Positions 1-64,000 of a stretch of DNA of 64,000 bases are shown here, one piece after another. Within the stretch, counting starts at the first letter, position 1. Every line of letters starts with the position of its first letter. Origin of the DNA: a virus. The position numbers were made by a program, and so were the translations under genes. Where the stretch lies: IMG/VR virus record IMGVR_UViG_3300045988_165974, positions 32,001 to 96,000 of that record; one strand, given 5' to 3'. The notes under the pieces are model-generated. The model searched no databases. It was not told the DNA's origin and was given only the letters and a program-made list of their open reading frames with translations.

Positions 1-353
1 TCAGTTTCTTCATCTGTTTCATAAGTTATTTCTGTACTTTCAGGAATTACTCCAATTGCTCTTTCTTCATAAAAAGTTCTTACTTCTAATCCTTCAGAGG
101 TTCTTGACAGTTTTAGATATATTTTATGTCCTCCAAAATCAATAGCCTCGTCATCTTCGTCTCTTTCTATGTATCCCACTATTGGAATATTTTTTAAACT
201 TTCTTTAGCATTTTCAATTGCATCTTCGGTAATATTAAGACCCTTGCTATTTTCCCCAGCATGGACAATTTGAAGTTTTACATTTTGGAATCTTGAATCT
301 TCATCTTCATTTGAGAAAAAAGTTAATTTACAATTTATATTTTTTGTTTCCAA
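1..353 (-). CDS. head-module protein, 5' part (gene continues past the window start)
   Basis: Open minus-strand frame from TTG at 353 (AGGAGGG just upstream) to nt 1. It has no stop in the window, so it is absent from the ORF track. It lies directly downstream of the portal gene. The scaffold/protease-like function is guessed from position only. Confidence 0.4.
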   Translation of the reverse strand, partial: METKNINCKLTFFSNEDEDSRFQNVKLQIVHAGENSKGLNITEDAIENAKESLKNIPIVGYIERDEDDEAIDFGGHKIYLKLSRTSEGLEVRTFYEERAIGVIPESTEITYETDEET

Positions 354-381
354 ATAGCACCCTCCTTTCTTCGGAGTTTAT

Positions 382-591
382 CTATTTAATATTTAATAGT
401 ATTTCCTTTATTTCCTCGTTTGACACTCCTATGAGAATATAAAGATATACTATTAAAAAGAAAATATTTACTAATGGTGTGAATATAATTAAACCTACTG
501 TCAATAGAGTTGCACATATGTTAGATTTGCTTTTCATCGGTATTTCATTTTCACTAGCAACATATCCTATTTTTAAACAAGTTGCAATCAC
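382..591 (-). CDS. small hydrophobic (membrane) protein
   Basis: 69-aa ORF. Most of it is one long hydrophobic run (TLLTVGLIIFTPLVNIFFLIVYLYILIGV). Confidence 0.3.
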   Translation of the reverse strand: MIATCLKIGYVASENEIPMKSKSNICATLLTVGLIIFTPLVNIFFLIVYLYILIGVSNEEIKEILLNIK

Positions 592-646
592 ACTTATTTG
601 TTGTTAGAATACATATCATTGCATATAATTTTCCCATATCATTCTC

Positions 647-829
647 CTATACAAACATAACATCCGTAAATAAAAATTTAGTTTTATCAGATAATTTAGA
701 AATTTTGTTTTTATCGTTTTCATAATAATAAAAAATATCATTATCTATTTTTTCAGATGTTATGTACTTAAAATTATAAAAATCTAATTCACTTTTATCT
801 CTTTTGTTTAATGCTACTATAAATTTCAT
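647..829 (-). CDS. hypothetical protein
   Basis: 60-aa ORF co-oriented with and packed against the portal gene. Confidence 0.3.
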   Translation of the reverse strand: MKFIVALNKRDKSELDFYNFKYITSEKIDNDIFYYYENDKNKISKLSDKTKFLFTDVMFV

Positions 830-839
830 CCAATCTCAC

Positions 840-2375
840 CTATTTTCCATTCTTTTCAGAATTAGATTCTCCTGTATCTGATTTAGAAGGTCTACCTCCT
901 TCATCTACTTTTGCAGAACTTGGAGTCTTATCACTCGAATCTTGATTTGAATCTGTACCACTTGTTTGATATGCACTTTCTAATGGTTTCATATCTTCGG
1001 CAACTTTTTCTAATTCTTCTATTTTAAGTGTATTCATAGCTCTAAGAGGAGTAAATCCCATTGTTGCAAAATATTTCCATTTAGAACCATATATAGTTAA
1101 ACCATCTTTTTCGTCCTTAGCCAATTGTCTCCAATTATGTTCAGTTGTTTTTACAAACTCTACCATCCAATTTCTAGTTTTTGAACTAGTTCTAAGTTCA
1201 TCATTTATCCAATTTTCTATTGATTTTTGAATAAATAATGGCAATAACACATCTACAGTTTCTCCATAACTTACTGCCTCTGTATTAGTTGAATTTCCAT
1301 TAAATATATCATTATTGATTCCTGCTGCATCATAAATAGTTTCTTTTACTTTATTAACATATTCAAGAGTTTTAGTTTGTGAATCACCTAATGTTATTTT
1401 TTCTAAAGGCATAGGAGTAGTAATTGCTCCACAACCTGTATTATTTAAGACTTTCTTTAAAGCTTCATGGAATTTTTGTAAAGTCTTTTTATCTAATTTC
1501 ATTCTACCTTTTTCATCGGTTTCTGCTTTTTGATATATTAAAATAAAGTTTTCTAATACTGCATTATTGTTTCGTAAATCTTCTAAATCTTCTAATGACA
1601 TTAAATTGTCAAATAAACTTGCAAAATAAGGAACTCCTTTTGTTCCCCAAACTTCTAATGAAAATGCAACTGCTTTATTATAATTACTTAAATCATACCA
1701 ACCATTATCAAAATTTTCATCATCAATTAATTGTCCATTAGTATATTTAATATATAGTTCCATAATTTCTTGAGGAAAATAGGCTAACTCTGTTGGAGAT
1801 ATGGCTGCTAAATTTATTTTATATCTTGAAACCATATTCCCAGTTTTGCTGCATATTTTACATAATTTATTAGGAATTTGTTGATATATAACACTATATC
1901 TATCCTTAATTATAAATAAAAAGATTTCTCCACAATCTAATATCTTTTCGGTAATCCATTTAGAATTATACTTTAAATTATATTTTTCTAATTCAGTAGC
2001 AGCCTTATATCTTGCCTCCCAAATATCTTCTTTTGTTTTATATTTACTTATATCTCTTGGAATTAAAAAATGGTCATATGTAAGAATTTTCGATTTGTAA
2101 TCTGTGAATTGTCTAACCATACCATTAGTATATTTAAATATTTCGGCTGCATCTTGCAATATTTCAATACTAGCAGTATTTGTTGGATTGGCTAAAGCTG
2201 TTCTTAATTGCTTTTTAGATATTTTTCTTCTTCTTGCTATTGAATCATATGTTGAGCCTATATATCCAACATTATTGTATACATAATTCGCAAAGGATTC
2301 GAATTCCTGTTTTTCAAAAGTAACTATATCACTTTCTGATTCGTTGATTTTCTTCTCTAAATCCAACTGATACAC
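840..2375 (-). CDS. portal protein (probable)
   Basis: 511-aa ORF starting 3 nt after the terminase large subunit stop. Its size and its Ser/Asp/Glu-rich C-terminal tail fit a portal. The GTG at 2375 overlaps the AGGAGG RBS, so TTG at 2366 is the likelier start. Confidence 0.65.
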   Translation of the reverse strand: MYQLDLEKKINESESDIVTFEKQEFESFANYVYNNVGYIGSTYDSIARRRKISKKQLRTALANPTNTASIEILQDAAEIFKYTNGMVRQFTDYKSKILTYDHFLIPRDISKYKTKEDIWEARYKAATELEKYNLKYNSKWITEKILDCGEIFLFIIKDRYSVIYQQIPNKLCKICSKTGNMVSRYKINLAAISPTELAYFPQEIMELYIKYTNGQLIDDENFDNGWYDLSNYNKAVAFSLEVWGTKGVPYFASLFDNLMSLEDLEDLRNNNAVLENFILIYQKAETDEKGRMKLDKKTLQKFHEALKKVLNNTGCGAITTPMPLEKITLGDSQTKTLEYVNKVKETIYDAAGINNDIFNGNSTNTEAVSYGETVDVLLPLFIQKSIENWINDELRTSSKTRNWMVEFVKTTEHNWRQLAKDEKDGLTIYGSKWKYFATMGFTPLRAMNTLKIEELEKVAEDMKPLESAYQTSGTDSNQDSSDKTPSSAKVDEGGRPSKSDTGESNSEKNGK

Positions 2376-2378
2376 CTC

Positions 2379-3490
2379 CTATGTTAAGAATACAAATGTA
2401 TCATCATCTGTGGTACTATTTGCATTTTCTTCTTCTTCTAGGTAGTCTGCTAAGAAGTTAGCATATCCAAGGCTAGAATATCTATCTTTTCTAGCTCTAC
2501 CTCTTTCTTTTATCTTGATGTATTTACCACCTTCAATACTATGGTCTAAATTTATAAGCTCATTAACTAAAGCTGTTGTTTGTAAAAATGGAGACATATA
2601 TTTAGCCTCTAATTCTGCTCTTAAATTAATATCTGTTATATCTCCTATCTTTTCTTCAAATATCATTTCCTTGGCATCTAAATGATTTAAAGGAAGTTCT
2701 ATTGTCTTATTCATAAGATTTTCTCTTAAACTCATAGCCACTTTATGATTTATTTCAGAATTTGGTTTCAATGAATATACAACAGGAAGGGAATTTCTTG
2801 CAGCAAATTCATCTACTGTATTGTCCTTATTAAAACAAGTAAAACCATCATACCAAACATCTCTTTCGTTATCATAATTGCTTTTTTGTAAATAACTCCA
2901 TACGGTTAACCCTAACCCTTGAGTATCTATTATCATATAATCTGCATCAAAATCATTAAATAATTGTTTTAATCTTATAGCTTGTGTTTCGGCTTCCATC
3001 CCATTATAACTTTCAATATTTACAACTATTCTTCTGAATTTTCCGTCAGAAGGAATTAATCTCATACAAGTATATACTGAGTTGTCATTTACAGAGCCTT
3101 TTGATAAAGCTATATCGGCAGATATTATTCTTATTTCTCCATTTAATTTTCTTAAATATCCTCTTTTATCTTTTTTCTTTTTCTTTTTATCCTCCATGTA
3201 CTCAATTGGAGTGGGAGGATAAAACATACTCTCTTGAGTTCTACAGTTATTGACAAATGAAGATTTAAAGAAAGCATCTTCTGATTCTCCATAGAATAAT
3301 CCACAATATTCCATAGCAAAACTTGCTTCTGTCATACTTTCTTTTTTCATTTCTCTTATTATTTTTTTCTTAGTTAATAATCCGTGGTCTAAACTACAAG
3401 TAAAAGGAATTGAACACATAAATGCATCTTCTCCTCTTACCATTGCATTTAAAACTTCCATACATTTAGCATAGCTCCAATGTCCTTTAT
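2379..3490 (-). CDS. terL: terminase large subunit, exon 4 (C-terminal/nuclease half)
   Basis: The frame continues from exon 3 across the junction ...LSSGW|YKGHWSYAKC. The four exons are 213+261+193+1112 nt, giving 593 in-frame codons. Confidence 0.8.
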
Positions 3491-4730
3491 CATATTGTTA
3501 TTAACCAATGGCTTTTTATCCATTGCTCTGGAGATTTCTCTCATTTGAAATTATCTTATCGGTTGGTCAATTCCAACCCAGATTGGCGTACATTTTTATT
3601 CTCTAATATTTATATGGCGAATATCGAATACTCTTGTTGATATTATATTCTGTGGAGGATGGCTATTCCCCAAACAGGTTCAATCAATACGCTCTACGAT
3701 ACTAATAACTCTTTAATTTTATTAGTTATCTCGGTATTTTCTTTTCTAATATTGAATTTATTTCTTTAACTTGTGAGTAATTAATCCTTATTAAATTAAT
3801 GTCATTCTTCTTACAAAAATTATTTTTTATGACATCATGCTTTTGTCTAATTTTAAATTTTTCTTTTCCTCCATAAAAATCGGTCGGTCTATAATGTTGT
3901 TCTCCATCAAATTCGATTGCAATATTAAAGTCATTTAAATAAAAATCAAAAGGGAGTGGACGAATATCTTTACAATACTTAAATTTATATTCTTTTTCAT
4001 ATTGTATATTATTCTTATCCAACCGTTCTGAAATTTTTATAACTCCAACACTTTCTTTTGATTGACAATTTGGACACTTTATTGTTTTCCCATTAAAATT
4101 TGAAAAAGCTCTAGTAAAAACACATCCACAATCTTCGTGTTTTAATGTTACTTTTCTTTGTGTATTAATTTCAATAATTTTAAATCCTTGATTATTTTTA
4201 TTTAAAACATTTTGCATATCTTCTATTGTTAATGTTTTATTTTTGCTTTCACATCTAGGACATATTACTTTTCTGTTTAAAAATCCTTTTAAATTTCTCT
4301 TAAAAACAAAATTACATTTCTTATGTTTTAAAGTTAAATAAGATTTATGAATACCATTGTATTCTAAATTAATTAATTCATAATCTTCTCCTATTTTTGA
4401 ATAAATATCTTCTAAAACTTTTTCAATAGGCTTGAACATTTTTGAGTTTGCATTTTCCTTAGAACAATCATTACATTGTATTTTATCTTGATTTTTAATG
4501 TTATAAAAATTTCTCTCAAAAATCTTTCCACATTTACATCTTAAAATTAATTTTTCAGAACCATTTTTATATTCTTTTGATAGCAACTCACAATCGGAAT
4601 TTTCTTCAATATAAGATTTTACTTGTTCATATGTAAATTTACTCATATTAACTCCTTTAAAGATTTTTACCGATATTACTCGATTACGGCTATAAGCACC
4701 CATATTTTACTTATAGCTAGGCAAAAGTTT
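3491..4730 (-). mobile_element. group I-like intron 3 of terL, carrying a homing endonuclease ORF
   Basis: The upstream exon ends in T and the intron ends ...TTAATAACAATATG (terminal G). A GC-richer structured core lies at 3491-3725, and its block at 3526-3563 is nearly identical to 6462-6499 in intron 1. Confidence 0.7.
3726..4703 (-). CDS. intron-encoded homing endonuclease: three Zn-ribbon repeats plus a DUF559/Vsr-like PD-(D/E)xK domain
   Basis: Repeated CxxC...CPxC units. C-terminal FDFYL..IAIEFDGEQH...K motif typical of Vsr/DUF559-fold nucleases. The ORF lies inside intron 3. Confidence 0.6.
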   Translation of the reverse strand: MGAYSRNRVISVKIFKGVNMSKFTYEQVKSYIEENSDCELLSKEYKNGSEKLILRCKCGKIFERNFYNIKNQDKIQCNDCSKENANSKMFKPIEKVLEDIYSKIGEDYELINLEYNGIHKSYLTLKHKKCNFVFKRNLKGFLNRKVICPRCESKNKTLTIEDMQNVLNKNNQGFKIIEINTQRKVTLKHEDCGCVFTRAFSNFNGKTIKCPNCQSKESVGVIKISERLDKNNIQYEKEYKFKYCKDIRPLPFDFYLNDFNIAIEFDGEQHYRPTDFYGGKEKFKIRQKHDVIKNNFCKKNDINLIRINYSQVKEINSILEKKIPR

Positions 4731-4923
4731 ACCATCCAGAACTTAAATATATCTCTTTGTTCTCTTCGATATATTTCTTCTTTAACATTGGATTATTTGC
4801 ATATTGAGGAAGACTTAAAAAACCTGGTTGTCTTGGATTTGTTAAGAAAGGTAATAAAACATCATCTAATATTTTTTGGTCTACCATTCTATATTCATCT
4901 ACAATCAAAATGTTGGCACGTTC
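4731..4923 (-). CDS. terL: terminase large subunit, exon 3 (Walker B)
   Basis: Encodes [13 protein letters not shown]... (Walker B ILIVDE). The junction DARG|ERAN with exon 2 is in frame. Confidence 0.8.
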
Positions 4924-6166
4924 CAATTTGTTATCCCATAAGCTCTTTATCTTATGGTTCTCATAAATTTCTTTATAAGTTCAGAGTACATTATCACTCT
5001 CATTTCATCTTAGCTCTCAATGAGTGTCGGAGGCTCTTGGAAGGATTATTGCTTTCATTTTGTCGCTCACCCTCTACTCGTTACGGACAATATTAGATAT
5101 TATTGCCCTCGGTATTACCACTACCCATTTTAGGGGTTAGGCTTTCTTACCAGTCTATCCCTCCTATTTCTAGGTTATATTTTTATGTACTTTCGACTAT
5201 GACCGATACACCCCGATTACGGCAATATGCACTTGAGAGTTTACATATTGCTAGGCTATTTGTAATATTTTGTTTGCTTTTATGTATTTTCTATCAAGAT
5301 AAATGGTTGCATTATCATACAATAAATGTACCAATTTCTTACATTCATTCTGTCGAGAAAAAGACAATTTATAACATGTATTGCTTAAATAAATTATTGA
5401 ATGTAATTCAAAATCTTTCTCCATTTTTTCTTTAATAAATTCAAAAATAGCTAAATTATTCCCTGCTATTGAGATATTAGGATATGATTTGTTTTTATTT
5501 TTCTTAAAACAATATGTACCATCTCCATCAATATACCCTCTTAGAAAATGTAAAAACAAAGTATTGTCTTCTATTCTTGGAAACACCTCTGAATAACTTT
5601 TATTTTGAACTATATTTTTATCTAATAAATCTAAATAAATTGATTTACTGTATACTCTAATAATGCAATTTACGCATTGTTTATTTCTAATTTTTTGGCC
5701 ATTTAAACGGTCAAGGGAATTATAATTACTAATTTTAGAATTAACTTTATAATAGTTATTAAAGTTTTTATTAAATTTATGTAAATGATTTATATCTTTA
5801 TAACTTAATTCTATTCCTAATTCATAGGTTCTATTTGAATGACTAATATATCCATCTGCATAAATAAATCCCAACCGATATGCTTTTTCTTCATTGTCAA
5901 TTTTATCAAAAAAACGTTGATTTCCTTTATCTTTATCAGAAATACTTTGTCTTAATTCTAGCTTGCCTTTTTGATAATCTATTGATTTTTCACTTCTTCC
6001 GATTAGTTTAGATAATTCTTTATTAGTATATTTTTTATAATTTTCTTTTAAAAATAAAATTTCTTCATCTTTCCGTTTTTTACTCACTTCGATTTCCTCC
6101 TAATTTTTTAAATTAGAAGGAATAAAGGCTTATACTCCTTTAAATTCCTAAGCAAACTTGAAAATA
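4924..6166 (-). mobile_element. group I-like intron 2 of terL, with a LAGLIDADG ORF
   Basis: The upstream exon ends ...AGAGGT and the intron ends ...GATAACAAATTG. A structured GC-richer core lies at 4924-5250. Confidence 0.7.
5251..6087 (-). CDS. LAGLIDADG homing endonuclease (double-motif)
   Basis: Two LAGLIDADG-type motifs (LGFIYADGYI and LRGYIDGDGT) in a 278-aa intron ORF. Confidence 0.85.
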   Translation of the reverse strand: MSKKRKDEEILFLKENYKKYTNKELSKLIGRSEKSIDYQKGKLELRQSISDKDKGNQRFFDKIDNEEKAYRLGFIYADGYISHSNRTYELGIELSYKDINHLHKFNKNFNNYYKVNSKISNYNSLDRLNGQKIRNKQCVNCIIRVYSKSIYLDLLDKNIVQNKSYSEVFPRIEDNTLFLHFLRGYIDGDGTYCFKKNKNKSYPNISIAGNNLAIFEFIKEKMEKDFELHSIIYLSNTCYKLSFSRQNECKKLVHLLYDNATIYLDRKYIKANKILQIA

Positions 6167-6427
6167 ACCTCTGGCATCTTGATTAGCTACAATAGCTTCT
6201 ATTCTACTTCCATTCCAAAATGTAATAGAAACCTCTTTACTATTAATCTGAATATCTTTAATTTCTTTTTGTAGAGCCTCGGATGTTTTATATAACTCTC
6301 CAATTATCTTATCTGTAATTATCTTTTGAGCTTGTTTCTTTCTCTTAGCTGCGACGATTATCTTTGTTCCTGGTTTTAAAGTGCAAATTAAAACTGAAAA
6401 AACTGAAATTAGCCACGTTTTGCCAAG
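6167..6427 (-). CDS. terL: terminase large subunit, exon 2 (Walker A)
   Basis: Minus-strand translation LGKTWLISVF...ANQDARG, 87 codons, with no ATG so it is not in the ORF track. It completes Walker A as CTRG|LGKTW. Confidence 0.8.
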
Positions 6428-7738
6428 CGATTGTTATTAACTGTAAGTTTTTTACCTTACACTCTGGAGGTTTCCCTCATTTGAAGTTATCTAATCGGTA
6501 TGTTAATTCATACCCAGTCTAGCATACACCTTCACCCTCGTTTAACGTTAGGAGATTAGATTTTACTCTATATCTAATAATTCTTTAAATTATTGTGTCG
6601 GAGGCTCGTGTTAGTATTATATTCTGCATAACAGTTTCAACTATAATGCGTTACGAATTCTAAATCCTTTTAAAGACTTAGTTCATCTCGGTATTAGCAT
6701 ATTTATTAATATAGAATCGAACAGTAGTATCACTAACATTCAATTCTTTTGATATTTCATCTATTGTATTATTCTTTTTAAAATACATGTCAATAATTTT
6801 ATTTTTTATTTTTGAAGTAATCTTTTGATTATAATTATAAGGATTAGAAACACCTCTAAGATAACCATTTACAGTACTACTAGGCAATTTTACAATATTT
6901 ATAATTTCACATTCTCTTAGTCCTTGTTCTTTTAATCTCATAACTTCATCATATTTTTTTAATCTTTCTTCATATGCTATTTGTTTTGTATTTCTATTTT
7001 CATATACAACCTTTTCTACAACACTTGAAGTATATCCTTCTGATGAAACTATTTCACAAATTCTCATACCACTATCATACAATTTTAAAATTTTTTCATT
7101 TCTTTCTTGTATAAGCTTCTTTTTCATTTTGTACATTAGTGGGTTTAATTCAGGATTTATATATTTAAAAATATTTCCTCTCGCAATTTTATCAATTTGA
7201 GATTTTGAGGTATTAAAAATTTTAGCAATTTCTTTTCTATCCATTAAGTTATATATTAAAAGTTTAATTCTTCTTATATCAGATTCAGATAGTTTGGAAT
7301 GTTTCATTCTTTTAGTATTACTTAACTTGATTCTACTTTCTATTGACATAGTTCCACCACCTTCTCCTCCTTCGGTAAGATTATACCCAAAATTTGGATT
7401 AGCAGTATTGAATTTATCAATATAAAACATTTCTTTATCATTTAATTCTTCTTTAGTTGTCTCTTCTAGTAATTCAAAAATAAAACTTTCTTTTCCATAT
7501 TTATCAAAAGCATTTTGTAAATGACAATTATAATGTTTACCTCTTCTTAACAGACCTTTATGTGCTAATATTCTGTCTTTAACATGAATTGATTGACCTA
7601 TGTATTTTTTATTATCTTTTATATTTGTTATACAATAAATTCCTACCATATTCCCTCCGATTACATTAATAAATTTAGCCTCCACCGATTCCCCCCGATT
7701 TATTACCCTTATATTTCTATAAGGGAGGGCATTGGTCT
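6428..7738 (-). mobile_element. group I-like intron 1 of terL, with a GIY-YIG ORF
   Basis: Exon 1 ends ...AGGGGT and the intron ends ...TTAATAACAATCG. It shares its 3' tail and core block with intron 3. Confidence 0.7.
6678..7685 (-). CDS. GIY-YIG homing endonuclease with C-terminal HTH repeats
   Basis: N-terminal GIYCITN...KYIGQS (GIY-YIG) and a conserved R/E/N core. The C-terminal half has repeated helix-turn-helix-like units. It is intron-encoded. Confidence 0.85.
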   Translation of the reverse strand: MEAKFINVIGGNMVGIYCITNIKDNKKYIGQSIHVKDRILAHKGLLRRGKHYNCHLQNAFDKYGKESFIFELLEETTKEELNDKEMFYIDKFNTANPNFGYNLTEGGEGGGTMSIESRIKLSNTKRMKHSKLSESDIRRIKLLIYNLMDRKEIAKIFNTSKSQIDKIARGNIFKYINPELNPLMYKMKKKLIQERNEKILKLYDSGMRICEIVSSEGYTSSVVEKVVYENRNTKQIAYEERLKKYDEVMRLKEQGLRECEIINIVKLPSSTVNGYLRGVSNPYNYNQKITSKIKNKIIDMYFKKNNTIDEISKELNVSDTTVRFYINKYANTEMN

Positions 7739-7951
7739 ACCCCTAGTACAGGACATTAAAAATTGGTCGCTTTTAAACATAAAGTATATTAATATCTGTT
7801 GGAATATATGAAGTGGAAATTCAAAATAATCCAAAGCGAATCTATGAGGGTTAGCTAAATAAAATCCACCCCAATATTCACCTATTCCTTCTAATAGATT
7901 TTCAGACGAATCATTAGATGTCAATTCTCTATCTTCATATTTAGTCCTCAT
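7739..7951 (-). CDS. terL: terminase large subunit, exon 1
   Basis: 71 codons, MRTKYED...ANPHRFALDYF...MSCTRG. Its start overlaps the stop of the upstream gene, the usual terS-terL arrangement. Confidence 0.8.
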
Positions 7952-8859
7952 TTACATCACTCGCTTTTTCTAATTCTTCTTCAAATTCTTTACTTAATTC
8001 AATGGCAGTATCTCCATCTTCAATTGTATATTCCCCTGTAGCAAGTCCTAAGAACTTAGCTAAAGGTTTTATAAGATATTTAGTTATATACTTTCCAATT
8101 CCATCTATATCTTCATACTCTTCTAATTTTACTAGGATTGGCTTCGTTCTTTCATAAATTTGCATTTTAGTACCAAAAGTTTCTCCTGCCGTTTCTCCAG
8201 CTTTTTTCTTTTGATTTGGTTTTACATCGGCATCTTGCATTTTAGAAGAAACTAATTTAGACATTTTTTCAAAGGTAGCCATATCTCCATTGATTCTAGC
8301 TTTCTGACCTTCTAATTCAATCACACACAGTTCCTTAAATAGTTTCTTTGTAGTAAGTTCTCTTGGAGCATAGAACTCGTCATACTCTTTATACGCCCTT
8401 TCTAGTATACGATATTCGTCATCCGTATACCCTTTGCCCCATTTAATTCTGATTGAATAGGTGATTGGAAATTCATCCTCTGCCCCTAATTCATCTAAAA
8501 TCTTTATTTCAAATAAACTATCTAAAGAAGTCTTTCCTTTATATTTCCTATGATTAGAACCCATTCTTCTCATGTAAACAACCATAAGAGGCTCACTACC
8601 ACCCCTCAACGGCTTTGCTAGTTCTTCATCATAATAAATATCAAAGTTCATGCAAAAGTGTCTTAAAGCCAGTAATTCATTCCCTTTATATAAACCTTCT
8701 AAAACTTTATATCTTTCAAGAAGGCAATCTTTACATATCGGAATCTTTTCATCTTCATATAAGGCACTATATGTACTGTAAAAATGTCTTTGCATTTCTT
8801 TTTCTTCTTTACAATCGTTGCATTTTAATTTTGGTTTTTCTACTCTTTTCTTCTTCAAT
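7941..8859 (-). CDS. possible terminase small subunit
   Basis: Lies immediately upstream of terL and overlaps it. The track ORF runs to 8969, but that extension crosses a terminator hairpin. TTG at 8859 with an AGAGGTGAG RBS is the plausible start. It carries CxxC...CxxC. Confidence 0.45.
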
Positions 8860-8873
8860 TGTTTCTCACCTCT

Positions 8874-8902
8874 AAAAAATAGACTGCCCAGAAGGGGCAG
8901 CC
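8874..8902 (-). terminator. intrinsic terminator after the ClpP-like gene
   Basis: Minus strand reads GGCTGCCC-CTTCT-GGGCAGTC followed by TATTTTTT. Confidence 0.6.
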
Positions 8903-8994
8903 TTGATAGGGAGATTGATATGATTAGTTCTACTTTAAGAACTAAAAAAAGCCTATGTAATATATACATAAGCTCGATTAATTCTTAAAATTAA

Positions 8995-9606
8995 TTAGTC
9001 TATTTCAGGATTCTCAAAATTATATACATCATGTGTATAAAATCCTTTTTTCTTAGCTTCTTTATATCCAAAGAATTTTAGACATGTTTCTGATTCTCTT
9101 AATTCTTTTCTTGTAAGTTTAGTTTTCTCTAACACTATACTATCTAACTCTCTTGATAGTTGTTTATCTGCTTTTATTATTGATTCCATTTCTTCTAAGT
9201 ATCCAGTCAATCCAAGTCCTTGATATCCTGTTCCATGTATTGCAATTTGAGAAAATCTAGTACCTGTTCTTATATCACATGATAAAAATAAATAAACTGC
9301 CATACTTGCACATTGTCCTATTATATGTCCAATTACAGGAGCTTCTAATTCTTCCATTATACTAAGTATTGCACATCCTGCATTTACACTTCCTCCTGGG
9401 GAATTAAAGTAAATTTCAACAGGTTCTAAAGACTCTTTATACTTATCTGTTTTTTCCATATTTCTAGCAACTATTTCTTCATCTTCATCTATAATATCTC
9501 TAAGCGATTTGATGATTTCAATTGCCATTTTATTATCTATTACTCCATATATTTCTAATCTTCTGTTAACTTTGTCTTTTATTTTATCTTTATTGCAATC
9601 ACTCAT
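8995..9606 (-). CDS. ClpP-family serine protease (prohead protease type)
   Basis: FNSPGGSVNAG, QCASMA (Ser) and IAIHG (His) match ClpP/S14 motifs. 203 aa, AGGAGG-type RBS. Confidence 0.85.
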   Translation of the reverse strand: MSDCNKDKIKDKVNRRLEIYGVIDNKMAIEIIKSLRDIIDEDEEIVARNMEKTDKYKESLEPVEIYFNSPGGSVNAGCAILSIMEELEAPVIGHIIGQCASMAVYLFLSCDIRTGTRFSQIAIHGTGYQGLGLTGYLEEMESIIKADKQLSRELDSIVLEKTKLTRKELRESETCLKFFGYKEAKKKGFYTHDVYNFENPEID

Positions 9607-9622
9607 ATAAATGCCTCCAATC

Positions 9623-9886
9623 TTAGTATTCTGTATCTACTGTTATTGATACATTTATTTTTTCTTTATCAATGTAATTTTTTAATATTTCTTTTATTTC
9701 ATGAACATCCATATCATTTTTTGTATCTATTGTTAATTTTAAATCTTCTTCTTTTTCTAATTTGTCTAAGACTTCATCTAATCCATAGACATTTTCTCCT
9801 ACTTTTGTTTTTTCTACAACAATTAGTTCTCCATTTTCTTCTCTAATTGTTGCATCTTTAATTGTTAATTTTGATACTTTTTTCAT
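9623..9886 (-). CDS. hypothetical acidic protein
   Basis: 87-aa ORF with an RBS, packed upstream of the protease gene. Confidence 0.45.
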   Translation of the reverse strand: MKKVSKLTIKDATIREENGELIVVEKTKVGENVYGLDEVLDKLEKEEDLKLTIDTKNDMDVHEIKEILKNYIDKEKINVSITVDTEY

Positions 9887-9912
9887 AACATCATTTCTCC
9901 CTATTTTTTATT

Positions 9913-9986
9913 TGGTAGCAGAAAAAGGATTCGAACCTTTAGTTTTGGATAATGAGTCCAATGTGTTACCATTACACTATTCTGCG
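9913..9986 (-). tRNA. tRNA with CAT anticodon (Met or Ile2)
   Basis: Cloverleaf read by hand: D arm GTGT-AATGGTA-ACAC, anticodon arm TTGGA-CTCATTA-TCCAA, T arm AAAGG-TTCGAAT-CCTTT. CCA is encoded. There is a C1:U72 mismatch. Confidence 0.8.
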
Positions 9987-9999
9987 ATAATATCTTTAT

Positions 10000-10031
10000 A
10001 AAAAAAGAGAAGGAGTTACCAGTTCCTTCTC
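10000..10031 (-). terminator. hairpin terminator between tRNA-Asp and tRNA-Met
   Basis: GAGAAGGA-N9-TCCTTCTC, with a T run on the minus strand. It adjoins the only opposite-orientation copy of the ACAGCAAT motif (10039-10046). Confidence 0.55.
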
Positions 10032-10102
10032 TTGTATAACAGCAATTTTTTAGATAATACTATTTACTTATTTAGCAACTTCAACTCAACTAAATAAGCG
10101 AA

Positions 10103-10177
10103 TGGCGACCTACAAGGGAATCGAACCCTTATCTTTGGATAGACAGTCCAACATAATAACCTTTATACGAGTAAGCC
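10103..10177 (-). tRNA. tRNA-Asp (GTC)
   Basis: Acceptor GGCTTAC/GTAGGTC, anticodon arm TTGGA-CTGTCTA-TCCAA, T arm AAGGG-TTCGATT-CCCTT, G73 and an encoded CCA. Confidence 0.8.
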
Positions 10178-10193
10178 ATAACTGGGATTGAAC

Positions 10194-10330
10194 TGGAAAC
10201 AGTTGGATTTGAACCAACACCCTCTTCTTGACCTATAAGATTTAATTTCTTCTTTTAAATATATTGCTGTATGTGTCCCATAATCCCACTAGACACATAA
10301 TTATTTGTGCTACCATTACACCATGTTTCC
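10194..10330 (-). ncRNA. tRNA-like gene with about 64 extra nt between D arm and T arm
   Basis: Acceptor GGAAACA/TGTTTCC, D arm GTGT-AATGGTA-GCAC and T arm GTTGG-TTCAAAT-CCAAC are intact. The middle holds the hairpin ATGTGTC..GGACACAT plus ACAGCAAT. No standard anticodon arm is present. Confidence 0.6.
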
Positions 10331-10476
10331 ATATTCGAGAGAGGAAATTATTCCTCTCTGTTTGTATATCTTGGAGGTTTTAAAATGATGAATAATAATT
10401 ACAATACACTTATTTATATTTTCAAAATGTTTTGTGGTTGAAAAATTAAATTAATATTGCTGTATGTGTATTTATA

Positions 10477-11991
10477 TTATACAGTTATGCAAGAATATCT
10501 TTCTTGATTTACTGCTTCCATCATTAATTCATACCCTGTTTTACCTGTTAATATTATTTCAAATGTAGATGGTGAAAATCCACTTACATATGAAATTCTT
10601 CCACTTCCTAGCATTGGAATATTATTTTGTCTTGCATCGACATTCCAATATATTAAATGTGGTATTTCATATCCATGTGATTGCCATTTTTTAGCTATTG
10701 ATTCCATTAATGTTTCATGTGAGCTATATTTTTGTTCACTTCTACTACTTCTCCAGCTCCAACAATTGAATTCATCAACTCCATTGTCAAATTCCATATC
10801 TGAAATTATAGCAATATTTTGTGGCAAATCTTCTTGAGATAAATTATTTTTTAATGCAGTATTTAATACTAAATCAAATACAGATTCAATATTTGTATTT
10901 TCACATAAATTAGTATCGTATATTCTTCTAACTTTATCTACAAAGTCAATTCCTTCAACTTCTACTAATCTAGCCTTTCTACTAAAACTTATGTAATGGT
11001 CTTTAAATGGACCTTTATTTCTTTCTGCACAATAAATTCCAAGTGAAATTGCTACATTTATTGGAGTCCCCCACATAGAACCTGATGTATCTACAACAGG
11101 TAATAAACTACAAGATTTCCCATTAAAGTAATCTTTTAAATTATCCCAATATTTATTTACAACATTTCTTTCAGTAGTTGAAGTTGAGAAACTATGTCTT
11201 AGTCCAATAGCTTTTTCTACGACTTCATAAGGATATAATGTAGCTGCATTTACAGTAGTCTTATCACTATTCATAAAAGCACTATATCTTTCTTCACAAT
11301 GTCTTTCAAAAGCTTTTCTATATTTAAGTCCTGCTTTACTTGGAAGTTTATCAAATTCTATTTCATGCCAATTATTAGAACTCATTTGTGTTTCAACTAA
11401 TCTTATATGATTTCTTAATTTCACTAATGTTTTTCTATATTTTTTAGCATTCATATTCAACTTTTTAGCAAAATATTTAGCTTTAAGTTTAGTATTAACA
11501 CTACTTGCTCCAAGTGAAGGCATCCACTTAGCTAATAAAGATATTGGTTTATTATTGTTCATATCTTTAAGGTCTGTTTCTAATTGATTTTTAACAATAG
11601 ATAAAACTTCTTTTTCGAACTTAGAACCTTTATATCCTAATTCTAATAAATCGTCCCATCTCCCAAACTCTGCAAAATAAATTAAATTCTTTTTTAATGC
11701 TTTAGAATTATTTTTTTCTAACCATTTTGTTATAACTCTAAATAATCTTCTTTCACCTTGTCCTCCTCGGACATCTCTAAAATAAAATAATAATTTCATT
11801 GATATTAAAGGATTTTCTTTATATGCTTTTTTAAATTGTAAAATTACATCTTCTTCACTACGATTTCTCATAGCTCCCCCAAAAGCGAAAAAATCTAAAC
11901 AATTACTAAAAGTAGTAACATGAGTAGTAGCTCCGTTTTCAGTTAAAGTATAATTTTCTTCTTCTTTTAAATTTCTTAAAAGTTTATTCAT
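10477..11991 (-). CDS. vWA-domain protein with an N-terminal DUF2828/TROVE-like region
   Basis: MIDAS motif VVDTSGSM in the C-terminal half. The N-terminus (TENGA..T..N.LDFF..GGAMR...LFYFRDVRGGQGERRLF) matches my memory of DUF2828 proteins, which are Ro60-like (TROVE + vWA). Confidence 0.55.
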   Translation of the reverse strand: MNKLLRNLKEEENYTLTENGATTHVTTFSNCLDFFAFGGAMRNRSEEDVILQFKKAYKENPLISMKLLFYFRDVRGGQGERRLFRVITKWLEKNNSKALKKNLIYFAEFGRWDDLLELGYKGSKFEKEVLSIVKNQLETDLKDMNNNKPISLLAKWMPSLGASSVNTKLKAKYFAKKLNMNAKKYRKTLVKLRNHIRLVETQMSSNNWHEIEFDKLPSKAGLKYRKAFERHCEERYSAFMNSDKTTVNAATLYPYEVVEKAIGLRHSFSTSTTERNVVNKYWDNLKDYFNGKSCSLLPVVDTSGSMWGTPINVAISLGIYCAERNKGPFKDHYISFSRKARLVEVEGIDFVDKVRRIYDTNLCENTNIESVFDLVLNTALKNNLSQEDLPQNIAIISDMEFDNGVDEFNCWSWRSSRSEQKYSSHETLMESIAKKWQSHGYEIPHLIYWNVDARQNNIPMLGSGRISYVSGFSPSTFEIILTGKTGYELMMEAVNQERYSCITV

Positions 11992-12058
11992 ATCATCTCT
12001 CCAATCAAGATACCTTTGTGTTTCCCTTTTGCTGATTGTATCTTTATATTATTTTTTA

Positions 12059-12132
12059 TGGCAGACTAAAATGGATTTGAACCATTATCTTCAAGATTCG
12101 GAGTCTCGATGTTTTACTTAAACCATTAGCCT
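12059..12132 (-). tRNA. tRNA-Arg (CCG)
   Basis: Acceptor AGGCTAA/TTAGTCT, anticodon arm CGAGA-CTCCGAA-TCTTG, T arm AATGG-TTCAAAT-CCATT, CCA encoded. Confidence 0.75.
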
Positions 12133-12453
12133 ATAAAAATTTCTAGCTAGAAAATAATTAAAATTAATTAGATTAAAATTCATTATACTTGGTTAACTCC
12201 CTGATTTCTTTTAGTTGTGTATCAGGGGAAAACAACAAGTAATTACTATATTAACTTAATAGGATATTATACTTCCGACATTCTTATTAATCGCTATCGG
12301 ATGTGCGATTTATTTTGTTTGCAAACATCTTTAGTGTAGTTCCCGTAAAAAACTTACTTGCTATAAAAAAAACTTTCAGAAATCACTACACATGACAGAT
12401 TATGTAGGTGGGGTCTGTCTCCATACACCATACAAACGAGATGATTTTTTCTT

Positions 12454-12519
12454 TGGACTTAATCGGAATTGAACCGATAACATCATGCCTGATAATTTTC
12501 CCCATTAAACTATAAGTCC
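12454..12519 (-). ncRNA. tRNA-like gene lacking an anticodon (4-nt loop)
   Basis: Acceptor GGACTTA/TAAGTCC, a D arm, and T arm ATCGG-TTCAATT-CCGAT. The anticodon arm is only TATCA-GGCA-TGATG. Total length is 66 nt. Confidence 0.55.
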
Positions 12520-12525
12520 ATATAA

Positions 12526-12597
12526 TGACCTATGAGGGAATTGAACCCTCGCCCTCACCGTGAAAGGGTGATGTCTTAGCCACTTGACTAATAGGTC
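12526..12597 (-). tRNA. tRNA-Glu (TTC)
   Basis: Acceptor GACCTAT/ATAGGTC, anticodon arm TCACC-CTTTCAC-GGTGA, T arm GAGGG-TTCAATT-CCCTC. Confidence 0.8.
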
Positions 12598-12602
12598 ATG
12601 CT

Positions 12603-12679
12603 TGGTCTAAGTAGAGGGACTCGAACCCCCAGTCTCCACATCCCAAATGTGGCGGTCTACCAAATTAACCTATACCTAG
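12603..12679 (-). tRNA. tRNA-Pro (TGG)
   Basis: Acceptor CTAGGTA/TACTTAG, anticodon arm CCACA-TTTGGGA-TGTGG, T arm GGGGG-TTCGAGT-CCCTC, A73 and an encoded CCA. Confidence 0.8.
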
Positions 12680-12851
12680 ATATTAGAGTCTAGCATCAAA
12701 ATACTAGGCTTAATCATAACAATAATTTTTAATCAAGACTCTATTTAATACTCGTTTTTAACAGAAACGTAATTAATAAATTGCTGTTAGAGTCTTTTTA
12801 TAAATATTTAGCCAGAAAACCCATTCCCTTTAGGTGATGGGATGAATGGCG

Positions 12852-14114
12852 TTAAATTGCTACTGTCTGTACCATTTGTGATGTTCTTGCAGTGACTCGC
12901 TTACAGTTACTTAACTTTGGCGTTTTAAAACCTCTTGGCATTGCTGAAAAAACAATCTTATTCCCATCAATGTCCATAAGAATTGCATATCCTGTAAACA
13001 TTCTTCCCTTAATAAAGTATTCCTTGCCAAAGTATTTTACTTTGTCATATTTTCTAAAACCGTATATTTTACCAGTTGTAATAGGCTGTTCTGAACGAAC
13101 ACCTTTTGTTTTTCGAAAATCACCATCAGAAACACATTTCTTTTTGTAAAGATTACTCCTTACATAAAAAGCATTCCCTTGTGTTGATATAGTACAAGCA
13201 TCATAATAATGTTTTTTGTCTATCCCTAAATGTAAACGATTAGTCTTTGTCACATATCCAAAAGTTTCAATAGCATTTGGATAGAATCTGAAAAGCTGCT
13301 TACGGATAGAATTCATTTGCGTAGCATATTTAAGATTACCCTTAACTTTACCGCTTAATTTAGGGTTAATCTTCTCACTATGTAAATCTTTATGACAGGT
13401 GTGACATAAAGTAATTAAATTACTTTCTTCGTCAGAACCACCTTGACTACGAAATACAATATGATGAACTTCTAATTTGCTATCCTTATGCTTGCCTTTA
13501 CAATATTGACAAGTATAGTTATCTCTATTAAGTACCATTGCTTTTGTATTTTCAAATCCATAGTTAACACCTTTCTGATACCCCCAATGTCTAACCTTGG
13601 AATTTGCAAGTATTGGATTTTTCATTAAATGCATATCAAACTTCCCTGTTTCAAATACTAAAGTTGTAATTGGTAAAATAGATTTAATATATTCTATTTC
13701 CTTTACATGACTATGAAGTTTGCTCTGCATTGTAGGACTAAATCTATCCTTTCTAATAGAATTTGCACGATTTAACCATCTTGCTTTTCTATAACGAGTT
13801 TTACGATTTCGTCTGTTTCTACGATACTTTGCTCTTTGTGTCATTTTGTTAGTAATGTCGTTTCTTACAACAATTTCCGACATATAAACAATATTTCCTT
13901 TTTCATCTGATACTGCTGTTCCTATTGTTCCACTACCTGTATCTACACCTAAAATTAAATCTTGAGTGTAGTTTGTACTGTCATACAATAGTTTAATTGT
14001 AAACGGACAACGACTAACAACTTTAGCTTTTCTATCTTTTAACAGATGTCTGATTTTCCCATACCTATTCGTAGGCATAAGTGGTTGTCCATCTTTGTTT
14101 AATACATATACCAT
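12852..14114 (-). CDS. iscB: IscB RNA-guided nuclease (RuvC + HNH; OMEGA system)
   Basis: N-terminal PLMP motif (DGQPLMPT). RuvC-I GVDTGSGTIG. Arg-rich bridge helix RRNRRNRKTRYRKARW. RuvC-II LVFETGKFD. HNH CQYC...HHIVFRSQGGSDEESNLITLCHTCH. RuvC-III HYYDAC. 420 aa. Confidence 0.9.
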   Translation of the reverse strand: MVYVLNKDGQPLMPTNRYGKIRHLLKDRKAKVVSRCPFTIKLLYDSTNYTQDLILGVDTGSGTIGTAVSDEKGNIVYMSEIVVRNDITNKMTQRAKYRRNRRNRKTRYRKARWLNRANSIRKDRFSPTMQSKLHSHVKEIEYIKSILPITTLVFETGKFDMHLMKNPILANSKVRHWGYQKGVNYGFENTKAMVLNRDNYTCQYCKGKHKDSKLEVHHIVFRSQGGSDEESNLITLCHTCHKDLHSEKINPKLSGKVKGNLKYATQMNSIRKQLFRFYPNAIETFGYVTKTNRLHLGIDKKHYYDACTISTQGNAFYVRSNLYKKKCVSDGDFRKTKGVRSEQPITTGKIYGFRKYDKVKYFGKEYFIKGRMFTGYAILMDIDGNKIVFSAMPRGFKTPKLSNCKRVTARTSQMVQTVAI

Positions 14115-14425
14115 AAACAGATATTCCTTTCATTAAATTAAATTAATAACTCAGCTACACAAGTAACTGTTATGCGTACTATACTGTACTGTTACCATAC
14201 AGTTGTTTCGACTTCAACTCGACAATGATATAAAGGCTTTTTACATATACATTACAAGGCTGTTCTTACTCTGACCTAACTTAAATGTATACGATAGAGC
14301 AATGGTCTGTTGCGTCAACCAAAGGTATCATGACTTAAATATCGTAGCCATCATTTCTGTGGCTTAGTCTGGTGAACCATTTAACAGAAGCCCATAAGCT
14401 TTAGCTTGTGGGTAGTTCACTTAAT
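14115..14425 (-). ncRNA. putative IscB omega-RNA scaffold
   Basis: About 300 nt directly 5' of iscB, locally GC-richer and ORF-free. It has several helices, e.g. GTGAAC..GTTCAC and CCCACAAGCT-AA-AGCTTATGGG. The position matches published IscB omega-RNAs. Confidence 0.65.
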
Positions 14426-14695
14426 TATTCCTGGAAGGAGATTTTTCAATTACAATGCACAAATATTATTAATAAAATCCTTTTTTTATCATAAACATAA
14501 TTGCTGTATGTGCATTTAATTATATTAACTTTAAGAAGGTACTTATCAAGACACTAAACATTATAAATATGAAACTTCCTAGAATTGTTCAATTTATTTT
14601 GAGGATTTGAACCTCTAAAGCACTTGTTTATTGACTTATTTACCTATTTGAATTAATTGCTGTAAGTGTCTTTTGAATGTATATTTTTAGAACAG

Positions 14696-14811
14696 GACGG
14701 GAAGTAGGAGTCGAATCTACAACCTACGGCTTAAATGGCAAATTAAAATGCTGTTAGTGTATCCCTTCTATACACATATTACGTTGCTCTACCCGTTGAG
14801 CTATTCCCGTC
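14696..14811 (-). ncRNA. tRNA-His-like gene with about 45 extra nt and degenerate anticodon and T arms
   Basis: G-1 plus ACGGGAA/TTCCCGT plus C73 (His signature). D arm GCTC-AACGGGTA-GAGC. Then hairpin GTGTAT-AGAAGGG-ATACAC followed by TAACAGCATT. Only 3 bp of anticodon stem remain. Confidence 0.5.
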
Positions 14812-14818
14812 ATAATGT

Positions 14819-14936
14819 TGCCGAAGAATAGATTTGAACTATTATCCTATAGCTTCCCTGTTTGAAATTGCTGCTTATGTATTTATCAATACATCTATTT
14901 ATTGGCTATTGCTCCAACCATTTGAGCTACTTCGGC
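14819..14936 (-). ncRNA. tRNA-like gene with a 51-nt anticodon loop
   Basis: Perfect acceptor GCCGAAG/CTTCGGC, D arm GCTC/GAGC, anticodon stem ATAGC/GCTAT and T arm AATAG-TTCAAAT-CTATT. The loop holds hairpin ATGTATT-GATA-AATACAT plus AAGCAGCAAT. Confidence 0.65.
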
Positions 14937-15002
14937 ATATTCTAGGGTAGAATTCCTCTACCCCATTTTTTAAACAAACAAAGAAAGAAACAGTAATAAC
15001 TT

Positions 15003-15043
15003 TGAGGTCTGTAGGATTTGAACCTACTGAAACCTTCGACCTC
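15003..15043 (-). ncRNA. acceptor/T-arm minihelix (tRNA top half only)
   Basis: GAGGTCG-AAGGTTTCA-GTAGG-TTCAAAT-CCTAC-AGACCTC-A. There is no D arm and no anticodon arm. Confidence 0.4.
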
Positions 15044-15205
15044 ACATTACTAGGGAAATTAATCCCTAGCATTCAAAAAGGGGAACAAAGAAATCAAACA
15101 ATGCACTATTTACATTCTTGCCAGTCATGTGGCATTTTTCAAAATCCAATTTGTTTTATTTTCTTCTCTTGTATATGTAATAATTGCTGTGAGTGCATTT
15201 ACCCC

Positions 15206-15490
15206 TTATATTTCTTTAGTTAATCTTTCTTTTGTACTCTTAGTGAATTTTATATAAGGTACTATTTTATCAGGTGTTTCATATTCATAACAACCTATTT
15301 GATTATCTATTTTACCTGCTCTACCTTTTCTTTCTTTAGTACCTATTTTTATACCACAAATTATTACTTCATCTCTATTTTCGATTACTCTATTTAATAA
15401 TCTTTCTAATCCGTCTACTACCTCTGCTGCTCTAACTTGTGTTATATCTAGTTCACTAGCTATTTCTTTTAACATATCTTTTTTTGTCAT
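15206..15490 (-). CDS. HU/IHF-family DNA-binding protein
   Basis: MTKKDMLKEIASELDITQ...GIKIGTKERKGRAGK...PYIKFTKSTKE follows the HU/IHF pattern. The ATG at 15490 has the best spacing from the AGGAG RBS; the track ORF starts at 15508. Confidence 0.75.
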   Translation of the reverse strand: MTKKDMLKEIASELDITQVRAAEVVDGLERLLNRVIENRDEVIICGIKIGTKERKGRAGKIDNQIGCYEYETPDKIVPYIKFTKSTKERLTKEI

Positions 15491-15592
15491 ATTCATTTCT
15501 CCTATCATTAAAAATTTTTAGAACTTCATTTCGGTAAGGAAAATACCGTCTTTTATCGTTCTTACATTTTTAATAAGGAGTTTTACTACCTT

Positions 15593-16786
15593 TTAACAAT
15601 GTTGCTTTGCACTATGTTTTTTATGTCTTTCCTCTGTCTCGCATTTTTTACACTTCGGTCTATATCTATCTTTGTTTTTTGAAAAGTGATGTATTAGTTT
15701 AGTTTCTCCACATTTAGAGCATTTTTTCCATGTTCCTTTTACAACATAAGTGTAATACCGTTCTCGGTACTCCTCCCAATATTTCTTCTCTATTACCTTA
15801 CAAATACTATTTATTGTTATGTTAACCAATTGTTGTTTCATATGTAAGATTTCTATTATCTGATAAGGTTTTACATTTCTTCTGTATAGATTTAAAACAT
15901 TCTGTTGATTCTTTGTAAAAGTACACCTACTAAGTACATCTTCAAAATCCATCATGACACAAACCATATCTGTATCATCTATTCCTTCATACTTCATTCT
16001 AAGTAAGCTTCTTATCTCTTTTTCTGTCGGAATATCAATTTCTTTAAACATCTGTGAACCAGTTGGGACTAAAGGACTTTTAAATGTTATTGGTCTTTCT
16101 AGCAATAATTTGCCATTATTTAAATCGTCTTTAACTCCATGAACTAGATAACTAAGTTCCATAGTTCCGTTTCCACTTTTCATTTTATCAATTAAGTGGA
16201 CATATAAATCGTAATAATTTTTTAAGACCTCGTGTTTTTCAATATCTTTCTTTTCAAACACAACATCTTTTACTTTATTATAATTATGTTCTACTGCTTG
16301 AAATATTGGAAAAGCTTCCCCATTATATGTTTCTTTATTATTTATATAAGGAACTCCTCCATTTCCTATCGCTAATTGATTCATAACTTTTTCTTCTTTG
16401 CAAGCTCTTCTAAACAGCTCTTTACTATTATAGATTTTATACTTTAATTCTTTCTTTTGTTGAACCTCTCCGTCTATTATGTGTTCCTTAGAATTAAGAA
16501 TATAAGTACCTAACCTCTCTAAATAGATTGCTACATTAGAAGTTGAATATAAGCTATCCTCTTTTGATAAGTGAATTTTTATTTTCTGTCTTTCTTCTGT
16601 ATCAAAAAGTTCCTCAAAGAATTCGTCATAAAACTCTTTTCCATTTATCTCATAAGTGCCTAACATATCTTTCACATATTTAACTCTATTGTCACTTCTT
16701 TGGATTGTATAGTCTAATTCATAATAATCTCTGATTGACTTCCCACACAGTTTTCCATAAAAATTGTTATTATGAAATTCATTCAA
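15593..16786 (-). CDS. hypothetical protein with a sigma-region-4-like HTH and a C-terminal Zn ribbon
   Basis: 397-aa ORF behind two TTGACA-17-TATAAT promoters. It carries an HTH-like LSRCTFTKNQQNVLNLYRRNVKPYQIIEIL and CSKCG...CKKC. Confidence 0.5.
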   Translation of the reverse strand: MNEFHNNNFYGKLCGKSIRDYYELDYTIQRSDNRVKYVKDMLGTYEINGKEFYDEFFEELFDTEERQKIKIHLSKEDSLYSTSNVAIYLERLGTYILNSKEHIIDGEVQQKKELKYKIYNSKELFRRACKEEKVMNQLAIGNGGVPYINNKETYNGEAFPIFQAVEHNYNKVKDVVFEKKDIEKHEVLKNYYDLYVHLIDKMKSGNGTMELSYLVHGVKDDLNNGKLLLERPITFKSPLVPTGSQMFKEIDIPTEKEIRSLLRMKYEGIDDTDMVCVMMDFEDVLSRCTFTKNQQNVLNLYRRNVKPYQIIEILHMKQQLVNITINSICKVIEKKYWEEYRERYYTYVVKGTWKKCSKCGETKLIHHFSKNKDRYRPKCKKCETEERHKKHSAKQHC

Positions 16787-16822
16787 TCATGTCCTCTTCT
16801 CTGTTGCCAACTTTATATCTTT

Positions 16823-16851
16823 ATTATAACAATTTTATTTCAGTATGTCAA
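16823..16851 (-). promoter_or_regulatory. sigma70-type promoter
   Basis: Minus strand reads TTGACA, a 17-nt spacer, then TATAAT. It lies about 35 nt upstream of the start at 16786. Confidence 0.6.
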
Positions 16852-16910
16852 CTTATTTTTTATTTAGTTGTTTTATTTAATTTTCTGATGTTGTTTAACT
16901 TTATACTTAC

Positions 16911-16939
16911 ATTATATATATTTAATATTAGTCTGTCAA
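16911..16939 (-). promoter_or_regulatory. sigma70-type promoter
   Basis: Minus strand reads TTGACA, a 17-nt spacer, then TATAAT. Confidence 0.55.
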
Positions 16940-16958
16940 CTACTTTTTTAAATATTTT

Positions 16959-17348
16959 CTATTTTTTCTTAAATATTCCTGCATAATCTACATCAATAAT
17001 TTCAAACAAAGGTAAATTGTTATGTATTTTTGAGTCAACTTCAATAAAAGTACTATTTATGATTTTACATTTATATTTTGTTTTTATATAACGCTTCTCA
17101 GACTCTCCAGGACTTGCTATGTTTGTGTCTATAATTATATCATAGATAATATCTTCCATTGATATACAACTCTTTAGGCATTGAATTACAAGTTCATATG
17201 ATTTAATAGTTAAAAATTCTACATTAATTTCTAAATATAATTTGTCATCCATTGAATATACTTTGTAAAAATTTGGAGATGGTATATCAATTCCATTTAT
17301 ACAAATATTCTTTATATCTCGCAAAATAAACATTTCTCTATTATCCAT
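16959..17348 (-). CDS. hypothetical protein
   Basis: 129-aa ORF, co-oriented and tightly packed. Confidence 0.45.
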   Translation of the reverse strand: MDNREMFILRDIKNICINGIDIPSPNFYKVYSMDDKLYLEINVEFLTIKSYELVIQCLKSCISMEDIIYDIIIDTNIASPGESEKRYIKTKYKCKIINSTFIEVDSKIHNNLPLFEIIDVDYAGIFKKK

Positions 17349-17360
17349 ATAAATCTCCTC

Positions 17361-17690
17361 CTATAATATATTTTCTTTTTTCATACAGTCTAACGAAATT
17401 GTTTGAAAATGTTTCATCAGTTTATTAATATGTATAGAAAGAAGTTCTGACTTAAGGTCTCTTTCTTTTAAACTATTTAAATATTCTATATTTTCTTCGG
17501 CATCTTGAGAGACTATGTTCATAAGGTTAGTATTGTCTTGATTCATTTCAATTACTTTAATAACAGAATCATTCATAAGAGCTGTTCTACATAGTTTTCT
17601 AAAATTATGATTTGAATCATCGTATCCTTGATTTTTCATATCCTCTATACATTGATTTATTTCATGTTGAAATTCTTTTACATGGTCCAT
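17361..17690 (-). CDS. hypothetical protein
   Basis: 109-aa ORF, co-oriented, with AGGAGAA upstream. Confidence 0.45.
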   Translation of the reverse strand: MDHVKEFQHEINQCIEDMKNQGYDDSNHNFRKLCRTALMNDSVIKVIEMNQDNTNLMNIVSQDAEENIEYLNSLKERDLKSELLSIHINKLMKHFQTISLDCMKKENIL

Positions 17691-17834
17691 GTTGTTCTCC
17701 TTTCGTAATATAAGGCTCTACAAGAGACATAGAGCTATTCCATTTTATTTCTTGACCATTTTATTGATGAATGATTTTAATTTGCTTAAAACAGATACAG
17801 GGCGATGCCCTGCATGTCATAAGATAAGTGTGAA

Positions 17835-18596
17835 TTATTTTTCTAAGTATTTCACGAACTCTTCTCCATTTGTGCAGAAAGTTTTTATCATAGCCTTCAT
17901 TAAGCTATATGACATTTCAGAATGATTTTGGCTGTCTAATTCTGCACTTGCTTGTTTGAAACTATCTTCTGTATTTTTCTTTAATATTTCTTCTATAAAT
18001 AAAGTACAACTTAACTCCATTCCTTCATAAAGGTCACTGGCTCTGATTGGAACTACTTTATCCCACTCTTCCCATTTGTCATGAGAAAGAACTTTATGAC
18101 CTTCTTCAATCCATTTCTCAATATCTTTAACTCCTTCTAAACTTTTTAGGCACATCTTCTTATTTAAATAATTAGCAACTTCTTCTAATGAATTAAAATA
18201 TTTCCCACCATTTCTTTTTACCATTTTTCCAACTTTATCTAAAGACTTTAATTCATCTTCATCAAAATATAATTCAGTTTCATCTAGTTCATCTAAGTCA
18301 TGTGGTAATATTTTATCATCATCTGCAAAATCTCTATCTAATATACAAAATATTGTTTTTGCTGGTCTTTTGTTGCTATCATCTATTACTTCTGCAATAG
18401 AATATACTCCATTCATTCTAGGAGTTATAACATATAGACAATAATCACACATTTCTCTTTGTCTTAACTCTTCTTGATAACATTCTTCTGTCCAATCGTC
18501 TACGACTGGATTGAAATAATCCACTTTCAACATTGGAATTAATTTTTCTCTCCATTTACTATTATTGCATGTTCCGCCTAAAAATACTTTACTCAT
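17835..18596 (-). CDS. nucleoside 2-deoxyribosyltransferase-like domain protein
   Basis: The N-terminal pattern VFLGGTCNNSKWR..LIP.L..DYFNP......DYCLYVITP...G.YSIAEV resembles the Nuc_deoxyri_tr2 family. The C-terminal half is unknown. Confidence 0.45.
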   Translation of the reverse strand: MSKVFLGGTCNNSKWREKLIPMLKVDYFNPVVDDWTEECYQEELRQREMCDYCLYVITPRMNGVYSIAEVIDDSNKRPAKTIFCILDRDFADDDKILPHDLDELDETELYFDEDELKSLDKVGKMVKRNGGKYFNSLEEVANYLNKKMCLKSLEGVKDIEKWIEEGHKVLSHDKWEEWDKVVPIRASDLYEGMELSCTLFIEEILKKNTEDSFKQASAELDSQNHSEMSYSLMKAMIKTFCTNGEEFVKYLEK

Positions 18597-18630
18597 TGTT
18601 ATCTCCTTTCATTTATTGAATTTTATATTG

Positions 18631-18680
18631 TGTCCAAAAAATGTAGCGCCTCTATATTAGGTGCTACAAAAATGGACATT
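18631..18680. repeat. 50-bp quasi-palindromic element, copy 1
   Basis: TCCAAAAAATGTAGC-GCCTCTATATTAGGT-GCTACAAAAATGGA. See the finding for the pair. Confidence 0.7.
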
Positions 18681-19170
18681 TTAATTTTTTATAATTGTTT
18701 TATGACTTTTTATATACTCTCTTTTAAGGAATGTAAAAATTAGACTATCATTTTAGGTAAGTTTTTTCTATCTAAAACACATTTGTAAAATCGCATTTAT
18801 GCATTTTATTTTCTTAACCATTCTTGTAATAAATTTCTCATTCTCTTTGAAGGTATGTATAAATTAATTTCATTTTCTTCTCTTATAGCACTTCTAAATA
18901 GCCATTGTATTAATTCAGATAATGCCCATGTTTCTTCATCAATGTTTACACCCTTTTTTCTGTAAAAGTTTAAATAAGTTTAACCGTTTCTGTCGTGGTA
19001 CATAATACATAACAGTCAAACTACAAAAAAGTGTATTTTAGATAGGATTTTTCTATTTAAAATGTATTTTAAAATACTGTGCCTAATACCATGCGCTACT
19101 TAATCATACAGTATTTTATGGTTTTGATATTTTTTACACTTTCTCTGCAAAGAATCTATTTGTCGATTTT

Positions 19171-19228
19171 TGTCATATCCAAAAAATGTAGCACCTAATA
19201 TAGAGGCGCTACAAAAAATGGATATTTT
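19171..19228. repeat. 50-bp quasi-palindromic element, copy 2 (core inverted)
   Basis: TCCAAAAAATGTAGC-ACCTAATATAGAGGC-GCTACAAAAAATGGA. The flanks are direct repeats of copy 1; the core is its reverse complement. Confidence 0.7.
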
Positions 19229-19255
19229 AGCCTTATAGGTAATAATTTTCTATCT

Positions 19256-20494
19256 CTATTTTTTTATTATTTCACAATTAACTTGTTTTCCGTTTATAAC
19301 AGGTTTAACCTTTTTAATAATATATCCATTATTCAACAAAATTTCTTTTACAGTAGTCCATTTAAGTTGTCTCCTCGCTTCGTTGTATAAATTAAATTCT
19401 TTACATAATTGAGCTTTATCAATTCTTGTCAAAGGAATATCTAACCATTTTTTAGGTAGATTAACTATTTGACTTTCCATAACTTGTGTTGGATTTTTAG
19501 TCCTCACGACAATCAAGTCTATATCATGTCTAACCCTACCTCTAGCTTGTATCTGTTCTGTGATATTGGTAGTATTTATAACAACTAATTCGATGTCTTT
19601 ATCTTTAATATTAACTCCTGTTTCCATAGATTTATTAATTATGATTACATTATAAGGTTCTATCACATACCCTGTCTGCAATAAATATTTTCTAGCTTCT
19701 TCTTGTTTTTCATTTAAAATGTGTTTAGTATTATTCTTAGACCAAATTGAAATAGGATTTAAATTAATCCTTTTACACATAGTTTCAATCTTTTTTATAT
19801 CAGAAATAGTTTTAGTATATATCAGGCATTTAAGTCCTCCATATTCAAAACCCTCTCTATATTGTTTAAGCTGTGTTTCTATTTGACTTATGTGGTTTAT
19901 ATATACTTTTCTTTTGTTTATATATCTCACTATATTTTTGTTTTCATCAAAATCAAACACTTCAAAACTAGATAAAGTTGAAGGAAACTTACTTTGTATA
20001 TTTTCTATATAATAAGGCGTTGCTGTCAATAATACAATTGTTGCATTTTCATATTCTTTAGTAAAAAGCAACTCCATAAGCCTCCATAAATTTTTGTTGT
20101 CTGTAAAATTTTGATAATCAACTAAACTATGAATTTCATCTGCTATAATTAAATCATACTTTTCAAATATTTTCATGCTTTCACAAATATCTAAATTAGC
20201 AACCCTTTTTGCAAAAGAATTATAACACACAACTTCAACTTGAGTTTCCGAATCAATAAATTCATTTTCGTATTCTGATTTTCTGCTAAATGTTTCTTTT
20301 CTTTTGCTATTTAAAACCTGTTCTTCTAAATTACAGTTGTCACATAAATAGAGTTTTTTACCATTATATCTTGGAATTAATTTATTGAATATAAATTCTG
20401 TTTTCCCACTTCCCACAGGAGATATAATGATATTATTGTTTTTGATTTTACTCATGTCAAATAATTCTGATAAATAAAATTTGTCTCTTTTCAA
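19256..20494 (-). CDS. superfamily-2 DEAD/DEAH-box helicase
   Basis: Walker A SPVGSGKT, motif II ADEIH, motif III TAT, motif VI QARGRVRH. TTG start. Confidence 0.8.
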   Translation of the reverse strand: MKRDKFYLSELFDMSKIKNNNIIISPVGSGKTEFIFNKLIPRYNGKKLYLCDNCNLEEQVLNSKRKETFSRKSEYENEFIDSETQVEVVCYNSFAKRVANLDICESMKIFEKYDLIIADEIHSLVDYQNFTDNKNLWRLMELLFTKEYENATIVLLTATPYYIENIQSKFPSTLSSFEVFDFDENKNIVRYINKRKVYINHISQIETQLKQYREGFEYGGLKCLIYTKTISDIKKIETMCKRINLNPISIWSKNNTKHILNEKQEEARKYLLQTGYVIEPYNVIIINKSMETGVNIKDKDIELVVINTTNITEQIQARGRVRHDIDLIVVRTKNPTQVMESQIVNLPKKWLDIPLTRIDKAQLCKEFNLYNEARRQLKWTTVKEILLNNGYIIKKVKPVINGKQVNCEIIKK

Positions 20495-20576
20495 GATTTT
20501 TCTCCTTTTCTATGTATCTTCCTTTATTTGTATAGGATTTTTCTATCTTAAAAAACAATAAATTTATTTAAATTTG

Positions 20577-20837
20577 TCAACTAACATATTCTTCGAATCC
20601 ATCGAAATATAATTCTCCGTCTATAATTCCTGCCCATGCATAACAGTTTATATCACAACCAGGAGAATCGAACCCTCCTATGTATTTAAAATCTAATTCA
20701 ACATCAAACATTTTCTCAACATGAATTATTACATCATCTACTGTTTCTATTCCATTTTCTTCATCTATTCTTATATATCCAGTTTCATCATCTAAATAAT
20801 AAGAAATTTCTGTTTTTATTCTTTCTATTTTATTCAT
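20577..20837 (-). CDS. hypothetical protein
   Basis: 86-aa co-oriented ORF. Confidence 0.4.
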   Translation of the reverse strand: MNKIERIKTEISYYLDDETGYIRIDEENGIETVDDVIIHVEKMFDVELDFKYIGGFDSPGCDINCYAWAGIIDGELYFDGFEEYVS

Positions 20838-20954
20838 TATGTTATCCTCTTTCTTTATAGATTTTAACTTCCTTCCTCATTTTTACCTTACATACCTAAT
20901 TTACTTATTATCCATAATACTATGATAAATATAATTATTACATCTGCTATTGCT

Positions 20955-21140
20955 CTATTCATGAAATCCTCCTCTTATAATCCAATCCTCTGGAACTTCC
21001 TCTTGAGTACAATCTCCTAATATTTCACATATAGGACAATTCCCAAATTTTCGCATATTATTGCAATCCTTGCTTGGTACAGATTTACAAGTTTTCTTAA
21101 TTAATTCAAGTGCTTTTATTAACTCTTTTCTATCTTCCAT
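20955..21140 (-). CDS. hypothetical Cys-rich protein
   Basis: 61-aa co-oriented ORF with AGGTG upstream. Confidence 0.4.
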   Translation of the reverse strand: MEDRKELIKALELIKKTCKSVPSKDCNNMRKFGNCPICEILGDCTQEEVPEDWIIRGGFHE

Positions 21141-21158
21141 TATTTCACCTCCAATATT

Positions 21159-21998
21159 TTATTTAACATATTTTGTTCTCTCTTTCGATAATTCTTCTTT
21201 AGTTATTTTTCTAAGTAATTTAACCCTTTCACAACGAATTTTCCCATCTGTATTATACGGAACACAAACTCCACTTAGCCATTCAAATGGTATTAATACT
21301 TTCCAAATATTTGTTTCTTCGTTGTTAGAGAAAATCTTATATAAATTATTAAAAGAAATTAAATTTTCTTCTATCCATTCTAATGTTGCAACATTTATTC
21401 CATAACTGCAAGTATCAAACCTGTTGGCATCAACTACTTCATTAAGAATCCCATTTTCTTTTATGTCCCAATATTCAGGAATTTTATATTGAAATTCAAA
21501 TAATTTATATGCAATATATCCTTCTTTTGTTTTTTCGAAATTTTTATTTAAATAATCTATTGAATTGATTAATCCTTTTGCATTTGAAAGTTGGCTAGAT
21601 ATAAAGGAACAATGCGAAAATTCTGTATTTGTAAAATCTATTTCTCTAGTTCTTATAAAATCAAAATTACTAGCTGCTAAAGATGCATTTAAAAAATTTA
21701 CATTATCAATTTCTGCTCCTTTAAATAAAGTTCCATCTATAACAGAAGATGAAAAAGAACAATTTTTTATCATAGAATAAGATAGATTTGTATTAATGAT
21801 AAATGAATCATTAAAATCAACATTTTTAAAAATTGCATCTGTTAAGTCTAAGTTTTCAATTCTTTTTTTAGATAAATCTATATTAATCAATGTTAGTCTG
21901 CTAGATTCTTCTGCTTGTCCATTTAACCATTTTTTATGCTCTTTCGCTCTTTCTATGAATTCGTTTATTGACATTTTTGTTTTCATACTTACCTCCAA
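21159..21998 (-). CDS. pentapeptide-repeat protein with an extra C-terminal domain
   Basis: Residues ~40-145 are tandem A(D/N)LxX-type pentapeptides (LDLTDAIFKNVDFNDSFIINTNLSYSMIKNCSFSSS...). Confidence 0.65.
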   Translation of the reverse strand: MEVSMKTKMSINEFIERAKEHKKWLNGQAEESSRLTLINIDLSKKRIENLDLTDAIFKNVDFNDSFIINTNLSYSMIKNCSFSSSVIDGTLFKGAEIDNVNFLNASLAASNFDFIRTREIDFTNTEFSHCSFISSQLSNAKGLINSIDYLNKNFEKTKEGYIAYKLFEFQYKIPEYWDIKENGILNEVVDANRFDTCSYGINVATLEWIEENLISFNNLYKIFSNNEETNIWKVLIPFEWLSGVCVPYNTDGKIRCERVKLLRKITKEELSKERTKYVK

Positions 21999-22820
21999 TC
22001 ATATAGCTTCTTTAGCTAAATTTTCTTTTAATATTTTTCTTACTTTATCTAAGCCTTTTGTTCCATAAGTTCTATATACTCTTGATTTAATAGATTTAGG
22101 AGATTTTTTATTTATCTCTCTAGCTATTGATAAATAATCATACCCTTGCAGTATTAAATTCTCCAAAGTATCTACTTCATTGTCTGTCCAAAATTCCATT
22201 TCTTTTTTTATTGGTCTTGCTTTTGTGTTCATTCTTTTCACTTTTTGGAGTATCCCATCTTCTGTTCTGCATAGTCTTTGAGCTATCTCATAACAAGAGT
22301 ATTTATATTCATTCACTAAGAAAAATAAGTATTCTTCATCTTTTTGAGTCCATTCTCTATTGTATTTTGATATTTCTACTTGATTCATTCTATCTCTGTT
22401 TCTTTTTGGTTCTACCCAATCTGGTTCTTTTCCTAACATAAATCTATCGAACTTAGAGAAGTCAAGAAATACTTGATTATCTTCTGCCCACTTCCAAAAG
22501 TTTTTTATATGTACACATTTAACCTTTTTGCTTTCTATTGTTTTAGTTAAAATTGGAAAGTCCCTCTTTATCCAAGCTTTTATGGAATTAGGAGAAGGAC
22601 TATCACAATATCCTGTATATCCTAGTGTCTCAAATAATTCTCTTAAAGTTATATAGTCACTACCTTTAAGGAATGGCCCTAGATTTAATCTACTTCTTCT
22701 TCTTTTAATGCCAGGTATTGTTCTTTCTAATTTTTTAGACAATTGAGGAAGGCTCATGACTCCCCAATTTTCTGCCAGATATTCATCTTCTTCTTTTGTC
22801 CACTTTTTATATGTTCTCAT
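21999..22820 (-). CDS. DNA-binding protein with three Myb/SANT-like repeats
   Basis: Three W-x-x-x-E-(D/E)-x-x-L units (WTKEEDEYL, WTQKDEEYL, WTDNEVDTL), each followed by an HTH-like segment. Confidence 0.5.
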   Translation of the reverse strand: MRTYKKWTKEEDEYLAENWGVMSLPQLSKKLERTIPGIKRRRSRLNLGPFLKGSDYITLRELFETLGYTGYCDSPSPNSIKAWIKRDFPILTKTIESKKVKCVHIKNFWKWAEDNQVFLDFSKFDRFMLGKEPDWVEPKRNRDRMNQVEISKYNREWTQKDEEYLFFLVNEYKYSCYEIAQRLCRTEDGILQKVKRMNTKARPIKKEMEFWTDNEVDTLENLILQGYDYLSIAREINKKSPKSIKSRVYRTYGTKGLDKVRKILKENLAKEAI

Positions 22821-22838
22821 TTTGTCCCCCTTTATTAA

Positions 22839-23264
22839 TTATTGAATAAGTCTTGCCTTATCGTAAAAATTACAAGAATTAGTCATTTCATTATATACAT
22901 AATAACTTTTAGCAAATTCGTCATATTTTATAAATCGAACTTTGGTCCACTTATTTTCTTCATTTAATATTTCTATCTTGTCTCCAAACTTTAAATTGTT
23001 TAAAAATTTAACTTCAACTCTTTCCCAGATAAGTCGTTCTCCTAAATATATTTTCATTATGTCATATTCTGAACGGAATCTATGAGTGAAATCGTTTTTA
23101 TACTCTCCTAAATCTCCTAATATACAGATATCTCCAGTAGTTGTTGGATTCCCCGTAAAACGAGTTATATTAGGAATACTAATTATTTCTCCTTTTATTA
23201 AAAAGTAATTAAAGCCATTTCTAAGTTTTAATTCCATACCATTTTTTAAGTCATTAAGTTTCAA
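22839..23264 (-). CDS. hypothetical protein
   Basis: 141-aa co-oriented ORF. Confidence 0.45.
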   Translation of the reverse strand: MKLNDLKNGMELKLRNGFNYFLIKGEIISIPNITRFTGNPTTTGDICILGDLGEYKNDFTHRFRSEYDIMKIYLGERLIWERVEVKFLNNLKFGDKIEILNEENKWTKVRFIKYDEFAKSYYVYNEMTNSCNFYDKARLIQ

Positions 23265-23270
23265 AACCTA

Positions 23271-23501
23271 TCACCCCACGGTATAATATTTGCATAATTT
23301 TGCATTTAATCCTTTAAATAGGATATATGTTTCTTTAATGGGACACCCAACATTCCCTACGGCATCTTCTTCATGAAATACGCAATTATTACATTTTCTT
23401 TTAACTCTAAATCTAAAAGGATGTTTATTTCTATAATCTTGTTTTGCTTTTTCTAAGGTCCATGTTTCTTTCTTAGGTTCTTTATCTTCAATAATAATCA
23501 T
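23271..23501 (-). CDS. hypothetical Cys-containing protein
   Basis: 76-aa ORF abutting its neighbours. Confidence 0.4.
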   Translation of the reverse strand: MIIIEDKEPKKETWTLEKAKQDYRNKHPFRFRVKRKCNNCVFHEEDAVGNVGCPIKETYILFKGLNAKLCKYYTVG

Positions 23502-23502
23502 T

Positions 23503-23751
23503 TTAAAATCCTTTCTTTATAGTTCCATCTGCCTTATATACAGGACACATAAATCCTTCATGAGAAGATGTATTTACATAATAATGAATCTTTGTTTCAT
23601 TATCCATAACTTCTGTTACAGGGAAGCCATCTATCTTCTTTTCTTCTGAAATAATAGTAAATCCTTTTGTTTCAGTCATTCCTTTACATCCTGTTGTACT
23701 AAAACAGAATATACCAATTATTCCAATTAGTAATATTTTTTTGATTTTCAT
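23503..23751 (-). CDS. lipoprotein (probable)
   Basis: Signal peptide MKIKKILLIGIIGIFCFSTTGC with a lipobox Cys. Confidence 0.65.
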   Translation of the reverse strand: MKIKKILLIGIIGIFCFSTTGCKGMTETKGFTIISEEKKIDGFPVTEVMDNETKIHYYVNTSSHEGFMCPVYKADGTIKKGF

Positions 23752-23767
23752 GTTTATTTCCTTTCTG

Positions 23768-23953
23768 TTAAACTAAAATACATATTGTTTTGCCACATTT
23801 TGAACATGTGATATAAATACAATATTCACCTTTTGTTATTTCAAAGTTCTTTACATTTCCTAATTGAACTTCTCCATATTCATCAAAGCTATTTGTTTCT
23901 TTTATTTCACTTTCATTTCCACAGTCACATATAATTTTCATATCATTCACCAT
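23768..23953 (-). CDS. hypothetical Zn-ribbon-like protein
   Basis: 61 aa with CDCG...CSKCG. Overlaps the upstream gene. Confidence 0.4.
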   Translation of the reverse strand: MVNDMKIICDCGNESEIKETNSFDEYGEVQLGNVKNFEITKGEYCIYITCSKCGKTICILV

Positions 23954-24143
23954 TATCTGTACTATAATAAATTAAAATTATTCTTCCATATCTTAAACTA
24001 TTATCACACAATATTGAAATTATTGATTTAGGATATATTTTATTTTCATTTAAATAATCTTTTAAATCCATATAATCATCAAAATATTCTACTTTATATT
24101 CCATAAGACACCCCCTATTTCTTAGATAAATTGTAATTATCAA
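23943..24143 (-). CDS. hypothetical protein
   Basis: 66-aa ORF in a chain of overlapping genes. Confidence 0.35.
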   Translation of the reverse strand: MIITIYLRNRGCLMEYKVEYFDDYMDLKDYLNENKIYPKSIISILCDNSLRYGRIILIYYSTDNGE

Positions 24144-24513
24144 CTAGCCAACTGAAACGGCAATTGCATTCGTTGTTTTTACTTGAGCTATAATCACATT
24201 TAGAACAATATGTTTCATAACAGTATGTTCTAAATTCATCATCTATTTCTTTATTTATTGTCTTCTCATTAGGAGCTAATTTAGCATACTTCCAAGAGAC
24301 TACAATAAGATTGTTTGGACGTGAAGTACTCCAAGATGTAGCTCCATTTGTAAAAGTGAAAACTTTCCCATTTTCATATTTAGCAAAGTATCGTCTATCC
24401 CATTTTACATTTTCGCTATTCTTTACTAAAACTTTTGTATCGACTGGGATTTTACTCCAATCTATTTCATCTCTTTTCCAAATCGTTTTACCCCTATTAT
24501 CAAATATTTTCAC
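24115..24513 (-). CDS. hypothetical protein
   Basis: 132-aa ORF in a chain of overlapping genes. Confidence 0.45.
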   Translation of the reverse strand: MKIFDNRGKTIWKRDEIDWSKIPVDTKVLVKNSENVKWDRRYFAKYENGKVFTFTNGATSWSTSRPNNLIVVSWKYAKLAPNEKTINKEIDDEFRTYCYETYCSKCDYSSSKNNECNCRFSWLVDNYNLSKK

Positions 24514-24743
24514 TATATCGAAATTAGATGATTTTTTTTTGAGATTAAGTCATCTTCATAAGTTTCTAAGAAGTCCCACAATGTTTCACATGGAACTAAA
24601 GTATGTTCAATAGTTTTAATATATACCATGCCTTCAATAACATAATAAGTACTACCCATTCTTAATTCAAAAAGCATTCCATTTGTTATTTGTGATTTTT
24701 GCATATTAAACCTCCTTTGTAACATCGTTAATACTTCCACCAA
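24513..24743 (-). CDS. hypothetical protein
   Basis: 76-aa ORF sharing 1 nt with the next gene. Confidence 0.4.
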   Translation of the reverse strand: MVEVLTMLQRRFNMQKSQITNGMLFELRMGSTYYVIEGMVYIKTIEHTLVPCETLWDFLETYEDDLISKKNHLISI

Positions 24744-25404
24744 AAGAACTATCTTGGCTTTCTATGAAATCTATAAATTTTTCATAAAAATCTCTTAGAG
24801 ACAAATCTGTATTTATTGTTCCTGATATTTCCAACATATTTTTTGGATTAATCCATTCTACTATTGTAAATCCTTCGCTTTGATAAAATCCTTTGGAAGA
24901 ATATTCTATGTTTTGTCTTTCTTTTATATATTCAAAACATACTTTATCATTGTAATCTCGCCATCCAAAATAACACGAACTAATTAATTTTCCTGTCTTT
25001 TGGTCTCTGACTTTTAGAACCCAAGCTAGGAATTCTTCTATTTCGGATTGTGTTTTACAGTGAATTGCAACGCTTTCAGAAACAAATATATCCCATGTTA
25101 AATTTTTTCTAGTTATGGCTTTATCTGGTCTCCATTCATAATAAGTTTTCTCAAAATCATCCATCAATCCCCAACTTACTCTTTTATTTAGTCTATTAAC
25201 ATTATAAAATGTTTTTCCCTTGTATGTATTCCAATAAGTATTATTTAATGTTTCAAAGTCATTTCCAGTTACTGCCCACTTGAAACCATTTTCACCTAAG
25301 AAGTTCAATAAATCCATAGCTTCTCTTTCTGTTTTACAGTTGATATTAACTTCTGTTAAATCACCAGTAAATTCTTTAAATATATTCCTATTTAATATTG
25401 CCAT
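24706..25404 (-). CDS. hypothetical protein
   Basis: 232-aa ORF in a chain of overlapping genes. Confidence 0.5.
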   Translation of the reverse strand: MAILNRNIFKEFTGDLTEVNINCKTEREAMDLLNFLGENGFKWAVTGNDFETLNNTYWNTYKGKTFYNVNRLNKRVSWGLMDDFEKTYYEWRPDKAITRKNLTWDIFVSESVAIHCKTQSEIEEFLAWVLKVRDQKTGKLISSCYFGWRDYNDKVCFEYIKERQNIEYSSKGFYQSEGFTIVEWINPKNMLEISGTINTDLSLRDFYEKFIDFIESQDSSFGGSINDVTKEV

Positions 25405-25967
25405 TTTCCTACCTCTTTCTTATACACATAGTAATAAAAAATATTATCAATAGCTATTCCAATAAACATTAGAAAGAATCCTAACTTTGTTGGTAATACT
25501 ATTAAAGAACTAAATGCATATCCAATAATACAAGCTATATTATTATAATAAACAGTCTTGTTATCAAATTTTTCCCTGTCTTCTCCTTCGTATCTTAACG
25601 ATTTTAAACGAACTCCTGCACATATGATATTTCTTGTTATTAAGGAGCTTAATATAGCATCTGACATAAAGAAGAATAATGGAGATATTCCATCTACTAT
25701 AAACAAATAAATCAATATGCCATATAGAATAACTTCTATTGATAAGAAAAAGGAAAAAGCTCTATAAAGAACTTTTCCTTTAGATAACCAAATCTTTGTT
25801 ATTAATACAGTAAGAACACAATTTAACAAACTAGCTATGCTAAGAAGATTAGAAGTTATTGCACTTACAGTTACTGTATGAACAATTGGATATGTAATAG
25901 AATAAAACAAGCTACTAGAAAATCCTGCTATTAATAGCTTATCTTTATTTTTATTTATTTGCACCAA
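25392..25967 (-). CDS. polytopic membrane protein
   Basis: 191 aa with at least 5 hydrophobic segments. Confidence 0.5.
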   Translation of the reverse strand: MVQINKNKDKLLIAGFSSSLFYSITYPIVHTVTVSAITSNLLSIASLLNCVLTVLITKIWLSKGKVLYRAFSFFLSIEVILYGILIYLFIVDGISPLFFFMSDAILSSLITRNIICAGVRLKSLRYEGEDREKFDNKTVYYNNIACIIGYAFSSLIVLPTKLGFFLMFIGIAIDNIFYYYVYKKEVGKWQY

Positions 25968-26133
25968 ACCACCATACTCCCATTATGAATCCTATACATA
26001 TTCCAATTATAAGTTTAATCATATTATCACCTCTTTAGTTAGTATTTTTATATCTATTCTTATGATTTAATTATATAATTTTAATATTAATGTGTCAACA
26101 TAAAAATGGTAAGAAAAGAGAGGAAATTCCTCT

Positions 26134-26403
26134 CTAATCCTTCATGCTATCATATATATTACTTATAGTCTTTTTAAAAGCATTATCTTTATTCTCTTTT
26201 GGTTTAGTAACCTTTGTAACAGGCTTACTCTTTTGAGGGGGAGTAGCTGCTAAAACTACCCCCTTAAGCATAAACTTTCTTTCTAATAACATTCTTTCAA
26301 GTGCTTGACTGTTTGTAGAAAGTCCATTTTCCTCTTTATAAGCTTTCACATCCTCATACAAGTCTTTAGAGAGAGAATAACTAGTCGTTATCTTCTTCGC
26401 CAT
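26134..26403 (-). CDS. parR: ParR-like centromere-binding protein (probable ribbon-helix-helix)
   Basis: 89-aa basic protein that overlaps the parM stop. This is the typical parM-parR order. Confidence 0.5.
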   Translation of the reverse strand: MAKKITTSYSLSKDLYEDVKAYKEENGLSTNSQALERMLLERKFMLKGVVLAATPPQKSKPVTKVTKPKENKDNAFKKTISNIYDSMKD

Positions 26404-27334
26404 CTATCTCGCCTCCAAACTGCTCTGAACAGATGTAATAAAGTCCTTCGGCAGTAGCCATTTGAGGATTCTCTATCATCTTATATTTATTGTCAAAATT
26501 AAGTCTCATAGAAGTTCCTCCTGCTATTCTAATATCCATTTCATCTGTATTCTTCCAGATGTCAGAAATGTATTGATTAAGTTTTTCTGACATAAGTTCA
26601 TAAGCAGATTCTTTCATTTCTTCTGTGGCTGGCTCTGTATCGAAGTCTATTTCAAAAGTTTCCTTAGAAAGATTCTTCTTCATAAGTCTATCTCTAACTA
26701 TCTTTAATGCATCTTTATTCCCATATTCCAATGTAGAAGATAAGCTATCTCTAAATCTACCCCCTCTTTCAAAATAACTAAATTCAGAAGTATTAAAACC
26801 AACTGAAACAAGACCAACATGATTATGCTCATTATCTATAAGTCCTTTGTATCTAAGTCCCATAAGAGCAGCATCTGCTTCTCTGAATATATTTATATTA
26901 TTTACAGTAACTCTCTTAGTAGTATTATTTATAGCATCTTGTATTTCAAATGTTTTCCCTTGATATTTATTTATTACCTTATGCATCTCTGATTTTCTAA
27001 AACTCTTATTAGGGACTCCTAGCATGATAGAAACATTATCTTCAACTGCTGCTTGAAGAAGTCCTGTAACAAATAATAATTCAGCAGTTCTTGAAACCTT
27101 AGAATCATTGTTATTTCTGATTGGTGAATAGCTTTCTTTTTCAGATAGTTCTCCTACAAAATACTTCTTACTTTCATATCCTATACAGATAGGAGCTTCA
27201 TATTTATCAAAATCTATATCTTCTGTTCTTCCATCTCCCACGATACTTTTGAATACAAATTCTTTAGGTTTGTTGTTAATAACTGTAAATATCTTTACAA
27301 ACCCTCTCCCAATATCCATACCTATATATTGCAT
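26381..27334 (-). CDS. parM: ParM/Alp-family actin-like segregation ATPase
   Basis: MQYIGMDIGRGFVKI (phosphate-1), VGFNTSEF and IAGGTS (actin-fold motifs). ATG at 27334 follows a GGAGG RBS; the track ORF's upstream extension is unlikely. Confidence 0.75.
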   Translation of the reverse strand: MQYIGMDIGRGFVKIFTVINNKPKEFVFKSIVGDGRTEDIDFDKYEAPICIGYESKKYFVGELSEKESYSPIRNNNDSKVSRTAELLFVTGLLQAAVEDNVSIMLGVPNKSFRKSEMHKVINKYQGKTFEIQDAINNTTKRVTVNNINIFREADAALMGLRYKGLIDNEHNHVGLVSVGFNTSEFSYFERGGRFRDSLSSTLEYGNKDALKIVRDRLMKKNLSKETFEIDFDTEPATEEMKESAYELMSEKLNQYISDIWKNTDEMDIRIAGGTSMRLNFDNKYKMIENPQMATAEGLYYICSEQFGGEIDGEEDND

Positions 27335-27362
27335 ATTATTACCTCCAATATGTTTTTCTTTA

Positions 27363-27391
27363 ATAGTAGCATATATAATTTTTATTCGCAA
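27363..27391 (-). promoter_or_regulatory. parM promoter
   Basis: Minus strand reads TTGCGA, a 17-nt spacer, then TACTAT. It abuts the iterons. Confidence 0.5.
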
Positions 27392-27401
27392 TAATTTTTT
27401 G

Positions 27402-27531
27402 TTAATATATCGTTAATTTTTCATTAGTGTTTTTTAAACATATTAATATATCATTGAGAAACAATTAATATCTTGTGAATATATCATTAACATTCCTGAT
27501 GCACTATATTTTTCTGTGAATATATCATTAG
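27402..27531. repeat. parC-like centromere iterons
   Basis: (T/G)(T/G)AATATATC(G/A)TT(A/G)A at 27402, 27442, 27475 and 27516, plus a degenerate copy near 27464. Spacing is 33-41 bp. Confidence 0.6.
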
Positions 27532-27740
27532 TAAACCATGAGTATATAACTGACACTCTCTATACAAGATTTAGAGCGTTTTGTTTTTCTTCCCTTTGTA
27601 ATTTATCAATGTTATTATAGTTAAACTCTTAGAATGGCTCTGACAGGGTTGTATAGGAAGTATGTAAACATTCTATTTTCCATATAGATTTTGCCGTTTT
27701 TAAATTATGAATTTTATAATATCATTTCTTGCATTTTTTA

Positions 27741-27897
27741 TTTGGGGATTTGGGATTAGGAGGAGATGTGTGGGGTTTTATTGAGTGTTGGAGGGGTGAT
27801 TTTGTAGTGTGTCTGCTGTGTGTCTGCTGTGTAAACAACTGTTGTCTCCTGCCTGAAATACTCGGAAAAAAAATCCTAAAAGTAGGGGGGAGGGGGA
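27741..27897 (+). other. G/T-rich strand-biased island with G runs
   Basis: TTTGGGGATTTGGGA...GTGTGGGG...GGAGGGG...a tandem 11-mer GTGTCTGCTGT x2 (27809-27830)...GTAGGGGGGAGGGGG. It sits in an otherwise AT-rich hub. Confidence 0.6.
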
Positions 27898-28526
27898 TAA
27901 ATTCTATATAATAATTATATTATATCTACTATTTGAAAATAGGAGCATGATTTTTAAAAAAGGCTACTGGGGAGTGTTCTAAATTTTTTCATGCATTTTT
28001 TATAGGGAATAATGGAAAAATTGCAATTGTTTATAAATTGAAACCTCTTACAATTTTCCCGTCAATTTACTTCAATTGTCAGAAAACTTACTACAATTGC
28101 ATAATCCACTCTTAAACTTGCATTTTTAAAACTCCAATAATTCCAATAAAAAATATAACAATACTTAATAATTTATTTAAAAAAATAATCCCTTTATTGT
28201 CTAAAATTCTATATAATCCTTCTATATAACTTTATTGATTTTATGATATAATATAGACAATATAATATATTATTTTTACATTTATTCATAGAATTAAAAT
28301 ACTAATATAATATACTATTATAATTTATAATTAAATATTAAACAATAACTCATATTATATAATAAAGTGTCGAATATATATAACATTTATTAAAAATAGT
28401 AACTGTCTATATGGCTTTTTAAAGTCCTTGTATTCACTTCTTAATACATCTATACCTTTAAAGCTTTAAACTCTTTATAAGCTTAATAACAGGTCATAAG
28501 GTTAATAACCTATAATTTACTATTTA

Positions 28527-28700
28527 TAAACAAATAGTTTACTAATACTATACTTTAAAAAAAATTAGTATTTATATACTAAAAGTTTACTAATACTATA
28601 CTAAAATAAGTTTAATATTTTTAAACAAATAGTATAGTATTAGTAAACTTTAAACAAGTATATTTATATTAAACAAATAGTATATAAATATTAAACTTTA
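28527..28700. repeat. iteron cluster in the hub
   Basis: AGTTTACTAATACTATACT at 28536 and 28584, with its inverted copy at 28631. TAAACAAATAGT occurs three times (plus a degenerate TAAACAAGTA copy at 28651). AGTATAT(TT/AA)ATATTAAAC occurs twice. Confidence 0.6.
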
Positions 28701-29441
28701 AAATTGGGTTTTTACCTTCTAAAATCCAGTTTAAAAAGCCTATTTTATAAAGGTATAAAAGTACTATATATATTTATAGTACTTTTATATTGTCAATTAA
28801 GGAATATATAACAGGCTTTTTATCCCTGTTATATTATATCTAACAACTAACTGGTAAAAGATTATATATTAATAGAGGGGATATATAATTATATAAGTAT
28901 GATAACAATATAAGGCTTTACAATGTAAATAATATAAATAATCTAGTTATCGTCCATTTTTAGATCAATGGACGATAACTAGGCTTTTTACCGACTAATT
29001 ACCTAATAGACTATACATTACATAATTAACATTAGGTTAATAGGTTAATCAATGCATTAGAGGGAATATTGTAGCTTTATAGCCTGTTATATAGATAACT
29101 CTAATTATTTACAACTGGATAATAGATTAACACTAGTTAATAACTAGTACTCTATATAAGAATATAATAGCCTTATGCTTTATTAATAATATAAATTATC
29201 CATAAGCTATATAAAACCTCTTACATTGGCAATACGGGGATATTTTAACCTATATAGTATTTTCAGGAATATATGACCATACCATATAAATTTATTTTTA
29301 TGGATAAATAAAGTTTTTTAAGAAATTTTATTTTTATTATTGAAATACTAGAATAAAAGTAGTACTATATAAATATCTTAATTGATAAAACATCTTATAT
29401 TAATAGCTTAAAACTTTTTTAAAAACTTTTTTATAAAGTAG

Positions 29442-29470
29442 TTGACAATATAAAGTATATAAGCTACAAT
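29442..29470 (+). promoter_or_regulatory. early promoter 1
   Basis: TTGACA, a 17-nt spacer, then TACAAT. An AAAACTTTT-rich UP-like tract lies upstream. Confidence 0.6.
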
Positions 29471-29542
29471 ATAAGAAACAGTACTTTTAATATATTAGTT
29501 AACAGGCTTTTAAAAAAAGTTTAAAAACTTTTAAAAAAGTAG

Positions 29543-29571
29543 TTGACAGAGGATTAAAAAAGTACTATACT
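29543..29571 (+). promoter_or_regulatory. early promoter 2
   Basis: TTGACA, a 17-nt spacer, then TATACT, with the same UP-like tract upstream. Confidence 0.6.
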
Positions 29572-29637
29572 TAAATTAATAAATGAGTTGATAGTTTTAC
29601 ACTAAAAACTTATTTATTACATATTAACCATAGGAAG

Positions 29638-29667
29638 TTGACTTATTCAACTACTATACTTTATAAT
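29638..29667 (+). promoter_or_regulatory. early promoter 3
   Basis: TTGACT, a 17/18-nt spacer, then TATAAT. Confidence 0.5.
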
Positions 29668-30042
29668 AAAGGGGACTAGTAAAGTATTAGTTATCTTATA
29701 TCCTCACCTAAACAACTTGTAGCTTTATAACTTGTACGGTAAAATAAAATATTCGACAACTTTGGGAAATCCTTCAATATACCGACTACTCTTTTATGTA
29801 GTAGCTCATTTCAGTATATTAAAAGCCTGTATCTTGAAGTGCTTAAGAGTGCTTGGAGTTAGGAGTATAAGAGTAACAACTCTTTGGATTAAGAATAAAT
29901 TTTTATCTTTAACCTTTTAACCCTTTTTAAAGGTGTGTGGGTTACCTATTGAAAACCCACTAACATTTTAAAATTAATCTTTGGGTATAAGGTGACAACT
30001 TTATACTCAAACACTAGTTTTAAAATAAAAGGGGGATATAAA

Positions 30043-30246
30043 ATGATAAATTTAAGAAAAAAACCAGTAGAGACTAAAAATTATAGTGTGGAATTAGACA
30101 ATAACAACTCTATGTTATTTAAAAATTTCTTACATGGATTAGGAGCAACTTTTGAAACAAGTTCATGTTATAATCTTGTACATTTTAGTTTAAATTTAAC
30201 TCATAGACAATATGTAAGAGTTAGTAACTTTTTAGATTTATTATAA
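30043..30246 (+). CDS. small hypothetical protein
   Basis: ATG 7 nt after AAAGGGGGA. The track ORF's upstream extension lacks an RBS. Confidence 0.5.
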   Translation: MINLRKKPVETKNYSVELDNNNSMLFKNFLHGLGATFETSSCYNLVHFSLNLTHRQYVRVSNFLDLL

Positions 30247-30254
30247 TTATTCAA

Positions 30255-30335
30255 GGGACTTTAAAAGTCCCTTCATGGTATTAGTGGTTGATAACCTTCT
30301 CGTGGTGATACCGTTTAAACTAATTTTAATCAACC
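30255..30335 (+). ncRNA. cap hairpin + HDV-like ribozyme candidate (copy A1, most divergent)
   Basis: Hairpin GGGACTTTAAAAGTCCC. P1 GGTATTA/TGATACC, P2 GGTTGAT/ATCAACC, L3 TTCTCGT, J4/2 CTAA. It lacks the G1.U wobble and the GG for P1.1. Confidence 0.5.
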
Positions 30336-30362
30336 AAATTTTAAGATAAAAGGGGATAAAAA

Positions 30363-30494
30363 ATGAAAAAATCATTAATTTTAGCTTTAATCATAACTAT
30401 ATTTTGCATGAGTTTAACTTGCTATCAAGTTTCAAGTGATGAAATTCAAGCAACTTTTTTAAACGGATTATTTGATATTACAATTTCATTATAA
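30363..30494 (+). CDS. small secreted/lipoprotein-like peptide (43 aa)
   Basis: ATG after AAAAGGGGA. MKKSLILALIITIFCMSLTC... Below the ORF-track length cutoff. Confidence 0.45.
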   Translation: MKKSLILALIITIFCMSLTCYQVSSDEIQATFLNGLFDITISL

Positions 30495-30507
30495 GGGGGA
30501 TAAAAAA

Positions 30508-30807
30508 ATGAAAACTATGCTAGATATTAATACAAGTGGAGATTATAGAATACATTTAGGACTTGACAAAGGATTTTTAGTAGTGCTAGATAATCAACCT
30601 GTAAATACTATAGGAGTTAAACCAATAAATTGTTGTATTTATAAATTTCCTGAAAATGCGAACTTTGAAGAGTCTGAAATTGTTGAAAATATGCAAGACT
30701 ATATTTTCGTTGCTCCAGTTCGATTTTATGTAGACTTTGATAAAATTGACACTAACATGATGGAGAAAATAACAACTCGAGCATTAAATCATGTTGGTAG
30801 ATATTAA
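30508..30807 (+). CDS. small hypothetical protein
   Basis: ATG after AAGGGGGA. Confidence 0.5.
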   Translation: MKTMLDINTSGDYRIHLGLDKGFLVVLDNQPVNTIGVKPINCCIYKFPENANFEESEIVENMQDYIFVAPVRFYVDFDKIDTNMMEKITTRALNHVGRY

Positions 30808-30812
30808 ATGAG

Positions 30813-30886
30813 GGGACTTTAAAAGTCCCATATGGTAACAAGAGTCAACCTCCCCGTGGTGTTACTGGATAACCAACTAATGACTC
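30813..30886 (+). ncRNA. cap hairpin + HDV-like ribozyme candidate (A2)
   Basis: P1 GGTAACA/TGTTACT (G1.U), P2 GAGTCA/TGACTC, P3/L3 ACC-TCCCCGT-GGT, GG for P1.1, CTAA. Predicted cut at 30833/30834. Confidence 0.65.
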
Positions 30887-30914
30887 AAATATAATAAAGT
30901 AAAGGGGATTAAAG

Positions 30915-31256
30915 ATGATGTTAAAAGAAAAATTAAACGAAATGAAAGCTAATTCAGAAGGAATAAAACTATTTGTAATTGACGATATTTTAAAATTCAA
31001 CGAAAGTGATGACGATATAAAAGCATATATTAACGATGCATTAACTTATGGTTGTTCTAGTGGTTGTGTATCTTGTTTAATCTACTATGTAGATACTCAA
31101 AAATTCTTTGATAAATATCAAGACGAAATTCTTGAAATGCTTGAAAATGCTAAAGTTGAATATGGAATAACTTTCGAAATTAATTCAAATAATCTAGCAT
31201 GGTTTGGCTATGAAGAGACTTTACGAAACATAGCAACTGAATTAGGTATTTGGTAA
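30915..31256 (+). CDS. small acidic hypothetical protein
   Basis: AAAGGGGA RBS, ATGATG start. Confidence 0.55.
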   Translation: MMLKEKLNEMKANSEGIKLFVIDDILKFNESDDDIKAYINDALTYGCSSGCVSCLIYYVDTQKFFDKYQDEILEMLENAKVEYGITFEINSNNLAWFGYEETLRNIATELGIW

Positions 31257-31262
31257 AATGAA

Positions 31263-31345
31263 GGGACTTTTAAAGTCCCTAAATGATAACAAGAGTTTAC
31301 CTCCCCGTGGTGTTATTGGAAACAAGGAAACTTGGCTAAAAACTC
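31263..31345 (+). ncRNA. cap hairpin + HDV-like ribozyme candidate (A3)
   Basis: P1 GATAACA/TGTTATT (G1.U), P2 GAGTTT/AAACTC, the same L3, P4 CAAG-GAAA-CTTG, GGCTAA. Predicted cut at 31284/31285. Confidence 0.65.
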
Positions 31346-31374
31346 AAATTTAAGATAAAAAGGGGATAAAAAAG

Positions 31375-31929
31375 ATGATGAAAAATTTAGTAAATTTAAA
31401 CGAGTTTGAATTGAATAGGGATAATGTAAAAGCTATACTTGAAAATAATTCAGAGTTTAGAAATAGCCTTGAAAGTGATTATTTTGATAGTGAAGTTTAT
31501 TATTATACAACTGAGTTATTAGACAGAATAGATGGCATAAACTGGAGAATAGATTTTGGTTCAGTTGAAATTTGGAAAGGTTTTAGCTCAAATATACTTG
31601 ATATTGTAAAAAGCATATTAGATATTGATTATTTCTTTATAAATGATACGGATATTCTTTTACAAAAATTAGAAGTTTTCTATAATGCTTTATACACTTG
31701 TCCACAGTATGGTAATCGTTTCGATAGACTAGAAGGAAGAACAGAGCAACTTTTAGAAATATTATTTACTAAAATAGAAGATAGCATTAAATCAAGTTTA
31801 GATTACATGGATGATATTGATAATCTTACAGACTGGTATATTGATTCAGGCTATGATGAAAGTTTAACTTGGAGTGGAATGTATATCAATCCAAAGACTT
31901 TCGAATTGTACGAGTTAAAACATTTATAG
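31375..31929 (+). CDS. acidic hypothetical protein
   Basis: 184 aa. RBS AAAGGGGA, ATGATG start. Confidence 0.55.
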   Translation: MMKNLVNLNEFELNRDNVKAILENNSEFRNSLESDYFDSEVYYYTTELLDRIDGINWRIDFGSVEIWKGFSSNILDIVKSILDIDYFFINDTDILLQKLEVFYNALYTCPQYGNRFDRLEGRTEQLLEILFTKIEDSIKSSLDYMDDIDNLTDWYIDSGYDESLTWSGMYINPKTFELYELKHL

Positions 31930-31971
31930 AAATGAAGGTAAAAATCATGACAAGGGCTGCGGTCCTTGTCT

Positions 31972-32025
31972 ATTTGTAAACCTACCGAGGGCGGTCCAAA
32001 GTCCGTGTAAAAGGTGATGGCAAAT
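31972..32025 (+). ncRNA. twister ribozyme candidate (C1)
   Basis: P1 ATTTG/CAAAT, T|AA, P2 ACCT/AGGT, P4 GCGG/CCGT with loop TCCAAAGT, then GATGG. Predicted cut at 31977/31978. Confidence 0.7.
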
Positions 32026-32045
32026 TATAAAGGGGGATAAAAAAG

Positions 32046-32213
32046 ATGAAAAAAAGAATTATAGCAATTTCAGGATTATTAGTAATAGGAATGATGGTAT
32101 TTCATAAGCCATTAAGCTTAAAAGCTATGGATATAGTAGACTATTATGGAGAAAAAACTGGTAAAAATGTTGTATCCGTGATAGACTTTTTAAATGAAGT
32201 TTATTATCTATAA
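32046..32213 (+). CDS. small membrane/secreted peptide (55 aa)
   Basis: ATG after AAAGGGGGA. Hydrophobic N-terminus. Below the ORF-track cutoff. Confidence 0.45.
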   Translation: MKKRIIAISGLLVIGMMVFHKPLSLKAMDIVDYYGEKTGKNVVSVIDFLNEVYYL

Positions 32214-32218
32214 ATGAT

Positions 32219-32303
32219 GGGACTTTCAAAGTCCCTATATGGTAGTAATTGGTTCGCCTCCACGTGGCACTACTGGAAACAAGTTTACTTGGCTAAGAAC
32301 CAA
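32219..32303 (+). ncRNA. cap hairpin + HDV-like ribozyme candidate (A4)
   Basis: P1 GGTAGT/ACTACT (G1.U), P2 TTGGTTC/GAACCAA, L3 TCCACGT, P4 CAAG-TTTA-CTTG, GGCTAA. Predicted cut at 32240/32241. Confidence 0.65.
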
Positions 32304-32323
32304 AAAAAGAAGGGATAAAAAAG

Positions 32324-32644
32324 ATGATAAAAAAGATTGAAGAAAAAATTAAAGAATTAGGCTTCGTTGTAGGTTGTTACAATGATAAAATTGATGACAT
32401 TTTAACTCCAGGAGCAACACGTAAAGTTTGTGGGTTACTAGAAGAAGAATACACAGACGAATTGATGCGAATTAGAGGTAAACTATATAAAGTCTGTATA
32501 GCAACTGTTGACAATGAAAAAGATATCAATATATATCATGCATTAGACTATTACAGACAATACGGAGAAGAACATCTGGATAATGACTATGAAGAAAAAA
32601 TGATGACTTTAAAGGAATATAAAGCTTTAAAAATGATGGTATAA
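32324..32644 (+). CDS. small acidic hypothetical protein
   Basis: RBS AAGGGA. Confidence 0.5.
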   Translation: MIKKIEEKIKELGFVVGCYNDKIDDILTPGATRKVCGLLEEEYTDELMRIRGKLYKVCIATVDNEKDINIYHALDYYRQYGEEHLDNDYEEKMMTLKEYKALKMMV

Positions 32645-32723
32645 GGCAAAAAATTCGAAACCGTGGGTTTTCCACGGTCTACAAATGATAGGCTAATTGT
32701 ACTGACGAGATAGCCTTTGTCTT
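32643..32723 (+). ncRNA. type II hammerhead ribozyme candidate (B1)
   Basis: Open stem II AAGGCAA/TTGTCTT. CGAAAC-stem III-GTC. Stem I TACAA/TTGTA. CTGACGAG. Loop I/stem II pseudoknot TAGGCT/AGCCTA. Predicted cut at 32679/32680. Confidence 0.75.
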
Positions 32724-32754
32724 TTGTAAAAATGATGATGAAAAGGGGATAAGA

Positions 32755-33042
32755 ATGATGAGAGAACATGCAATATATAAAGATTATATCAGATATATAG
32801 GAGATGGATTTAATTTTTCAGAATTATATTCATATGAAGACGGTAAAGAATTACATTTCAATAAATTTATGGATTATTGGGAAGACTCTAAAACTGGTAG
32901 ATTTTATCGTTGGAAAAATTCAAAAGATAATAAAATTATAAAAGAATGTCATGAAGAAACGCTTGATTATTTTGGATTTAAATCTAGTCGACTAAATGAT
33001 GATAAAGAATCTTTAGAAGATGAAGAATATCTACCATTCTAA
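32755..33042 (+). CDS. small hypothetical protein
   Basis: RBS AAAGGGGA, ATGATG start. Confidence 0.5.
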   Translation: MMREHAIYKDYIRYIGDGFNFSELYSYEDGKELHFNKFMDYWEDSKTGRFYRWKNSKDNKIIKECHEETLDYFGFKSSRLNDDKESLEDEEYLPF

Positions 33043-33044
33043 TG

Positions 33045-33126
33045 AAGGTAATAAATTCGAAACAAGGGATTTTCCCTTGTCTGTAAATGATAGGCTCTTT
33101 ATACTGACGAGATAGCCTATTACCTT
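33045..33126 (+). ncRNA. type II hammerhead ribozyme candidate (B2)
   Basis: Stem II AAGGTAAT/ATTACCTT, stem III AAGGGA/CCCTT, stem I TGTAAA/TTTATA, CTGACGAG. Predicted cut at 33081/33082. Confidence 0.75.
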
Positions 33127-33153
33127 TACAATAGAAATGAAGGGGGATTAAAG

Positions 33154-33408
33154 ATGATGAAAAATTTAGAGTGTGTATATGATAGCAGAAAATCATTTTA
33201 TGGAAAGGCAAAAGTTGAAACTAATTCAAATGAAGGTATAATTACTTTATATAGCTACGGAACAAAAGTAGCTTGTATAAAAGATGGTAAACCAGAACTT
33301 TTATGGAATGGATATTCCCAAACAACTTACAGACATATAGCCGAATTCTTTAAACAAAATGGTTTTATGGAATATAGTTCAAAAGCAGTAATTCAAACTT
33401 TATTGTAA
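33154..33408 (+). CDS. small hypothetical protein
   Basis: RBS AAGGGGGA, ATGATG start. Confidence 0.5.
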   Translation: MMKNLECVYDSRKSFYGKAKVETNSNEGIITLYSYGTKVACIKDGKPELLWNGYSQTTYRHIAEFFKQNGFMEYSSKAVIQTLL

Positions 33409-33416
33409 TTTTTTAA

Positions 33417-33445
33417 TTGACATTTTTACACAAAAATGATACTAT
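33417..33445 (+). promoter_or_regulatory. internal promoter of the early operon
   Basis: TTGACA, a 17-nt spacer, then TACTAT. Confidence 0.6.
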
Positions 33446-33448
33446 TAA

Positions 33449-33551
33449 ATCAAGAGGAGTAATCCCCTGGTTCTTAATGCAGTAGCTAATAGCTAGAGGT
33501 CGCAACTCCTCATAAAACATATGCAGAGCGAGAAAATGAAAGGGGATAAAG
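33449..33551 (+). promoter_or_regulatory. structured 5' leader (riboswitch-like?)
   Basis: GAGGAGT...ACTCCTC and GAGG..CCTC are competing helices. TCCCCT is complementary to the downstream SD AGGGGA. See the finding. Confidence 0.4.
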
Positions 33552-33998
33552 ATGATGAAAATAAAAGAATTATATGAAAACATTAGTAACTGTTTAGATT
33601 GGATTAAAATCAATAATAGTGATTTAAAAGACATATTTGAAGGTGCTAAGGCATTAAGAAGAGGAATTCAAGTCCTAGAATATGACAAAGAAATGATAGG
33701 CAAAATTGATGATAACTATTTTATTTCAAATTTTATTATGGATATTTTAGAAAAAAATCTTCCAGAGTACCAATTAAGTTTAGACATGATTGATGACATT
33801 TTAGAAGAACTAGATATAGATGATGATACTTTAGAAGAATTAGATGAAAGCGAATTTGAAAATCATGTTATAATCAAAAATACTTTCGTAGATGTAAAAG
33901 AGTCAATTTCTTTTGATGATTACTGGGATGGATTAGACTTTGATAGTCTTTTAAAAAGATTTGAGTTTGCAAAAGAGGAAATTGGTTACTTATTATAA
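33552..33998 (+). CDS. very acidic hypothetical protein
   Basis: 148 aa, rich in D/E. Confidence 0.55.
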   Translation: MMKIKELYENISNCLDWIKINNSDLKDIFEGAKALRRGIQVLEYDKEMIGKIDDNYFISNFIMDILEKNLPEYQLSLDMIDDILEELDIDDDTLEELDESEFENHVIIKNTFVDVKESISFDDYWDGLDFDSLLKRFEFAKEEIGYLL

Positions 33999-34090
33999 GT
34001 TTAAATTCGAAACAGGGAATACAGGAAATCCTGTATTGCTTGTCTATAAGTAACAGGCTGCTTGTACTGATGATGATAGCCTAAGCTTAT
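33995..34090 (+). ncRNA. type II hammerhead ribozyme candidate (B3)
   Basis: Stem II ATAAGTTTA/TAAGCTTAT, a 14-bp stem III, stem I TATAAG/CTTGTA, CTGATGA+T. Predicted cut at 34044/34045. Confidence 0.7.
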
Positions 34091-34115
34091 AAATATAACG
34101 ATAAAAGGGGATAAA

Positions 34116-34373
34116 ATGATGAACAATTTAAAATGGCAAAAACTTATAAGTAATTTGGATACAGAAGAAGGTAGACAAGAGTTTATAAAAATTGCTTCTT
34201 CTGGAATGTATTCAGGTGAAAATATTGATGGTGAAAAAGTCATAACCATTGTTTCTCAGGGAGTGGGAATGATAGTAAAAACTAAACATCACGAAAAGCC
34301 AAACTGGTGGGAATGTGTTGATTATGACGAACTTGGCTGCATGGAGTGTGTAACATACGAAAGAGCCGAATAA
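34116..34373 (+). CDS. small hypothetical protein
   Basis: RBS AAAGGGGA, ATGATG start. Confidence 0.5.
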   Translation: MMNNLKWQKLISNLDTEEGRQEFIKIASSGMYSGENIDGEKVITIVSQGVGMIVKTKHHEKPNWWECVDYDELGCMECVTYERAE

Positions 34374-34376
34374 ATT

Positions 34377-34468
34377 GAAGGATAAATTCGAAACAAGTGA
34401 TACGGGTTTTCTGTATTACTTGTCTATAAGGTTAAGCTACTTATACTGACGAGATAGCTTAATCCTTC
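34377..34468 (+). ncRNA. type II hammerhead ribozyme candidate (B4)
   Basis: Stem II GAAGGAT/ATCCTTC, stem I TATAAG/CTTATA. The pseudoknot covaries here to TAAGCT/AGCTTA. Predicted cut at 34424/34425. Confidence 0.75.
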
Positions 34469-34491
34469 TAAAATGAAAGGGGATAAAAAAG

Positions 34492-35019
34492 ATGATGAAA
34501 AAAGAAAACATTGAAAGATTTTTAAAGTTATTAAATTCAGAAGAAATAAGCGATAAAATAAAAGATATGTATCTTGACTTACTAGAGAGTCATATAGATG
34601 ATGACCTTGGAGTCAAAATAGAAATCATATTAAGCCTAGATGGAGAAGTAGATAACAGATTTTTTACAGGTAATTCAACTAGAATGGACGTATATGAAGG
34701 CAACTCAATTGTTGTGGCAGCCATCAGACATGATGTAAATATTACTGATGAAATGATGGGAGAAATAGTCGATGTATTAAGTAATGATGTATATGAAGAA
34801 TTTGTTCAATATCTTTATGGATTAGACGATATTCCAGAAGAAGAGCAAGAAGAATATCTTGAAGAAAATCTTACTTGGGATAATTTCTATGACTTTGATT
34901 CTATAATATATGGAGAAATTCAGAGAGAAGCTTGGGAAAACAATGTTGACTACTATGGAAATGAAGAAATTGACCAAAAGCTTTATGAATGTATTCAACA
35001 ATTAGAAAATCTTTTATAG
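34492..35019 (+). CDS. very acidic hypothetical protein
   Basis: 175 aa, rich in D/E. Confidence 0.55.
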   Translation: MMKKENIERFLKLLNSEEISDKIKDMYLDLLESHIDDDLGVKIEIILSLDGEVDNRFFTGNSTRMDVYEGNSIVVAAIRHDVNITDEMMGEIVDVLSNDVYEEFVQYLYGLDDIPEEEQEEYLEENLTWDNFYDFDSIIYGEIQREAWENNVDYYGNEEIDQKLYECIQQLENLL

Positions 35020-35034
35020 GAGCAGCAATGCTCC

Positions 35035-35095
35035 ACTCTAAACTCACTTGGCACATGTCAAAAGGTCCAAAGTCCTTGAAAAGAGTGATGGGAGT
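35035..35095 (+). ncRNA. twister ribozyme candidate (C2)
   Basis: Preceded by hairpin GGAGCA-GCAA-TGCTCC. P1 ACTC/GAGT, P2 ACTC/GAGT, P3 TGGC-ACAT-GTCA, P4 AAGG/CCTT with loop TCCAAAGT. Predicted cut at 35039/35040. Confidence 0.7.
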
Positions 35096-35156
35096 AAAGG
35101 CGAAGTTACCAAAATGCTCGTCTAAATATAATGGTAACAATAAAAAGGGGGTAAAT

Positions 35157-35471
35157 ATGAAGGTATATTTAGGAAATGCATTTAGTTTGCAAATGATAAG
35201 TACAACAAAGGATACAGACATAAGAGTTTCACCAGTTGATGTTCAAACTGTAAAAGATAGTGATTTTATATCAATTGTAGGTCATCAAGATACTGCATCT
35301 GTAGTTGGAAACATCTTAGGAAAAGATGTACCTTGCAATCGAGTTTCTGTTAGTTTGAGTAAAGGAGATATTTTATATGTAGCACAAATTGTTGGTGGCA
35401 GACTTCCTGTGGGAGCTACTTGTTTACCAAACGGCTTTAAATTAACATTCTTGAAAGTAACTATCTTGTAA
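35157..35471 (+). CDS. DUF1874 / AcrIII-1-family ring nuclease (cyclic tetra-adenylate degrading anti-CRISPR)
   Basis: MKVYLGNAFSLQMI...IVGHQDTA...NRVSVSLSKGDILYVAQ...GRLPVG parallels SIRV1 gp29 as I remember it (KVYLANAFSINML...SIGHDST...NRVEIKLEKEDKLYVVQ...RLEEG). ATG at 35157 follows AAAGGGGG. Confidence 0.8.
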   Translation: MKVYLGNAFSLQMISTTKDTDIRVSPVDVQTVKDSDFISIVGHQDTASVVGNILGKDVPCNRVSVSLSKGDILYVAQIVGGRLPVGATCLPNGFKLTFLKVTIL

Positions 35472-35537
35472 ATAATATGAGGTTTGGGAGTCCTTTTAAA
35501 ACTCCCCCTAAATATGAAAATGAAGGGAGAAATAAAA

Positions 35538-35675
35538 ATGGAAGAAAAAAGAGAAATGACAATAGAAGAAGAATTTGAAAAACATATGAAGACTATGGAA
35601 GGACATGTATGCTACGGTTGTAGTGGTTGTAAATTTGCTTTCTATGGAGTTTGTCCATATGCTTTAGAGGGGTAA
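35538..35675 (+). CDS. small Cys-rich peptide (45 aa)
   Basis: ATG after AAGGGAGA. Contains CYGCSGC...C. Confidence 0.4.
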   Translation: MEEKREMTIEEEFEKHMKTMEGHVCYGCSGCKFAFYGVCPYALEG

Positions 35676-35683
35676 AACCTCTC

Positions 35684-35746
35684 TTGCTTTAAACTAGCCA
35701 CCAGAAGGTGAGAGTCCAAAGCCTCTGTGAATAGTGATGGGAGTAA
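35684..35746 (+). ncRNA. twister ribozyme candidate (C3)
   Basis: P1 TTGCTT/GAGTAA (with G.U pairs), P2 ACTA/TAGT, P3 CACC-AGAA-GGTG, P4 AGAG/CTCT with loop TCCAAAGC. Predicted cut at 35690/35691. Confidence 0.7.
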
Positions 35747-35766
35747 ATAAAAGGGGGTAAACGATA

Positions 35767-35967
35767 ATGATGAAGAATGAAAATAATTTTGAAAGGATAA
35801 TATGTGATAGCTTATGGGACATAAAACAGAATTATCCAAATATTGAATTGTCTAAACATCTATTCTATATAGACACCTTTGAAAGATTAGGATATGGCAA
35901 AAAAGGAATAGAAATAACTTTAAATAACAATGATAAGTATATTATTACTAAAGTTGAAAATGATTAA
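35767..35967 (+). CDS. small hypothetical protein
   Basis: RBS AAGGGGG, ATGATG start. Confidence 0.5.
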   Translation: MMKNENNFERIICDSLWDIKQNYPNIELSKHLFYIDTFERLGYGKKGIEITLNNNDKYIITKVEND

Positions 35968-35968
35968 T

Positions 35969-36063
35969 ATAGTCTAAATTCGAAACAGAGGAAAGAATGA
36001 AGGTTCTTTTCTTTGTCTATAATAAGATAGGCTCTTTATACTGATGATGATAGCCTAGACTAT
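35969..36063 (+). ncRNA. type II hammerhead ribozyme candidate (B5)
   Basis: Stem II ATAGTCT/AGACTAT, stem I TATAA/TTATA, CTGATGA+T. Predicted cut at 36017/36018. It is the last element before the operon terminator. Confidence 0.7.
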
Positions 36064-36205
36064 TATAAAAGGTTAGATAAAATGCTATCAAGAACTCATG
36101 AAAGTGAGTGTTGAATATATTATCATTTTTTGGGAGAGGGTTGCCCTCTCCTATCCCCAATATAGTAGATAAATGATAGTGATATCATTAAATATATATT
36201 ATGTA

Positions 36206-36236
36206 ATCTCTCCAATTGAGAGGTTATTTTTTTTTA
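36206..36236 (+). terminator. intrinsic terminator of the early operon
   Basis: CTCTC-CAATT-GAGAG followed by T10. Confidence 0.7.
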
Positions 36237-36256
36237 CTTAAATTTATAAAAAGTAC

Positions 36257-36285
36257 TTGCAAGTCTTACACAAAAATGCTACAAT
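36257..36285 (+). promoter_or_regulatory. promoter
   Basis: TTGCAA, a 17-nt spacer, then TACAAT. Confidence 0.55.
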
Positions 36286-36307
36286 TAAATCAAAGGTGGT
36301 GAAGAAT

Positions 36308-36631
36308 ATGAAATACAATTCAATGGAAATACATGACAGAACTTGGAACTTATTTAATCCAAATAAAAAATATAAATGGAGTGACATTTACAAAAATGAA
36401 GAAGAAATGATAGCAGATTTACATTATGTTGAATCAGATGCTTATGAAAAGGTACTTAATCCATCTGCTCCAATTTATGTTGGTTATCAATATATTCACT
36501 CTTTTGCAAAACAAGTAAAAGAAGGTAAAGAATTAAGTAAAAAACAAATAACTCAATGTAAAAGATTAGCAAAAGAAATTAAAAAGGCTAGAGTATTTGG
36601 AGAATATATAAGAGAAATAAAAGAACAATAA
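36308..36631 (+). CDS. hypothetical protein
   Basis: ATG after GGTGGTGA. Confidence 0.5.
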   Translation: MKYNSMEIHDRTWNLFNPNKKYKWSDIYKNEEEMIADLHYVESDAYEKVLNPSAPIYVGYQYIHSFAKQVKEGKELSKKQITQCKRLAKEIKKARVFGEYIREIKEQ

Positions 36632-36667
36632 CAGAGCCCTCATTAGGGGGTTCTTAGGAGGTATAAT

Positions 36668-36958
36668 ATGAACAATATTTCTTTAGTGCAGCTTAGAAAA
36701 GATTATGATTATCTAAATAGCAAAATTTCTTATCATGTGTTAAATGAAGACGAATTATTAAATGAAGTTGTTCCTAAAATGTTGAGTGGGAAAATGGATT
36801 TAAAAAACTTTATTCTGTGGGCAATAAAAGATACGATAAAATATGTAGTAGAAGACAGAGAGGCAATGAACACAAAAGAAGACATTGAATTTATTGAATC
36901 AGATAAAAGATTTAAAAGGATTCTTGACAGATACGATATTGATATAGAGGAGGTTTAA
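36668..36958 (+). CDS. hypothetical protein (paralogue of the next gene)
   Basis: LRKDYDYLN...LKNFILWAIKD...SDKRFKRILDRY aligns with the following ORF. Confidence 0.5.
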   Translation: MNNISLVQLRKDYDYLNSKISYHVLNEDELLNEVVPKMLSGKMDLKNFILWAIKDTIKYVVEDREAMNTKEDIEFIESDKRFKRILDRYDIDIEEV

Positions 36959-36959
36959 T

Positions 36960-37280
36960 ATGAATATAGAGCAACAATTAAAAGGATTAGAAATAAAACA
37001 ATCTACAACTACTCTAAGAGCAGATTTTGAATATTTAGATGATAATATCAATTGGTATCTAATTGATGAAGCAATATTAGTAACAGAAATTGCTCCAGGA
37101 TTGCAATATGGAACATTAAATCTAAAACAATTTTTGCTTTGGAGCATCTGGGACATTATTGCTTTTGTTATTATAGAAAATCATGACGAAGATGATGTTA
37201 ATTTTGTTAAAACAGACAGTAGGGTTAAAAGAATCATAAGAAAATATGGTTTAAAAGAAAGCATAGAAGAATTAATATAG
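36960..37280 (+). CDS. hypothetical protein (tandem paralogue)
   Basis: LRADFEYLD...LKQFLLWSIWD...TDSRVKRIIRKY. Confidence 0.5.
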   Translation: MNIEQQLKGLEIKQSTTTLRADFEYLDDNINWYLIDEAILVTEIAPGLQYGTLNLKQFLLWSIWDIIAFVIIENHDEDDVNFVKTDSRVKRIIRKYGLKESIEELI

Positions 37281-37291
37281 GAGGAGTAGAT

Positions 37292-37579
37292 ATGAAATAT
37301 AGAATATGGTGGATACCGCAAGTAGGATATGAAGGTACTTTTTATGTACCTGTAAATTCTCCAGAAGAAGGATTAAAAATGATGTCAGTTTTAGGAGCAT
37401 ATGATTTATTTCAATTAAAGAATAATATTAAACCAGACTTTTCAAATACAGGTGGCTTAGAAGTCTTTGAAAACGGAGAATGGGTAGATTACTATGACGA
37501 AGACGGCAGAGATATAGATGAACATTTTGAAGAAGATGTGGATATGCAAGACTTTATAGAAAAAGTTTATAATTTTTAA
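37292..37579 (+). CDS. hypothetical protein
   Basis: 95-aa ORF with a GGAGGAG RBS. Confidence 0.5.
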   Translation: MKYRIWWIPQVGYEGTFYVPVNSPEEGLKMMSVLGAYDLFQLKNNIKPDFSNTGGLEVFENGEWVDYYDEDGRDIDEHFEEDVDMQDFIEKVYNF

Positions 37580-37613
37580 AAGGAATAATTACAAAAGGGG
37601 TGGGGGTAAGACT

Positions 37614-38453
37614 ATGAAACAATTAGAGGATTTAACAGGAATGAAGTTTGGACTATTAACTGTAATAGAACTCGACCATAGAGAAAATGGTCACTCATAT
37701 TATAAATGCAAATGTGAGTGTGGCAATGAATGTATTATATATTCATATAGCCTTAAAAATGGGAATACAAGAAGTTGTGGCTGTTTAAGAAAAAAGGAAT
37801 CAGAAGATTTAACTGGTAAAAAATTTGGTATGCTTACAGCTATAGAAAAGGTTAAATCTAATGATGATAGTCATAAAAGCTATTGGAAGTGGCAATGTGA
37901 GTGTGGTAATCAAAAAATTATAAGAGCTGACTCAGTTAAAAGTGGTTACGTAAAGAGCTGTGGTTGTTTAAATAAAAAAAATCAACTTGATATTCCAGAA
38001 GGTAGTAGATACGGGAAACTTACAGTTATTAAAAAAGTAGGACAAAATAAACAAAATTATATTATGTATAAATGCAAATGTGATTGTGGTAATACAGTAA
38101 TTGTTAAAGGTTCTAGTTTATGTAGGGGAGCAACTCAATCTTGTGGATGTATAGCTACAGAACGTATTAAAAAGATGCAGCCTATTGCAAAAGACGTCGG
38201 AAGATATGCTGGAACTAAAATTGGTATTATTAGTAATAATAAACTGAATAGGAACAACACTAGCGGAACAAAAGGTGTTTACTACATTAAACAACGTGAT
38301 AAATGGAGAGCCGCTATAGGGTTTAGGGGTAAAACTATACATTTAGGAGAGTTTAAAAACAAAGAAGATGCTATTGAAGCTAGAAAAAAAGCAGAATTAA
38401 AATATTTCAAGCCAATAATAGAAGAATATAACGAGATTAAAGGAAATAATTAA
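37614..38453 (+). CDS. free-standing homing-endonuclease-like DNA-binding protein: three Cys-cluster repeats + AP2 domain
   Basis: Three LT(V/A)I...C(K/E)C(E/D)CGN...SCGC repeats. The C-terminal TSGTKGVYY...WRAAIGFRGKTIHLGEFKNKEDAIEARKKAE resembles an AP2/ERF-type domain. No catalytic motif was seen. Confidence 0.5.
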   Translation: MKQLEDLTGMKFGLLTVIELDHRENGHSYYKCKCECGNECIIYSYSLKNGNTRSCGCLRKKESEDLTGKKFGMLTAIEKVKSNDDSHKSYWKWQCECGNQKIIRADSVKSGYVKSCGCLNKKNQLDIPEGSRYGKLTVIKKVGQNKQNYIMYKCKCDCGNTVIVKGSSLCRGATQSCGCIATERIKKMQPIAKDVGRYAGTKIGIISNNKLNRNNTSGTKGVYYIKQRDKWRAAIGFRGKTIHLGEFKNKEDAIEARKKAELKYFKPIIEEYNEIKGNN

Positions 38454-38489
38454 TATTCCAAAATAAAAAATAAAATATATAAGGGATAG

Positions 38490-38519
38490 AGCAGCTTAAT
38501 TGCTGCTTTATTTTTTTTT
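38490..38519 (+). terminator. intrinsic terminator
   Basis: AGCAGC-TTAATT-GCTGCT followed by a T run. Confidence 0.7.
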
Positions 38520-38539
38520 ATAAAAATTCCATATAATAG

Positions 38540-38568
38540 TTGACATACTTACATAAAAGTATTAATAT
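38540..38568 (+). promoter_or_regulatory. promoter
   Basis: TTGACA, a 17-nt spacer, then TAATAT. Confidence 0.55.
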
Positions 38569-38622
38569 ATAAATATAGTTAGTTTTACACAAAAACAAAA
38601 TTTCTAAAAGGGGGATGGAGAT

Positions 38623-39357
38623 ATGTTTACACTAGGCAACAGTAAAATTAAAACGGCACTAAGAAATATATCACAAAGGAAGTATGATTGTGATGTGTTT
38701 AAAATGGAAGTAAATAGTATATCAGAAATATGTAAAAAAGAATTTCAAGCAGAATATAGTAAGATGGAAAAATTCTCTTTCAACAAAGGATATCTTGAAT
38801 TTACATTTAAAGACCAAGCAGTAATTGGCTATTTTGAAATACAAGGATTTAATATAAGTTTAATTATTGCTCCCACAAATAATGTTTATGGCAGTAGTTT
38901 TATCTTTAATGCAAATATAAAAGATATGCAAGGAGAAGTTGGATATGTAAAGAATTCTTTATTAATATTAGTGGAAGAAGATGAATCTTTGCATAAGAAA
39001 ATTAGTGCAATTGGAAAGACATTATGCGAAGGAATCTTAGTTGCAAATTATTTAGCTCAAACAAATCCAACAATAATAAAAGACAATGAAACTAGGATTG
39101 TTAAAAAGTCAAATAAAAAGAGAAAACATAAAAATAAAACTATCAGGAAAATAAACCTTACTAATATAAGACATGTAAAAGAATACAGTAATACTAATAT
39201 AAATACAGATAAAAGAAATTACGAAAGACATACTGAATCTTGGACTGTAAGAGGGCATTACAGACATTATAAAAGTGGTAAGGTAGTTTGGATAGAACCA
39301 TCTACTAGAGGGACTGGAAAACCTCAAGGAAAAGTTTACAATATAAATGTTGAATAA
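38623..39357 (+). CDS. hypothetical protein with a basic C-terminal region
   Basis: 244-aa ORF with a GGGGGATGGAG RBS. Confidence 0.5.
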   Translation: MFTLGNSKIKTALRNISQRKYDCDVFKMEVNSISEICKKEFQAEYSKMEKFSFNKGYLEFTFKDQAVIGYFEIQGFNISLIIAPTNNVYGSSFIFNANIKDMQGEVGYVKNSLLILVEEDESLHKKISAIGKTLCEGILVANYLAQTNPTIIKDNETRIVKKSNKKRKHKNKTIRKINLTNIRHVKEYSNTNINTDKRNYERHTESWTVRGHYRHYKSGKVVWIEPSTRGTGKPQGKVYNINVE

Positions 39358-39370
39358 GGGGGACTAAAAC

Positions 39371-39745
39371 ATGGTAGAAGTAAATAAATTATACAGATGC
39401 AGACAAGATATAGTTTTAAATCCAAGTACAGTTGATAAAATCAATATATCATTAGACTTAGATATGGGAAATACAGTTATGGCAACTATTGATGATGTTG
39501 GGATATATAAACCTATAACAATTTCAGAATTTAATTTAGCAAAAGAAATACTTAAGAAAAAAGCAGAGCAGCTAATTATAGAGAATAAAGAAGTGGACCA
39601 TGTAATATACTCTATAGTAGAAACTGACTATGAAGGTTATTGTAATCGAATAATTATATGTCTTATTCCTCTTACTCATGAAGAATATGTTAGAAGAATG
39701 AGACTTTTAAACGACACAACAAAGTGTTTTGTATTAAATAGATAA
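39371..39745 (+). CDS. hypothetical protein
   Basis: 124-aa ORF. Confidence 0.45.
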   Translation: MVEVNKLYRCRQDIVLNPSTVDKINISLDLDMGNTVMATIDDVGIYKPITISEFNLAKEILKKKAEQLIIENKEVDHVIYSIVETDYEGYCNRIIICLIPLTHEEYVRRMRLLNDTTKCFVLNR

Positions 39746-39759
39746 TAGGAGGGTTTTAT

Positions 39760-40707
39760 ATGAGTAATTGTTATAAAGAGTTTTTAGGATATATGAAAGA
39801 TGTGCAAGGAGTTGATAATAAAACTCTAGTATGTTACGAAAAAAATTTAAAAGACTTTAACGAGTATATTTTTGGTGGGAAAGCAGATACTACTTTTGAA
39901 GAAATAGCAAACTTAAAAGTATCTGAAATACAAACAAAATGGCTCAATAGACTTAAAGATGAAAAAGGATATAAATCAAATACCTTAAACAACCGCATAA
40001 TTACACTTACAAGACTTTACACATATATGGTAGGAGAAAACTATACTACTGTAAATAAAGGCAAACTAATACCTCATTACAAAGGCGACAAGAAAGTTAA
40101 AAAAGAAATATCAACTGATGATTATATATCTTTATTAGAAGAACTTAGAAAAAATAGAGATAAAAACTTCACTAGTCTTAGAAATTGGTTTATGGTAGAA
40201 TTCTTTTTAGCAACTGGACTTCGTAGAGCGGAAATCATAGCATTAGACATCGAAGATGTAAATATTCTTACTGGTGAAATAAAAGTCACTAGAAAATATG
40301 ACGAAGGTGTTAAATTTGGTAAAGAAAGAATAGAGTATCTTCCAGAAATACTTTTAGATGATTTACACTATTATCTTTCACATAGATTAGACATAGAAAC
40401 AGATAGTGATGCTTTCTTTATTTCTACTCATAAAAAAAGAATGTGCGCATCTAATATCAATAAGCTGCTTAATAAGATAGCAGATAATAACGGCATGAAA
40501 ATACACCCTCATATGCTTAGAGCGGGATTTTCAAGCAATACCATTAATAGTGGTAGGGTAGAATCATATGAAGTCGCAGAAGCGATGGGACACAGTAATA
40601 AGACTACTACTTTGAACTATTATCATAAGTCTAATACAGAAGTATTAAAGAAAGTTGCCAACAGTAATATGATATTTGACAAAAGACAAGATGATAATGT
40701 AATATAA
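39760..40707 (+). CDS. tyrosine recombinase / integrase (XerC/D-like)
   Basis: TGLRRAEIIALDIEDV (Arg I), HPHMLRAGF (H-x-x-R), GHSN (His) and TTLNYYH (Tyr). Confidence 0.85.
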   Translation: MSNCYKEFLGYMKDVQGVDNKTLVCYEKNLKDFNEYIFGGKADTTFEEIANLKVSEIQTKWLNRLKDEKGYKSNTLNNRIITLTRLYTYMVGENYTTVNKGKLIPHYKGDKKVKKEISTDDYISLLEELRKNRDKNFTSLRNWFMVEFFLATGLRRAEIIALDIEDVNILTGEIKVTRKYDEGVKFGKERIEYLPEILLDDLHYYLSHRLDIETDSDAFFISTHKKRMCASNINKLLNKIADNNGMKIHPHMLRAGFSSNTINSGRVESYEVAEAMGHSNKTTTLNYYHKSNTEVLKKVANSNMIFDKRQDDNVI

Positions 40708-40731
40708 AAATAGTATAAATAAAATATAGAG

Positions 40732-41430
40732 GTGATTAATATGATGAAAAACAAAAACTCAATTGGGTTCTATATAGAAAGTTTAGGATTCGATTTAGAT
40801 AAAGTTTGGGATTTTGAAAAGAATACAAAAAATCCTGATGAAGTTACAAAAATGTCAAATGTTGAAATATGGTTAAAATGTGTTAATCATGATTATCACG
40901 GCAGCTATAAAACAACTGCTAAGGCTTACTATTATTCCTCTTCTACAGAGGGATATGGTTGCCCTTACTGTTCTAAAATAAGTCCAAATAGAAAGGTCCA
41001 TATACTTGATAGTTTTGCATATAAACATCAAGATTGGGCAAAATGGTGGGATAGTTCTAATAAGAAAACTCCTTTTGAATGCAAAGGAAATGAACAACAT
41101 GAGACATTTAAATTTACTTGTCCTGTTTGTGGCTACAGTTTTGAAAGTACATTAATGTTCCTTTCTGATTTAAAATTTAAACATGTATGTGAATCAGATA
41201 AAACAAGAGGTAAGGGGTATGATGAATATCAAGATTACAGAAAACAACAACAGTTTGAAAGAGCAGCAAAGCACATAAAGAAATCTGGTAAAGGAGAATG
41301 GGAACTTATAGAATTCAATGGAACAAACAGACCTGGTACTGTTAAGCATCATTGTGGAGCAACTAAGACAGTTACTAGAATATCTTCTTTATATAATAAA
41401 AATATAGTTTGTCCTAATTGTGATAAATAG
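40732..41430 (+). CDS. multi-Zn-ribbon protein
   Basis: GCPYCSK, CPVCGY and CPNCDK ribbons, similar to the N-terminal repeats of the intron ORF at 3726-4703. Confidence 0.45.
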   Translation: MINMMKNKNSIGFYIESLGFDLDKVWDFEKNTKNPDEVTKMSNVEIWLKCVNHDYHGSYKTTAKAYYYSSSTEGYGCPYCSKISPNRKVHILDSFAYKHQDWAKWWDSSNKKTPFECKGNEQHETFKFTCPVCGYSFESTLMFLSDLKFKHVCESDKTRGKGYDEYQDYRKQQQFERAAKHIKKSGKGEWELIEFNGTNRPGTVKHHCGATKTVTRISSLYNKNIVCPNCDK

Positions 41431-41459
41431 TTGACATACTTATAAAAAAATAGTAAGAT
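41431..41459 (+). promoter_or_regulatory. promoter
   Basis: TTGACA, a 17-nt spacer, then TAAGAT. Confidence 0.5.
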
Positions 41460-41620
41460 AAAAAAAAGAGGTAGATGTCGAACCCATCTACCTTAAACAA
41501 TATTGATATAATCAATCTTTAGAATTGTTTTTAGAGTTAATCTTTTTAAATTGTATTTTTATAATACCATAAAAGGATTGATTATGTCAAGAAGTACTGC
41601 TATTTTTTAAGGAGAATTTT

Positions 41621-42577
41621 ATGAAAAAAAAGGAAGAGAAATTAGAACACTTAAGAGAATACGGCATAGTCAATTTAAATGACGGCAGATTAGTATTTTC
41701 GGCTTGTCATGATGTATCAAAAGAAGAAAATCTTACGATAATTAACGATTTAAACAAAGAAGACAAAGAAAAGAGAAACAAAATATTAGAATTCAAAAGA
41801 TTTAATAGAAAGTTAGGAGGATTTTATTTTATGGTTTACAGTAATAACAAAGCTTTATTTTCTGAAATTCCAGAAGTTAAAAATGAGGACTTACCTAAAT
41901 TGCTTTATTTAGCCTCATACATGGATTATGAGAATAGACATGGTAATAAGGTATGTAAGGTAATAGGAGGAAATAAAAAAGTCCCTATGCCTAAGAGAGA
42001 AGTTTTTAAGCTAATAAGATTTGCAGATTCAACAAAGGCAAAAAATTGGTTTTTAAAAATGGAGAAATTAGGACTATTATATATTTATGATGATTCAGTA
42101 GAACTAAATGAAAAATATTTTATTAAAGGCTGTACTGGAACAGAATATAAATATAGTCGAGTTTATATTAACACGATAAGGGGATTATATACTAATTGTG
42201 ATTTAAGAAAACATAGACAAATTGGCTTAATATTAAGACTATTGCCTTATATGAATATAAATTCAAATATACTTTGTAGCACTAGTGAAGATGAAATTCA
42301 CAAACTAGATAGATATGAAATTGCAGAAATACTTGATGTAAAAGACGATAAGAGAAATTTATCTAAAATGATAAGAACTCTTTTAAATCTTAAAGTTGAT
42401 TTTGAAAATTATAAATTGCAGGTATTTAAATTAGTAAAAGTATATGACACCAATTTTGTTGAAGAATATTTTGTAGTCAATCCAATTTTAGCATATAAAG
42501 GAGATGACTATTATAAGATGCAAGAAATCCTAAAAACATATTTCTTTGATGAAGATGATATTAAAGTAATAAGATAA
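41621..42577 (+). CDS. Rep-like protein, paralogue 1 (possible replication initiator)
   Basis: 318 aa, collinear with the ORF at 50510-51445 (LGGF..., L(L/I)YLA(S/T)Y(M/I)DY(E/N)NR, ...NP(I/L)L..KG). It is followed by an iteron field. Confidence 0.45.
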   Translation: MKKKEEKLEHLREYGIVNLNDGRLVFSACHDVSKEENLTIINDLNKEDKEKRNKILEFKRFNRKLGGFYFMVYSNNKALFSEIPEVKNEDLPKLLYLASYMDYENRHGNKVCKVIGGNKKVPMPKREVFKLIRFADSTKAKNWFLKMEKLGLLYIYDDSVELNEKYFIKGCTGTEYKYSRVYINTIRGLYTNCDLRKHRQIGLILRLLPYMNINSNILCSTSEDEIHKLDRYEIAEILDVKDDKRNLSKMIRTLLNLKVDFENYKLQVFKLVKVYDTNFVEEYFVVNPILAYKGDDYYKMQEILKTYFFDEDDIKVIR

Positions 42578-42596
42578 ATAGATTCGCTCTGATTAA

Positions 42597-43060
42597 TTTC
42601 AGGGCGATTTTTAATATTTTTGAACATTGGTGTATTTGAGGACGATTTTAAAAAATAAAAAACCACTCAAATGCCGATAAGAGTGGTTTAAACTAAAAAA
42701 CTTTTCATCTTAAGGAACTATCACTCTACGACCAAATAGATTACAGTTCTCTTATTTTTATTATATCATGTATAGAAAAATTTTGCAAGAATTTATTTTT
42801 TAAACAACTTCATGTTTTTGAACATCGGTGTATTTGAGGCAGACTTTTTATATAAAATCCATGTTTTTAAACATTAGTGTATTTGAGGACGATTTTAGAA
42901 AAAAACACATTAAAAACATTGATATTTCAACGATTGCATAGCAATAGGATTTGATTAGGTTAAATTTAATGGTCTACTTTGAGGCAGAAAAAAACAACGA
43001 TTTTGACACTTTGAGGCAGATTTTTAAAATGGCAGAGAATGTTGATATTTCAACAATAAC
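42597..43060. repeat. iteron field (candidate origin)
   Basis: TTTTTGAACATTGGTGTATTTGAGGACGATTTTA-type 34-mers at 42617, 42815 and 42864. Short TTTGAGGCAGA copies at 42978 and 43010. TTGATATTTCAAC occurs twice. Confidence 0.6.
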
Positions 43061-43310
43061 TCCAATTTTAGGTAGTTGCATCATTATTATTATTCTCTCT
43101 ATATAGCTAACGCCAAATTCTTTTCCGATAAACGAGAAATATTCTTTAAATTTTCCCAAGTGATTAATTAGTTTTCGTGATATAAAAACACATGGAAAAT
43201 TCTGTTCAGATTTATTTTTATCTTCCCTCACTTCATAACAAATAGATAAGATAGAAACAACTAGATGTTCAGTCCAGCTAAAAAAACATCTGAACTTTTA
43301 CAAATTATTC

Positions 43311-43339
43311 TTGACATTTTTATATTAAAATACTATAAT
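43311..43339 (+). promoter_or_regulatory. promoter
   Basis: TTGACA, a 17-nt spacer, then TATAAT. Confidence 0.6.
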
Positions 43340-43451
43340 CTACTTATAAACAGTAAAGGAGAGATTCAATCATGAAAAATAACTCTTCATTTTATAGGAA
43401 ATAAGGGTTTTATACTTGTTGTATAATTCCCAAATAAAAAGGAGAAGGAAA

Positions 43452-44369
43452 ATGAAAGAAATCAATATTTATAACGAAAAAAAAGTAGAAGAAGTTATGT
43501 CAACATGGAAACCAACTGCAAGAAATTCTGCTAAAGGTGGTTATAAAAAATTACTTTTTTACTTAAAAAGAGAAGGTTCTTTAAAAGTAAAAGGGAAAAA
43601 CTATTATACAACAAAAGACATGTTAGACAGATATTTAGAAGAGACAACAAATAAGAGTTCGTATCAGGCTATGAGTATTATTAAAACTTATATGAACAAA
43701 CTGTTTAGAGAGTTGGAAATTGATTATCAATTCGAAGCAATATCTAGTAAGCAATACATTAGAAATACAGACTTTTACAACAAAGAAGAAGTAAAACAAA
43801 TAGCTCTATTAACTAGAAATGCACAGGATAGATTTATAATCTACGGACTGTTTAGCGGTCTAAAAGGCAGCAAGTTTTGTGAGTTATTAGATTTAAAAAC
43901 GAAAGACATAGATTTTAAGCACAATCTAATTAAAATAAACAATAGAAAAATAGAAATGGATGAATTCATGACTATGATAGCTAAAGATACAGTTAATCAA
44001 GAAATTTATTATAAGAAAGGGGAGAAAGAAAACACTAGTAAGTCATCTATGTTTTATGAACTTAATATGCATAGTGAATATGTTTTAAAACCAAAGCCAT
44101 ACGCTAAAAACAATAAAGGTTTAAAGCCATTTAGTTTATGTGGATTTAAAACAAAGCTAGAAAAAATAAGTGCAGATTTAGAGGGTTCTAGTTTTTATCC
44201 AGTTTTAGCAGACAAACTGTATAAGTCAGGAATCTTATATCAAATGAAAAAAATAGAAGAAGAAACAGGTATAGTATGGAAAAATAAAAATCTTGATGAC
44301 TGGAAAAAAACAGAAGGCTTAATTTTTGGTACTTCTGAAATTCTAAATATCTATAGACAAATGAATTAA
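43452..44369 (+). CDS. hypothetical protein (degenerate integrase-like N-terminus?)
   Basis: ATG after AAAGGAGAAGG. The box-I-like GLKGSKFCELLDLKTKDIDF lacks the catalytic Arg, and no H-x-x-R or Tyr was seen. Confidence 0.45.
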   Translation: MKEINIYNEKKVEEVMSTWKPTARNSAKGGYKKLLFYLKREGSLKVKGKNYYTTKDMLDRYLEETTNKSSYQAMSIIKTYMNKLFRELEIDYQFEAISSKQYIRNTDFYNKEEVKQIALLTRNAQDRFIIYGLFSGLKGSKFCELLDLKTKDIDFKHNLIKINNRKIEMDEFMTMIAKDTVNQEIYYKKGEKENTSKSSMFYELNMHSEYVLKPKPYAKNNKGLKPFSLCGFKTKLEKISADLEGSSFYPVLADKLYKSGILYQMKKIEEETGIVWKNKNLDDWKKTEGLIFGTSEILNIYRQMN

Positions 44370-44392
44370 CATTTCGGAAAGGGTTTTGTTGT

Positions 44393-44734
44393 ATGTTAAG
44401 AAATATTGAGGGAAATAATGTTTTAGATATGCTAAAAACATTAGAAAGAGTAGAAAAAAATAAAACAAATGAGGAATATTATATTCCTAAGTTTGAGCAA
44501 CTAAAAGGGTTTTTATACAGAAAAGAAATATTTAAAGCAATAGAAGTATTTGAAGAACTTTTTAGTGAAAAAATCAATATCTGTTTTAGAGACATACTAA
44601 CACAATATTTAAGAAACAAAACTAAGGCAGATATTGACAAAGACATTCAAAGATGGATGACAGAATACAAAAATAGAGCCGAATGGGGTTTCATAACCTG
44701 TATAGGAGCAGAAATGCATAAAAACATAGGCTAG
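44393..44734 (+). CDS. hypothetical protein
   Basis: 113-aa ORF. Confidence 0.45.
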   Translation: MLRNIEGNNVLDMLKTLERVEKNKTNEEYYIPKFEQLKGFLYRKEIFKAIEVFEELFSEKINICFRDILTQYLRNKTKADIDKDIQRWMTEYKNRAEWGFITCIGAEMHKNIG

Positions 44735-44802
44735 GGTTCTCCCTAGTCTTTAGGAGGTAATTATAAGAACTTTTAAATTTAGTAAGAAATGGAGATGATT
44801 AG

Positions 44803-45723
44803 ATGAATAATTACAGTACAGAAGTTAAGAAAAGATTTTGTAAAGACTTTGACATTCCAATTAAGATATATAGCGAGCCTTACTGGAGTTACTTGACAAA
44901 CTTATATGAAAACTATTTTGGATTGTCAGATAAGTTTATTTTACTAGATGAAGAAATCAGTAAATGCAATTCAGAGCAAGAGTTTTTAGATAAAATGTTT
45001 CATCTTAGAGACGATATTATAACAAAAACAAAAGAGACGGATGCTTATAAACATTTTTTAGAAATGGATATGAATAAATATGGGGTTAAATCAAAATTTT
45101 CAAGTAAGCACATTTATAATAATCAAAATGTTGGAAAAGTCTTTATATCAATTGACTTGATAAAAGCAAACTTTCAAGCATTAAAATATATTGATAAAGA
45201 CCTCGTATTTGGCTCTGAGACATACGGAGAGTACCTTGACGGGTTTACCGATAGTAAGTATCTAAAAGAGAGTAAAAGGCTAAGACAGGTCATTTTTGGG
45301 AATATGAATCCTAAGCGACAAGTTACAGTAGAAAAATTTCTAATGAATCAAGTCCTAGGCTTATTGGAAAGAAAATATGAATTAGGGACAATAGTTTCTT
45401 TTTCCAATGATGAAATCATATATCAAGCAGATGATTTTGTTGCAGAATATTTAACTAATTTTCTTCCTGAAAATATAAAAAACATAGTAAAGGCAAATTT
45501 AGGATTAGATGTTCGTGTTGAAATATTTAAACTTTGCAAAATAGAAAATTCAGACTTCTATGTAAAAGAGGATTTAAATACAAATGGATATAAATTGATG
45601 TGTGTTCCAGCGAATTACTTTTCTCAAGCATATAAAAAATATAACGGATTACAAATTGTTGATATGGATTTAACTTTCTGGTATGAAAATCAATTGTGTA
45701 AATTTATAAATCCATTGTTTTAG
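44803..45723 (+). CDS. hypothetical protein with faint family-A polymerase-like motifs
   Basis: SIDLIKANFQAL resembles motif A, KRLRQVIFGNMN motif B, and FSNDEIIY motif C. The resemblance is weak. Confidence 0.45.
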   Translation: MNNYSTEVKKRFCKDFDIPIKIYSEPYWSYLTNLYENYFGLSDKFILLDEEISKCNSEQEFLDKMFHLRDDIITKTKETDAYKHFLEMDMNKYGVKSKFSSKHIYNNQNVGKVFISIDLIKANFQALKYIDKDLVFGSETYGEYLDGFTDSKYLKESKRLRQVIFGNMNPKRQVTVEKFLMNQVLGLLERKYELGTIVSFSNDEIIYQADDFVAEYLTNFLPENIKNIVKANLGLDVRVEIFKLCKIENSDFYVKEDLNTNGYKLMCVPANYFSQAYKKYNGLQIVDMDLTFWYENQLCKFINPLF

Positions 45724-45733
45724 GAGGAAGAAA

Positions 45734-46903
45734 TTGCTAAAGAGTTACAAAACGGAAATAAACCCAACACAGGAACAAATACAAAAGATAAATAAAACAA
45801 TTGGAACTTGTAGATTTATTTATAATTTTTACATCGCTCATAATAAAGAACTCTATAACAAGGGCGAAAAATTTATGACGGCAAAATCATTCAGTGTTTG
45901 GTTAAATAATGAATTTCTACCAAATAATCCGAATTATTCATGGATAAAAGAAGTAAGTTCTAAATCAGTTAAAAAATCTATGGAAAATGCTTATACTGCT
46001 TTTAATAAGTTTTTTAAGAAACAAAGTAAGTTTCCTAGATTTAAGAAAAAGAATAAATCTGATGTAAAAATGTACTTTGTAAAAAATAATCCAAAAGATT
46101 GTTTCTGTGAAAGACATAGAATTAATATTCCTACTCTTGGATGGATTAAATTAAAAGAAAAGGGATATATTCCTACTACTAAAGACGGATATGTAATTAA
46201 AAGTGGTACGGTTTCTTGCAAAGCTGGAAGATATTATGTATCAGTTTTAATTGATACTTCTGATACAGAAAAACCACAATTAAATGACTTTGGATTAGGA
46301 ATTGATTTAGGTGTTAAAGAATTTGCGGTAATTAGTAATGGAACTATAAAGAAAAATATAAATAAAACTGCTAAATTAAAAAAAATAGAAAAACAATTAA
46401 AAAGAGAACAGCGTTGCCTATCGAGAAAATACGAAGGATTAAAGAAACGCAACAATAAAATGAAAGGAGAAGCCACTAGGCAAAATATTAAAAAACAAGT
46501 CTTAAAGGTACAGAAACTTCATCAAAGAATGGATAATATTCGTACTGATTATATCAATAAATGTGTAAATGAGATAGTGAAAACCAAGCCATCTTATATT
46601 ACCATTGAAGATTTGAATGTAAAAGGAATGATGAAGAATAAACATCTCTCTAAGGCAGTTGCTTCACAGAAATTCTATGAATTTAGAACTAAACTTGAAA
46701 CAAAATGCAAAGAATTAGGAATTGAATTAAGAATTGTAAATAGGTGGTATCCATCGAGTAAATTGTGTCATGAATGTGGTTGTATCAATAAAGATTTAAA
46801 ACTTTCTGACAGAGAATATATTTGTGGATGTGGATACCATGCTGATAGAGATTATAATGCAAGTCTTAATTTGAGAGATGCAATATCCTACAAAATAGCA
46901 TAA
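45734..46903 (+). CDS. tnpB: TnpB RNA-guided nuclease (IS200/IS605 OrfB family)
   Basis: RuvC D (GIDLGVKEFAV), E (ITIEDLNVKGM), Zn finger CHECG...CGCG, and DRDYNASLNL. TTG start. Confidence 0.9.
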   Translation: MLKSYKTEINPTQEQIQKINKTIGTCRFIYNFYIAHNKELYNKGEKFMTAKSFSVWLNNEFLPNNPNYSWIKEVSSKSVKKSMENAYTAFNKFFKKQSKFPRFKKKNKSDVKMYFVKNNPKDCFCERHRINIPTLGWIKLKEKGYIPTTKDGYVIKSGTVSCKAGRYYVSVLIDTSDTEKPQLNDFGLGIDLGVKEFAVISNGTIKKNINKTAKLKKIEKQLKREQRCLSRKYEGLKKRNNKMKGEATRQNIKKQVLKVQKLHQRMDNIRTDYINKCVNEIVKTKPSYITIEDLNVKGMMKNKHLSKAVASQKFYEFRTKLETKCKELGIELRIVNRWYPSSKLCHECGCINKDLKLSDREYICGCGYHADRDYNASLNLRDAISYKIA

Positions 46904-47090
46904 ACAAGCATTTGTAGGTATGTACCGATGGCTTTAGTCGGGAATTTACGACTGTGGACTGTACAAGAACTTGTGAGTAGTGTATTACTTTGTAATCACA
47001 AAAGCATACAGGATGAAACAGTAAGAAAAGTTTGTGAAAACTTTCAATATCTCGATATGGGTATATTTGTCCATATTTTGAGTGGCAGGA
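46780..47090 (+). ncRNA. putative TnpB omega/reRNA scaffold and right end
   Basis: ORF-free, GC-richer stretch overlapping and following the tnpB 3' end. Hairpin CCGATGGCTTTAGTCGG (46925-46941) and AATTTACGAC..TGGA, also seen after the second tnpB. Ends are uncertain. Confidence 0.45.
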
Positions 47091-47094
47091 AGAC

Positions 47095-47349
47095 ATGCAG
47101 CTATATAGAACAAAGAGAAATGAGTTAAATGATAAGTTAAGAAATACAAAAACTATGGACCAGTTGTTATCTCTTGAAGGAGAAACTCTGTGTCATGGGT
47201 TTGGTTTCTATTCAAAACGTTGCCAAGATAGACAAATAAGTAATTTCAGAAATGGAGTTGACGGCAAAGTCCAATATCTATATGTTGATGACAAGAAGTT
47301 AGGATATTCTCAAATAAAAAATCTATATAAATATTTTGAAATCAGATAA
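47095..47349 (+). CDS. hypothetical protein
   Basis: 84-aa ORF upstream of the sigma factor gene. Confidence 0.4.
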   Translation: MQLYRTKRNELNDKLRNTKTMDQLLSLEGETLCHGFGFYSKRCQDRQISNFRNGVDGKVQYLYVDDKKLGYSQIKNLYKYFEIR

Positions 47350-47360
47350 AGGAGGCTATT

Positions 47361-48059
47361 ATGAATTTTAAAACAGATGAAGAAAGAAATAACTTTGTAA
47401 CAGATAATATGAGCCTTGTACCATTTTTAGTAAATAGATATTTCATGAATTATGTTGGAATAGATTCCGCATGGGAATATGAGGATATTTTACAGCTTGG
47501 ATATATTTCATTAATAAAAGCTACAAATAAATTTGATGAAAATGTAAATATAAAATTTTCATATTGGCTAAGACTTTTCATGAAAAGAGAATTTCAAAAC
47601 ACTTTTAGAGAAGTCAGATGTGGAATTAGATATAAGAGAGACATACCTAAGAAAAGAGATATGGTAATTAAATTAGCAAATAATGGTTTTACAGATAAAG
47701 AAATATCTAAAAAGACAGGAATGTCTTTAAAAGATATAGATAGCATGAAACAAATCTCATATAATGGCATTAGTTTAGATGCATTAGACGATGACGGAGA
47801 AGAAACAGATTTTACATCTATTGATAGACTTATGTACAAATCTAAGAATTATTCTACTTTGGATATAGAAGAGGATATTTTAGAAGGCTTTTCAGAAAGA
47901 GATAAAGACATTTTTAAATTAGCTAAAATAGGTGGGTTTACACATAAAGAAATTGCTAAAAAATATAATATGTCTGCCAAGAATGTTGGAAGAATAATAT
48001 GTGATATAAAAAAAGGAATGAAAGAAAAGGCAAATCCAGATATGAAAAAAGTTAGCTAA
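47361..48059 (+). CDS. sigma-70 family (group 4-like) sigma factor
   Basis: Region 2-like LQLGYISLIKATNKFD...FSYWLRLFMKREF. Region 4 HTH FTHKEIAKKYNMSAKNVGRIICDIKK. Confidence 0.75.
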   Translation: MNFKTDEERNNFVTDNMSLVPFLVNRYFMNYVGIDSAWEYEDILQLGYISLIKATNKFDENVNIKFSYWLRLFMKREFQNTFREVRCGIRYKRDIPKKRDMVIKLANNGFTDKEISKKTGMSLKDIDSMKQISYNGISLDALDDDGEETDFTSIDRLMYKSKNYSTLDIEEDILEGFSERDKDIFKLAKIGGFTHKEIAKKYNMSAKNVGRIICDIKKGMKEKANPDMKKVS

Positions 48060-48074
48060 ATTTAAAAAATAATG

Positions 48075-48103
48075 TTGACAAACTAGTATAAAAAACATAT
48101 AAT
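48075..48103 (+). promoter_or_regulatory. promoter
   Basis: TTGACA, a 17-nt spacer, then TATAAT. Confidence 0.6.
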
Positions 48104-48170
48104 ATAATTAAGTTAAATACTTAATAGAATTTAACAAATAACAAATTTCCTCATATATCTTATCTATCTC

Positions 48171-48205
48171 GGCTCAAGATTATCCCCCTTGAGCCTATTT
48201 TTTTT
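48171..48205 (+). terminator. leader terminator/attenuator
   Basis: GGCTCAAG-ATTATCCCC-CTTGAGCC followed by T8. It lies between the promoter and the antirepressor RBS. Confidence 0.65.
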
Positions 48206-48244
48206 AAGTATTTGACTAAACTATAAAGATTGGAGAAGACAAAA

Positions 48245-49078
48245 ATGAATGAATTAATAAAAGTATTTAATTTTGAAGGAAAAGAATTAGAAGTATTAAT
48301 GTATAACAATGAAGCTCTATTTAATCCAAGAGATGTTGGAAGATGCTTAGAAATCTCTGATGTAACAGTTAGAAGACATATGCAAAATATGAATCAAAAA
48401 CAATTTATTAAGCTTACAAATTCAGATGTTCAAGATATGAACTTCCGAAAATTAAATAATGCAGGAGAAAACTTCTTAACAGAATCTGGTGTTTATAAGC
48501 TTATTTTTAAGTCCCATAAAGAATCCGCAGAGAAATTTCAAGACTGGATAACAGATGAAGTTCTTCCAAGTATAAGAAAACATGGAACATATATGACGGA
48601 TAATGTATTAGAACAAGCAATATCAAACCCAGATTTTTTAATAGGATTACTACAAAATTTAAAGGAAGAACAACAACAAAGAAAAATAGCAGAAGAAAAA
48701 GCTAAAGTATTAGAAATTGAAGTAGACCATAAAGAGGATGTTATTGTTGGTCTTTGTCAAGATATATCTTTAGCAGAAAAAAGACAAAGAATAAAACAAA
48801 TTATAAATCATAATTCAAACGGTAGATATTCAGACAGATATAATCTTTTATATAAAGAATTCCAAGACAAATACCACATAGATTTAAAAAGACGTATGAA
48901 TAATCTTGAAGTCAAATCAATTAATGAAAATAGACATCATGAATATATTAAAATTACATCAAAAATTAAAACTAATAAAATGGAATATATAGATAAAATA
49001 TTATGCATGATTCCTGAACTGTACGAAATCAGCTGCAAGATATTTGAAAACGATGTCGCAGAACTAATGAAAGAATAG
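48245..49078 (+). CDS. Bro-N / antirepressor (Ant-like)
   Basis: FNFEGKELEVL...FNPRDVGRCLEI...FLTESGVYKLIFKS...KFQDWITDEVLPSIRKHG is the Bro-N pattern. The C-terminal half is Ant-like. Confidence 0.85.
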   Translation: MNELIKVFNFEGKELEVLMYNNEALFNPRDVGRCLEISDVTVRRHMQNMNQKQFIKLTNSDVQDMNFRKLNNAGENFLTESGVYKLIFKSHKESAEKFQDWITDEVLPSIRKHGTYMTDNVLEQAISNPDFLIGLLQNLKEEQQQRKIAEEKAKVLEIEVDHKEDVIVGLCQDISLAEKRQRIKQIINHNSNGRYSDRYNLLYKEFQDKYHIDLKRRMNNLEVKSINENRHHEYIKITSKIKTNKMEYIDKILCMIPELYEISCKIFENDVAELMKE

Positions 49079-49109
49079 GAAACAACAATAATATAAATTG
49101 GAGGACAAA

Positions 49110-49436
49110 ATGAGAAAAGAAATAACTAAAGAAGAATGGTTTCAATATGAATTAAAGGTACATTTTTCGGATGGAGCATACAGAAAAAGAACCTTAGAAA
49201 GATACAGCCCGTTAGACGAAGAGAATTTTTTATATTACCAAATGAAATTACCAATTTGGAAAATGGACACAGGAGAATATTACAATACGAATTTTATTAC
49301 ATCTATAGAAATTGGAATTAAAGATATTCAAAATGTAATTGGAGATTCAGAATTGGGCCTTGGATTATATGCAACGTTAGAAGGAATAGAGAAATATAAC
49401 GAGGAGGTTTTGAAAAAGAAAAAATGGCAATTTTAA
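49110..49436 (+). CDS. hypothetical protein
   Basis: ATG after GGAGGA. Confidence 0.45.
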   Translation: MRKEITKEEWFQYELKVHFSDGAYRKRTLERYSPLDEENFLYYQMKLPIWKMDTGEYYNTNFITSIEIGIKDIQNVIGDSELGLGLYATLEGIEKYNEEVLKKKKWQF

Positions 49437-50362
49437 CGATAACTCAAAAAGATTACGATTTAATTAAGATTAAAAAGGGGAAAAGAGGTTATACAACACT
49501 TGAAGATTTTTTAGATTATGGAAAAGAAAAATTTAATTTAGAAGAAGAAAGAATTAAAGGAATATTTTTTGAAAACATTCAAGCAAAAATTTCAGATTTA
49601 ATTTATTTAGATAATGAGAATAAATCAATTTGTGAAATTCATATAACTCATTGTGAAATAGAGAATATAAAATTAGAAGGAATCAAACATTTAAGAATAA
49701 AAAAATCTAAAATAGGAACAGTTTGTGCAGAAGAAATAAAAACAATAGGTCTTCTTAATTCAACAATTTTCTTTTTACAATTGTCTGAAAGTATTGTGAA
49801 CATAACTCTTTCAGATACTACAAATATAGGAACATTACATTTATTTTGTTGTATTTATAAAATTTTTACTGATTCTCCCTTCTGTACGCTAGAAAAGATT
49901 CATGTAGAAAATAGTTATGTTACAAATATATGTAGGAACACTTCTTTATTAATGAAGGAAAGTAAGAAAATAACTAATTGTGGAAACAATCTATATCCTA
50001 TAGTTCCAGAAACGGGTTCTTTTATTGGATACAAAAAAGCACTTAGTTGTATTACTCCAGGAAGACATTTTCCTGTAATTATAAAGCTGGAAATACAAGA
50101 AGATAGTTTAAGAAATTCTGCTTGTGGTAGAAAATGCAGAGCAAGTAAGGTAAAGGTTTTAGATATTTATAGTATTAAAGATAAAAATATAAAATACGAA
50201 ATTGCTTATAGTAAATTTGGTTTATGTTCCGAAAATTCATTAAAATATGAAATTGGGAAAATAGTTGAGCCAAATTCTTTTGAAGAAGACAGATGGATTG
50301 AGTGTGCTCCAGGTATTCATTTCTTTATAACAGAAGAAGAAGCAATAAATTATGATTTTTAG
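49424..50362 (+). CDS. repeat protein with a C-terminal CAPGIHFF domain
   Basis: Loosely repetitive N-terminal half. The C-terminus is GSFIGYKKA...CGRKCRASKVKVL...ECAPGIHFFITEEEA. Possibly related to the C-terminal domain of 21159-21998. Confidence 0.5.
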   Translation: MAILTITQKDYDLIKIKKGKRGYTTLEDFLDYGKEKFNLEEERIKGIFFENIQAKISDLIYLDNENKSICEIHITHCEIENIKLEGIKHLRIKKSKIGTVCAEEIKTIGLLNSTIFFLQLSESIVNITLSDTTNIGTLHLFCCIYKIFTDSPFCTLEKIHVENSYVTNICRNTSLLMKESKKITNCGNNLYPIVPETGSFIGYKKALSCITPGRHFPVIIKLEIQEDSLRNSACGRKCRASKVKVLDIYSIKDKNIKYEIAYSKFGLCSENSLKYEIGKIVEPNSFEEDRWIECAPGIHFFITEEEAINYDF

Positions 50363-50391
50363 TTGACAAACTTAAATAAAAAATATATAAT
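50363..50391 (+). promoter_or_regulatory. promoter
   Basis: TTGACA, a 17-nt spacer, then TATAAT. Confidence 0.6.
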
Positions 50392-50463
50392 GTATATATA
50401 TTCAATTAAATACTCTCCCCAGTATTTAGTTATCAATAATATATATCATTAATATATTCCTCA

Positions 50464-50495
50464 GACCCAAGAATTCCCCTTGGGTCCATTTTTTT
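50464..50495 (+). terminator. leader terminator/attenuator
   Basis: GACCCAAG-AATTCCC-CTTGGGTC followed by T7, immediately before the RBS of Rep-like paralogue 2. Confidence 0.65.
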
Positions 50496-50509
50496 AAGGA
50501 GATGAACAG

Positions 50510-51445
50510 ATGCCAAACTACAAAAGAATTTACAAAGAAAATGAAACAGGAGGGCAAGATGTTATTGGTTATATAAAACCCAATGAAACAGTAAGAGTTG
50601 TAAAGAATCTAACTCCTCAACAAATAGCTATTATAAATCAAAAAGACGAACTTAAAGAGCATTGTAGAGAATTAGGTGGATTTATTCATGTTTGTTATGT
50701 AAAAAATGAATTGCTATTTAATAATTTAAATTTAACAAGACCCACAATCACGAGACTAATTTACTTAGCTACATATATTGATTATAATAACAGGGATTCA
50801 AATTTATTAGTAAAATACGGAAAGAATCACAAATTAGAACCATTGAAGAAAAAAGATATAGAAAATCTAATGAGACTTTCAAACCCATCTTTTCTTAAAT
50901 TTTTTAATGAAATAAAAGAAAAGGGAATATTATTTGAAGACAATAAGAAATATTATTTATCAAATAAATATTTTTCTAAAGGGCAAAGTATTTATAAAAA
51001 GAAAGAATATACTAGAATTTTTATTGACTCTACCAGATTTTTCTATCAAAATTCAACTAGTAGGCAACACACACAATTGTCATATGTTTTTCAATTAATT
51101 CCATTTTTGCATTACGAAACAAATATTTTATGTAGAAATCCAGATGAACTAGATATAGATAATTTAGATATATTATCTTTGAGGGATATATGTGAATTAC
51201 TTAAAATTAAAACAAGCTACGAACAAATGAGTAGAGTTGAAAATTCTTTATTAAAATTCAAGTTAATATTTAACGATAAAAAATACCATTTATTTAAAAG
51301 AATAATAGTCAAAGGAGAAGATGAAAAAGTAGATTATTTTATAACTAATCCGCTATTGATTTGGAAAGGAAGTGATGTGGATAAAAACAAAGAAACTATT
51401 GAAAAATTGTATTTTTCTAACAAAAAGAACAAGGTTTCACACTAA
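50510..51445 (+). CDS. Rep-like protein, paralogue 2
   Basis: 311 aa, collinear with the ORF at 41621-42577. Confidence 0.45.
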   Translation: MPNYKRIYKENETGGQDVIGYIKPNETVRVVKNLTPQQIAIINQKDELKEHCRELGGFIHVCYVKNELLFNNLNLTRPTITRLIYLATYIDYNNRDSNLLVKYGKNHKLEPLKKKDIENLMRLSNPSFLKFFNEIKEKGILFEDNKKYYLSNKYFSKGQSIYKKKEYTRIFIDSTRFFYQNSTSRQHTQLSYVFQLIPFLHYETNILCRNPDELDIDNLDILSLRDICELLKIKTSYEQMSRVENSLLKFKLIFNDKKYHLFKRIIVKGEDEKVDYFITNPLLIWKGSDVDKNKETIEKLYFSNKKNKVSH

Positions 51446-51613
51446 GTTTTGAAAAATAGCCTAAAACCTCACACTAAATTTTATGTTAAAAACAGTTAAT
51501 TAGATAGAAAAATATAACCAGATAGTATATTTTTTATTGCTCGACTGTTATTATTATTAGACTACATACTACTAAACCATTCATACAGTATAATATTTTT
51601 AAGGAGGAAAATT

Positions 51614-52579
51614 ATGAATAAATTTTTAAAAGAAATTGAGAAAACAAATAAAATAGCCTTATTAACTTACGGAGGTAGCTATGCATATGGAACAAATGTA
51701 GAGGGCTCTGACATTGATTTAAGGGGCATATTTTTACCATCTAAATTAGAAATACTATCTATGACTTGCTGCGACAAGGCTCTTACGGATAATGAAACAG
51801 ATACTGTTATGTATCCCTTAAAACAAATGATTCAATTATTATGTAATGCAAATCCTAATACAATTGAAATATTAGGGACTAGAGAACAGGATATATTTAA
51901 GATATCTAAAGAGGGACAAATGCTTAAAGATAATGTAGATTTATTTTTAACAAAAGGAAAAGTTCATTCTGCACTCTTAGGATATGCTCAAAATCAATTG
52001 AGAAGATTAAAAAATGCAATAGCTCGAGATGATTTAGAACAGACAGAAAAAGAGAAACATATTTTACAGTCTGTTGAAAAGAGAATGTCTACTTTCGAGC
52101 AATCATATGCTCCAATAACAAACGGAGAATTAAAGCTGCACATAGAAAAATCAAATAAAGAAGATTTAGAAGAGGAAATTATGATAGACATGTGCTTAAA
52201 AAATTATCCATTACGAGACTGTAAAAAAATGTTAGATGAAATGGCAATAACCTTAAAACAATATGGAAAATTAAATCACAGAAATAAAAAGAAAGACGAA
52301 CAACATCTTCTGAAACATTCTATGCACCTTGTGAGACTTTATTTAATGGGAATTGATATATTACAAGGAAATGGAATTAAAACTTACAGAGAGGACGACA
52401 GGGAGTTATTATTAGATATTAGAAATGGCAAATATTCTTATGAACAAATTTATAATATGGCAGAAAAATTAGAAGAAGAATTTAAAGATGCATTACAGAC
52501 AAGCAGCTTACCTGAGAAATTAGATTATGATAAAATAAATAATTTAGTTGCAGAAATAAACAAACAAATATTGAAATAA
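51614..52579 (+). CDS. Pol-beta-fold nucleotidyltransferase, RlaP-like (RNA-ligase-associated family)
   Basis: LLTYGGSYAYGTNVEGSDIDLRGIF is the GS...SD.D signature of the PF10127-type predicted nucleotidyltransferases. Confidence 0.6.
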   Translation: MNKFLKEIEKTNKIALLTYGGSYAYGTNVEGSDIDLRGIFLPSKLEILSMTCCDKALTDNETDTVMYPLKQMIQLLCNANPNTIEILGTREQDIFKISKEGQMLKDNVDLFLTKGKVHSALLGYAQNQLRRLKNAIARDDLEQTEKEKHILQSVEKRMSTFEQSYAPITNGELKLHIEKSNKEDLEEEIMIDMCLKNYPLRDCKKMLDEMAITLKQYGKLNHRNKKKDEQHLLKHSMHLVRLYLMGIDILQGNGIKTYREDDRELLLDIRNGKYSYEQIYNMAEKLEEEFKDALQTSSLPEKLDYDKINNLVAEINKQILK

Positions 52580-52604
52580 AAATATTATTTTTTTAGAAAT
52601 CCAC

Positions 52605-52633
52605 TTGATAGTTTAATATAAAAATGCTATTAT
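52605..52633 (+). promoter_or_regulatory. promoter
   Basis: TTGATA, a 17-nt spacer, then TATTAT. Confidence 0.45.
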
Positions 52634-52658
52634 TTATGTATGTAGAGGGGGTTATAAA

Positions 52659-52916
52659 ATGAGAATGACAAGTAGAAGATTCAATAATATGGTTAAGAAA
52701 GTCATCGAAAGAAAAAAAGATAAATTAAAGGACTACAGAGTTGACGATGTTGCTTTTTATAATGTAAACATCAGAAAACAATATAAAAAAGACGAATATG
52801 AAATTATCGTATCTGTTGATGAAATAGAAGTACCAAATATACTTATTCGTGATATCGTAGAAGAAACAGCAGAAATATTAGGGATTAAGGTATATCGAAT
52901 ATTAGTAGAATTATAA
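52659..52916 (+). CDS. hypothetical protein
   Basis: 85-aa ORF with a GAGGGGG RBS. Confidence 0.45.
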   Translation: MRMTSRRFNNMVKKVIERKKDKLKDYRVDDVAFYNVNIRKQYKKDEYEIIVSVDEIEVPNILIRDIVEETAEILGIKVYRILVEL

Positions 52917-52957
52917 AAGTAAGGAGGAGATTTTCTCCTCTTTATTAAAAAAAGAAG

Positions 52958-52986
52958 TTGACATATTATTATAAAAATGCTAATAT
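52958..52986 (+). promoter_or_regulatory. promoter
   Basis: TTGACA, a 17-nt spacer, then TAATAT. A hairpin AGGAGA-TTT-TCTCCT lies upstream. Confidence 0.55.
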
Positions 52987-53004
52987 ATAAATATACAAGG
53001 GAGG

Positions 53005-53961
53005 TTGAAAATGCTAAAACTTATAACTCATAATGATTTAGATGGAGTTGGGTGTGGGATTATTGCAAGCTACATACTAGGGAATGGAATAGACATAAGT
53101 TATTGCAGTAATCATCAGGTCGATAAAGTTTTTTCAGATACATTATCTAGTGGAGAATATGAAATGATAATTTTAACAGATGTAAGTATCAATAAAGAAA
53201 ATGCAGAAAAAGTTAAAGAATCAGATATGAATGTTCTTTTATTAGACCATCATCCAACTGCACTTTGGTTAAATGAATATCCGTTTGCTAAAGTTCTTAT
53301 AGGAGATACAGATGGAACAAAGACTTGTGGAACTCAATTATTTGCAAGTTTCCTTTATCAATCAATGGAGGAAGATAAAGATTTCCACAAAGGTAGAAAA
53401 ATGTTTGAAATGGTTACAAATAAAGTTCTTTGGAAATTTGTAAAACTAGTAACCTATTGGGACACATGGCAATGGAAAGAAGAAAATATATTAGAAGCAA
53501 AAGAGCTTAATATGTTATTTGACATTTATGGACTTGAAGAATTTTCAAAGTTAATTAAAAAGAAATTTGAAAACTATGAACTATATGGAGACGATTCTAG
53601 TTTCTTTGGAATGGCAGAAAGGCATGTATTAAAATTAAGACAAAGAGAAATAGATGATTTGTTCAAAAAGAAAAACAAATCACTAAAGAAAACTAAATTC
53701 GAAGGTTATAATGTTGGAGTTATATTCTGTGATAGATTTTATTCAGAAATAGGAAATAGAATTTGTGAAGAGAATTCTGACATAGATTTTGTAGTTATGT
53801 TACAAGACCATACTACAAGCCTTAGAGGTATAGATAAAGTTAATTTAGGAGATATCGCCAAAAAATATGGTGGTGGAGGACATAATAATGCCGCAGGATT
53901 CCCAATTGGTGCGGTAAATTTTATAGATGAAATATTGGGTGATATGAATGATTTCTTATAA
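53005..53961 (+). CDS. DHH/DHHA1-family phosphoesterase (NrnA-like)
   Basis: ITHNDLDGVGCG (motif I), TDVS, LLLDHHP (DHH), GGGHNNAAGF (DHHA1). Confidence 0.85.
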   Translation: MKMLKLITHNDLDGVGCGIIASYILGNGIDISYCSNHQVDKVFSDTLSSGEYEMIILTDVSINKENAEKVKESDMNVLLLDHHPTALWLNEYPFAKVLIGDTDGTKTCGTQLFASFLYQSMEEDKDFHKGRKMFEMVTNKVLWKFVKLVTYWDTWQWKEENILEAKELNMLFDIYGLEEFSKLIKKKFENYELYGDDSSFFGMAERHVLKLRQREIDDLFKKKNKSLKKTKFEGYNVGVIFCDRFYSEIGNRICEENSDIDFVVMLQDHTTSLRGIDKVNLGDIAKKYGGGGHNNAAGFPIGAVNFIDEILGDMNDFL

Positions 53962-54514
53962 GGTTGCATTTACTGGACATAGACCAAATGGTTTATATGG
54001 GTATGATATGAATGCCTATAAATATATTGAATTAGAACTTAAAATTGAGCAAATTATCAGATGGTTAATTCAAAAGTATGGTTCTAATGATTTTTATACA
54101 GGTGGAGCTTTAGGATTTGATACACTTGTAGCAAAAATCTTAATAAACTTTAGAAAAAATGAATATCCAAATATTCAAGATTATGTATGTGTTCCTTTTA
54201 AAGAGCAATATAAGGCTTGGAGTAAAGAACAAATAAAAGAATGGTTATATATTGTAAATAATTGTTATAAATCATTTGCAATTGATACAATAGAAGGTTA
54301 TACTTGTAATAAGGCAGAAATTGGAAAATATCATCCATATAAAATGGAATTAAGAAACCAATATATGGTAGATAATTGCGATATTCTTATTGCTTGTTGG
54401 AATGAGGAGAAACATGGAGGAACTTACAACTGTGTTAGATATGCTTTAGAGAATAATAAAAAAGTTTTAGTCATAAACCCTCAAACCTTAAAAACAAATA
54501 AAATTAACTTTTAG
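53948..54514 (+). CDS. SLOG-fold DUF1273 (YpsA/YoqJ-like) protein
   Basis: VAFTGHRP...YTGGALGFDTL...CDILIACWN..KHGGTYN fits the DUF1273 pattern. Confidence 0.65.
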   Translation: MISYKVAFTGHRPNGLYGYDMNAYKYIELELKIEQIIRWLIQKYGSNDFYTGGALGFDTLVAKILINFRKNEYPNIQDYVCVPFKEQYKAWSKEQIKEWLYIVNNCYKSFAIDTIEGYTCNKAEIGKYHPYKMELRNQYMVDNCDILIACWNEEKHGGTYNCVRYALENNKKVLVINPQTLKTNKINF

Positions 54515-54528
54515 GAGGAGACAAAGAA

Positions 54529-55035
54529 ATGGAAGTTTACAAATTATTAGAAAAAGGAATTGGAAGTTTCCCAGGAGATAATGGGACAGAATGGATGAAT
54601 AAAGAATTCGCCCTTATACACAAAGGAGCTATAGCTACTACATTATTTGGGCCACTAGAGTCATCTGATGCAGAATTATTTGGAATTTCAGAACTTACAT
54701 TCAAAAATCACTTTGTAAGAACTGGAGAAACAAATAATCCAATAGTAGAAAAAATAGCAACAATGTATAAAGAAATTTCAACAGATATAGAAAAAGATAT
54801 ATTGTCTGATATGTTAAAAACAAAATTAGAAATATCTGATAAAGAAGAAAAGAAAAAGGAAACAGTAAATAAGAGTTTAGATTTCTTAGACTTTTTAAAT
54901 AAAATATTTGATGTAGATACTGATTCAGATGAAGAATGTGATGTAGATATAGAAGAAAGATTAGACAGAATGGAGCAAAAATTAGATAGAATAGAATCTG
55001 TAATAGATAGAATTGCAGCTTTCTGTAAGCTATAA
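54529..55035 (+). CDS. acidic hypothetical protein
   Basis: 168-aa ORF with a GGAGGAG RBS. Confidence 0.5.
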   Translation: MEVYKLLEKGIGSFPGDNGTEWMNKEFALIHKGAIATTLFGPLESSDAELFGISELTFKNHFVRTGETNNPIVEKIATMYKEISTDIEKDILSDMLKTKLEISDKEEKKKETVNKSLDFLDFLNKIFDVDTDSDEECDVDIEERLDRMEQKLDRIESVIDRIAAFCKL

Positions 55036-55046
55036 GATGTTTTCTA

Positions 55047-55076
55047 GGTAACTAAAATTTTAGTTACCATTTTTTT
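55047..55076 (+). terminator. intrinsic terminator
   Basis: GGTAACTAAA-ATTT-TAGTTACC followed by T7. Confidence 0.75.
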
Positions 55077-55086
55077 ATAAATTAAG

Positions 55087-55115
55087 TTGACATACTGATA
55101 TAAAAAATATATAAT
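55087..55115 (+). promoter_or_regulatory. promoter
   Basis: TTGACA, a 17-nt spacer, then TATAAT. Confidence 0.6.
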
Positions 55116-55145
55116 TAATATATAAAGATTGGAAGGAGGGCAAAA

Positions 55146-55943
55146 ATGTTAAAAGTTTTATATTGTAATGAAAACTTAATAATAGATTCTTTAGCAGAAA
55201 GCTTAGTCATAGGGGGATTGCCTATGTATGATAAAGTTCCTACTAAAGAAGGACTAGAAGATGAAATACAATCTTTAAAATGGAAATTAAAAGTTATATG
55301 GAAAAATAAAGTATATTTTACTTTCAATAAGGAAGTAAAACAAATAAGACTTAATAAATCTATTTTAGATATGGATTTAAATTATTTATCTAATGAATTT
55401 GGGATTGTAGGAATAAATTTAGAACAAAAAATGGACAAAATAAATTCAATATGTGAATCCTTAGATGTATATTGTAAAAGAGGTAGAACATTAGGTAATG
55501 TTTCAGTAGGAAGTGGGCATAATTCTTTATTTAAAGGGGTTCAATTTAACATGATTATTAACTTCCCATTATATTGGCTAAAGGAACTACAGAGGTATCA
55601 TTTTACAGATATAATATCAAGCCAATCTACTATGCATAAAGTTTTAAAATTTAATTTAAACGATATGTTTAGTGATGAAGTTGACCCAAGATGTATTGCA
55701 GTTATTGAAGATTTAAAAGAAAAATATAATATGGAATCAGATAAAGATAAGAAAAAACAAATATGGAGAAGAATTATTAACAGTTTGCCAGATGGGTTTA
55801 GTATGGCAATGGGCATCACAATGAATTATTTACAATTAACAACTATGATTCCCCAAAGAGAAAAACATAAGCTAAGTGAATGGTCCGAAGATTTAATTCC
55901 TTTCTTTAAATCTTTACCATATTATGATTTCTTTATACAATAA
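55146..55943 (+). CDS. divergent ThyX-like protein
   Basis: GHNSLFKGVQFNMIINFPLYWLKELQRYHFTDIISSQSTMH parallels the ThyX GH.S..E...F.F.I...SR....EL.RHR..S.SQ.SQRY, but the RHR arginines are replaced. Confidence 0.4.
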   Translation: MLKVLYCNENLIIDSLAESLVIGGLPMYDKVPTKEGLEDEIQSLKWKLKVIWKNKVYFTFNKEVKQIRLNKSILDMDLNYLSNEFGIVGINLEQKMDKINSICESLDVYCKRGRTLGNVSVGSGHNSLFKGVQFNMIINFPLYWLKELQRYHFTDIISSQSTMHKVLKFNLNDMFSDEVDPRCIAVIEDLKEKYNMESDKDKKKQIWRRIINSLPDGFSMAMGITMNYLQLTTMIPQREKHKLSEWSEDLIPFFKSLPYYDFFIQ

Positions 55944-55980
55944 ATAAAAAATATTTAGAAAGAAATTAGGAGGTAAAAAA

Positions 55981-56844
55981 ATGGCAAAAGTAAACATGAA
56001 GTCAACAAAAGCAGAAATATTTGAAAAATTACAAGAAGTTGAAAAGCAACTTGAAGTAGAAAGAAACTCTAAGAAAACAGCAGTAGATGTAGCTCAAGAA
56101 AAAGTTGCTACAGAAAGAAAAGTAAAAGCGAATAACCTAGTAGGGAAAGAAATTCTTTCACAAGAAATAATAGACGGATATAATGCTTTAAAAGAAGAAG
56201 AAGTGTCTATAAAGAAAAGAATAAAAGATTTATATGACATAGAAGTTAATTTAAATACTTTAGATGCTTTAAAAATAGTACATAAAGAAGAACTAGAAAA
56301 ACATAAAGCAGAATTAGAATCTATTAACGAAGAAATAAAAACTTCAAAACTTGAAACTCAAAGAGAAAGAGAAGAGGAAGAAAAAGAATATATATTCCAA
56401 AGAGATAAAAAGAGAAAAGCAGAACAAAGAGAATATGAAACTCAAAAGACAGAAAGAGAAATTGCTATCAGAGAAAAAGAAAGAGCAGTTGAAGTTAGGG
56501 AAAATGACATAGCAAATAAAGAAGAAGAAATTTCTAATTTATATAAAGAAATAACAGAGTTAAAACTTCTTGCAGAAGAAAAATACAAAGAAGGTTTAGA
56601 AAAAGGTAAGAAAGACGAATCTAAATCAAATGTGTTTGAAAAGAGAACTTTAGAAAATAAACATAGTGCTGAAATAGAAAAAATGCAAAATAAAATAGAA
56701 ATCTTAGAAGATAGCTTATCAACTGAAAAACAAAGAAATGTAGATTTATCTTCTAAGTTAGATAAAGCTTATGAAAAAATAAATAATACTGCTTTAGAAG
56801 TCGCTAAAAACTCAGGGACTAAAATCTTAAATGACAATAAATAA
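55981..56844 (+). CDS. coiled-coil protein
   Basis: 287 aa, rich in E/K with heptad character. Confidence 0.5.
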   Translation: MAKVNMKSTKAEIFEKLQEVEKQLEVERNSKKTAVDVAQEKVATERKVKANNLVGKEILSQEIIDGYNALKEEEVSIKKRIKDLYDIEVNLNTLDALKIVHKEELEKHKAELESINEEIKTSKLETQREREEEEKEYIFQRDKKRKAEQREYETQKTEREIAIREKERAVEVRENDIANKEEEISNLYKEITELKLLAEEKYKEGLEKGKKDESKSNVFEKRTLENKHSAEIEKMQNKIEILEDSLSTEKQRNVDLSSKLDKAYEKINNTALEVAKNSGTKILNDNK

Positions 56845-56867
56845 TATTTAGATGGGAGCTGATATAT

Positions 56868-57815
56868 TTGGCTAAAATAAAATTTAATGAAGTAGTTATA
56901 TCTGGGGAAGTTCTTGATTTATTTAATCCAAGAATAACTCCAATTAAATCTAAAGATGCAGATGGAGTTGAATTTGACAATGAAATGTTATCATATCAAA
57001 TTCAAGTAGAAACAGGAAAAGACGAAAGTAAAGTTGTTGATATTAATTCAAGAAAATTTAACTTTGACGGAACACCTTCTCAAGATTATATGAGAAAGAA
57101 AACTTTAGGGAATGACCTAGAAACTAGAGCAGAAAATGAAGAAGGTGGAGAATTAGTTAGATGTACAGGTTCTTTAATAGGAAATGTTTACTACAATAAA
57201 GAGGGCGAATTAGTGCAAGGATATAGAATAGACTGCCAATTCTGTAATAGAAAATCAGACAGTAAATTCAATATCTATAAAACTCAAAACTGGAAAGCAT
57301 ATGCTCTTATAAAAGAAATTGTAGAAATGGAAGATTCTCTAAACGGACAACCTTATTTATTAGTTACTTTAGCTATAAACAAATGGGTTAAAAAAGACAG
57401 AACAAATGCTGCTTGGAGTATAGTTAAAGCTAGAACTTATGACAATATAGAAGTATTCAAAAAAATGTATAAAGTTGGAGATGTAGCTTTCTTTAAAGGA
57501 AAATTTAGTTCTCATATGGTAGAAGAAACAGGTGCATTTGGTGAATGTAACACTAGGAAAACAGAATCCTTTTTAGAAATAAAAGGAGGGAAACCACCTG
57601 TACAAGAAACTCTTGAAAATGGAGAATTTTCTATATTAGATAAAGAAATATGTTCAGATGAAAAATATCCTTTTACAAAAGAACTTGTTGAAATACAAGA
57701 AAAAGCCTATGAAGAAGAATTAGCTAGAGCTAAAGAGAAATGGGTTAAGAAGAAACAAGAAGAAGTAGACACATCATCACAAATGGAAATAACTGACGAT
57801 GACATACCATTCTAG
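56868..57815 (+). CDS. SSB-like protein with a canonical acidic C-terminal tip
   Basis: Ends ...EITDDDIPF, matching the conserved SSB tail D-D-D-I-P-F. It lies next to recombination genes. TTG start. At 315 aa it is large for an SSB. Confidence 0.55.
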   Translation: MAKIKFNEVVISGEVLDLFNPRITPIKSKDADGVEFDNEMLSYQIQVETGKDESKVVDINSRKFNFDGTPSQDYMRKKTLGNDLETRAENEEGGELVRCTGSLIGNVYYNKEGELVQGYRIDCQFCNRKSDSKFNIYKTQNWKAYALIKEIVEMEDSLNGQPYLLVTLAINKWVKKDRTNAAWSIVKARTYDNIEVFKKMYKVGDVAFFKGKFSSHMVEETGAFGECNTRKTESFLEIKGGKPPVQETLENGEFSILDKEICSDEKYPFTKELVEIQEKAYEEELARAKEKWVKKKQEEVDTSSQMEITDDDIPF

Positions 57816-57911
57816 GAAGGGTTTTAACAGTTAAATAAAATATATAAATATCTATAAATATATTGTAAAATTTTATAGATTTCGATATAATACTATTGAG
57901 GTGATAAATAA

Positions 57912-58538
57912 ATGAAATATTACTCAATAGGAGAATTTGCGAACCAAATAGGCAAGACGGTTCAAACACTTAGAAATTGGGATAATAAAGGAACTTTAAA
58001 ACCGCATCATGTAACAGTAGGCGGAACAAGGTATTATTCTCAAGAACAACTTAATCATTTCTTAGGACTTAAAAATATGGAATCTAAAAATAAAAAAATT
58101 ATTGGTTATTGCAGAGTTAGTTCTTATAAACAAAAAGACGACCTTGAAAGGCAAATTGAAAATGTAAAAACATATATGTATGCAAAAGGTTATCAATTCG
58201 AGATTATTTCTGATATTGGAAGTGGAATAAACTATAATAAAAAAGGATTAAATCAATTAATAGATATGATTACTAATTCAGAAATAGATAAGATAGTAGT
58301 CCTTCATAAAGATAGATTAATTAGATTTGGATATGAATTAATAAAAAATCTTTGTGATAAGTATGGGACTACTATTGAAATTATAGATAATACCGAGAGG
58401 ACAGAAGAACAAGAATTAGTTGAAGATTTAATTCAGATAATCACTGTATTTAGCTGTAGACTTCAAGGTAAAAGAGCTAATAAAGCTAAGAAAATGATTA
58501 AGGAGTTGATAGAAGATGATACTTGCAAAGAAAGTTAG
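57912..58538 (+). CDS. tnpA: IS607-type serine recombinase TnpA (MerR-like HTH + resolvase domain)
   Basis: YYSIGEFANQIGKTVQTLRNWDNKG (MerR-type HTH). IIGYCRVSSYKQKDDLERQ (catalytic Ser). Confidence 0.9.
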   Translation: MKYYSIGEFANQIGKTVQTLRNWDNKGTLKPHHVTVGGTRYYSQEQLNHFLGLKNMESKNKKIIGYCRVSSYKQKDDLERQIENVKTYMYAKGYQFEIISDIGSGINYNKKGLNQLIDMITNSEIDKIVVLHKDRLIRFGYELIKNLCDKYGTTIEIIDNTERTEEQELVEDLIQIITVFSCRLQGKRANKAKKMIKELIEDDTCKES

Positions 58539-59631
58539 ATTGTGCCCAAGTGAACTACAAGAAGAAAAAATATGGCAATCAGTAGGGACTGCAAGATTTA
58601 TTTATAATTGGACTTTAAATAGGCAAGATGAAAATTATAAAGGTGGTGGTAAATTCATACCTGATAGTGTTCTTAGAAAAGAAATAACTCAATTAAAGAA
58701 AACTGACTTAAGTTGGTTAAATGAAGTATCTAATAATGTTGCAAAACAAGCTGTAAAAGATGCCTGTGATTCATATAAAAGATTCTTTAAAGGATTGTCA
58801 GGTAAACCTAGATTTAAAAGTAGAAAAAGAAGTAAGAAGTCTTTTTATCATGACAATGTTAAACTTAAAGTCAAGGATAATAAATTAGTTAAGATTGAAA
58901 AGATAGGTTGGATTAAAACTAATGAGCAACTATCTATTGGAGCTAAATATAGCAATCCAAGAATAAGTTATGATAACAAATATTGGTATTTATCAGTAGG
59001 TATAGAACAGGAAGAAATCCAAGAAGAATTAACAGATGCATCATTAGGAATAGATTTAGGATTGAAAAACTTAGCAATCTGTTCTGATGGCACAGTATAT
59101 AAAAATATAAATAAAACTTGTACAGTCAAAAAAATCGAAAAGAAACTAAAAAGATTACAAAGACAAATAAGTAGAAAGTATGAAAAAAATAAAAAAGGAA
59201 AGGAGTATGTCAAAACTAAAAATATTATAAAACTTGAAAAGCAGATACAACAGACACATAGAAGATTAGCTAATATTAGAAATAACTATCTTCATCAAAC
59301 TACTACAAGTATAGTGAAAACCAAACCATACAGAGTTGTAATAGAAGATTTAGCAGTTTCTGATATGATGAAAAATAAACATTTATCTGATGCTATAAGA
59401 AAACAAGGATTCTATGAATTTAGAAGACAACTTGAATACAAGTGCAATTTTAGAGGAATTAAGTTAGTCGTAGCAGATAGATTTTATCCATCGTCAAAAA
59501 TTTGTAGCCAATGTGGAGAGATTAAGAAGGATTTAAAGATATCCGATAGAGTATACAAGTGTAATTGTGGGCTTGTGATTGATAGAGATTTAAATGCAAG
59601 TATTAATCTTTCTAAATATAAATTAGCATAA
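58516..59631 (+). CDS. tnpB: TnpB RNA-guided nuclease
   Basis: GIDLGLKNLAI (D), VVIEDLAVSDM (E), CSQCG...CNCG, DRDLNASINL. Confidence 0.9.
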   Translation: MILAKKVRLCPSELQEEKIWQSVGTARFIYNWTLNRQDENYKGGGKFIPDSVLRKEITQLKKTDLSWLNEVSNNVAKQAVKDACDSYKRFFKGLSGKPRFKSRKRSKKSFYHDNVKLKVKDNKLVKIEKIGWIKTNEQLSIGAKYSNPRISYDNKYWYLSVGIEQEEIQEELTDASLGIDLGLKNLAICSDGTVYKNINKTCTVKKIEKKLKRLQRQISRKYEKNKKGKEYVKTKNIIKLEKQIQQTHRRLANIRNNYLHQTTTSIVKTKPYRVVIEDLAVSDMMKNKHLSDAIRKQGFYEFRRQLEYKCNFRGIKLVVADRFYPSSKICSQCGEIKKDLKISDRVYKCNCGLVIDRDLNASINLSKYKLA

Positions 59632-59806
59632 TATCATTAATAAGATAATGCTAATATGTAGGATGCGTTGTATCCAAATTTACGCCCTTGGAGAGTTATA
59701 TCAAACGAAAGTAGGTTGTTATTTATAATTTCCAAAATCGAATTCGTAGAACAGGGAATTAAACAAGATTTATAGATATTTATAGATTTTTGGCAACGGA
59801 GTAAAT

Positions 59807-60424
59807 ATGGAAGAAATAAAAGAAACACAAGTTGTTAATGAAGAATTAGAAAGCCTAAAAAAAGAAAAAGAAGCAACACTTAAAAGATTGACTGTTTTAT
59901 CACAAGAAAATGAAATGTTGAGTTCTATAATAGAAGATTATCAAAAAGAATCGGGAGTTAAATTCAATCTTAACAAAGGAAAATTACTTCCTGCTTTGGT
60001 AGCTACACAAATGGAATTAAAAGAGGTTGAAAAAAGTAGTGAAAACCCTTTCTTCAATTCTAGTTATGCAGATTTATCTACGATAATAAAAGAGACAAGA
60101 CCAATCCTAGCAAAACATGGCTTAGTAGTCGTACAAGCTCCGATTAATGGTAAAATGGGATTAGATAAGAAACCAACACTTACAGTAAAAACAATTCTTT
60201 TCCATGAGGATGGAGAATTTATAGAATATGATTCAACTACCTTTGCTCCAAAAAACCCAGCAGATATACAGGCTTGGGGTTCTGCTATGACTTATTTAAA
60301 ACGTTATACTTTGCAATCATTATTATGCATTTCTTTCAAAGTAGAGGACGATGACGGAAATTCAAATAGTGGAAAATCACCAGTTAAAGCTACTCCAACA
60401 AAGACAAAAGGTAATAGACTATAG
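59807..60424 (+). CDS. erf: ERF-family single-strand annealing protein
   Basis: NPFFNSSYADLSTIIKETRPILAKHGL...AWGSAMTYLKRYTLQSLL matches the ERF family core. Confidence 0.85.
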   Translation: MEEIKETQVVNEELESLKKEKEATLKRLTVLSQENEMLSSIIEDYQKESGVKFNLNKGKLLPALVATQMELKEVEKSSENPFFNSSYADLSTIIKETRPILAKHGLVVVQAPINGKMGLDKKPTLTVKTILFHEDGEFIEYDSTTFAPKNPADIQAWGSAMTYLKRYTLQSLLCISFKVEDDDGNSNSGKSPVKATPTKTKGNRL

Positions 60425-60435
60425 AAAAGGAATAG

Positions 60436-60999
60436 GTGAGCTTTCGGGTTCGCCTATTTTTTATGGCTAGAACTGTTAAATGTAAATATTGTAATAAAAA
60501 AATTTTAAATACAGAGGCTTTTAAGCAAGAAGTTTCTGTAGGGAGTAAAACTCAAAACTGGTATTTTTGCAATAAAGAAGAGGCAAGACAGTATAGAATA
60601 GATTTAGACACATGGAAAACTATCATGTTTGCACTTGATGTCTTAGCAAAAGACAAAATAGCACATAGCAGTAAAGCAAAGAAAATGAATGATATTTTGA
60701 ATCAAGGTTACACAAAAACAGATATATATTGTTGTTTAGTTGAAATGGTTAATGATATTTATCTTGAAAGTAAAATGAAGTATGACATAGAGACACCTTA
60801 TCAAAAATTGTGTTATCTTAGTGCAGTAATAGAAAACAACATAGCTAGGATTCACAAAGATAATACTAGAGCAGATATGGAGCAGCAATATACTCCAACT
60901 GTAGAAGTTTTTAAAGAGCAAACAAAGGTAAAAAATAATAGAAGAAAAACATTGAGGGATAAAATAAATGAAAAACTTCAAGATAATAACAAAGAATAG
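60436..60999 (+). CDS. hypothetical protein (N-terminal CxxC)
   Basis: Track ORF with a GTG start. An alternative ATG at 60463 follows a terminator-like hairpin, so the start is ambiguous. Confidence 0.45.
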   Translation: MSFRVRLFFMARTVKCKYCNKKILNTEAFKQEVSVGSKTQNWYFCNKEEARQYRIDLDTWKTIMFALDVLAKDKIAHSSKAKKMNDILNQGYTKTDIYCCLVEMVNDIYLESKMKYDIETPYQKLCYLSAVIENNIARIHKDNTRADMEQQYTPTVEVFKEQTKVKNNRRKTLRDKINEKLQDNNKE

Positions 61000-62548
61000 A
61001 AAACAAATAGAATCTCTTGTCTTAGGAGGTTTCTTAAGCAACTTAGATTTTTATGGAACTTACAATAAAATAAGTGACAAAGATTTTAGAATTGAAGAAA
61101 TTAAATTCTTTTTTAACATAGCAAAAACTATCAGTAAAAAATATAAAGAATTAGATGAATTTAGCATCATGGAATTAATTTCAGGGAACAAAGAATCTAA
61201 GATTAAATATGAAAAATATGGTGGTTGGGATGCAATAGAAGAATATATAGATAACTCAAATCCAAACAATATAGATGCATATATAGATAATTTAGCAAAA
61301 AATAATTATTTATTATATTTAGATGAAAAAGGCATTGATTTAGTTGAAGAAATTGAAATAGAGGGAACTATGATTTCTCCTTTAGATTTATTTTCTACAT
61401 GGACTTGTGCAGAAGTTGGAGCTTTTTACGAAGGAATAGTTGCAAAAGGAGAAGTTCAATCTATTAATAAAAAATACAAAAGAGAAAGTCTTCTGTTTAG
61501 TGATGAAGAAATAATAAACTTGCAAGATAAAGTCGAAGCAGGAACTCCATACAATGTCATATTTGAATATACAGACAAAGAAATCGGGATGGGAGATTCA
61601 GAAGAGCCAAGATATATTTATGGACTTCCTCTTACTTCTAATAAAACATCAGGAATGGGCAAAGGTGGAGGAGTTTCTTTTATAGCTGGTTATTCAGGTA
61701 TAGGGAAATCAACTTTAACTTTCATTGATATTATTCTACCGCTTATCTATCAAGGAGAGAAAATAGTTATGTTCTCCAATGAACAAGGCTCTTTATATTT
61801 TAAGACTATCTTATATTCATTTGTAGCTTATAATGTATTTGGATATAAAAACCTAAGAAGAAGTGACATTGTTAATGGAGAATTTGATGCCGAAAGTCTT
61901 GAAATTATGAAAAAAGTTAAAAAATTCCTTCAAGATAGAGAATATGACGAACTATTGACTTTTTATGAGTTAGAAGACTTTGACATTAGTGAAATTCTAA
62001 AAGTAGCAACAAGTTTAGTAACTCATGAAGGATATACTGGAATACTGGTAGATACTTTCAAAAGTGAAGATATGGCAGATGCACAATATGTTGGAAAAAT
62101 ATTAGAAAATGCGAAACAAATAGATAAATTTGGAAATAAATATAAAATATTAACTTTTTTAACTATGCAATTAACTCCCGCTACTACTGATAAAAACGCT
62201 TATTTGACCGTAGGAGAGCTTTCTGAATGTAAGGCAATAGTTACTGTGGCAGATTTATTATTTCTCGTTAGAAGGGTAATAAACGACTTAGAACTAGATG
62301 AAAAAAATAAAAAATATTATTTAAATCCATATAGGCTTAAATACAACGAAGCAACAGAAGAATATGAAAGAGAATATATACAATTTGATGAAGAAGATTT
62401 AAAGAAAGACTATAGACTTGTATTTCTTACAAAATCACGAAGAGGGGGAGATGGAATGATTATTTTATTAAGATTCAATGGGACAACAGGCTGGTTTAAA
62501 GAAATTGGCTATGTTAGTCATGTATATAGAGGGCCACTTAGTTATTGA
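60968..62548 (+). CDS. DnaB-like replicative helicase
   Basis: Walker A GYSGIGKSTL, Walker B GILVDTF, RecA-like C-terminal half. It overlaps the primase start. Confidence 0.75.
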   Translation: MKNFKIITKNRKQIESLVLGGFLSNLDFYGTYNKISDKDFRIEEIKFFFNIAKTISKKYKELDEFSIMELISGNKESKIKYEKYGGWDAIEEYIDNSNPNNIDAYIDNLAKNNYLLYLDEKGIDLVEEIEIEGTMISPLDLFSTWTCAEVGAFYEGIVAKGEVQSINKKYKRESLLFSDEEIINLQDKVEAGTPYNVIFEYTDKEIGMGDSEEPRYIYGLPLTSNKTSGMGKGGGVSFIAGYSGIGKSTLTFIDIILPLIYQGEKIVMFSNEQGSLYFKTILYSFVAYNVFGYKNLRRSDIVNGEFDAESLEIMKKVKKFLQDREYDELLTFYELEDFDISEILKVATSLVTHEGYTGILVDTFKSEDMADAQYVGKILENAKQIDKFGNKYKILTFLTMQLTPATTDKNAYLTVGELSECKAIVTVADLLFLVRRVINDLELDEKNKKYYLNPYRLKYNEATEEYEREYIQFDEEDLKKDYRLVFLTKSRRGGDGMIILLRFNGTTGWFKEIGYVSHVYRGPLSY

Positions 62549-63621
62549 TTGAACAAATAATAAATTCCTTCTCAAGTAACGATATCGTTAACTTCATGAA
62601 AATAGTCTTTGATGCCGACATTTTATTTGAAAATAACGAGAGATTAGTCTTTTCTACAGAAGTTTGTCATGGTGGAGATAGCCATAACTTAGTTTATTTT
62701 AAAAGTAATCATCTTTTCTTTTGTAGGACTCATTGTAATAATATCGGGTCACTTCTTGATTTAGTTATGAAAAATAAAAACTGTAATGAATCTGCTGCTA
62801 CTGATATTATATTAGAATTTGTAAATCTTAGAAGAGAAGGTTATGAGTTTGATTTTGATTCAAGTATAGAGAATGTTGAAAAACAAACTGTAGACGACAT
62901 TGAGATAGAATTTTTACCTACAATAGATAAACCATTCCTTCATAGAATATTTAGTAACAGAACTATTAAGTGTTGGGAATCTGAATTCATTACAAAAGAA
63001 ACTATGCAAAAATATGAAATAAGATATGACATAGAACGTAATCAAATTATAATTCCACACTTTTGTTGGAACTCTCGACATAGAGTGGTAGGGATTAGAG
63101 TTCGAAATTTAGATTCTAAGGTATCTGAAAAATATGGAAAGTATATTCCTTTGACTTATCATGGAGTATCTTATAATCATGCATTATCAAAGAATTTATA
63201 TGGATTTAATTTTAATAAAAAGTTCATTAAAAAAAAGAAAAAGGTAATTATTTTTGAAGGTGAGAAATCTGTTTTACAGATGGATTCATTTTATAGAGAT
63301 AAAAATTTAGCAGTAGCAGTTTGTGGAAGTGCTTTAAATATTTTTCAAAAGAAAATTCTTATAGACAATGGAGTTAAAGATATTACAATAGCTTTTGATA
63401 AGCAATTTCAAAAAACGGGGGACGAAGAATATTATATTTGGAAAGAAAAAATAAAGAAAATTACAATGGACTTAAGAGGGATTGTTGATGTTTATGTTAT
63501 TTGGGATACCAATAATATCCTCGATTATAAGGATAGTCCATCAGATAAAGGTAAGAAAATATTTGAACAATTGTACAAAGAAAGAATCAGATTGGAGGAT
63601 TTTTATGAGCAAGAGCTTTAA
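62545..63621 (+). CDS. DnaG-type primase (Zn-binding + TOPRIM)
   Basis: CHGGDSHNL...CRTHC zinc motif. TOPRIM IIFEGEKSVLQMDS and ...AFDKQ. TTG start. Confidence 0.75.
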   Translation: MIEQIINSFSSNDIVNFMKIVFDADILFENNERLVFSTEVCHGGDSHNLVYFKSNHLFFCRTHCNNIGSLLDLVMKNKNCNESAATDIILEFVNLRREGYEFDFDSSIENVEKQTVDDIEIEFLPTIDKPFLHRIFSNRTIKCWESEFITKETMQKYEIRYDIERNQIIIPHFCWNSRHRVVGIRVRNLDSKVSEKYGKYIPLTYHGVSYNHALSKNLYGFNFNKKFIKKKKKVIIFEGEKSVLQMDSFYRDKNLAVAVCGSALNIFQKKILIDNGVKDITIAFDKQFQKTGDEEYYIWKEKIKKITMDLRGIVDVYVIWDTNNILDYKDSPSDKGKKIFEQLYKERIRLEDFYEQEL

Positions 63622-63925
63622 GAAAATACCAATTTGTCTTGATAAAACAGGAAAGAAATATAAAAAATTAAGTAATAAAATCATTAGACGATATAATAGA
63701 GAGCTTGTACAAAATCTCCACTTAAACAACTATGATACAGATGATTATATTGGATTTTATGTAAAGGAAATTCCAAACGGAAATACATATAAACATGTGT
63801 TTCAAAGTTGGGATATTTGTGATTGGAAGATTGAAATATCTTTTGAGGAATATCTTGATTTTTGGAATATAGAATCCAATAAAGAGTCTTATAGGGATTG
63901 GTATACGAGATATATCATGAAATAG
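63605..63925 (+). CDS. hypothetical basic protein
   Basis: The ATG at 63605 overlaps the primase end. The track ORF's longer N-terminus lies inside the primase gene. Confidence 0.45.
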   Translation: MSKSFKKIPICLDKTGKKYKKLSNKIIRRYNRELVQNLHLNNYDTDDYIGFYVKEIPNGNTYKHVFQSWDICDWKIEISFEEYLDFWNIESNKESYRDWYTRYIMK

Positions 63926-64000
63926 TTGACAAACTTAAACGGAAAGGAAATAAAAAATGTATAATTATAAGTATGCTAGAATTATAGATTCTCTATGTAC

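What the first reader, a model, noticed from the sequence alone, without database searches (positions are those of the whole stretch)
10194..11991. vWA/TROVE-like protein gene immediately followed by a 137-nt tRNA-like RNA: a phage Ro/Y-RNA-type pair?
**Seen**
- The 504-aa protein has a clear vWA MIDAS motif (DTSGSM).
- Its N-terminal region matches my memory of DUF2828, which shares the TROVE+vWA plan of Ro60.
- About 145 nt downstream on the same strand lies the tRNA-like gene 10194-10330. Its acceptor, D and T arms are intact but its middle is a long extra hairpin region. A 10-bp hairpin (10336-10360) sits just upstream of it.

**Established**
- Bacterial Ro60 orthologues (Rsr) bind Y RNAs whose second domain mimics tRNA.
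- rsr/Y-RNA pairs are encoded adjacently, sometimes in phages and next to RNA-repair genes.

**Inference.** This may be an analogous RNP with a different RNA topology, because here the tRNA-like ends are free. It could be used for RNA quality control or for countering tRNA-targeting defences.
Basis: inference. Interest (0 to 1): 0.6.

Follow-up and report, generated by a model that had tools for sequence, protein, structure and literature searches.

The report
Phage Ro60-like protein with tRNA-shaped partner RNA
A large gut-type phage encodes a distant structural relative of the RNA-surveillance protein Ro60, and next to it lie about nine small RNAs, the odd 137-base tRNA-like one among them, that all carry one conserved tag and are probably the protein's partners in a branch of Ro/Y-RNA particles I could not find described.

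Summary
ORF 10477-11991(-) is a DUF2828+DUF7788 protein with a DTSGSM MIDAS motif. Its AlphaFold model matches Ro60/TROVE structures over the full length; the best match is Thermus phage phiRo60, 9KOP.

The 137-nt RNA at 10194-10330(-) scores as a tRNA (44 bits). Its acceptor, D and T arms are intact and covary in six relatives, but a hairpin followed by ACAGCAAU replaces the anticodon arm.

That stem-plus-ACAGCAA "handle" occurs nine times on this strand between 10.2 and 15.2 kb:
- in the gene's 5'UTR, 4 nt from the Shine-Dalgarno;
- 4 nt after its stop codon;
- in three tRNA-like scaffolds;
- in four free small RNAs.

The same handle accompanies DUF2828 genes in Listeria, Mycobacterium, Bacillus, Staphylococcus, Enterococcus, Campylobacter, Vibrio, Ralstonia, Fusobacterium and Felix O1-type phages, always on the gene strand. 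In a relative it aligns with the Ro-binding motif of the Rfam YrlA model.

Binding and function remain untested.

This scan has reported the same protein-handle pairing before, on other DNA and on this genome. I found no paper or Rfam family for it. New here are the handle in the anticodon position of a tRNA with free ends, a circular permutation of YrlA, and the handle in the gene's own leader.

The parts
10477..11991 (-). Gene for a 504-aa Ro60-fold protein (DUF2828 helical part + DUF7788 vWA part, MIDAS DTSGSM at residues 301-306)
   Evidence: AlphaFold2 model pLDDT 77.8. Foldseek top 7 hits are Ro60/TROVE structures.
12007..12044 (-). Minimal handle element in the 5'UTR of the gene: AAGAUAC-AAU-CAGCAAA-(14 nt)-GUAUCUU-G. 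Its 3' arm ends 4 nt before the GGAGAG Shine-Dalgarno, and it starts 15 nt after tRNA-Arg.
   Evidence: Sequence. A covariance model built only from other phages' handles hits 12003-12047 at 28 bits, E 3e-4. The same position is occupied in relatives L020, L021, L141, L142, L143 and L145.
10403..10472 (-). Free handle RNA starting 4 nt after the stop codon: AAUACAC-AUA-CAGCAAU-(46 nt)-GUGUAUU-G
   Evidence: PWM+pairing score 27.4, above all 30 shuffled genomes. Conserved in relatives.
10338..10359 (-). 9-bp hairpin followed by CGAAUAU, directly 5' of the tRNA-like RNA; not followed by a U run
   Evidence: Relatives keep the hairpin with different arm sequences. Similar hairpin+GAAUAU units precede the tRNA-like RNA at 14936 and the minihelix at about 15050.
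10194..10330 (-). 137-nt tRNA-like RNA with acceptor, D and T arms. The anticodon arm is replaced by hairpin UAUGUGUCU-(12-nt loop)-GGACACAUA + CAGCAAU (10263-10299) and a 44-nt AU-rich stretch. No anticodon stem and no encoded CCA.
   Evidence: Rfam tRNA 44 bits; covariation in 7 sequences; hairpin-form handle score above all shuffles.
12735..12796 (-). Free handle RNA: AAGACUCUA-A-CAGCAAU-(36 nt)-UAGAGUCUU-G
   Evidence: score 23.1, 0.13 expected per genome. Weak full-length alignment to Rfam Dicty_Class_I_RNA, 18.5 bits.
14454..14516 (-). Free handle RNA: AAUGCACA-UA-CAGCAAU-(38 nt)-UGUGCAUU-G
   Evidence: score 27.3.
14548..14672 (-). Free handle RNA with a T-arm-like hairpin (GAGGUUCAAAUCCUC) inside: AAGACACU-UA-CAGCAAU-(100 nt)-AGUGUCUU-G
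   Evidence: score 24.6.
14696..14810 (-). 115-nt tRNA-like RNA with a hairpin + CAGCAUU (variant handle) in the anticodon region
   Evidence: Rfam tRNA 42.1 bits; sequence.
14819..14936 (-). 118-nt tRNA-like RNA. The anticodon stem is kept, and its loop holds hairpin AUGUAUU-GAUA-AAUACAU + AAGCAGCAAU.
   Evidence: Rfam tRNA 53.3 bits with a 50-nt insert in the anticodon loop. Hairpin-form handle score 22.7, above all shuffles.
15100..15199 (-). Free handle RNA after the HU-like gene: AAUGCACU-CA-CAGCAAU-(75 nt)-AGUGCAUU-G
   Evidence: score 25.6. The same position after the HU-like gene is occupied in L020, L021 and L141.
9913..12679 (-). Canonical tRNA genes interleaved with the above: Met 9913-9986, Asp 10103-10177, Arg(CCG) 12059-12132, Glu 12525-12598, Pro 12603-12679. 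Also a 66-nt tRNA-like RNA without an anticodon arm at 12454-12519.

Best explanation
The gene encodes a Ro60-type RNA-binding protein: a helical TROVE-like ring part plus a vWA/MIDAS domain. It belongs to the DUF2828 branch, which sequence profiles do not connect to TROVE.

Its cognate RNAs are marked by a short 'handle': a 7-9 bp helix, 1-3 linker bases, single-stranded (A)CAGCAA(U/A), and a G right after the 3' arm. By position this handle is the equivalent of the Ro-binding stem and GNCGAA motif of bacterial YrlA Y RNAs.

The handle is modular. In six RNAs of this window the helix joins the RNA's two ends, as in Y RNAs. In three others, the 137-nt RNA among them, the helix is capped by a loop and sits where a tRNA's anticodon arm should be. 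The RNA then has free, tRNA-like acceptor ends, so it is a circular permutation of the YrlA plan.

Inferred mechanism:
- The protein docks on the handle.
- The tRNA-shaped body brings the particle to enzymes or nucleases that recognise tRNA (RNase P, CCA-adding enzyme, modification enzymes, PNPase, anticodon nucleases), or hides the RNA from them.
- The handle in the gene's own leader, 4 nt from the Shine-Dalgarno, lets the protein either be made from a Y-RNA-containing precursor or repress its own translation.

Shown: fold, motif, covariation, co-occurrence. Inferred: binding, autoregulation and every downstream function.
For: Fold: the first 7 PDB hits are Ro60/TROVE over the full length, best 9KOP = phiRo60 of Thermus phage phiLo.

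Handle in this genome: 8 CAGCA[AU]U sites, plus CAGCAAA in the 5'UTR, lie on one strand within 5 kb. A score trained on other phages picks 5 terminal-form and 2 hairpin-form sites in the whole 138-kb genome, all in this island. A CM trained elsewhere hits the 5'UTR element at E 3e-4.

Conservation with the gene:
- Handles lie by DUF2828 genes of phiKSUM (5'UTR), Listeria LP-125 (3 upstream), mycobacteriophage LeBron (3 downstream, one of YrlA type), Felix O1-type, Bacillus, Enterococcus, Staphylococcus, Campylobacter, Vibrio and Ralstonia phages.
- In 17 untrained loci all hits are on the gene strand and none on the other.

Reverse test:
- Of 84 matches to AGACACNNACAGCAAT in IMG/VR, 37 have GUGUCU within 170 nt downstream; about 4% is expected by chance.
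- 15 of the loci with that pairing hold DUF2828 on the same strand.
- Of 17 further such records, 12 hold it elsewhere, and the other 5 are 9-80% complete fragments.
- Only 2 of 30 records without the pairing hold it.

Other points:
- Position: the Rfam YrlA model aligns L004 5204-5311 full-length (34.8 bits, E 1.6e-4), with ACAGCAAAU on the consensus acgGCgaAUG, the GNCGAA Ro-binding motif of PMC4201824.
- In 28 handles from other phages CAGCAA and the G after the 3' arm are invariant, while the helix varies.
- Hairpin-form handles inside tRNA-like scaffolds recur next to DUF2828 in L031 and L054, and in L043, whose record holds the gene.
- This genome has no canonical TROVE protein that could be the partner instead.
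Against:
- Sequence profiles do not link the protein to TROVE.
- The model is of moderate confidence (pLDDT 77.8, TM about 0.5), and ring closure was not inspected.
- DUF2828 genes and handles both live in tRNA islands, so part of the co-occurrence could be shared habitat. The control records were not matched for tRNA islands.
- The helix statistics are partly circular, because elements were picked by a scanner that required pairing.
- A generic stem+CAGCAA scan is not enriched genome-wide in this AT-rich DNA. Only the extended consensus, the clustering and the cross-phage conservation are.
- Sinorhizobium phiM12 and several metagenomic loci (L007, L010, L015, L016) show no handle within the DNA held.
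- RtcB, the classical neighbour of rsr, is absent from this complete genome.
Confidence: 0.78

Rival explanations
1. The handle is a punctuation signal of phage tRNA operons. It would be a processing site for a host or phage endoribonuclease, or a leader that helps RNase P, and it merely shares its habitat with DUF2828 genes. The 137-nt RNA would be a processing intermediate or scaffold, not a partner of the protein.
For: Most free handle RNAs sit directly before or between tRNA genes, and their 3' arm is followed by G + AU-rich sequence and then a tRNA. DUF2828 genes lie in or next to tRNA islands in most phages looked at. No binding data exist.
Against: In phiKSUM the handle sits in the 5'UTR of the DUF2828 gene with no tRNA nearby. 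In LeBron three handles follow the gene in a region without annotated tRNAs. In the Staphylococcus phage three follow the gene directly. The handle aligns with the protein-binding motif of YrlA, and many interiors are YrlA-type tRNA mimics. A processing site would not need to be built into the anticodon position of conserved tRNA-like RNAs.
Confidence: 0.12
2. The 137-nt RNA is a real tRNA gene interrupted by an intron or by a small mobile insert, and becomes a normal tRNA after removal of the insert.
For: It scores above the Rfam tRNA threshold with intact acceptor, D and T arms. The 118-nt relative at 14819-14936 keeps an anticodon stem around its insert. The phage has many group I introns elsewhere (earlier notes of this scan).
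Against: No anticodon stem or loop can be formed from the flanks of the insert. The insert is 66 nt, far too short for a group I intron, and no Rfam intron or ribozyme matches. The insert's hairpin and ACAGCAAU are the most conserved part of the RNA in all seven orthologues. The same motif occurs outside tRNA scaffolds.
Confidence: 0.04
3. The 137-nt RNA is a decaying tRNA pseudogene and the nearby motifs are remnants of a repeat; there is no function.
For: ARAGORN does not call it. The single-sequence fold is not much better than shuffles, z = -1.8.
Against: Orthologues at about 70% protein identity keep every pair, with six compensatory changes, and keep the hairpin loop AKUGRGGAUUAYG. Synteny tRNA-Arg / handle / gene / handle / hairpin / tRNA-like / tRNA-Asp is conserved in six contigs.
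Confidence: 0.03

Closest known systems
Bacterial and phage Ro60 (Rsr) with YrlA/YrlB Y RNAs (Chen et al. 2014, PMC4201824; Rfam RF02553)
   Same: A ring-type TROVE + vWA/MIDAS protein is encoded on the same strand within a few kb of small RNAs. These RNAs combine a protein-binding stem-plus-motif with a tRNA-like domain. In relatives the interiors have the YrlA order T arm -> closed acceptor hairpin -> D arm. As in M. smegmatis, the RNAs lie upstream of the gene in one transcription unit.
   Different: The protein is not detected by the TROVE profile. The motif is ACAGCAA(U), not GNCGAA. The YrlA model finds nothing in this genome. The 137-nt RNA has the reverse topology: free acceptor ends and a capped handle. 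There are many copies per genome (nine here), against one to two.
phiRo60 of Thermus phage phiLo with Yrl1/Yrl2 (PMC12135203; PDB 9KOP, 9L5Y)
   Same: It is the best structural match of the model. It is a phage-encoded Ro60 with Y-like RNAs just upstream of the gene, shown to bind them and to attenuate host PNPase. This makes it a concrete precedent for what a phage may do with such a particle.
   Different: phiRo60 is a canonical Ro60 found by sequence. Its RNAs carry the CGAA motif and are not reported as tRNA-like. There is no sequence similarity to the protein here.
Class I RNAs of Dictyostelia (PMC7919456; Rfam RF01414)
   Same: Both have a short helix joining the 5' and 3' ends, a conserved single-stranded motif right after the 5' arm, and a variable remainder. 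The Rfam consensus GaUcuC-CUUACAGCAAU...GagAuC-UG lines up base for base with window 12734-12795, AGACUC-UAACAGCAAU...GAGUCU-UG.
   Different: The score is only 18.5 bits against a gathering score of 41.5. These are eukaryotic, polymerase-transcribed, about 60-nt RNAs reported as unique to dictyostelids, with an RRM protein (Rnp1A) as the known binder. I could not test with these tools whether dictyostelids have a DUF2828 protein.
Small stable tRNA-like RNAs of phage tRNA clusters (T4 species 1 and 2 RNAs; from my own knowledge, not checked here)
   Same: They are non-decoding RNAs of 100-140 nt, encoded among phage tRNA genes and processed with them.
   Different: I know of no associated Ro-like protein or ACAGCAA motif for them.

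Membership tests
DUF2828/DUF7788 proteins (PF11443 + PF25043; PHROG 850 'RNA-binding protein') | Profile matches above the curated cut-offs, N-terminal DUF2828 followed by DUF7788 | tested here: met
   119 and 126 bits against cut-offs of 29 and 27. PHROG 850 E 4e-127 over the full length. 711 phage records hold a homologue.
Ro60 / TROVE (PF05731) | Match to the TROVE sequence profile or to Ro60 sequences | tested here: not met
   No TROVE hit at E <= 1. None in the whole genome. No Ro60 chain by phmmer or by a 20-sequence profile against the PDB.
Ro60 / TROVE (PF05731) | Fold: helical-repeat TROVE part followed by a vWA domain | tested here: met
   The Foldseek top 7 are 9KOP, 2NVO, 1YVR, 9NFA, 2I91 (A and B) and 9NEP, with 529-588 aligned columns, probability 1.00 and TM 0.32-0.58. 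The model's pLDDT is 77.8. Closure of the ring was not inspected.
Ro60 / TROVE (PF05731) | MIDAS motif in the vWA domain | tested here: met
   DTSGSM at residues 301-306. D301, S303 and S305 are invariant, and so are T366 and D398 further on.
Ro60 / TROVE (PF05731) | Binds Y RNA through a conserved stem and motif | not testable with these tools
   Only co-occurrence and positional equivalence of the motif are shown.
YrlA Y RNA (RF02553) | Match to the covariance model; 5'/3' ends form the protein-binding stem; T arm -> closed acceptor -> D arm | tested here: not met
   For the 137-nt RNA and this genome there is no hit; the best is 10.8 bits, across two adjacent tRNA-likes. The topology is reversed. 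A relative's RNA (L004 5204-5311) reaches 34.8 bits, below the gathering score of 69.
tRNA (RF00005) | Cloverleaf with an anticodon arm and an anticodon | tested here: not met
   44 bits comes from the acceptor, D and T arms only. The anticodon arm is replaced by a 66-nt insert with non-canonical flanking pairs. ARAGORN makes no call.
ACAGCAA-handle RNAs next to DUF2828 genes (family seen by this scan; I found no published name) | 7-9 bp helix, 1-3 nt linker, CAGCAA, and a G after the 3' arm, on the strand of a DUF2828 gene | tested here: met
   Nine copies in the window. The 137-nt RNA holds the capped (hairpin) form, GUGUCU-loop-GGACAC-AUA-CAGCAAU. It scores above all 30 shuffled genomes.
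Dictyostelium Class I RNA (RF01414) | Short terminal stem + 11-nt motif next to the 5' arm, scoring at or above the gathering score | tested here: inconclusive
   Full-length alignment of 12734-12795 with an identical ACAGCAAU core and trailing UG, but 18.5 bits against 41.5.

The most novel reading that the evidence does not exclude
The DUF2828 protein and ACAGCAA-handle RNAs would form a second class of Ro/Y-type ribonucleoprotein that spans kingdoms. Its eukaryotic members would be the unexplained Class I RNAs of social amoebae, bound by a eukaryotic DUF2828 homologue. In phages, the members with free acceptor ends, such as the 137-nt RNA, would be processed and CCA-tailed like tRNAs. They would deliver the Ro-like ring to host enzymes or defence nucleases that act on tRNA.
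Probability: 0.15. Interest if true: 0.85.

Novelty: new variant of a known kind. Interest (0 to 1): 0.7.

Why it matters
Ro60/Y-RNA particles are studied in animals, a few bacteria and two groups of phages, and always with proteins that the TROVE profile recognises. If the DUF2828 proteins are Ro-type proteins with their own RNA code, then homologues of this gene in 711 records of the phage collection searched here, including Felix O1-type, Listeria, Staphylococcus, Bacillus and mycobacteriophages that are easy to manipulate, carry an unrecognised RNP next to their tRNA genes.

That would give:
- a tractable system for asking what Ro-type particles do during infection (RNA quality control, control of PNPase, protection from tRNA-targeting defences);
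- a simple, portable RNA tag (helix + ACAGCAA) with a dedicated binding protein;
- a testable lead for the function of Dictyostelium Class I RNAs.

This window adds two points of mechanism. The handle tolerates circular permutation, so it can sit in a tRNA's anticodon position. It also sits in the protein's own leader, next to the ribosome-binding site.

Tried and rejected
- Sequence searches of the PDB with the protein and with a 20-sequence profile gave no Ro60 hit. NCBIfam gave nothing.
- Megablast of 25 kb of the window against cultured phages found no near relative.
- The Rfam YrlA model found nothing in this genome. Rfam at E <= 10 over 9.5-15.6 kb found only tRNA, HEARO and noise.
- The covariance model R1 was built from trimmed handles, with the interior cut to 6 nt. 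It recovers only the short 5'UTR element, because interiors of 36-100 nt are penalised or exceed the model's window. It is not usable as a family detector.
- A generic stem+CAGC[AG]A scanner gives 15 terminal-form hits in the genome against about 14 in shuffles, so it is uninformative on its own in AT-rich DNA. I replaced it with a PWM+pairing score trained on other phages.
- The first alignment of handles (A3) had several rows out of register and was discarded.
- Promoter idea for the box: rejected. The box is conserved across phages of Firmicutes, Actinobacteria, Proteobacteria and Fusobacteria, and its partner strand covaries.
- IscB guide or IS200/605 end idea: rejected. The HEARO RNA at 14207-14420 does not contain the box, and the box follows DUF2828 rather than IscB in other phages.
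- Self-cleaving ribozyme idea: no Rfam ribozyme match in the island.
- RtcB linkage: RtcB is absent here, although relatives have it.
- Supplementary phage list of Chen et al. 2014 and the Sim et al. 2020 review: not held.
- Presence of DUF2828 in Dictyostelium: no tool reaches eukaryotic genomes by name.
Full report
WHAT IS THERE.

The window is part of a complete 138,243-bp virus record with direct terminal repeats. It has no near relative among cultured phages.

Between about 9.9 and 15.3 kb the minus strand is an RNA island. It holds:
- five canonical tRNA genes (Met, Asp, Arg, Glu, Pro);
- one 66-nt armless tRNA-like RNA;
- three over-long tRNA-like RNAs of 137, 118 and 115 nt;
- an IscB-type nuclease gene with its HEARO/omega RNA.

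The finding's ORF (10477-11991, minus strand, 504 aa) lies inside this island.

THE PROTEIN.

Pfam places the N-terminal 285 residues in DUF2828 and residues 298-487 in DUF7788. PHROG 850, annotated 'RNA-binding protein', matches end to end at E 4e-127. The MIDAS motif DTSGSM is present and invariant among 20 homologues.

Homologues occur in 711 cultured-phage records of many hosts. In cluster L mycobacteriophages they are already labelled 'Ro-like RNA binding protein'.

No sequence method connects the protein to TROVE/Ro60:
- Pfam at E <= 1;
- the TROVE model on the whole genome;
- phmmer and a profile against PDB sequences;
- NCBIfam.

The fold does connect it. An AlphaFold2 model from a 20-sequence alignment has pLDDT 77.8 and pTM 0.68. 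Its seven best PDB matches are all Ro60/TROVE proteins aligned over 529-588 columns; only after them come isolated vWA domains. The best, 9KOP (E 5e-7, TM 0.54/0.58), is phiRo60 of Thermus phage phiLo. That protein binds two Y-like RNAs encoded just upstream of its gene and attenuates host PNPase.

So the protein has the Ro60 plan, but it is a member of DUF2828, not of TROVE as defined by sequence.

THE 137-nt RNA.

Rfam's tRNA model scores 10194-10330(-) at 44 bits over the whole model. The anticodon arm is replaced by 66 nt, and ARAGORN rejects it.

The insert begins with the hairpin UAUGUGUCU-AGUGGGAUUAUG-GGACACAUA, directly followed by CAGCAAU.

Six related contigs, whose DUF2828 proteins are 65-71% identical, keep the whole arrangement: tRNA-Arg, small RNA, gene, small RNA, hairpin, tRNA-like RNA, tRNA-Asp.

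In the seven-sequence alignment all 22 proposed pairs form in every sequence. Six pairs in the acceptor and T stems change on both sides. The hairpin, its 12-13-nt loop and ACAGCAA are the most conserved stretch. This is a maintained RNA, not a decayed tRNA.

THE RECURRING HANDLE.

Reading the island showed a repeated box. The octamer ACAGCAAT occurs 7 times in the window against 2 expected. CAGCA[AT]T occurs 8 times on the minus strand between 10269 and 15189. A ninth copy, CAGCAAA, lies in the gene's leader.

In six copies the 7-9 bases just upstream of the box pair with a stretch 14-100 nt downstream, which is followed by G. These are at:
- 12007-12044;
- 10403-10472;
- 12735-12796;
- 14454-14516;
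- 14548-14672;
- 15100-15199.

In the three long tRNA-like RNAs the partner strand lies upstream instead. The helix is then capped by a loop and the whole module occupies the anticodon position.

A generic scan for stem + CAGCAA is not enriched in this AT-rich genome. I therefore trained a position-weight plus pairing score on 28 handles from other phages only. In the whole genome, on both strands, it picks five terminal-form sites with at most 0.13 expected per shuffled genome, and two capped sites with none expected. All lie in this island on the minus strand.

A covariance model from the same 28 handles finds the short leader element at 28 bits, E 3e-4. It cannot span long interiors.

LINK TO THE GENE, FORWARD.

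Handles lie on the gene's strand near DUF2828 genes with only 30-40% protein identity to this one:
- Fusobacterium phage phiKSUM: in the 5'UTR, with no tRNA near;
- Listeria LP-125: three in tandem upstream;
- mycobacteriophage LeBron: three directly downstream, the middle one with T arm, closed acceptor hairpin and D arm in YrlA order;
- Felix O1-type: three or four in the tRNA operon;
- Bacillus 5, Enterococcus 3, Staphylococcus 3, Campylobacter 1, Vibrio 3 and Ralstonia 6.

In the 17 loci not used for training, every hit above a per-locus shuffle threshold is on the gene strand and none is on the other. Sinorhizobium phiM12 and four metagenomic loci have none in the DNA held.

LINK TO THE GENE, REVERSE.

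The pattern AGACACNNACAGCAAT was scanned over IMG/VR without reference to the gene. It gave 84 matches in the 80 loci fetched.
- 37 matches have GUGUCU within 170 nt downstream, against about 4% expected.
- Three more have it just upstream, inside tRNA-like scaffolds.
- Nineteen loci hold a DUF2828 gene, always on the same strand.
- Of 17 further records with the pairing, 12 hold the gene elsewhere. The five without it are 9-80% complete.
- Of 30 records without the pairing, 2 hold it.

Caveat: the controls are not matched for tRNA islands.

WHY THIS IS Y-RNA-LIKE.

In relative L004 the Rfam YrlA model aligns 5204-5311 over its full length at 34.8 bits (E 1.6e-4 for the 13.5-kb locus, below the gathering score of 69). 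ACAGCAAAU is placed on the consensus acgGCgaAUG. That consensus is the GNCGAAN0-1G motif that Chen et al. assign to Rsr binding.

Many handle RNAs elsewhere enclose YrlA-type tRNA mimics. Others enclose a D-anticodon-T set without an acceptor, or a whole tRNA.

Across 28 handles CAGCAA and the G after the 3' arm are invariant, while all seven helix pairs vary with compensation. The pairing was partly a selection criterion, so that statistic is not independent.

The handle is thus a helix plus single-stranded tag at the place where Y RNAs carry their Ro-binding site. The rest of the RNA is a swappable, often tRNA-like, body.

The 137-nt RNA is the circular permutation of YrlA. In YrlA the ends are at the binding stem and the acceptor is capped. 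Here the ends are at the acceptor and the binding stem is capped.

THE LEADER.

The 5'UTR element starts 15 nt after tRNA-Arg. Its 3' arm ends 4 nt before GGAGAG, which lies 5 nt before the AUG. Six relatives have the same layout.

In other phages a handle lies:
- 22 nt before the start codon in Campylobacter;
- across the start codon in Vibrio;
- about 35 nt before the start in phiKSUM.

Two readings fit. The mRNA may be cut out of a Y-RNA-containing precursor, as for M. smegmatis rsr. Or the protein may repress its own translation by binding next to the ribosome-binding site. Neither is shown.

WHAT IT MAY DO.

Nothing here shows function. By analogy, the protein bound to the handle could scaffold or restrain host PNPase, as phiRo60 does. 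Or it could engage enzymes and nucleases that recognise tRNA shape.

RtcB is not part of the core. It is absent from this complete genome but present, with inteins, a few kb upstream in relatives L021 and L141. RtcB and a second RNA ligase lie downstream in Listeria LP-125.

KNOWN OR NEW.

Full-text searches found no paper on DUF2828 in phages and none on an ACAGCAA-type Y RNA. Rfam 15 has no family that reaches its gathering score on these elements.

The nearest described RNA by shape is the Dictyostelium Class I RNA. It has a short terminal stem, an 11-nt motif next to the 5' arm and a variable rest, and is reported as unique to dictyostelids. The Rfam consensus ...CUUACAGCAAU...UG lines up with window 12734-12795, but only at 18.5 bits.

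This scan's own earlier notes already describe the protein-handle pairing on other genomes. On this genome they cover the two tRNA-likes at 14696-14936 and the nine boxes. I reached the same reading before opening them. I took from them the leads to the phiLo paper and to Class I RNAs, and checked both.

VERDICT.

- The Ro/Y-type interpretation is supported by fold and comparative evidence.
- The system is a new variant of a known kind.
- Binding, processing and function await experiment.

Noticed in passing
window 12852-14114 (-) and 14207-14420 (-): An IscB-type nuclease gene (RRXRR E 1.9e-52 + HNH, PLMP-like N-terminus) has its HEARO/omega RNA directly upstream (104 bits, gathering score 83). 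It is embedded in the phage tRNA/handle-RNA island. Relatives L020 and L021 have a structured ORF-free stretch and a PDDEXK_5 gene at the corresponding place instead.
   Followed up: partly
window 12454-12519 (-): A 66-nt tRNA-like RNA has good acceptor, D and T arms, but only 12 nt where the 18 model positions of the anticodon arm should be (Rfam tRNA 44.9 bits). ARAGORN does not call it.
   Followed up: no
window about 15005-15050 (-): An acceptor/T-arm minihelix, GAGGUC-(10 nt)-GUAGGUUCAAAUCCUAC-A-GACCUC, is preceded by a hairpin + GUAAUGU. This is the same hairpin-plus-leader unit that precedes the 137-nt and 118-nt tRNA-like RNAs. Relatives L020 and L021 have a similar unit.
   Followed up: no
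window 10278-10289 (-), loop of the handle hairpin in the 137-nt RNA: The 12-13-nt loop A(G/U)UG(A/G)GGAUUA(U/C)G is nearly invariant in all seven orthologues. It contains a Shine-Dalgarno-like GAGG/GGGA. The capped handles of the other two tRNA-likes have short, unrelated loops. Unexplained.
   Followed up: partly
L021 1620-3809 and L141 1108-3249: Relatives at about 70% protein identity carry an RtcB RNA ligase gene 3.7-4.2 kb upstream of the DUF2828 gene, interrupted by an intein-type LAGLIDADG insert in L021. This phage's complete genome has no RtcB.
   Followed up: partly
L015 10593-10704: A drum RNA (Rfam RF02958, 70.8 bits, gathering score 43) lies among tRNA genes 3 kb downstream of a DUF2828 gene in a metagenomic phage contig that showed no handle in the DNA held.
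   Followed up: no
L012 790-936, L013 7858-8004, L014 596-742: A handle-like match (CUGCUUA-AUA-CAGCAAU ... UAAGUGG-G) lies inside the DUF2828 coding sequence of three related contigs. It may be chance or a site within the mRNA.
   Followed up: no
window 10039-10046 (+): The only plus-strand ACAGCAAT in the island sits next to a 10-bp inverted repeat (TTCTCTTGTA...TACAAGGGAA) whose other arm overlaps tRNA-Asp on the other strand. I judged it chance.
   Followed up: partly

Follow-up and report, generated by a model that had tools for sequence, protein, structure and literature searches.

A stretch of viral DNA of 64 kb (the window), part of a phage genome of about 139 kb, carries a gene for an IscB-like RNA-guided nuclease within a tRNA island, which raises the question whether the phage has co-opted this nuclease or whether the gene hitch-hikes as part of a mobile element. 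A sequence-only reading had proposed an IscB/omega-RNA unit with IS200/IS605-like ends at this locus. Protein and RNA models, hairpins and an empty site bore out this proposal; the ends, the TAM, the intact nuclease motifs, the conserved omega-RNA fold and a precise empty allele could all be demonstrated. Very probably, positions 12802–14420 represent an intact, non-autonomous IscB-type insertion sequence (IS) of the IS200/IS605 family (ISC/HEARO), which is a selfish passenger and not a phage-adapted weapon. The features of the locus are compiled in Table 1.

Table 1. Features of the IscB element and its immediate surroundings (positions in the window).
Feature	Position	Strand	Remarks
IscB IS	12802–14420		Defined by the L053 alignment, the L052/L053 junction and the GTGAAC homology start in independent copies
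Left end	12802–12851	+	Subterminal hairpin at 12820–12841 (CCCATTCCCTTTAGGTGATGGG), 18 nt from the cleavage point
TAM TTTAT	12797–12801	+	Directly 5′ of LE; adjoins the insertion point in L052/L053
iscB ORF, 420 aa	12852–14114	−	Intact RuvC-I/II/III and HNH motifs
Omega-RNA scaffold	14115–14420	−	Rfam HEARO match at 14207–14420 plus 3′ extension
RE subterminal hairpin (CCCATAAGCTTTAGCTTGTGGG)	14391–14412	+	8 nt from the RE terminus; DNA fold z = −3.0
Guide segment ...CTCC-TTCCAGGAATAATTAA	14421–14440	−	RE-flanking phage DNA; directly 5′ of HEARO position 1 (predicted guide)
ACAGCAATT island motif, upstream copy	14499–14507	−	Outside the IS; one boundary of the 1,720-bp indel
ACAGCAATT island motif, downstream copy	12779–12787	−	Outside the IS; other boundary of the 1,720-bp indel

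Genomic context

The window is phage DNA, encoding a portal protein, a terminase fragment, a DnaB-like helicase, a primase, phage sigma factors and ClpP as well as GIY-YIG and LAGLIDADG endonucleases. Megablast of positions 11000–17000 against deposited phages (INPHARED) gave no match at the nucleotide level. IscB-like proteins are encoded in 83 deposited phage records, all with less than 60% identity, so that the location in a phage is not new in itself. Within the tRNA island, the element interrupts a short non-coding cassette, and it has the orientation of the surrounding transcription: the tRNA and tRNA-like genes around it all lie on the minus strand, as does iscB, and it is thus co-oriented with upstream transcription. 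A bias of iscB elements to co-orientation with upstream genes has been described (Meers et al., 2023).

A complete IscB protein

The 420-aa protein matched the Pfam families RRXRR (1.9e-52) and HNH (7e-13) and reached 338.2 bits over residues 2–308 with the NCBIfam equivalog model NF040563 (guided_IscB), for which the cut-off is 175 bits. The best matches among solved structures were IscB chains (OgeuIscB, 7UTN and 7XHT, E about 6e-43). In the alignment with OgeuIscB, the RuvC-I Asp, the RuvC-II Glu, the His-His, Asn and His of the HNH domain and the His and Asp of RuvC-III were in register. The PLMP motif is found at residue 11, and the catalytic residues D58, E155, H217/H218, N232, H245, H302 and D305 are all there; the alignment, inspected for the loss of any catalytic residue, revealed none. 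The earlier description of a complete IscB with PLMP, split RuvC, bridge helix and HNH is therefore supported by family models, individual residues and structural homologues alike. OgeuIscB agrees in its domain order (PLMP, RuvC-I, bridge helix, RuvC-II, HNH, RuvC-III) but is larger, with 496 aa, and the C-terminal TAM-interacting region, past about residue 310, is not alignable by sequence. GstIscB likewise has its catalytic Asp at position 58. Identical IscB proteins (P0001 and P0002) are encoded in contigs of about 139 kb.

The curated family model, the RuvC and HNH residues together with PLMP, and a HEARO omega-RNA upstream on the same strand assign the protein to IscB. The hallmarks of type II Cas9, namely a CRISPR array, a REC lobe and adaptation genes, do not apply to this protein of only 420 aa; the Cas9d model gave only 40 bits, compared with a cut-off of 375, and no CRISPR-type repeat array was found at 12700–14560. 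From its family, guide- and TAM-dependent cleavage of double-stranded DNA is predicted for the protein.

The omega-RNA scaffold

The ORF-free stretch 5′ of the iscB ORF had been proposed to encode the omega-RNA, with a HEARO model search as the suggested check. In this search Rfam RF02033 (HEARO) matched the minus strand at 14420–14207 with 103.9 bits, above the gathering score of 83, and the full model (1–211) was covered. An extension at the 3′ side, which contains a conserved hairpin, reaches the iscB start. For a comparative analysis, ten independent copies were aligned from the GTGAAC start to the iscB ATG (290–325 nt per copy). The alignment gave 57 consensus pairs, and compensatory changes were observed in 29 of the 57. 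Candidates for a promoter upstream of the omega-RNA were confined to weak sigma-70-like matches.

Boundaries and empty site

When the 19 nt upstream of GTGAAC were searched against metagenome contigs, two contigs belonging to this phage were retrieved (L052 and L053). They stem from independent assemblies, and both contain the exact vacant site. The alignment of L053 to the window runs from 15861 to 14421 and then directly from 12801 to 12602, without a gap or duplicated bases. The insertion thus comprises the 1,619 bp of 12802–14420, and it generated no target-site duplication. The vacant site reads ...TTCCAGGAATAATTAA|ATAAAAAG... in both contigs, with the junction ...GGAATAATTAA|ATAAAAAGAC, and the 19-nt sequence on the guide side continues straight into ATAAAAAGACTCTAACAGCAATT. 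In agreement with this, DNA homology with the relatives L007–L015 starts precisely at GTGAAC, position 14420. The plus strand is the transposon top strand, with the left end (LE) at 12802 and the right end (RE) at 14420, and on it the order is TTTAT, LE with its hairpin, RE hairpin and flank. The filled junctions are identical in the window and in six further genomes (L001–L006).

Two similar hairpins with a CTTTAG centre had been noted on the same strand at both ends. Both are present on the plus strand and fold as DNA, and compensatory substitutions occur in each of them among relatives (e.g. CCTATGG.../...CCATAGG in L007). On the RNA strand, the RE hairpin forms the first stem-loop of the omega-RNA. 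Read in the orientation of IscB, the TAM is ATAAA and lies 3′ of the protospacer. This motif follows LE, 17–18 nt after the hairpin, in the window and in L059, L033/L035, L036, L065 and L040, i.e. it recurs in six independent insertions, among them copies with tnpA. The ATAAAA of the window site also fits the NWRRNA TAM reported for OgeuIscB. The element therefore combines several features of the IS200/IS605 family: it was inserted on the 3′ side of a short specific motif and no target site was duplicated, as seen from the precise empty site of L052/L053 compared with the window, and it has imperfect subterminal hairpins on the same strand at both ends with no terminal inverted repeats. A Y1 (HUH) TnpA is missing inside the element.

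The predicted guide, in its full form ...CTCCTTCCAGGAATAATTAA (14440–14421 on the minus strand, with the last 16 nt at 14436–14421), stops exactly at the transposon boundary set by L052 and L053. This accords with the earlier proposal that the omega-RNA has at its 5′ end a guide read from the DNA beside the element. The guide sequence given at that time was correct, and its coordinates (14426–14445 on the minus strand) were displaced by about 5 nt. The predicted guide is identical in L001–L006 and in the empty alleles, and each independent element copy has a different sequence at this position, as expected if the guide is copied from the flanking DNA.

Transposase and relatives of the element

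With TnpA sequences from close relatives as tblastn queries, no Y1 TnpA was detected in the 64-kb window, in accordance with the earlier statement that none is present. Meers et al. (2023) reported tnpA beside no more than about 1.5% of iscB genes, so that the missing tnpA of the phage element is the norm for iscB. The relatives with 80–85% identity number in the thousands, the nearest sampled being about 85% identical, and the organism labels of close relatives are mostly Lachnospiraceae metagenome-assembled genomes (MAGs). In four relatives (L034 from Lachnospira, L036 from Blautia, L040 and L065) a Y1 tnpA begins at the iscB stop codon. In terminus, hairpin type and TAM, these tnpA-bearing relatives agree with the window element; a compatible transposase thus exists in the clade and could act in trans. 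For the autonomous ISC2Y-type relatives L034, L036 and L065 from Lachnospiraceae MAGs, the likeness includes an IscB that is 79–82% identical, the GTGAAC terminus at RE, the hairpin type and ATAAA after LE, whereas their tnpA, which overlaps the iscB stop codon, has no counterpart in the phage copy. Close relatives with other guides occupy other sites, some of them with tnpA. Three relatives with 80–85% identity (L007, L059 and L065) were examined for a phage location; PHROG scans of their neighbours were essentially empty, and IscB was the only ORF that they shared with the window.

Filled, empty and deleted alleles

Three alleles of the locus were found in the phage population. The filled allele is present in seven genomes (the window and L001–L006) with the same junctions and with 2–3 differences per 1,619 nt. 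Metagenomes that contain it include ERZ24930560 and SRR14017599. The flanks of these genomes differ by about 1% close to the element and by 2.4% at greater distance; divergence within the IS is about 10-fold lower. The first differences outside the element are found at 66 nt from one end, apparently a change in the length of a poly-A run, and at 19 nt from the other, a substitution. These positions speak against a co-conversion tract around the IS and confine the low divergence to the IS and the 92-nt cassette in which it resides. Of the cassette, 1 of 99 positions differs between the window and L053, whereas the 491 nt next to it show 8.8% divergence. The low divergence is suggestive of recent horizontal movement of cassette and IS, or of selection, as judged from few lineages; given essentially two lineages, purifying selection could account for part of the low divergence of the IS.

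IS-free strains occurred in at least six samples. The empty allele of L052 and L053 and the filled allele form a precise presence/absence polymorphism, which may reflect either gain or precise excision. In a third allele, 1,720 bp are absent, comprising one ACAGCAATT repeat, the 92-nt cassette and the IS. It was detected in four samples (L016/L070, L071, L072 and L073), and its junction falls within the 9-nt ACAGCAATT repeat. L016 had at first been taken for the empty site; this view was dropped because L052 and L053 show that the 92-nt cassette is phage DNA. The conserved downstream flank, when used as query, matched only the contig of L016. Upstream of the locus, L016 and the IS-bearing genome L002 differ at 0 of 1499 and 1 of 491 positions, suggesting that the change leading to the deletion allele is recent.

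Motifs and OMEGA genes outside the element

Copies of ATTGCTGT had been reported at 12780–12787 and 14500–14507 and had been associated with the element ends. The coordinates of both copies are correct, and the association with the ends did not hold, the motif being a repeat of the tRNA island as a whole. On the minus strand, ACAGCAAT is present in six copies, all between 10270 and 15190 within the island and none elsewhere in the 64 kb, and it is usually preceded by RCAC-W-Y. In two tRNA-like genes the anticodon loop is interrupted by an insertion, and these insertions contain one ACAGCAAT copy and one GCAGCAAT variant. We rejected a role of the motif as end or target of the transposon, since its two copies are 14 nt and 78 nt away from the true ends, on their outer side, and since it recurs island-wide.

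A third hairpin of the same type, placed at 46925–46941 behind a tnpB gene, was not recovered by folding; the TnpB in question has a RAGATH-18 RNA. In an Rfam search, both TnpB genes of the window were followed by RAGATH-18 RNAs, which have been assigned to IS607-family TnpB (2026 review, PMC13565253). Two TnpBs are indeed present, as read earlier from the sequence, but one of them is not solo: the second overlaps a serine recombinase (TnpA) of the MerR-plus-resolvase type at 57912–58538, so that it belongs to an IS607-type unit. L002 has an extra TnpB between clpP and a yonG-like gene, which replaces about 44 nt and is not a clean insertion.

Targets of the predicted guide

A search for targets of the guide next to a TAM had been suggested, and it led back to the phage itself. 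The 16-mer of the guide has no other target within the 64-kb window with up to 3 mismatches, and the 19-mer gave no match in IMG/VR. In metagenomes, 13 exact matches of the 19-mer were obtained, and ATAAA adjoined it only in the two empty sites of L052 and L053, which hold a perfect protospacer. The other 11 matches fall in unrelated loci, lack an adjoining ATAAA and were regarded as fortuitous. Host or foreign targets were thus not found in the window, IMG/VR and metagenome searches, and the sole identifiable target is the vacant allele of the same locus.

Discussion

Altogether, the evidence favours an ordinary selfish element over co-option by the phage. Guide and TAM together match the vacant allele only, the presence/absence polymorphism is precise, and relatives with other guides sit elsewhere. 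A guide that is aimed at the vacant allele is the standard design for retention or homing of a selfish element. In such an element, read-through or local transcription would yield the omega-RNA with the 5′ guide TTCCAGGAATAATTAA, a copy of the RE-flanking DNA. IscB with this RNA would then cut phage genomes in which the guide flank joins ATAAA directly. Such vacant sites might arise by TnpA excision or might be brought in by an IS-free co-infecting sibling phage, and recombinational repair from an IS-bearing genome would reinstate or spread the element. Transposition would need a Y1 TnpA in trans, which might be supplied by the host, by another element or by a part of the phage genome beyond the window.

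Tentatively, this scheme might be extended to a gene drive, guided by RNA, between phages in mixed infections (non-restorative transposon homing), a possibility that we consider doubtful at present: IS-bearing genomes would cut and convert alleles of the L052/L053 type, and the cassette-less allele would represent a drive-resistant deletion. If true, a drive would explain why the IS and the 92-nt cassette are nearly identical across lineages whose flanks differ by 1–9%. Protospacer and TAM are both absent from the cassette-less allele (L016, L070–L073), which is joined within the ACAGCAATT repeats on either side of the target; possibly, this allele was made by microhomology-mediated repair of an IscB cut.

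It appears very unlikely that the element now serves the phage as a co-opted, RNA-guided weapon with which competing phages or the host are attacked, and that it is kept because cleavage of the target benefits the phage. The only perfect target with a TAM does lie in sibling phages of the same species, so that cleavage would hit competitors, and both the near invariance of the element in at least seven contigs and the many other homing-type nucleases of the phage are in line with such a role. On the other hand, the guide is simply the flank made by the insertion, LE, RE and the geometry of the TAM are those of a mobile IS, and the searches yielded no host or foreign target. Moreover, IS-free strains are common, so the element is dispensable, and on sequence alone a benefit in competition and homing look alike. 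Most improbable is an immobile, silent relic that arrived once by recombination and was then inherited or deleted with IscB and omega-RNA idle: TnpA is absent from the window, all IS-bearing contigs are occupied at the same single site and loss is possible by deletion between the flanking 9-nt repeats, but the full-length ORF retains all catalytic residues, the omega-RNA exceeds the Rfam threshold, the ends are intact, the precise empty allele without target-site duplication is the signature of Y1-transposase chemistry and the IS is far less diverged than its flanks.

As an IscB-type IS, the element resembles in its organization the GstIscB element (ISGst family) of Geobacillus stearothermophilus. 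Both are non-autonomous, of the IS200/IS605 type and without tnpA in cis; both have a HEARO-type omega-RNA upstream of iscB that is bounded by RE, with the guide outside RE; and both have an AT-rich pentanucleotide TAM 5′ of LE (TTCAT in Gst, TTTAT here). This arrangement, with the omega-RNA upstream of iscB and bounded by RE and the TAM 5′ of LE, was described by Meers et al. (2023), who reported the TAMs TTCAT for GstIscB and TTTAT for GstTnpB2. The two elements differ in that one resides in a chromosome and the other in a phage genome, where it is known from sequence data and where the locus offers natural filled, empty and deleted alleles. SegB, a free-standing homing endonuclease from the tRNA region of phage T4, is likewise a nuclease encoded in a phage tRNA cluster (PMC13565253), and by analogy the phage element could bias the inheritance of its tRNA region in mixed infections. 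SegB recognizes DNA through protein contacts and is not part of a transposon, whereas here recognition would be RNA-guided and the presence or absence of the element itself would discriminate between genomes.

As such, the element is unsurprising, as IscB and its omega-RNA are well characterized and IscB-like genes are already present in deposited phages. The locus supplies a compact IscB of 420 aa together with a TAM and a native guide, the latter as predicted. Homing of OMEGA transposons into the genomes of co-infecting phages has so far been a theoretical possibility (PMC13565253). In gut metagenomes, a single phage species displays three alleles at one locus: filled, precisely empty with protospacer and TAM, and target-deleted. 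This three-allele locus makes RNA-guided homing between phages directly testable.

Strain variation and a repeated motif in the tRNA island

The motif ACAGCAAT(T) occurs in six copies on a single strand of the tRNA island (window 10270-15190, minus strand) and is absent from the rest of the 64 kb. Most copies are preceded by RCAC-W-Y, and two of them bound the 1,720-bp indel that distinguishes the strains. The IscB insertion sequence sits in a 92-nt non-coding cassette (window 14421-14498 plus 12788-12801, minus strand), which is 99% conserved between phage lineages that show 8.8% divergence over the adjacent 491 nt. A third set of strains lacks the whole cassette. When the window was compared with the contigs carrying the insertion sequence at the same junctions (L001-L006) and with L016, which has neither the insertion sequence nor the cassette, the tRNA block at 12074-12606 showed only 78-84% identity, whereas the strains are otherwise 98-99% identical. 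This pattern is suggestive of cassettes being exchanged inside the island.

Features of the window discussed in this section
Feature	Position	Strand	Remark
tRNA-like gene, anticodon-loop insert	14819-14936	-	Rfam tRNA, 53 bits
tRNA-like gene, anticodon-loop insert	10194-10330	-	Rfam tRNA, 44 bits
tRNA	12454-12519	-	Rfam, 44.9 bits
ACAGCAAT(T) copies	15182-15190, 14655-14663, 14499-14507, 12779-12787, 10456-10463, 10263-10270	-	
DUF2828/DUF7788 protein, 504 aa	10477-11991	-	PHROG 850, 'RNA-binding protein'
Terminase RNaseH-like fragment	2379-3461	-	
LAGLIDADG ORF	5251-6087	-	
GIY-YIG homing endonuclease	6678-7685	-	
TnpB, 389 aa, without transposase, and its RAGATH-18 RNA	45734-47024	+	
RAGATH-18 RNA	46951-47024	+	74.9 bits; after 389-aa TnpB
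Complete IS607-type unit	57912-59758	+	
Serine recombinase, MerR-HTH + resolvase	57912-58538	+	First gene of the unit
TnpB, 371 aa	58516-59631	+	Overlaps recombinase gene
RAGATH-18 RNA	59685-59758	+	67.6 bits; after 371-aa TnpB

Other mobile genes

Besides the complete IS607-type unit, the window encodes a solitary 389-aa TnpB. Immediately 5′ of its start lies TAGGAGG, which is similar to the AGGAG TAM reported for IS607 TnpBs and may equally well be simply a ribosome-binding site. An extra, 418-aa TnpB gene was found at 11258-12705 of L002, a contig of the same phage from a different sample. Located between clpP and a yonG-like gene, it is missing from the window and L001 and takes the place of approximately 44 nt, so that the insertion is not clean. 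In L065, a contig with a related iscB element, 6 kb (1-6278) of AT-rich DNA with many small ORFs contain a pair of iscB genes, one tnpB and a Y1 tnpA that is truncated. The terminase fragment near the LAGLIDADG and GIY-YIG genes (window 2379-7685, minus strand) may reflect homing elements interrupting phage packaging genes.

tRNA-like genes with extended anticodon arms

Two tRNA-like genes have normal acceptor, D and T arms, but their anticodon loops carry inserts of 50-66 nt, each with a small hairpin and, after it, (A/G)CAGCAAT. Neither was called by ARAGORN, which also missed the tRNA that Rfam matches at 12454-12519. The gene for the 504-aa DUF2828/DUF7788 protein is placed between tRNA blocks, and the adjoining tRNA-like RNAs might serve as ligands of this protein.

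Follow-up and report, generated by a model that had tools for sequence, protein, structure and literature searches.

We identified 13 ribozyme-like elements (five type II hammerheads, four type-P1 twisters and four HDV-like elements) between 30.27 and 36.06 kb of a 64-kb stretch of viral DNA, which is referred to as the window. All lie on the + strand, in an early operon that spans 6 kb in a large Clostridia-type phage. Judged from their sequences and predicted folds, these elements are genuine, and probably active, representatives of three known self-cleaving ribozyme classes, and we consider it reasonably probable that they cut the early-operon transcript, acting as RNA-level insulators and end-makers for its gene cassettes.

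The operon contains 15 same-strand genes, where an earlier note on this DNA had counted 16 ORFs, and its intergenic gaps measure 66-143 nt, with one exception of 14 nt, instead of the 55-110 nt given there. The genes and the transcription signals around them are as follows.

29442-29470, 29543-29571 and 29638-29667, +, three tandem sigma-70-type promoter-like sites, each with 11 of 12 consensus positions
29675-30042, +, structured 5' leader of ~370 nt ahead of g1 (MFE -90.9 kcal/mol, z -3.9)
30043-30246, +, g1, 67 aa, no assigned function
30363-30807, +, g2 (43 aa, hydrophobic N-terminus) and g3 (99 aa), 14 nt apart
30915-31256, +, g4, 113 aa, DUF7222 (E 9.9e-20)
31375-31929, +, g5, 184 aa, pI 4.18
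32046-32213, +, g6, 55 aa, hydrophobic N-terminus
32324-32644, +, g7, 106 aa
32755-33042, +, g8, 95 aa
33154-33408, +, g9, 84 aa, phrog_4264
33417-33445, +, internal promoter-like site, 10 of 12 consensus positions, extended -10 TG
33552-33998, +, g10, 148 aa, pI 4.08
34116-34373, +, g11, 85 aa
34492-35019, +, g12, 175 aa, pI 4.05
35157-35471, +, g13, 104 aa, DUF1874 (STIV B116-like), AcrIII-1 ring-nuclease family (PF08960, E 5.7e-10)
35538-35675, +, g14, 45 aa
35767-35967, +, g15, 66 aa
36203-36236, +, intrinsic-terminator-like hairpin (36203-36227) and T-run at the operon end

Promoter-like sites were thus found both in the tandem region at 29.44-29.67 kb and at 33417, as had been proposed. 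The region 29442-29667 is 85% identical to that of a related phage, L001, and the internal site is kept in L001 and in a second relative, L002. The phage also encodes a sigma factor elsewhere in the window. The 5' leader is 91% identical to that of L001, with compensatory changes in the hairpin at 29937-29960; an Rfam scan of this leader gave no match, and no ribozyme was recognized in it or elsewhere ahead of g1.

Regarding the cargo, the earlier claim of an AcrIII-1 homologue is confirmed by g13, which also matches PDB entries 2x4i (E 2.4e-9) and 6scf (E 1.1e-7). The three very acidic proteins are g5, g10 and g12 (pI 4.05-4.18), and the reported small peptides correspond to g2 and g6, with their hydrophobic N-termini. 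Among the cargo genes, an anti-defense role is supported for g13 alone: PADLOC found no match among the ten proteins scanned (g1, g3-g5 and g7-g12), and PHROGs returned only families without assigned function.

If the junction that follows g15 is included, 13 of 15 junctions contain a structured core, in keeping with the claim that almost every intergenic gap holds such an element. The core is missing between g2 and g3, predicted to be kept together as a dicistronic unit, and between g13 and g14, predicted to remain on one mRNA. The elements, with their predicted cleavage sites, are as follows.

30277-30336, +, HDV-like 1, divergent, cleavage 5' of G30277, no Rfam match
30834-30886, +, HDV-like 2, minimal, lacking P4, cleavage 5' of G30834
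31285-31345, +, HDV-like 3, with P4, cleavage 5' of G31285 (Rfam HDV-F-prausnitzii, 22.5 bits)
31973-32024, +, twister 1, lacking P3, cleavage U31977/A31978 (Rfam 42.6 bits, E 5.6e-7)
32241-32303, +, HDV-like 4, with P4, cleavage 5' of G32241 (Rfam 37.7 bits, E 2.5e-4)
32655-32717, +, hammerhead 1, cleavage 3' of C32679 (model R2 34.9 bits, E 1.6e-6; model R1 79.9 bits)
33057-33122, +, hammerhead 2, cleavage 3' of C33081 (R2 31.8 bits)
33471-33534, +, twister 2, with P3, cleavage U33475/A33476 (Rfam 36.4 bits, E 3.3e-5)
34007-34083, +, hammerhead 3, cleavage 3' of C34044 (R2 40.7 bits, E 7.5e-8)
34388-34464, +, hammerhead 4, cleavage 3' of C34424 (R2 22.5 bits, E 1.1e-3)
35035-35095, +, twister 3, cleavage U35039/A35040 (Rfam 45.4 bits, E 8.9e-8)
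35686-35744, +, twister 4, cleavage U35690/A35691 (Rfam 44.8 bits, E 1.3e-7)
35980-36058, +, hammerhead 5, cleavage 3' of C36017 (R2 32.8 bits, E 5e-6)

The earlier note had described 12 copies in three classes. The class assignments are upheld in silico, with compensatory changes, as are the counts of five hammerheads and four HDV-like copies; the twisters number four, not three. That note had also named the lack of above-threshold covariance-model matches as evidence against its reading, and this is formally what we found: no family reaches its Rfam gathering score within the array. Sub-threshold scores were obtained for the four twisters (36-45 bits, E 1e-7 to 3e-5) and for two HDV-like copies (for example, HDV-like 4 has 37.7 bits vs a gathering score of 44), and Rfam detects no hammerhead in the array, its Hammerhead_II model giving no match in a 521-nt stretch even at E<=10. 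We argue that the gathering threshold is too strict for these elements and that failure to reach it does not make them false. Across the whole window at E<=0.05, Rfam gave no ribozyme-family match outside the array.

These Rfam results, together with the dozens of chance matches that a structure-only HDV descriptor yields in this AT-rich DNA, could be taken to mean that the spacers hold no ribozymes, and that common intergenic hairpins, attenuators or protein-binding repeats happen to look like ribozyme motifs. We give this explanation almost no weight. Sequence-constrained descriptors identified five hammerhead loci in the window, only those of the array, vs 0.23 expected, four twisters vs 0.04, and four HDV-like elements vs no match across 200 simulated windows. 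Moreover, the independent model R2, for which the sole input was 12 Hammerhead_II sequences certified by the Rfam gathering score and taken from unrelated phage contigs, matches exactly the five hammerheads and nothing else (E 7.5e-8 to 1.1e-3), the twister E-values are low, and pseudoknot partners covary.

The hammerheads fit the type II fold with a pseudoknot between loop I and the 3' tail, and the core and its adjacent pairs are present in all five. In a 12-copy alignment, 92.6% of cells are paired, vs 33-48% with slid partners, and both sides have changed at 15 pairs. Hammerhead 4 has a 14-bp stem III and a 9-bp pseudoknot (GUUAAGCUA/UAGCUUAAU). The fold needs an extra U after A9 in two copies, hammerhead 5 and hammerhead 3 (where it lies between A9 and G10.1); the insertion of hammerhead 3 also occurs in certified Hammerhead_II sequences. 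Among twisters, P1, P2, P4, T1 and T2 are paired in seven of seven copies, and the pseudoknot departs from the consensus CCC/GGG in a compensated manner, to CCA/UGG or to CGC/GCG (T1 of twister 2). P1 of twister 2 has also changed in a compensatory way, being UUCU/AGAA in the window and UUCC/GGAA in L001.

In the HDV-like copies, P1, P2 and P3 are paired throughout, the catalytic CUAA is always present, and three of the four window copies have a P1.1 of two C-G pairs. HDV-like 2 has the layout of the validated minimal ribozyme drz-Mtgn-1 (L3 UCCCCGU, J4/2 CUAA). HDV-like 1 may be inactive, because its P1.1 consists of 1 bp and a U-U and its J4/2 (CUAAUUUUA) is 9 nt long. Compensatory changes occur among paralogues as well as orthologues: the L001 orthologue of HDV-like 1, which is 98% identical, has a G-C to A-U change in P2, and that of HDV-like 3 has an A-U to G-C change in P1. 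Thus, helices and pseudoknots pair across copies and in the related phage (the P1.1 of HDV-like 1 being weak), and the compensatory changes that keep catalytic cores and pseudoknots point to selection on the fold. Two ribozymes are better conserved between the window and L001 than the DNA next to them (HDV-like 1, 98% vs 67% for g1; twister 3, 91% vs 77% for its block).

The three folds, although unrelated, are placed alike with respect to the stop codon, the hairpin and the SD. Most stop codons are followed by a AAUGAAGG-like motif, and each predicted cleavage site has a hairpin ahead of it. The following were located.

30253-30273, +, hairpin predicted to end the g1 mRNA, 3 nt ahead of the predicted cleavage site
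30813-30829, +, hairpin GGGACUUUAAAAGUCCC, predicted end of the g2-g3 mRNA
31262-31280, +, hairpin, predicted end of the g4 mRNA
31949-31970, +, 9-bp hairpin, predicted end of the g5 mRNA
32219-32235, +, hairpin, predicted end of the g6 mRNA
33455-33468, +, short leader hairpin ahead of twister 2, perfect in L001
35020-35033, +, hairpin, predicted end of the g12 mRNA
35486-35506, +, hairpin in the g13/g14 gap, the only structure there, with no ribozyme after it
35666-35682, +, hairpin across the g14 stop codon

The hairpin predicted to end the g7 mRNA is stem III (8 bp) of hammerhead 1. In each of the 13 predicted 5' products, the end lies 1-8 nt past a hairpin, every predicted 3' product has its first nucleotide within a helix or the ribozyme core, and 17-61 nt separate the ribozyme from the ATG. 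This spacing bears out the proposed anatomy of an upstream hairpin and a downstream scaffold. The leader AAAGGGG[AG]T occurs nine times in the window, always on the + strand and in the array.

We propose that transcription would start at the host-type promoters at 29.44-29.67 kb and 33417 (twister 2 lies ~20 nt 3' of the inferred start of the latter) and that each ribozyme would cut the nascent transcript, giving ~13 mRNAs, each ~260-690 nt long and mono- or dicistronic, and a non-coding tail of ~220 nt, which hammerhead 5 would separate from g15. Each upstream product would end as a 2',3'-cyclic phosphate 1-8 nt past a stable hairpin, which at hammerhead junctions would be stem III itself. 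Each downstream product would begin with a 5'-OH nucleotide inside a folded ribozyme, followed by the A-rich, nearly invariant leader and a strong SD (AAAGGGGAU..AUGAUG). It is this uniform hairpin end and ribozyme start that lead us to view the ribozymes as insulators and end-makers: every cassette would be given identical 5' and 3' context regardless of its neighbors. The proposal draws on what was observed here (the anatomy of the sequence, conserved and covarying structures, and ribozyme classes that are swapped between related phages) and on published knowledge of the end chemistry, the activity of the classes and the behavior of an engineered analogue; cleavage in vivo, a stabilizing or insulating role and early timing are what we infer.

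The same ends could instead serve as timers, hastening decay of early mRNAs or giving each gene its own short lifetime, so that early or anti-defense expression would be a brief pulse. In Bacillus subtilis, RNase J1 degrades the 5'-OH product that glmS ribozyme cleavage leaves, as stated in the passage of PMC6765202 that cites Collins 2007; a 5'-OH end could therefore destabilize an mRNA, not protect it. The early-operon appearance, with host-type promoters, a phage sigma factor and an AcrIII-1-family gene, would also suit timers. However, a terminal hairpin on each 5' product and a buried start on each 3' product look like a stabilizing design, and the same layout raised expression and required its stem-loop in the engineered pRAP system (PMC9872166). 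We therefore regard timing as unlikely.

If cassettes have identical context, recombination in the shared leader could reshuffle them with expression unchanged, and cassette order does differ between the window and L001. In the window, g9 follows a hammerhead and g5 an HDV-like element; in L001 the two are exchanged, with an HDV-like element ahead of g9 and a hammerhead ahead of g5. The homology breakpoints lie within the shared leader and repeats. The analogy to integron cassettes drawn earlier is only a loose one: it extends to the reshuffling, but the breakpoints fall in a shared leader; an integrase gene is present near the array, and no link between them was found.

Such observations could also reflect selfish or neutral hairpin-ribozyme-leader repeats, spread and homogenized by recombination or gene conversion at a recombination hot spot, with little benefit of cleavage to the phage. 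The repeats are near-identical (hairpin GGGACUUUAAAGUCCC; AAAUUCGAAAC...CUGACGAGAUAGCC; the array-only leader), and other phages carry g4 and g9 homologues that lack neighboring ribozymes, so these genes do not need them. We assign this possibility a small but appreciable probability. Against it, three unrelated folds keep the same register, cores and pseudoknots are preserved by compensatory changes, and all copies lie on the coding strand with none elsewhere in the 64 kb.

Insulation is also preferred over a role for the end chemistry itself, in which 5'-OH and 2',3'-cyclic-phosphate ends evade a host sensor or nuclease, or are ligated by an RtcB-type ligase or a hammerhead into circular or spliced mRNAs. 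An excised cassette RNA would bear both ends joined by RtcB, a distant relative, phiCD211, encodes RtcB and KptA, and an RlaP-like RNA-repair nucleotidyltransferase is encoded in the window. However, the window lacks an RtcB gene, self-ligation is impossible for mixed-class junctions, and circular or spliced products of hammerhead arrays were sought previously and none were found (Perreault et al. 2011, PMC3088659). This explanation is highly improbable.

That study also shows that the earlier statement that no such system had been described was mistaken. It reported prophages in which multiple hammerheads flank single genes, one array flanking the anti-restriction gene ardA, and proposed single-gene processing; triple hammerhead arrays cleaved in vitro, and one (from A. 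tumefaciens) cleaved in E. coli as well. It is likewise established that twister, hammerhead, pistol and hatchet ribozymes lie together near phage genes. The phage junctions share their order of hairpin, ribozyme, RBS and ORF with pRAP, an engineered system (stem-loop, twister, RBS, ORF) in which the stem-loop was essential and position effects vanished (PMC9872166). The arrangement itself is therefore known in phages, and what looks unusual here is how densely the ribozymes are packed, that HDV-like members are among them, and that classes have been swapped. As an unusually dense, mixed-class example, this array is a good site for testing the role of such ribozymes.

The array comprises 15 short genes called on the + strand of the window, from g1 (30043-30246) to g15 (35767-35967), and is flanked at ~29.4 kb by a divergent promoter zone and at 36.2 kb by a terminator. 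Its intergenic gaps measure 66-143 nt, apart from one of 14 nt, and a structured element occupies 13 of the 15 junctions, that after g15 included. These elements fall into three ribozyme-like classes (four HDV-like, four twister and five type II hammerhead) and are numbered by position within each class:

30277-30336, + strand: HDV-like element 1
30834-30886, + strand: HDV-like element 2
31285-31345, + strand: HDV-like element 3
31973-32024, + strand: twister 1
32241-32303, + strand: HDV-like element 4
32655-32717, + strand: type II hammerhead 1
33057-33122, + strand: type II hammerhead 2
33471-33534, + strand: twister 2
34007-34083, + strand: type II hammerhead 3
34388-34464, + strand: type II hammerhead 4
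35035-35095, + strand: twister 3
35686-35744, + strand: twister 4
35980-36058, + strand: type II hammerhead 5
36203-36227, + strand: terminator-like hairpin with T-run

The earlier note had recognized the same three classes and counted 12 elements; we find 13, a twister after the internal promoter having been overlooked. All 13 lie on the + strand within 5.8 kb of phage DNA, where they flank single genes or short gene groups. A stable hairpin stands 1-8 nt before the predicted end of the 5' product at every one of them, and at hammerhead junctions this hairpin is stem III. The predicted 3' products begin within the ribozyme, whose end is 17-61 nt from the ATG. Cleavage is predicted to follow positions 30276, 30833, 31284, 31977, 32240, 32679, 33081, 33475, 34044, 34424, 35039, 35690 and 36017. 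Nine copies of the leader motif AAAGGGG[AG]T exist in the 64-kb window, all of them on the + strand within the array. Intrinsic termination was considered as a role for the junction hairpins and rejected: most have no T-run, and only that at 31949-31970 was flagged as terminator-like, with a weak T-tract.

Two junctions have no ribozyme core, namely g2/g3 (14 nt) and g13/g14 (35472-35537), which contains only a hairpin (35486-35506) and the standard leader. The latter may be a decayed junction, or its genes may be deliberately kept together. After most stop codons of the array (30247-36000) there is a motif resembling AAUGAAGG, which is similar to the AAUGAAAGGGGAU leader that precedes several start codons. 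The GGGAC hairpins overlap this motif with their 5' arm; it might be a scar left by recombination or else a weak site of SD type.

The tandem and internal promoters proposed previously are borne out as candidate sites: those at 29442, 29543 and 29638 each agree with 11 of 12 consensus positions, and that at 33417 agrees with 10 of 12 and has an extended TG. Transcription from the internal promoter is inferred to start ~20 nt before twister 2, and an HDV-like copy in the related IMG/VR contig L001 is placed in the same manner. Cleavage would standardize the 5' ends of such promoter-proximal transcripts too, and read-through from upstream would need that cut as well.

At the two ends of the array, additional structured regions are present. 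The leader of ~370 nt upstream of g1 (29675-30042, + strand) is strongly structured (z -3.9) and 91% identical to L001, with compensatory changes in the hairpin at 29937-29960; a 14-bp hairpin (29980-30011) is situated directly upstream of the g1 SD. A further ribozyme in this leader was rejected as a candidate, there being no Rfam match at E<=10. The last hammerhead would free a non-coding tail of ~220 nt (36018-36236) that ends at the terminator and includes the hairpins ACUCAUgaaagUGAGU and GGGAGAGGGuugCCCUCUCC. Possibly this tail acts as a small RNA.

All four HDV-like elements can be threaded onto the nested double pseudoknot, with a 6-bp P1 starting with G, a P2 of 6-8 bp, a 3-bp P3 and an L3 of the form U(C/U)C(C/A/U)CGU. 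P1.1 consists of two C-G pairs in three copies, and of one C-G pair and a U-U in the copy at 30277. Directly 5' of the 3' strand of P2, three copies have CUAA, with the J4/2 cytosine, and copy 30277 has CUAAUUUUA; the catalytic cytosine is the first position of J4/2 (PMC10879173). Because its P1.1 has one C-G pair and its J4/2 is 9 nt long, the activity of copy 30277 is doubtful. Paralogues exhibit compensated differences at every P1 position and most P2 positions, and the L001 orthologues show G-C replaced by A-U in P2 of copy 1 and A-U by G-C in P1 of copy 3. Their layout is identical to the one in drz-Mtgn-1, a validated minimal ribozyme (sequence in PMC10879173), and copy 2 is without P4, as in minimal forms.

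A structure-only descriptor of this fold gave ~90 matches across the window, is non-specific in AT-rich DNA, and was dropped. The sequence-constrained version matched four times in the window and never in 200 simulated windows. Threading, covariation and this descriptor uphold the class of four copies that had been claimed, and their cleavage is predicted. Among the matches listed, we found no HDV-like elements in 1.2 Mb of other hammerhead-bearing viral loci; clusters with HDV-like members may already have been reported in the literature.

MAFFT misaligned the 3' halves of two twisters, as well as the P2 strands of HDV-like elements, and block alignments were used instead. In the block alignment of seven twisters from the window and L001, which was checked against the sequence, P1, P2, P4, T1 (3 bp) and T2 pair wherever both partners are assignable; position 1 of T2 has no assignment in twister 2 and its L001 orthologue. 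Every helix shows compensatory changes among the seven copies, and departures from the Rfam consensus affect both sides of the T1 and T2 pairs: CCC/GGG in T1 becomes CCA/UGG or CGC/GCG, and GC/GC in T2 becomes AC/GU or AG/CU. All copies have UAA after P1, GUCC(A)AAG(U)CC in L4 and GA(U)GG in L1. The window twisters agree with the published definition, in which three stems are essential, there are two pseudoknots, nucleotides of L1 and L4 are conserved, and the scissile step by P1 is U-A (PMC5408937), and the twister descriptor gave four matches against 0.04 expected. On stems, pseudoknots and descriptor, the assignment to twister holds for four copies, which are predicted to cleave.

The hammerhead descriptor followed the rules of PMC3088659 (C3U4G5A6N7G8A9, G12A13A14, A15.1-U16.1, H17 and intact core-adjacent pairs), and further required loop I and the 3' tail to form a pseudoknot of 4 bp or more. 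It identified exactly five loci in 64 kb, against 0.23 expected per window. In all five, the core reads GAA-A...U-C, followed by stem I and CUGA(C/U)GA, and the topology is that of type II, with stems I and III closed and stem II open. Stem III has 5-14 contiguous base pairs (the 14-position stem III of hammerhead 3 includes one G-G mismatch), stem I has 5-8 and stem II has 2. The core-adjacent pairs G10.1-C11.1 and U1.1-A2.1 are intact outright in three hammerheads; in the copies at 34007 and 35980 they are intact only with a U inserted between A9 and G10.1. This extra U, found in these two window copies and one L001 copy, is also present in 8 of 12 Rfam-certified Hammerhead_II sequences and has a viroid precedent.

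The hammerhead pseudoknot comprises 6-9 bp and covaries, for example AUAGGCU/AGCCUAU versus GUUAAGCUA/UAGCUUAAU. Type II hammerheads with a 1-2-bp stem II and a pseudoknot between loop I and the 3' tail have been described, and the pseudoknot is required for fast cleavage (PMC3088659). When the 12 copies from the window, L001 and L002 (a second related contig) are aligned, 92.6% of cells pair, versus 33-48% when partners are slid by 1-3 columns. Fifteen pairs, including some in the pseudoknot, change on both sides, and none of 500 shuffles reaches the observed values.

Two hammerhead models were applied in opposite directions, with loci drawn from the matches listed in a loose IUPAC type II hammerhead scan of IMG/VR, many of which are chance matches. 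R1, for which the copies of the window and L001 were used, retrieves Hammerhead_II RNAs with Rfam gathering scores in unrelated viral contigs (six in L037, two each in L086 and L011, and one in L066). R2, built exclusively from 12 such certified sequences of unrelated contigs, finds exactly the five window hammerheads and nothing else (22.5-40.7 bits, E 7.5e-8 to 1.1e-3), and is mostly a sequence model because its RNAalifold structure retained stem I only. Descriptor, covariation and R2 agree with the five type II hammerheads that had been proposed, with cleavage as their predicted activity.

In the covariance-model check, the array yields no ribozyme family at or above Rfam gathering (the thresholds are 37 bits for RF02276, 67.2 bits for RF03160 and 44 bits for RF02682). 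When results on 7.3 kb are reported by E-value, twister-P1 matches all four twisters below gathering, at 36.4-45.4 bits (E 8.9e-8 to 3.3e-5). In the same 7.3 kb, HDV-F-prausnitzii matches two HDV-like copies, also below gathering (37.7 and 22.5 bits), and the other two have no Rfam match. The hammerhead clan gave no Rfam match at gathering or at E<=10, either on the 7.3 kb or on 521 nt. In a scan of the whole window at E<=0.05, ribozyme-family matches are confined to the array. The bit scores of the twisters are low because covariance models cannot score pseudoknot pairs and because P3 is short or missing; the Rfam HDV-like model is without P2. Although the ribozyme reading would be refuted by the criterion that the earlier note had set itself, a covariance-model score at threshold, we think that the thresholds fail here and that the elements do not. 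Since all 13 elements in this AT-rich phage fall below gathering thresholds, such genomes probably contain more ribozyme arrays than are annotated.

The same kind of array is carried by both related IMG/VR contigs, L001 and L002. With the same descriptors and threading, L001 was found to contain six hammerheads, three twisters and three HDV-like elements. The order in the window is g4, HDV-like, g5 ... g8, hammerhead, g9, and that in L001 is g4', HDV-like, g9', hammerhead, g8', hammerhead, g5'; therefore, the same gene is preceded by different ribozyme classes in the two. Each ribozyme remains attached to the 3' flank of its upstream gene, and it is within the shared SD leader that homology is lost, a location that would fit homologous recombination. 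L001 also has an extra cassette of promoter, HDV-like element and gene (L001:3975-4948), its g1 homologue has a hammerhead upstream, and the contig has no match for g2, g6, g7 and part of g3.

HDV-like element 1 and twister 3 are more conserved than neighbouring DNA, with 98% identity to L001 against 67% for g1, and 91% against 77% for the surrounding block, respectively. We consider it unlikely that the modules of hairpin, ribozyme and leader are neutral or selfish repeats. From the class swap in L001, we argue that selection acts on cleavage as such.

The array is a property of the lineage, not of its gene families. At 11 loci with g9 or g4 homologues in other phage lineages, we obtained neither descriptor matches nor Rfam gathering matches, a negative that is weak because the window's own ribozymes also miss gathering scores. 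The 6.4-kb array has no blastn match among 50,697 phage records, and an IMG/VR search seeded with the g5 protein found no relatives. Dense arrays of a single class occur in the viral contigs L037 (1417-4940; six Rfam-certified Hammerhead_II in 3.5 kb) and L011 (2182-4175; five hammerhead model matches in 2 kb), and neighbours of mixed class in L022 (11373-11835; pistol and hammerhead) and L041 (3721-4242; twister and hammerhead).

The best-supported reading is that the array transcript is predicted to cleave itself co-transcriptionally into discrete mRNAs; cleavage in the array, its timing and its effects on stability are what we infer from the sequence. Self-cleavage in all three classes is expected to leave a 2',3'-cyclic phosphate and a 5'-OH. 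The 3' ends would thus carry a cyclic phosphate and be protected by the hairpin, and the 5'-OH ends would be buried in the ribozyme fold, with the standard leader downstream. The predicted products are ~13 mono- or dicistronic RNAs of ~260-690 nt and the ~220-nt non-coding tail.

Two other uses of the same cuts can be considered. One, which seems to us quite unlikely, is that the ribozymes time mRNA decay after the fashion of glmS and RNase J1. Like the array elements, glmS is a self-cleaving ribozyme in a Firmicute mRNA leader that leaves a 5'-OH on the coding fragment. However, glmS is metabolite dependent, and its cleavage leads to decay by RNase J1, whereas the array has no evident ligand pocket and both new ends are embedded in structure. 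That the ribozymes serve end chemistry or ligation, for which the same cyclic-phosphate and 5'-OH ends would be at hand, we regard as very improbable. Under the preferred reading of co-transcriptional cleavage into discrete mRNAs, the function probably lies in cleavage and the making of ends as such, and in nothing class-specific, because three classes share one register, a class swap occurs in L001, and the layout matches an engineered system whose individual parts were each found to matter.

A more specific proposal is made tentatively. The array might be a natural form of plug-and-play cassette expression, in which each unit consists of a gene plus the hairpin and ribozyme downstream of it, a shared standard leader joins the units, exchange proceeds by recombination inside the leader, and any of three unrelated folds, HDV-like included, serves as insulator. 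If this is true, new early or anti-defence genes would be expressed alike wherever they are inserted, and there would be a concrete function for the long-unexplained hammerhead, twister and HDV-like ribozymes of phages. For the hammerhead and twister ribozymes of bacteria and phages, which number in the thousands, reviews call the biological role unknown or speculative (PMC6765202, PMC5408937); in this operon, three classes occupy the same register, with a hairpin before and a standard ribosome-binding leader after. The elements could also be usable as compact natural insulator parts in low-GC Firmicutes.

With regard to the cargo, the AcrIII-1 homologue that had been proposed is confirmed in g13, which matches the DUF1874 family (PF08960, E 5.7e-10) and PDB entries 2x4i and 6scf; its IVGHQDTA aligns to SIGHDSTI, with the conserved GH..T motif. 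This protein is a member of the DUF1874/AcrIII-1 family, and ring-nuclease activity is predicted for it. The three very acidic proteins are likewise present (g5, g10 and g12; pI 4.05-4.18), and g2 and g6 have hydrophobic N-termini. The broader suggestion of anti-defence cargo stands as far as the family match of g13: PADLOC gave no match for ten cargo proteins, and searches of PHROGs and Pfam with the cargo other than g13 gave nothing informative, the matches being to function-unassigned families.

Genes for a portal protein, Clp protease, sigma factor, actin-like protein, DnaB helicase and primase are present in the window, and GC content is ~28%. Clostridioides phage phiCD211, a cultivable distant relative of 131.7 kb, has a portal with 40% identity to the one encoded here. 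In phiCD211, we found no Rfam ribozyme and no R1 hammerhead, and it is unfit as a model because it is without detectable ribozymes. Downstream of the array are genes for a GP17-like superinfection-exclusion protein and an HNH endonuclease (37292-38453) and a tyrosine integrase (39760-40707); nothing connects the latter enzyme to the array. The integron-like cassette system with which the earlier note compared the array would call for a site-specific integrase that works on an attC-like recombination site borne by each cassette. The other arm carries genes for the phage sigma factor and the actin-like (ALP) protein (15593-16786 and 26381-27391, - strand). This gene set is compatible with a large phage, temperate or plasmid-like, of the phiCD211 type. 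An RlaP-like "RNA repair pathway" nucleotidyltransferase (PF10127, E 2e-16) is encoded near a DHH/DHHA1 phosphoesterase (51614-52579 and 53005-53961, + strand), and could be relevant if the phage handles RNA ends with 2',3'-cyclic phosphate and 5'-OH. An RtcB gene is absent from the window; phiCD211 encodes RtcB and KptA.

Other RNAs in the window belong to a tRNA region and to mobile elements. The tRNA cluster (9913-14936, - strand) has eight Rfam matches and five ARAGORN predictions. Two of the Rfam matches are long, 118 nt (14819-14936) and 137 nt (10194-10330), and so may contain inserts or introns. Amid the tRNAs is a gene for a 504-aa protein (10477-11991, - strand) with DUF2828 and DUF7788 domains that matches phrog_850, "RNA-binding protein" (E 4e-127). 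A HEARO RNA (14207-14420, - strand) exceeds its gathering score with 103.9 bits and adjoins a 420-aa HNH-type ORF (12852-14114). Together they (12852-14420, - strand) look like an IscB/omega-RNA element of IS200/IS605 type that is situated within the tRNA region of the phage. A RAGATH-18 RNA comes after each of two transposase/TnpB-like ORFs, which have 389 and 371 aa and match phrog_506 (45734-47024 and 58516-59758, + strand; the RNAs score 74.9 and 67.6 bits). The pairing of TnpB with RAGATH-18 has been described for the guide RNAs of IS607 TnpB (PMC11061315).

RiboJ, like pRAP, is an engineered ribozyme insulator; it is synthetic, uses one ribozyme class, was tested in E. coli, and has a unit of stem-loop, ribozyme, RBS and ORF. 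The repeated unit of pRAP (PMC9872166), a stem-loop, a self-cleaving ribozyme (twister in this case), an RBS and an ORF, is the same as that of the array. In pRAP, the stem-loop was essential for expression of the upstream cistron, and position effects vanished. pRAP is synthetic, uses one class and was tested in E. coli, whereas the array is natural and mixes three classes.

Among natural systems, the earlier note knew of none of this kind, a claim that does not hold, as prophage hammerhead arrays and single-gene processing were already reported by Perreault et al. in 2011 (PMC3088659). In that work, several hammerheads flank single prophage genes, processing into single-gene mRNAs was proposed, and triple arrays were cleaved in vitro, one of them in E. 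coli also. Both systems have type II hammerheads in one orientation, a pseudoknot between loop I and the 3' tail, a 1-2-bp stem II, and single (pro)phage genes as neighbours; one tested array of 2011 flanks the anti-restriction gene ardA. However, those tested arrays have three hammerheads, whereas the present array has 13 elements in 6 kb, only five of which are hammerheads, with twister and HDV-like elements in equivalent slots. The six-hammerhead contig L037 is another instance of the 2011 kind.

Clusters of different classes are also known. According to the summaries of Roth 2014 and Weinberg 2015 in PMC6765202, PMC4604425, PMC5408937 and PMC5737381, twister, hammerhead, pistol and hatchet ribozymes are co-located near phage genes. 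As in the array, different self-cleaving classes then lie within a few kb, together with "ribozyme-associated genes", and L022 and L041 are further mixed-class examples of the kind so summarized. Unlike those clusters as summarized, the array includes HDV-like ribozymes.

Minimal HDV-like and theta ribozymes have been reported from gut Caudoviricetes by Kienbeck et al. in 2024 (PMC10879173). They share with the window elements a 6-bp P1 starting with G, an L3 of U(U/C)CCCGU, CUAA in J4/2 and a P4 that is optional or absent, and they too reside in phage genomes, some beside ORFs without assigned function. Theta ribozymes are defined by adjacency to tRNAs and have a proposed role in tRNA 3' maturation (PMC10879173). 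In contrast, the four HDV-like elements of the window lie between protein genes, with a hairpin before and an SD after, and no HDV-like (theta-type) element adjoining tRNAs was found in the window's tRNA cluster.

The array is therefore a system of a known kind, because hammerhead arrays of the Perreault type, co-located classes and minimal HDV-like ribozymes in gut phages have all been described. What seems unusual is its density, the use of equivalent slots by HDV-like elements, an architecture that is strictly shared, and the evidence that cassettes are reshuffled with replacement of one class by another. It is a very good test bed for the question of ribozyme roles and not a new category.
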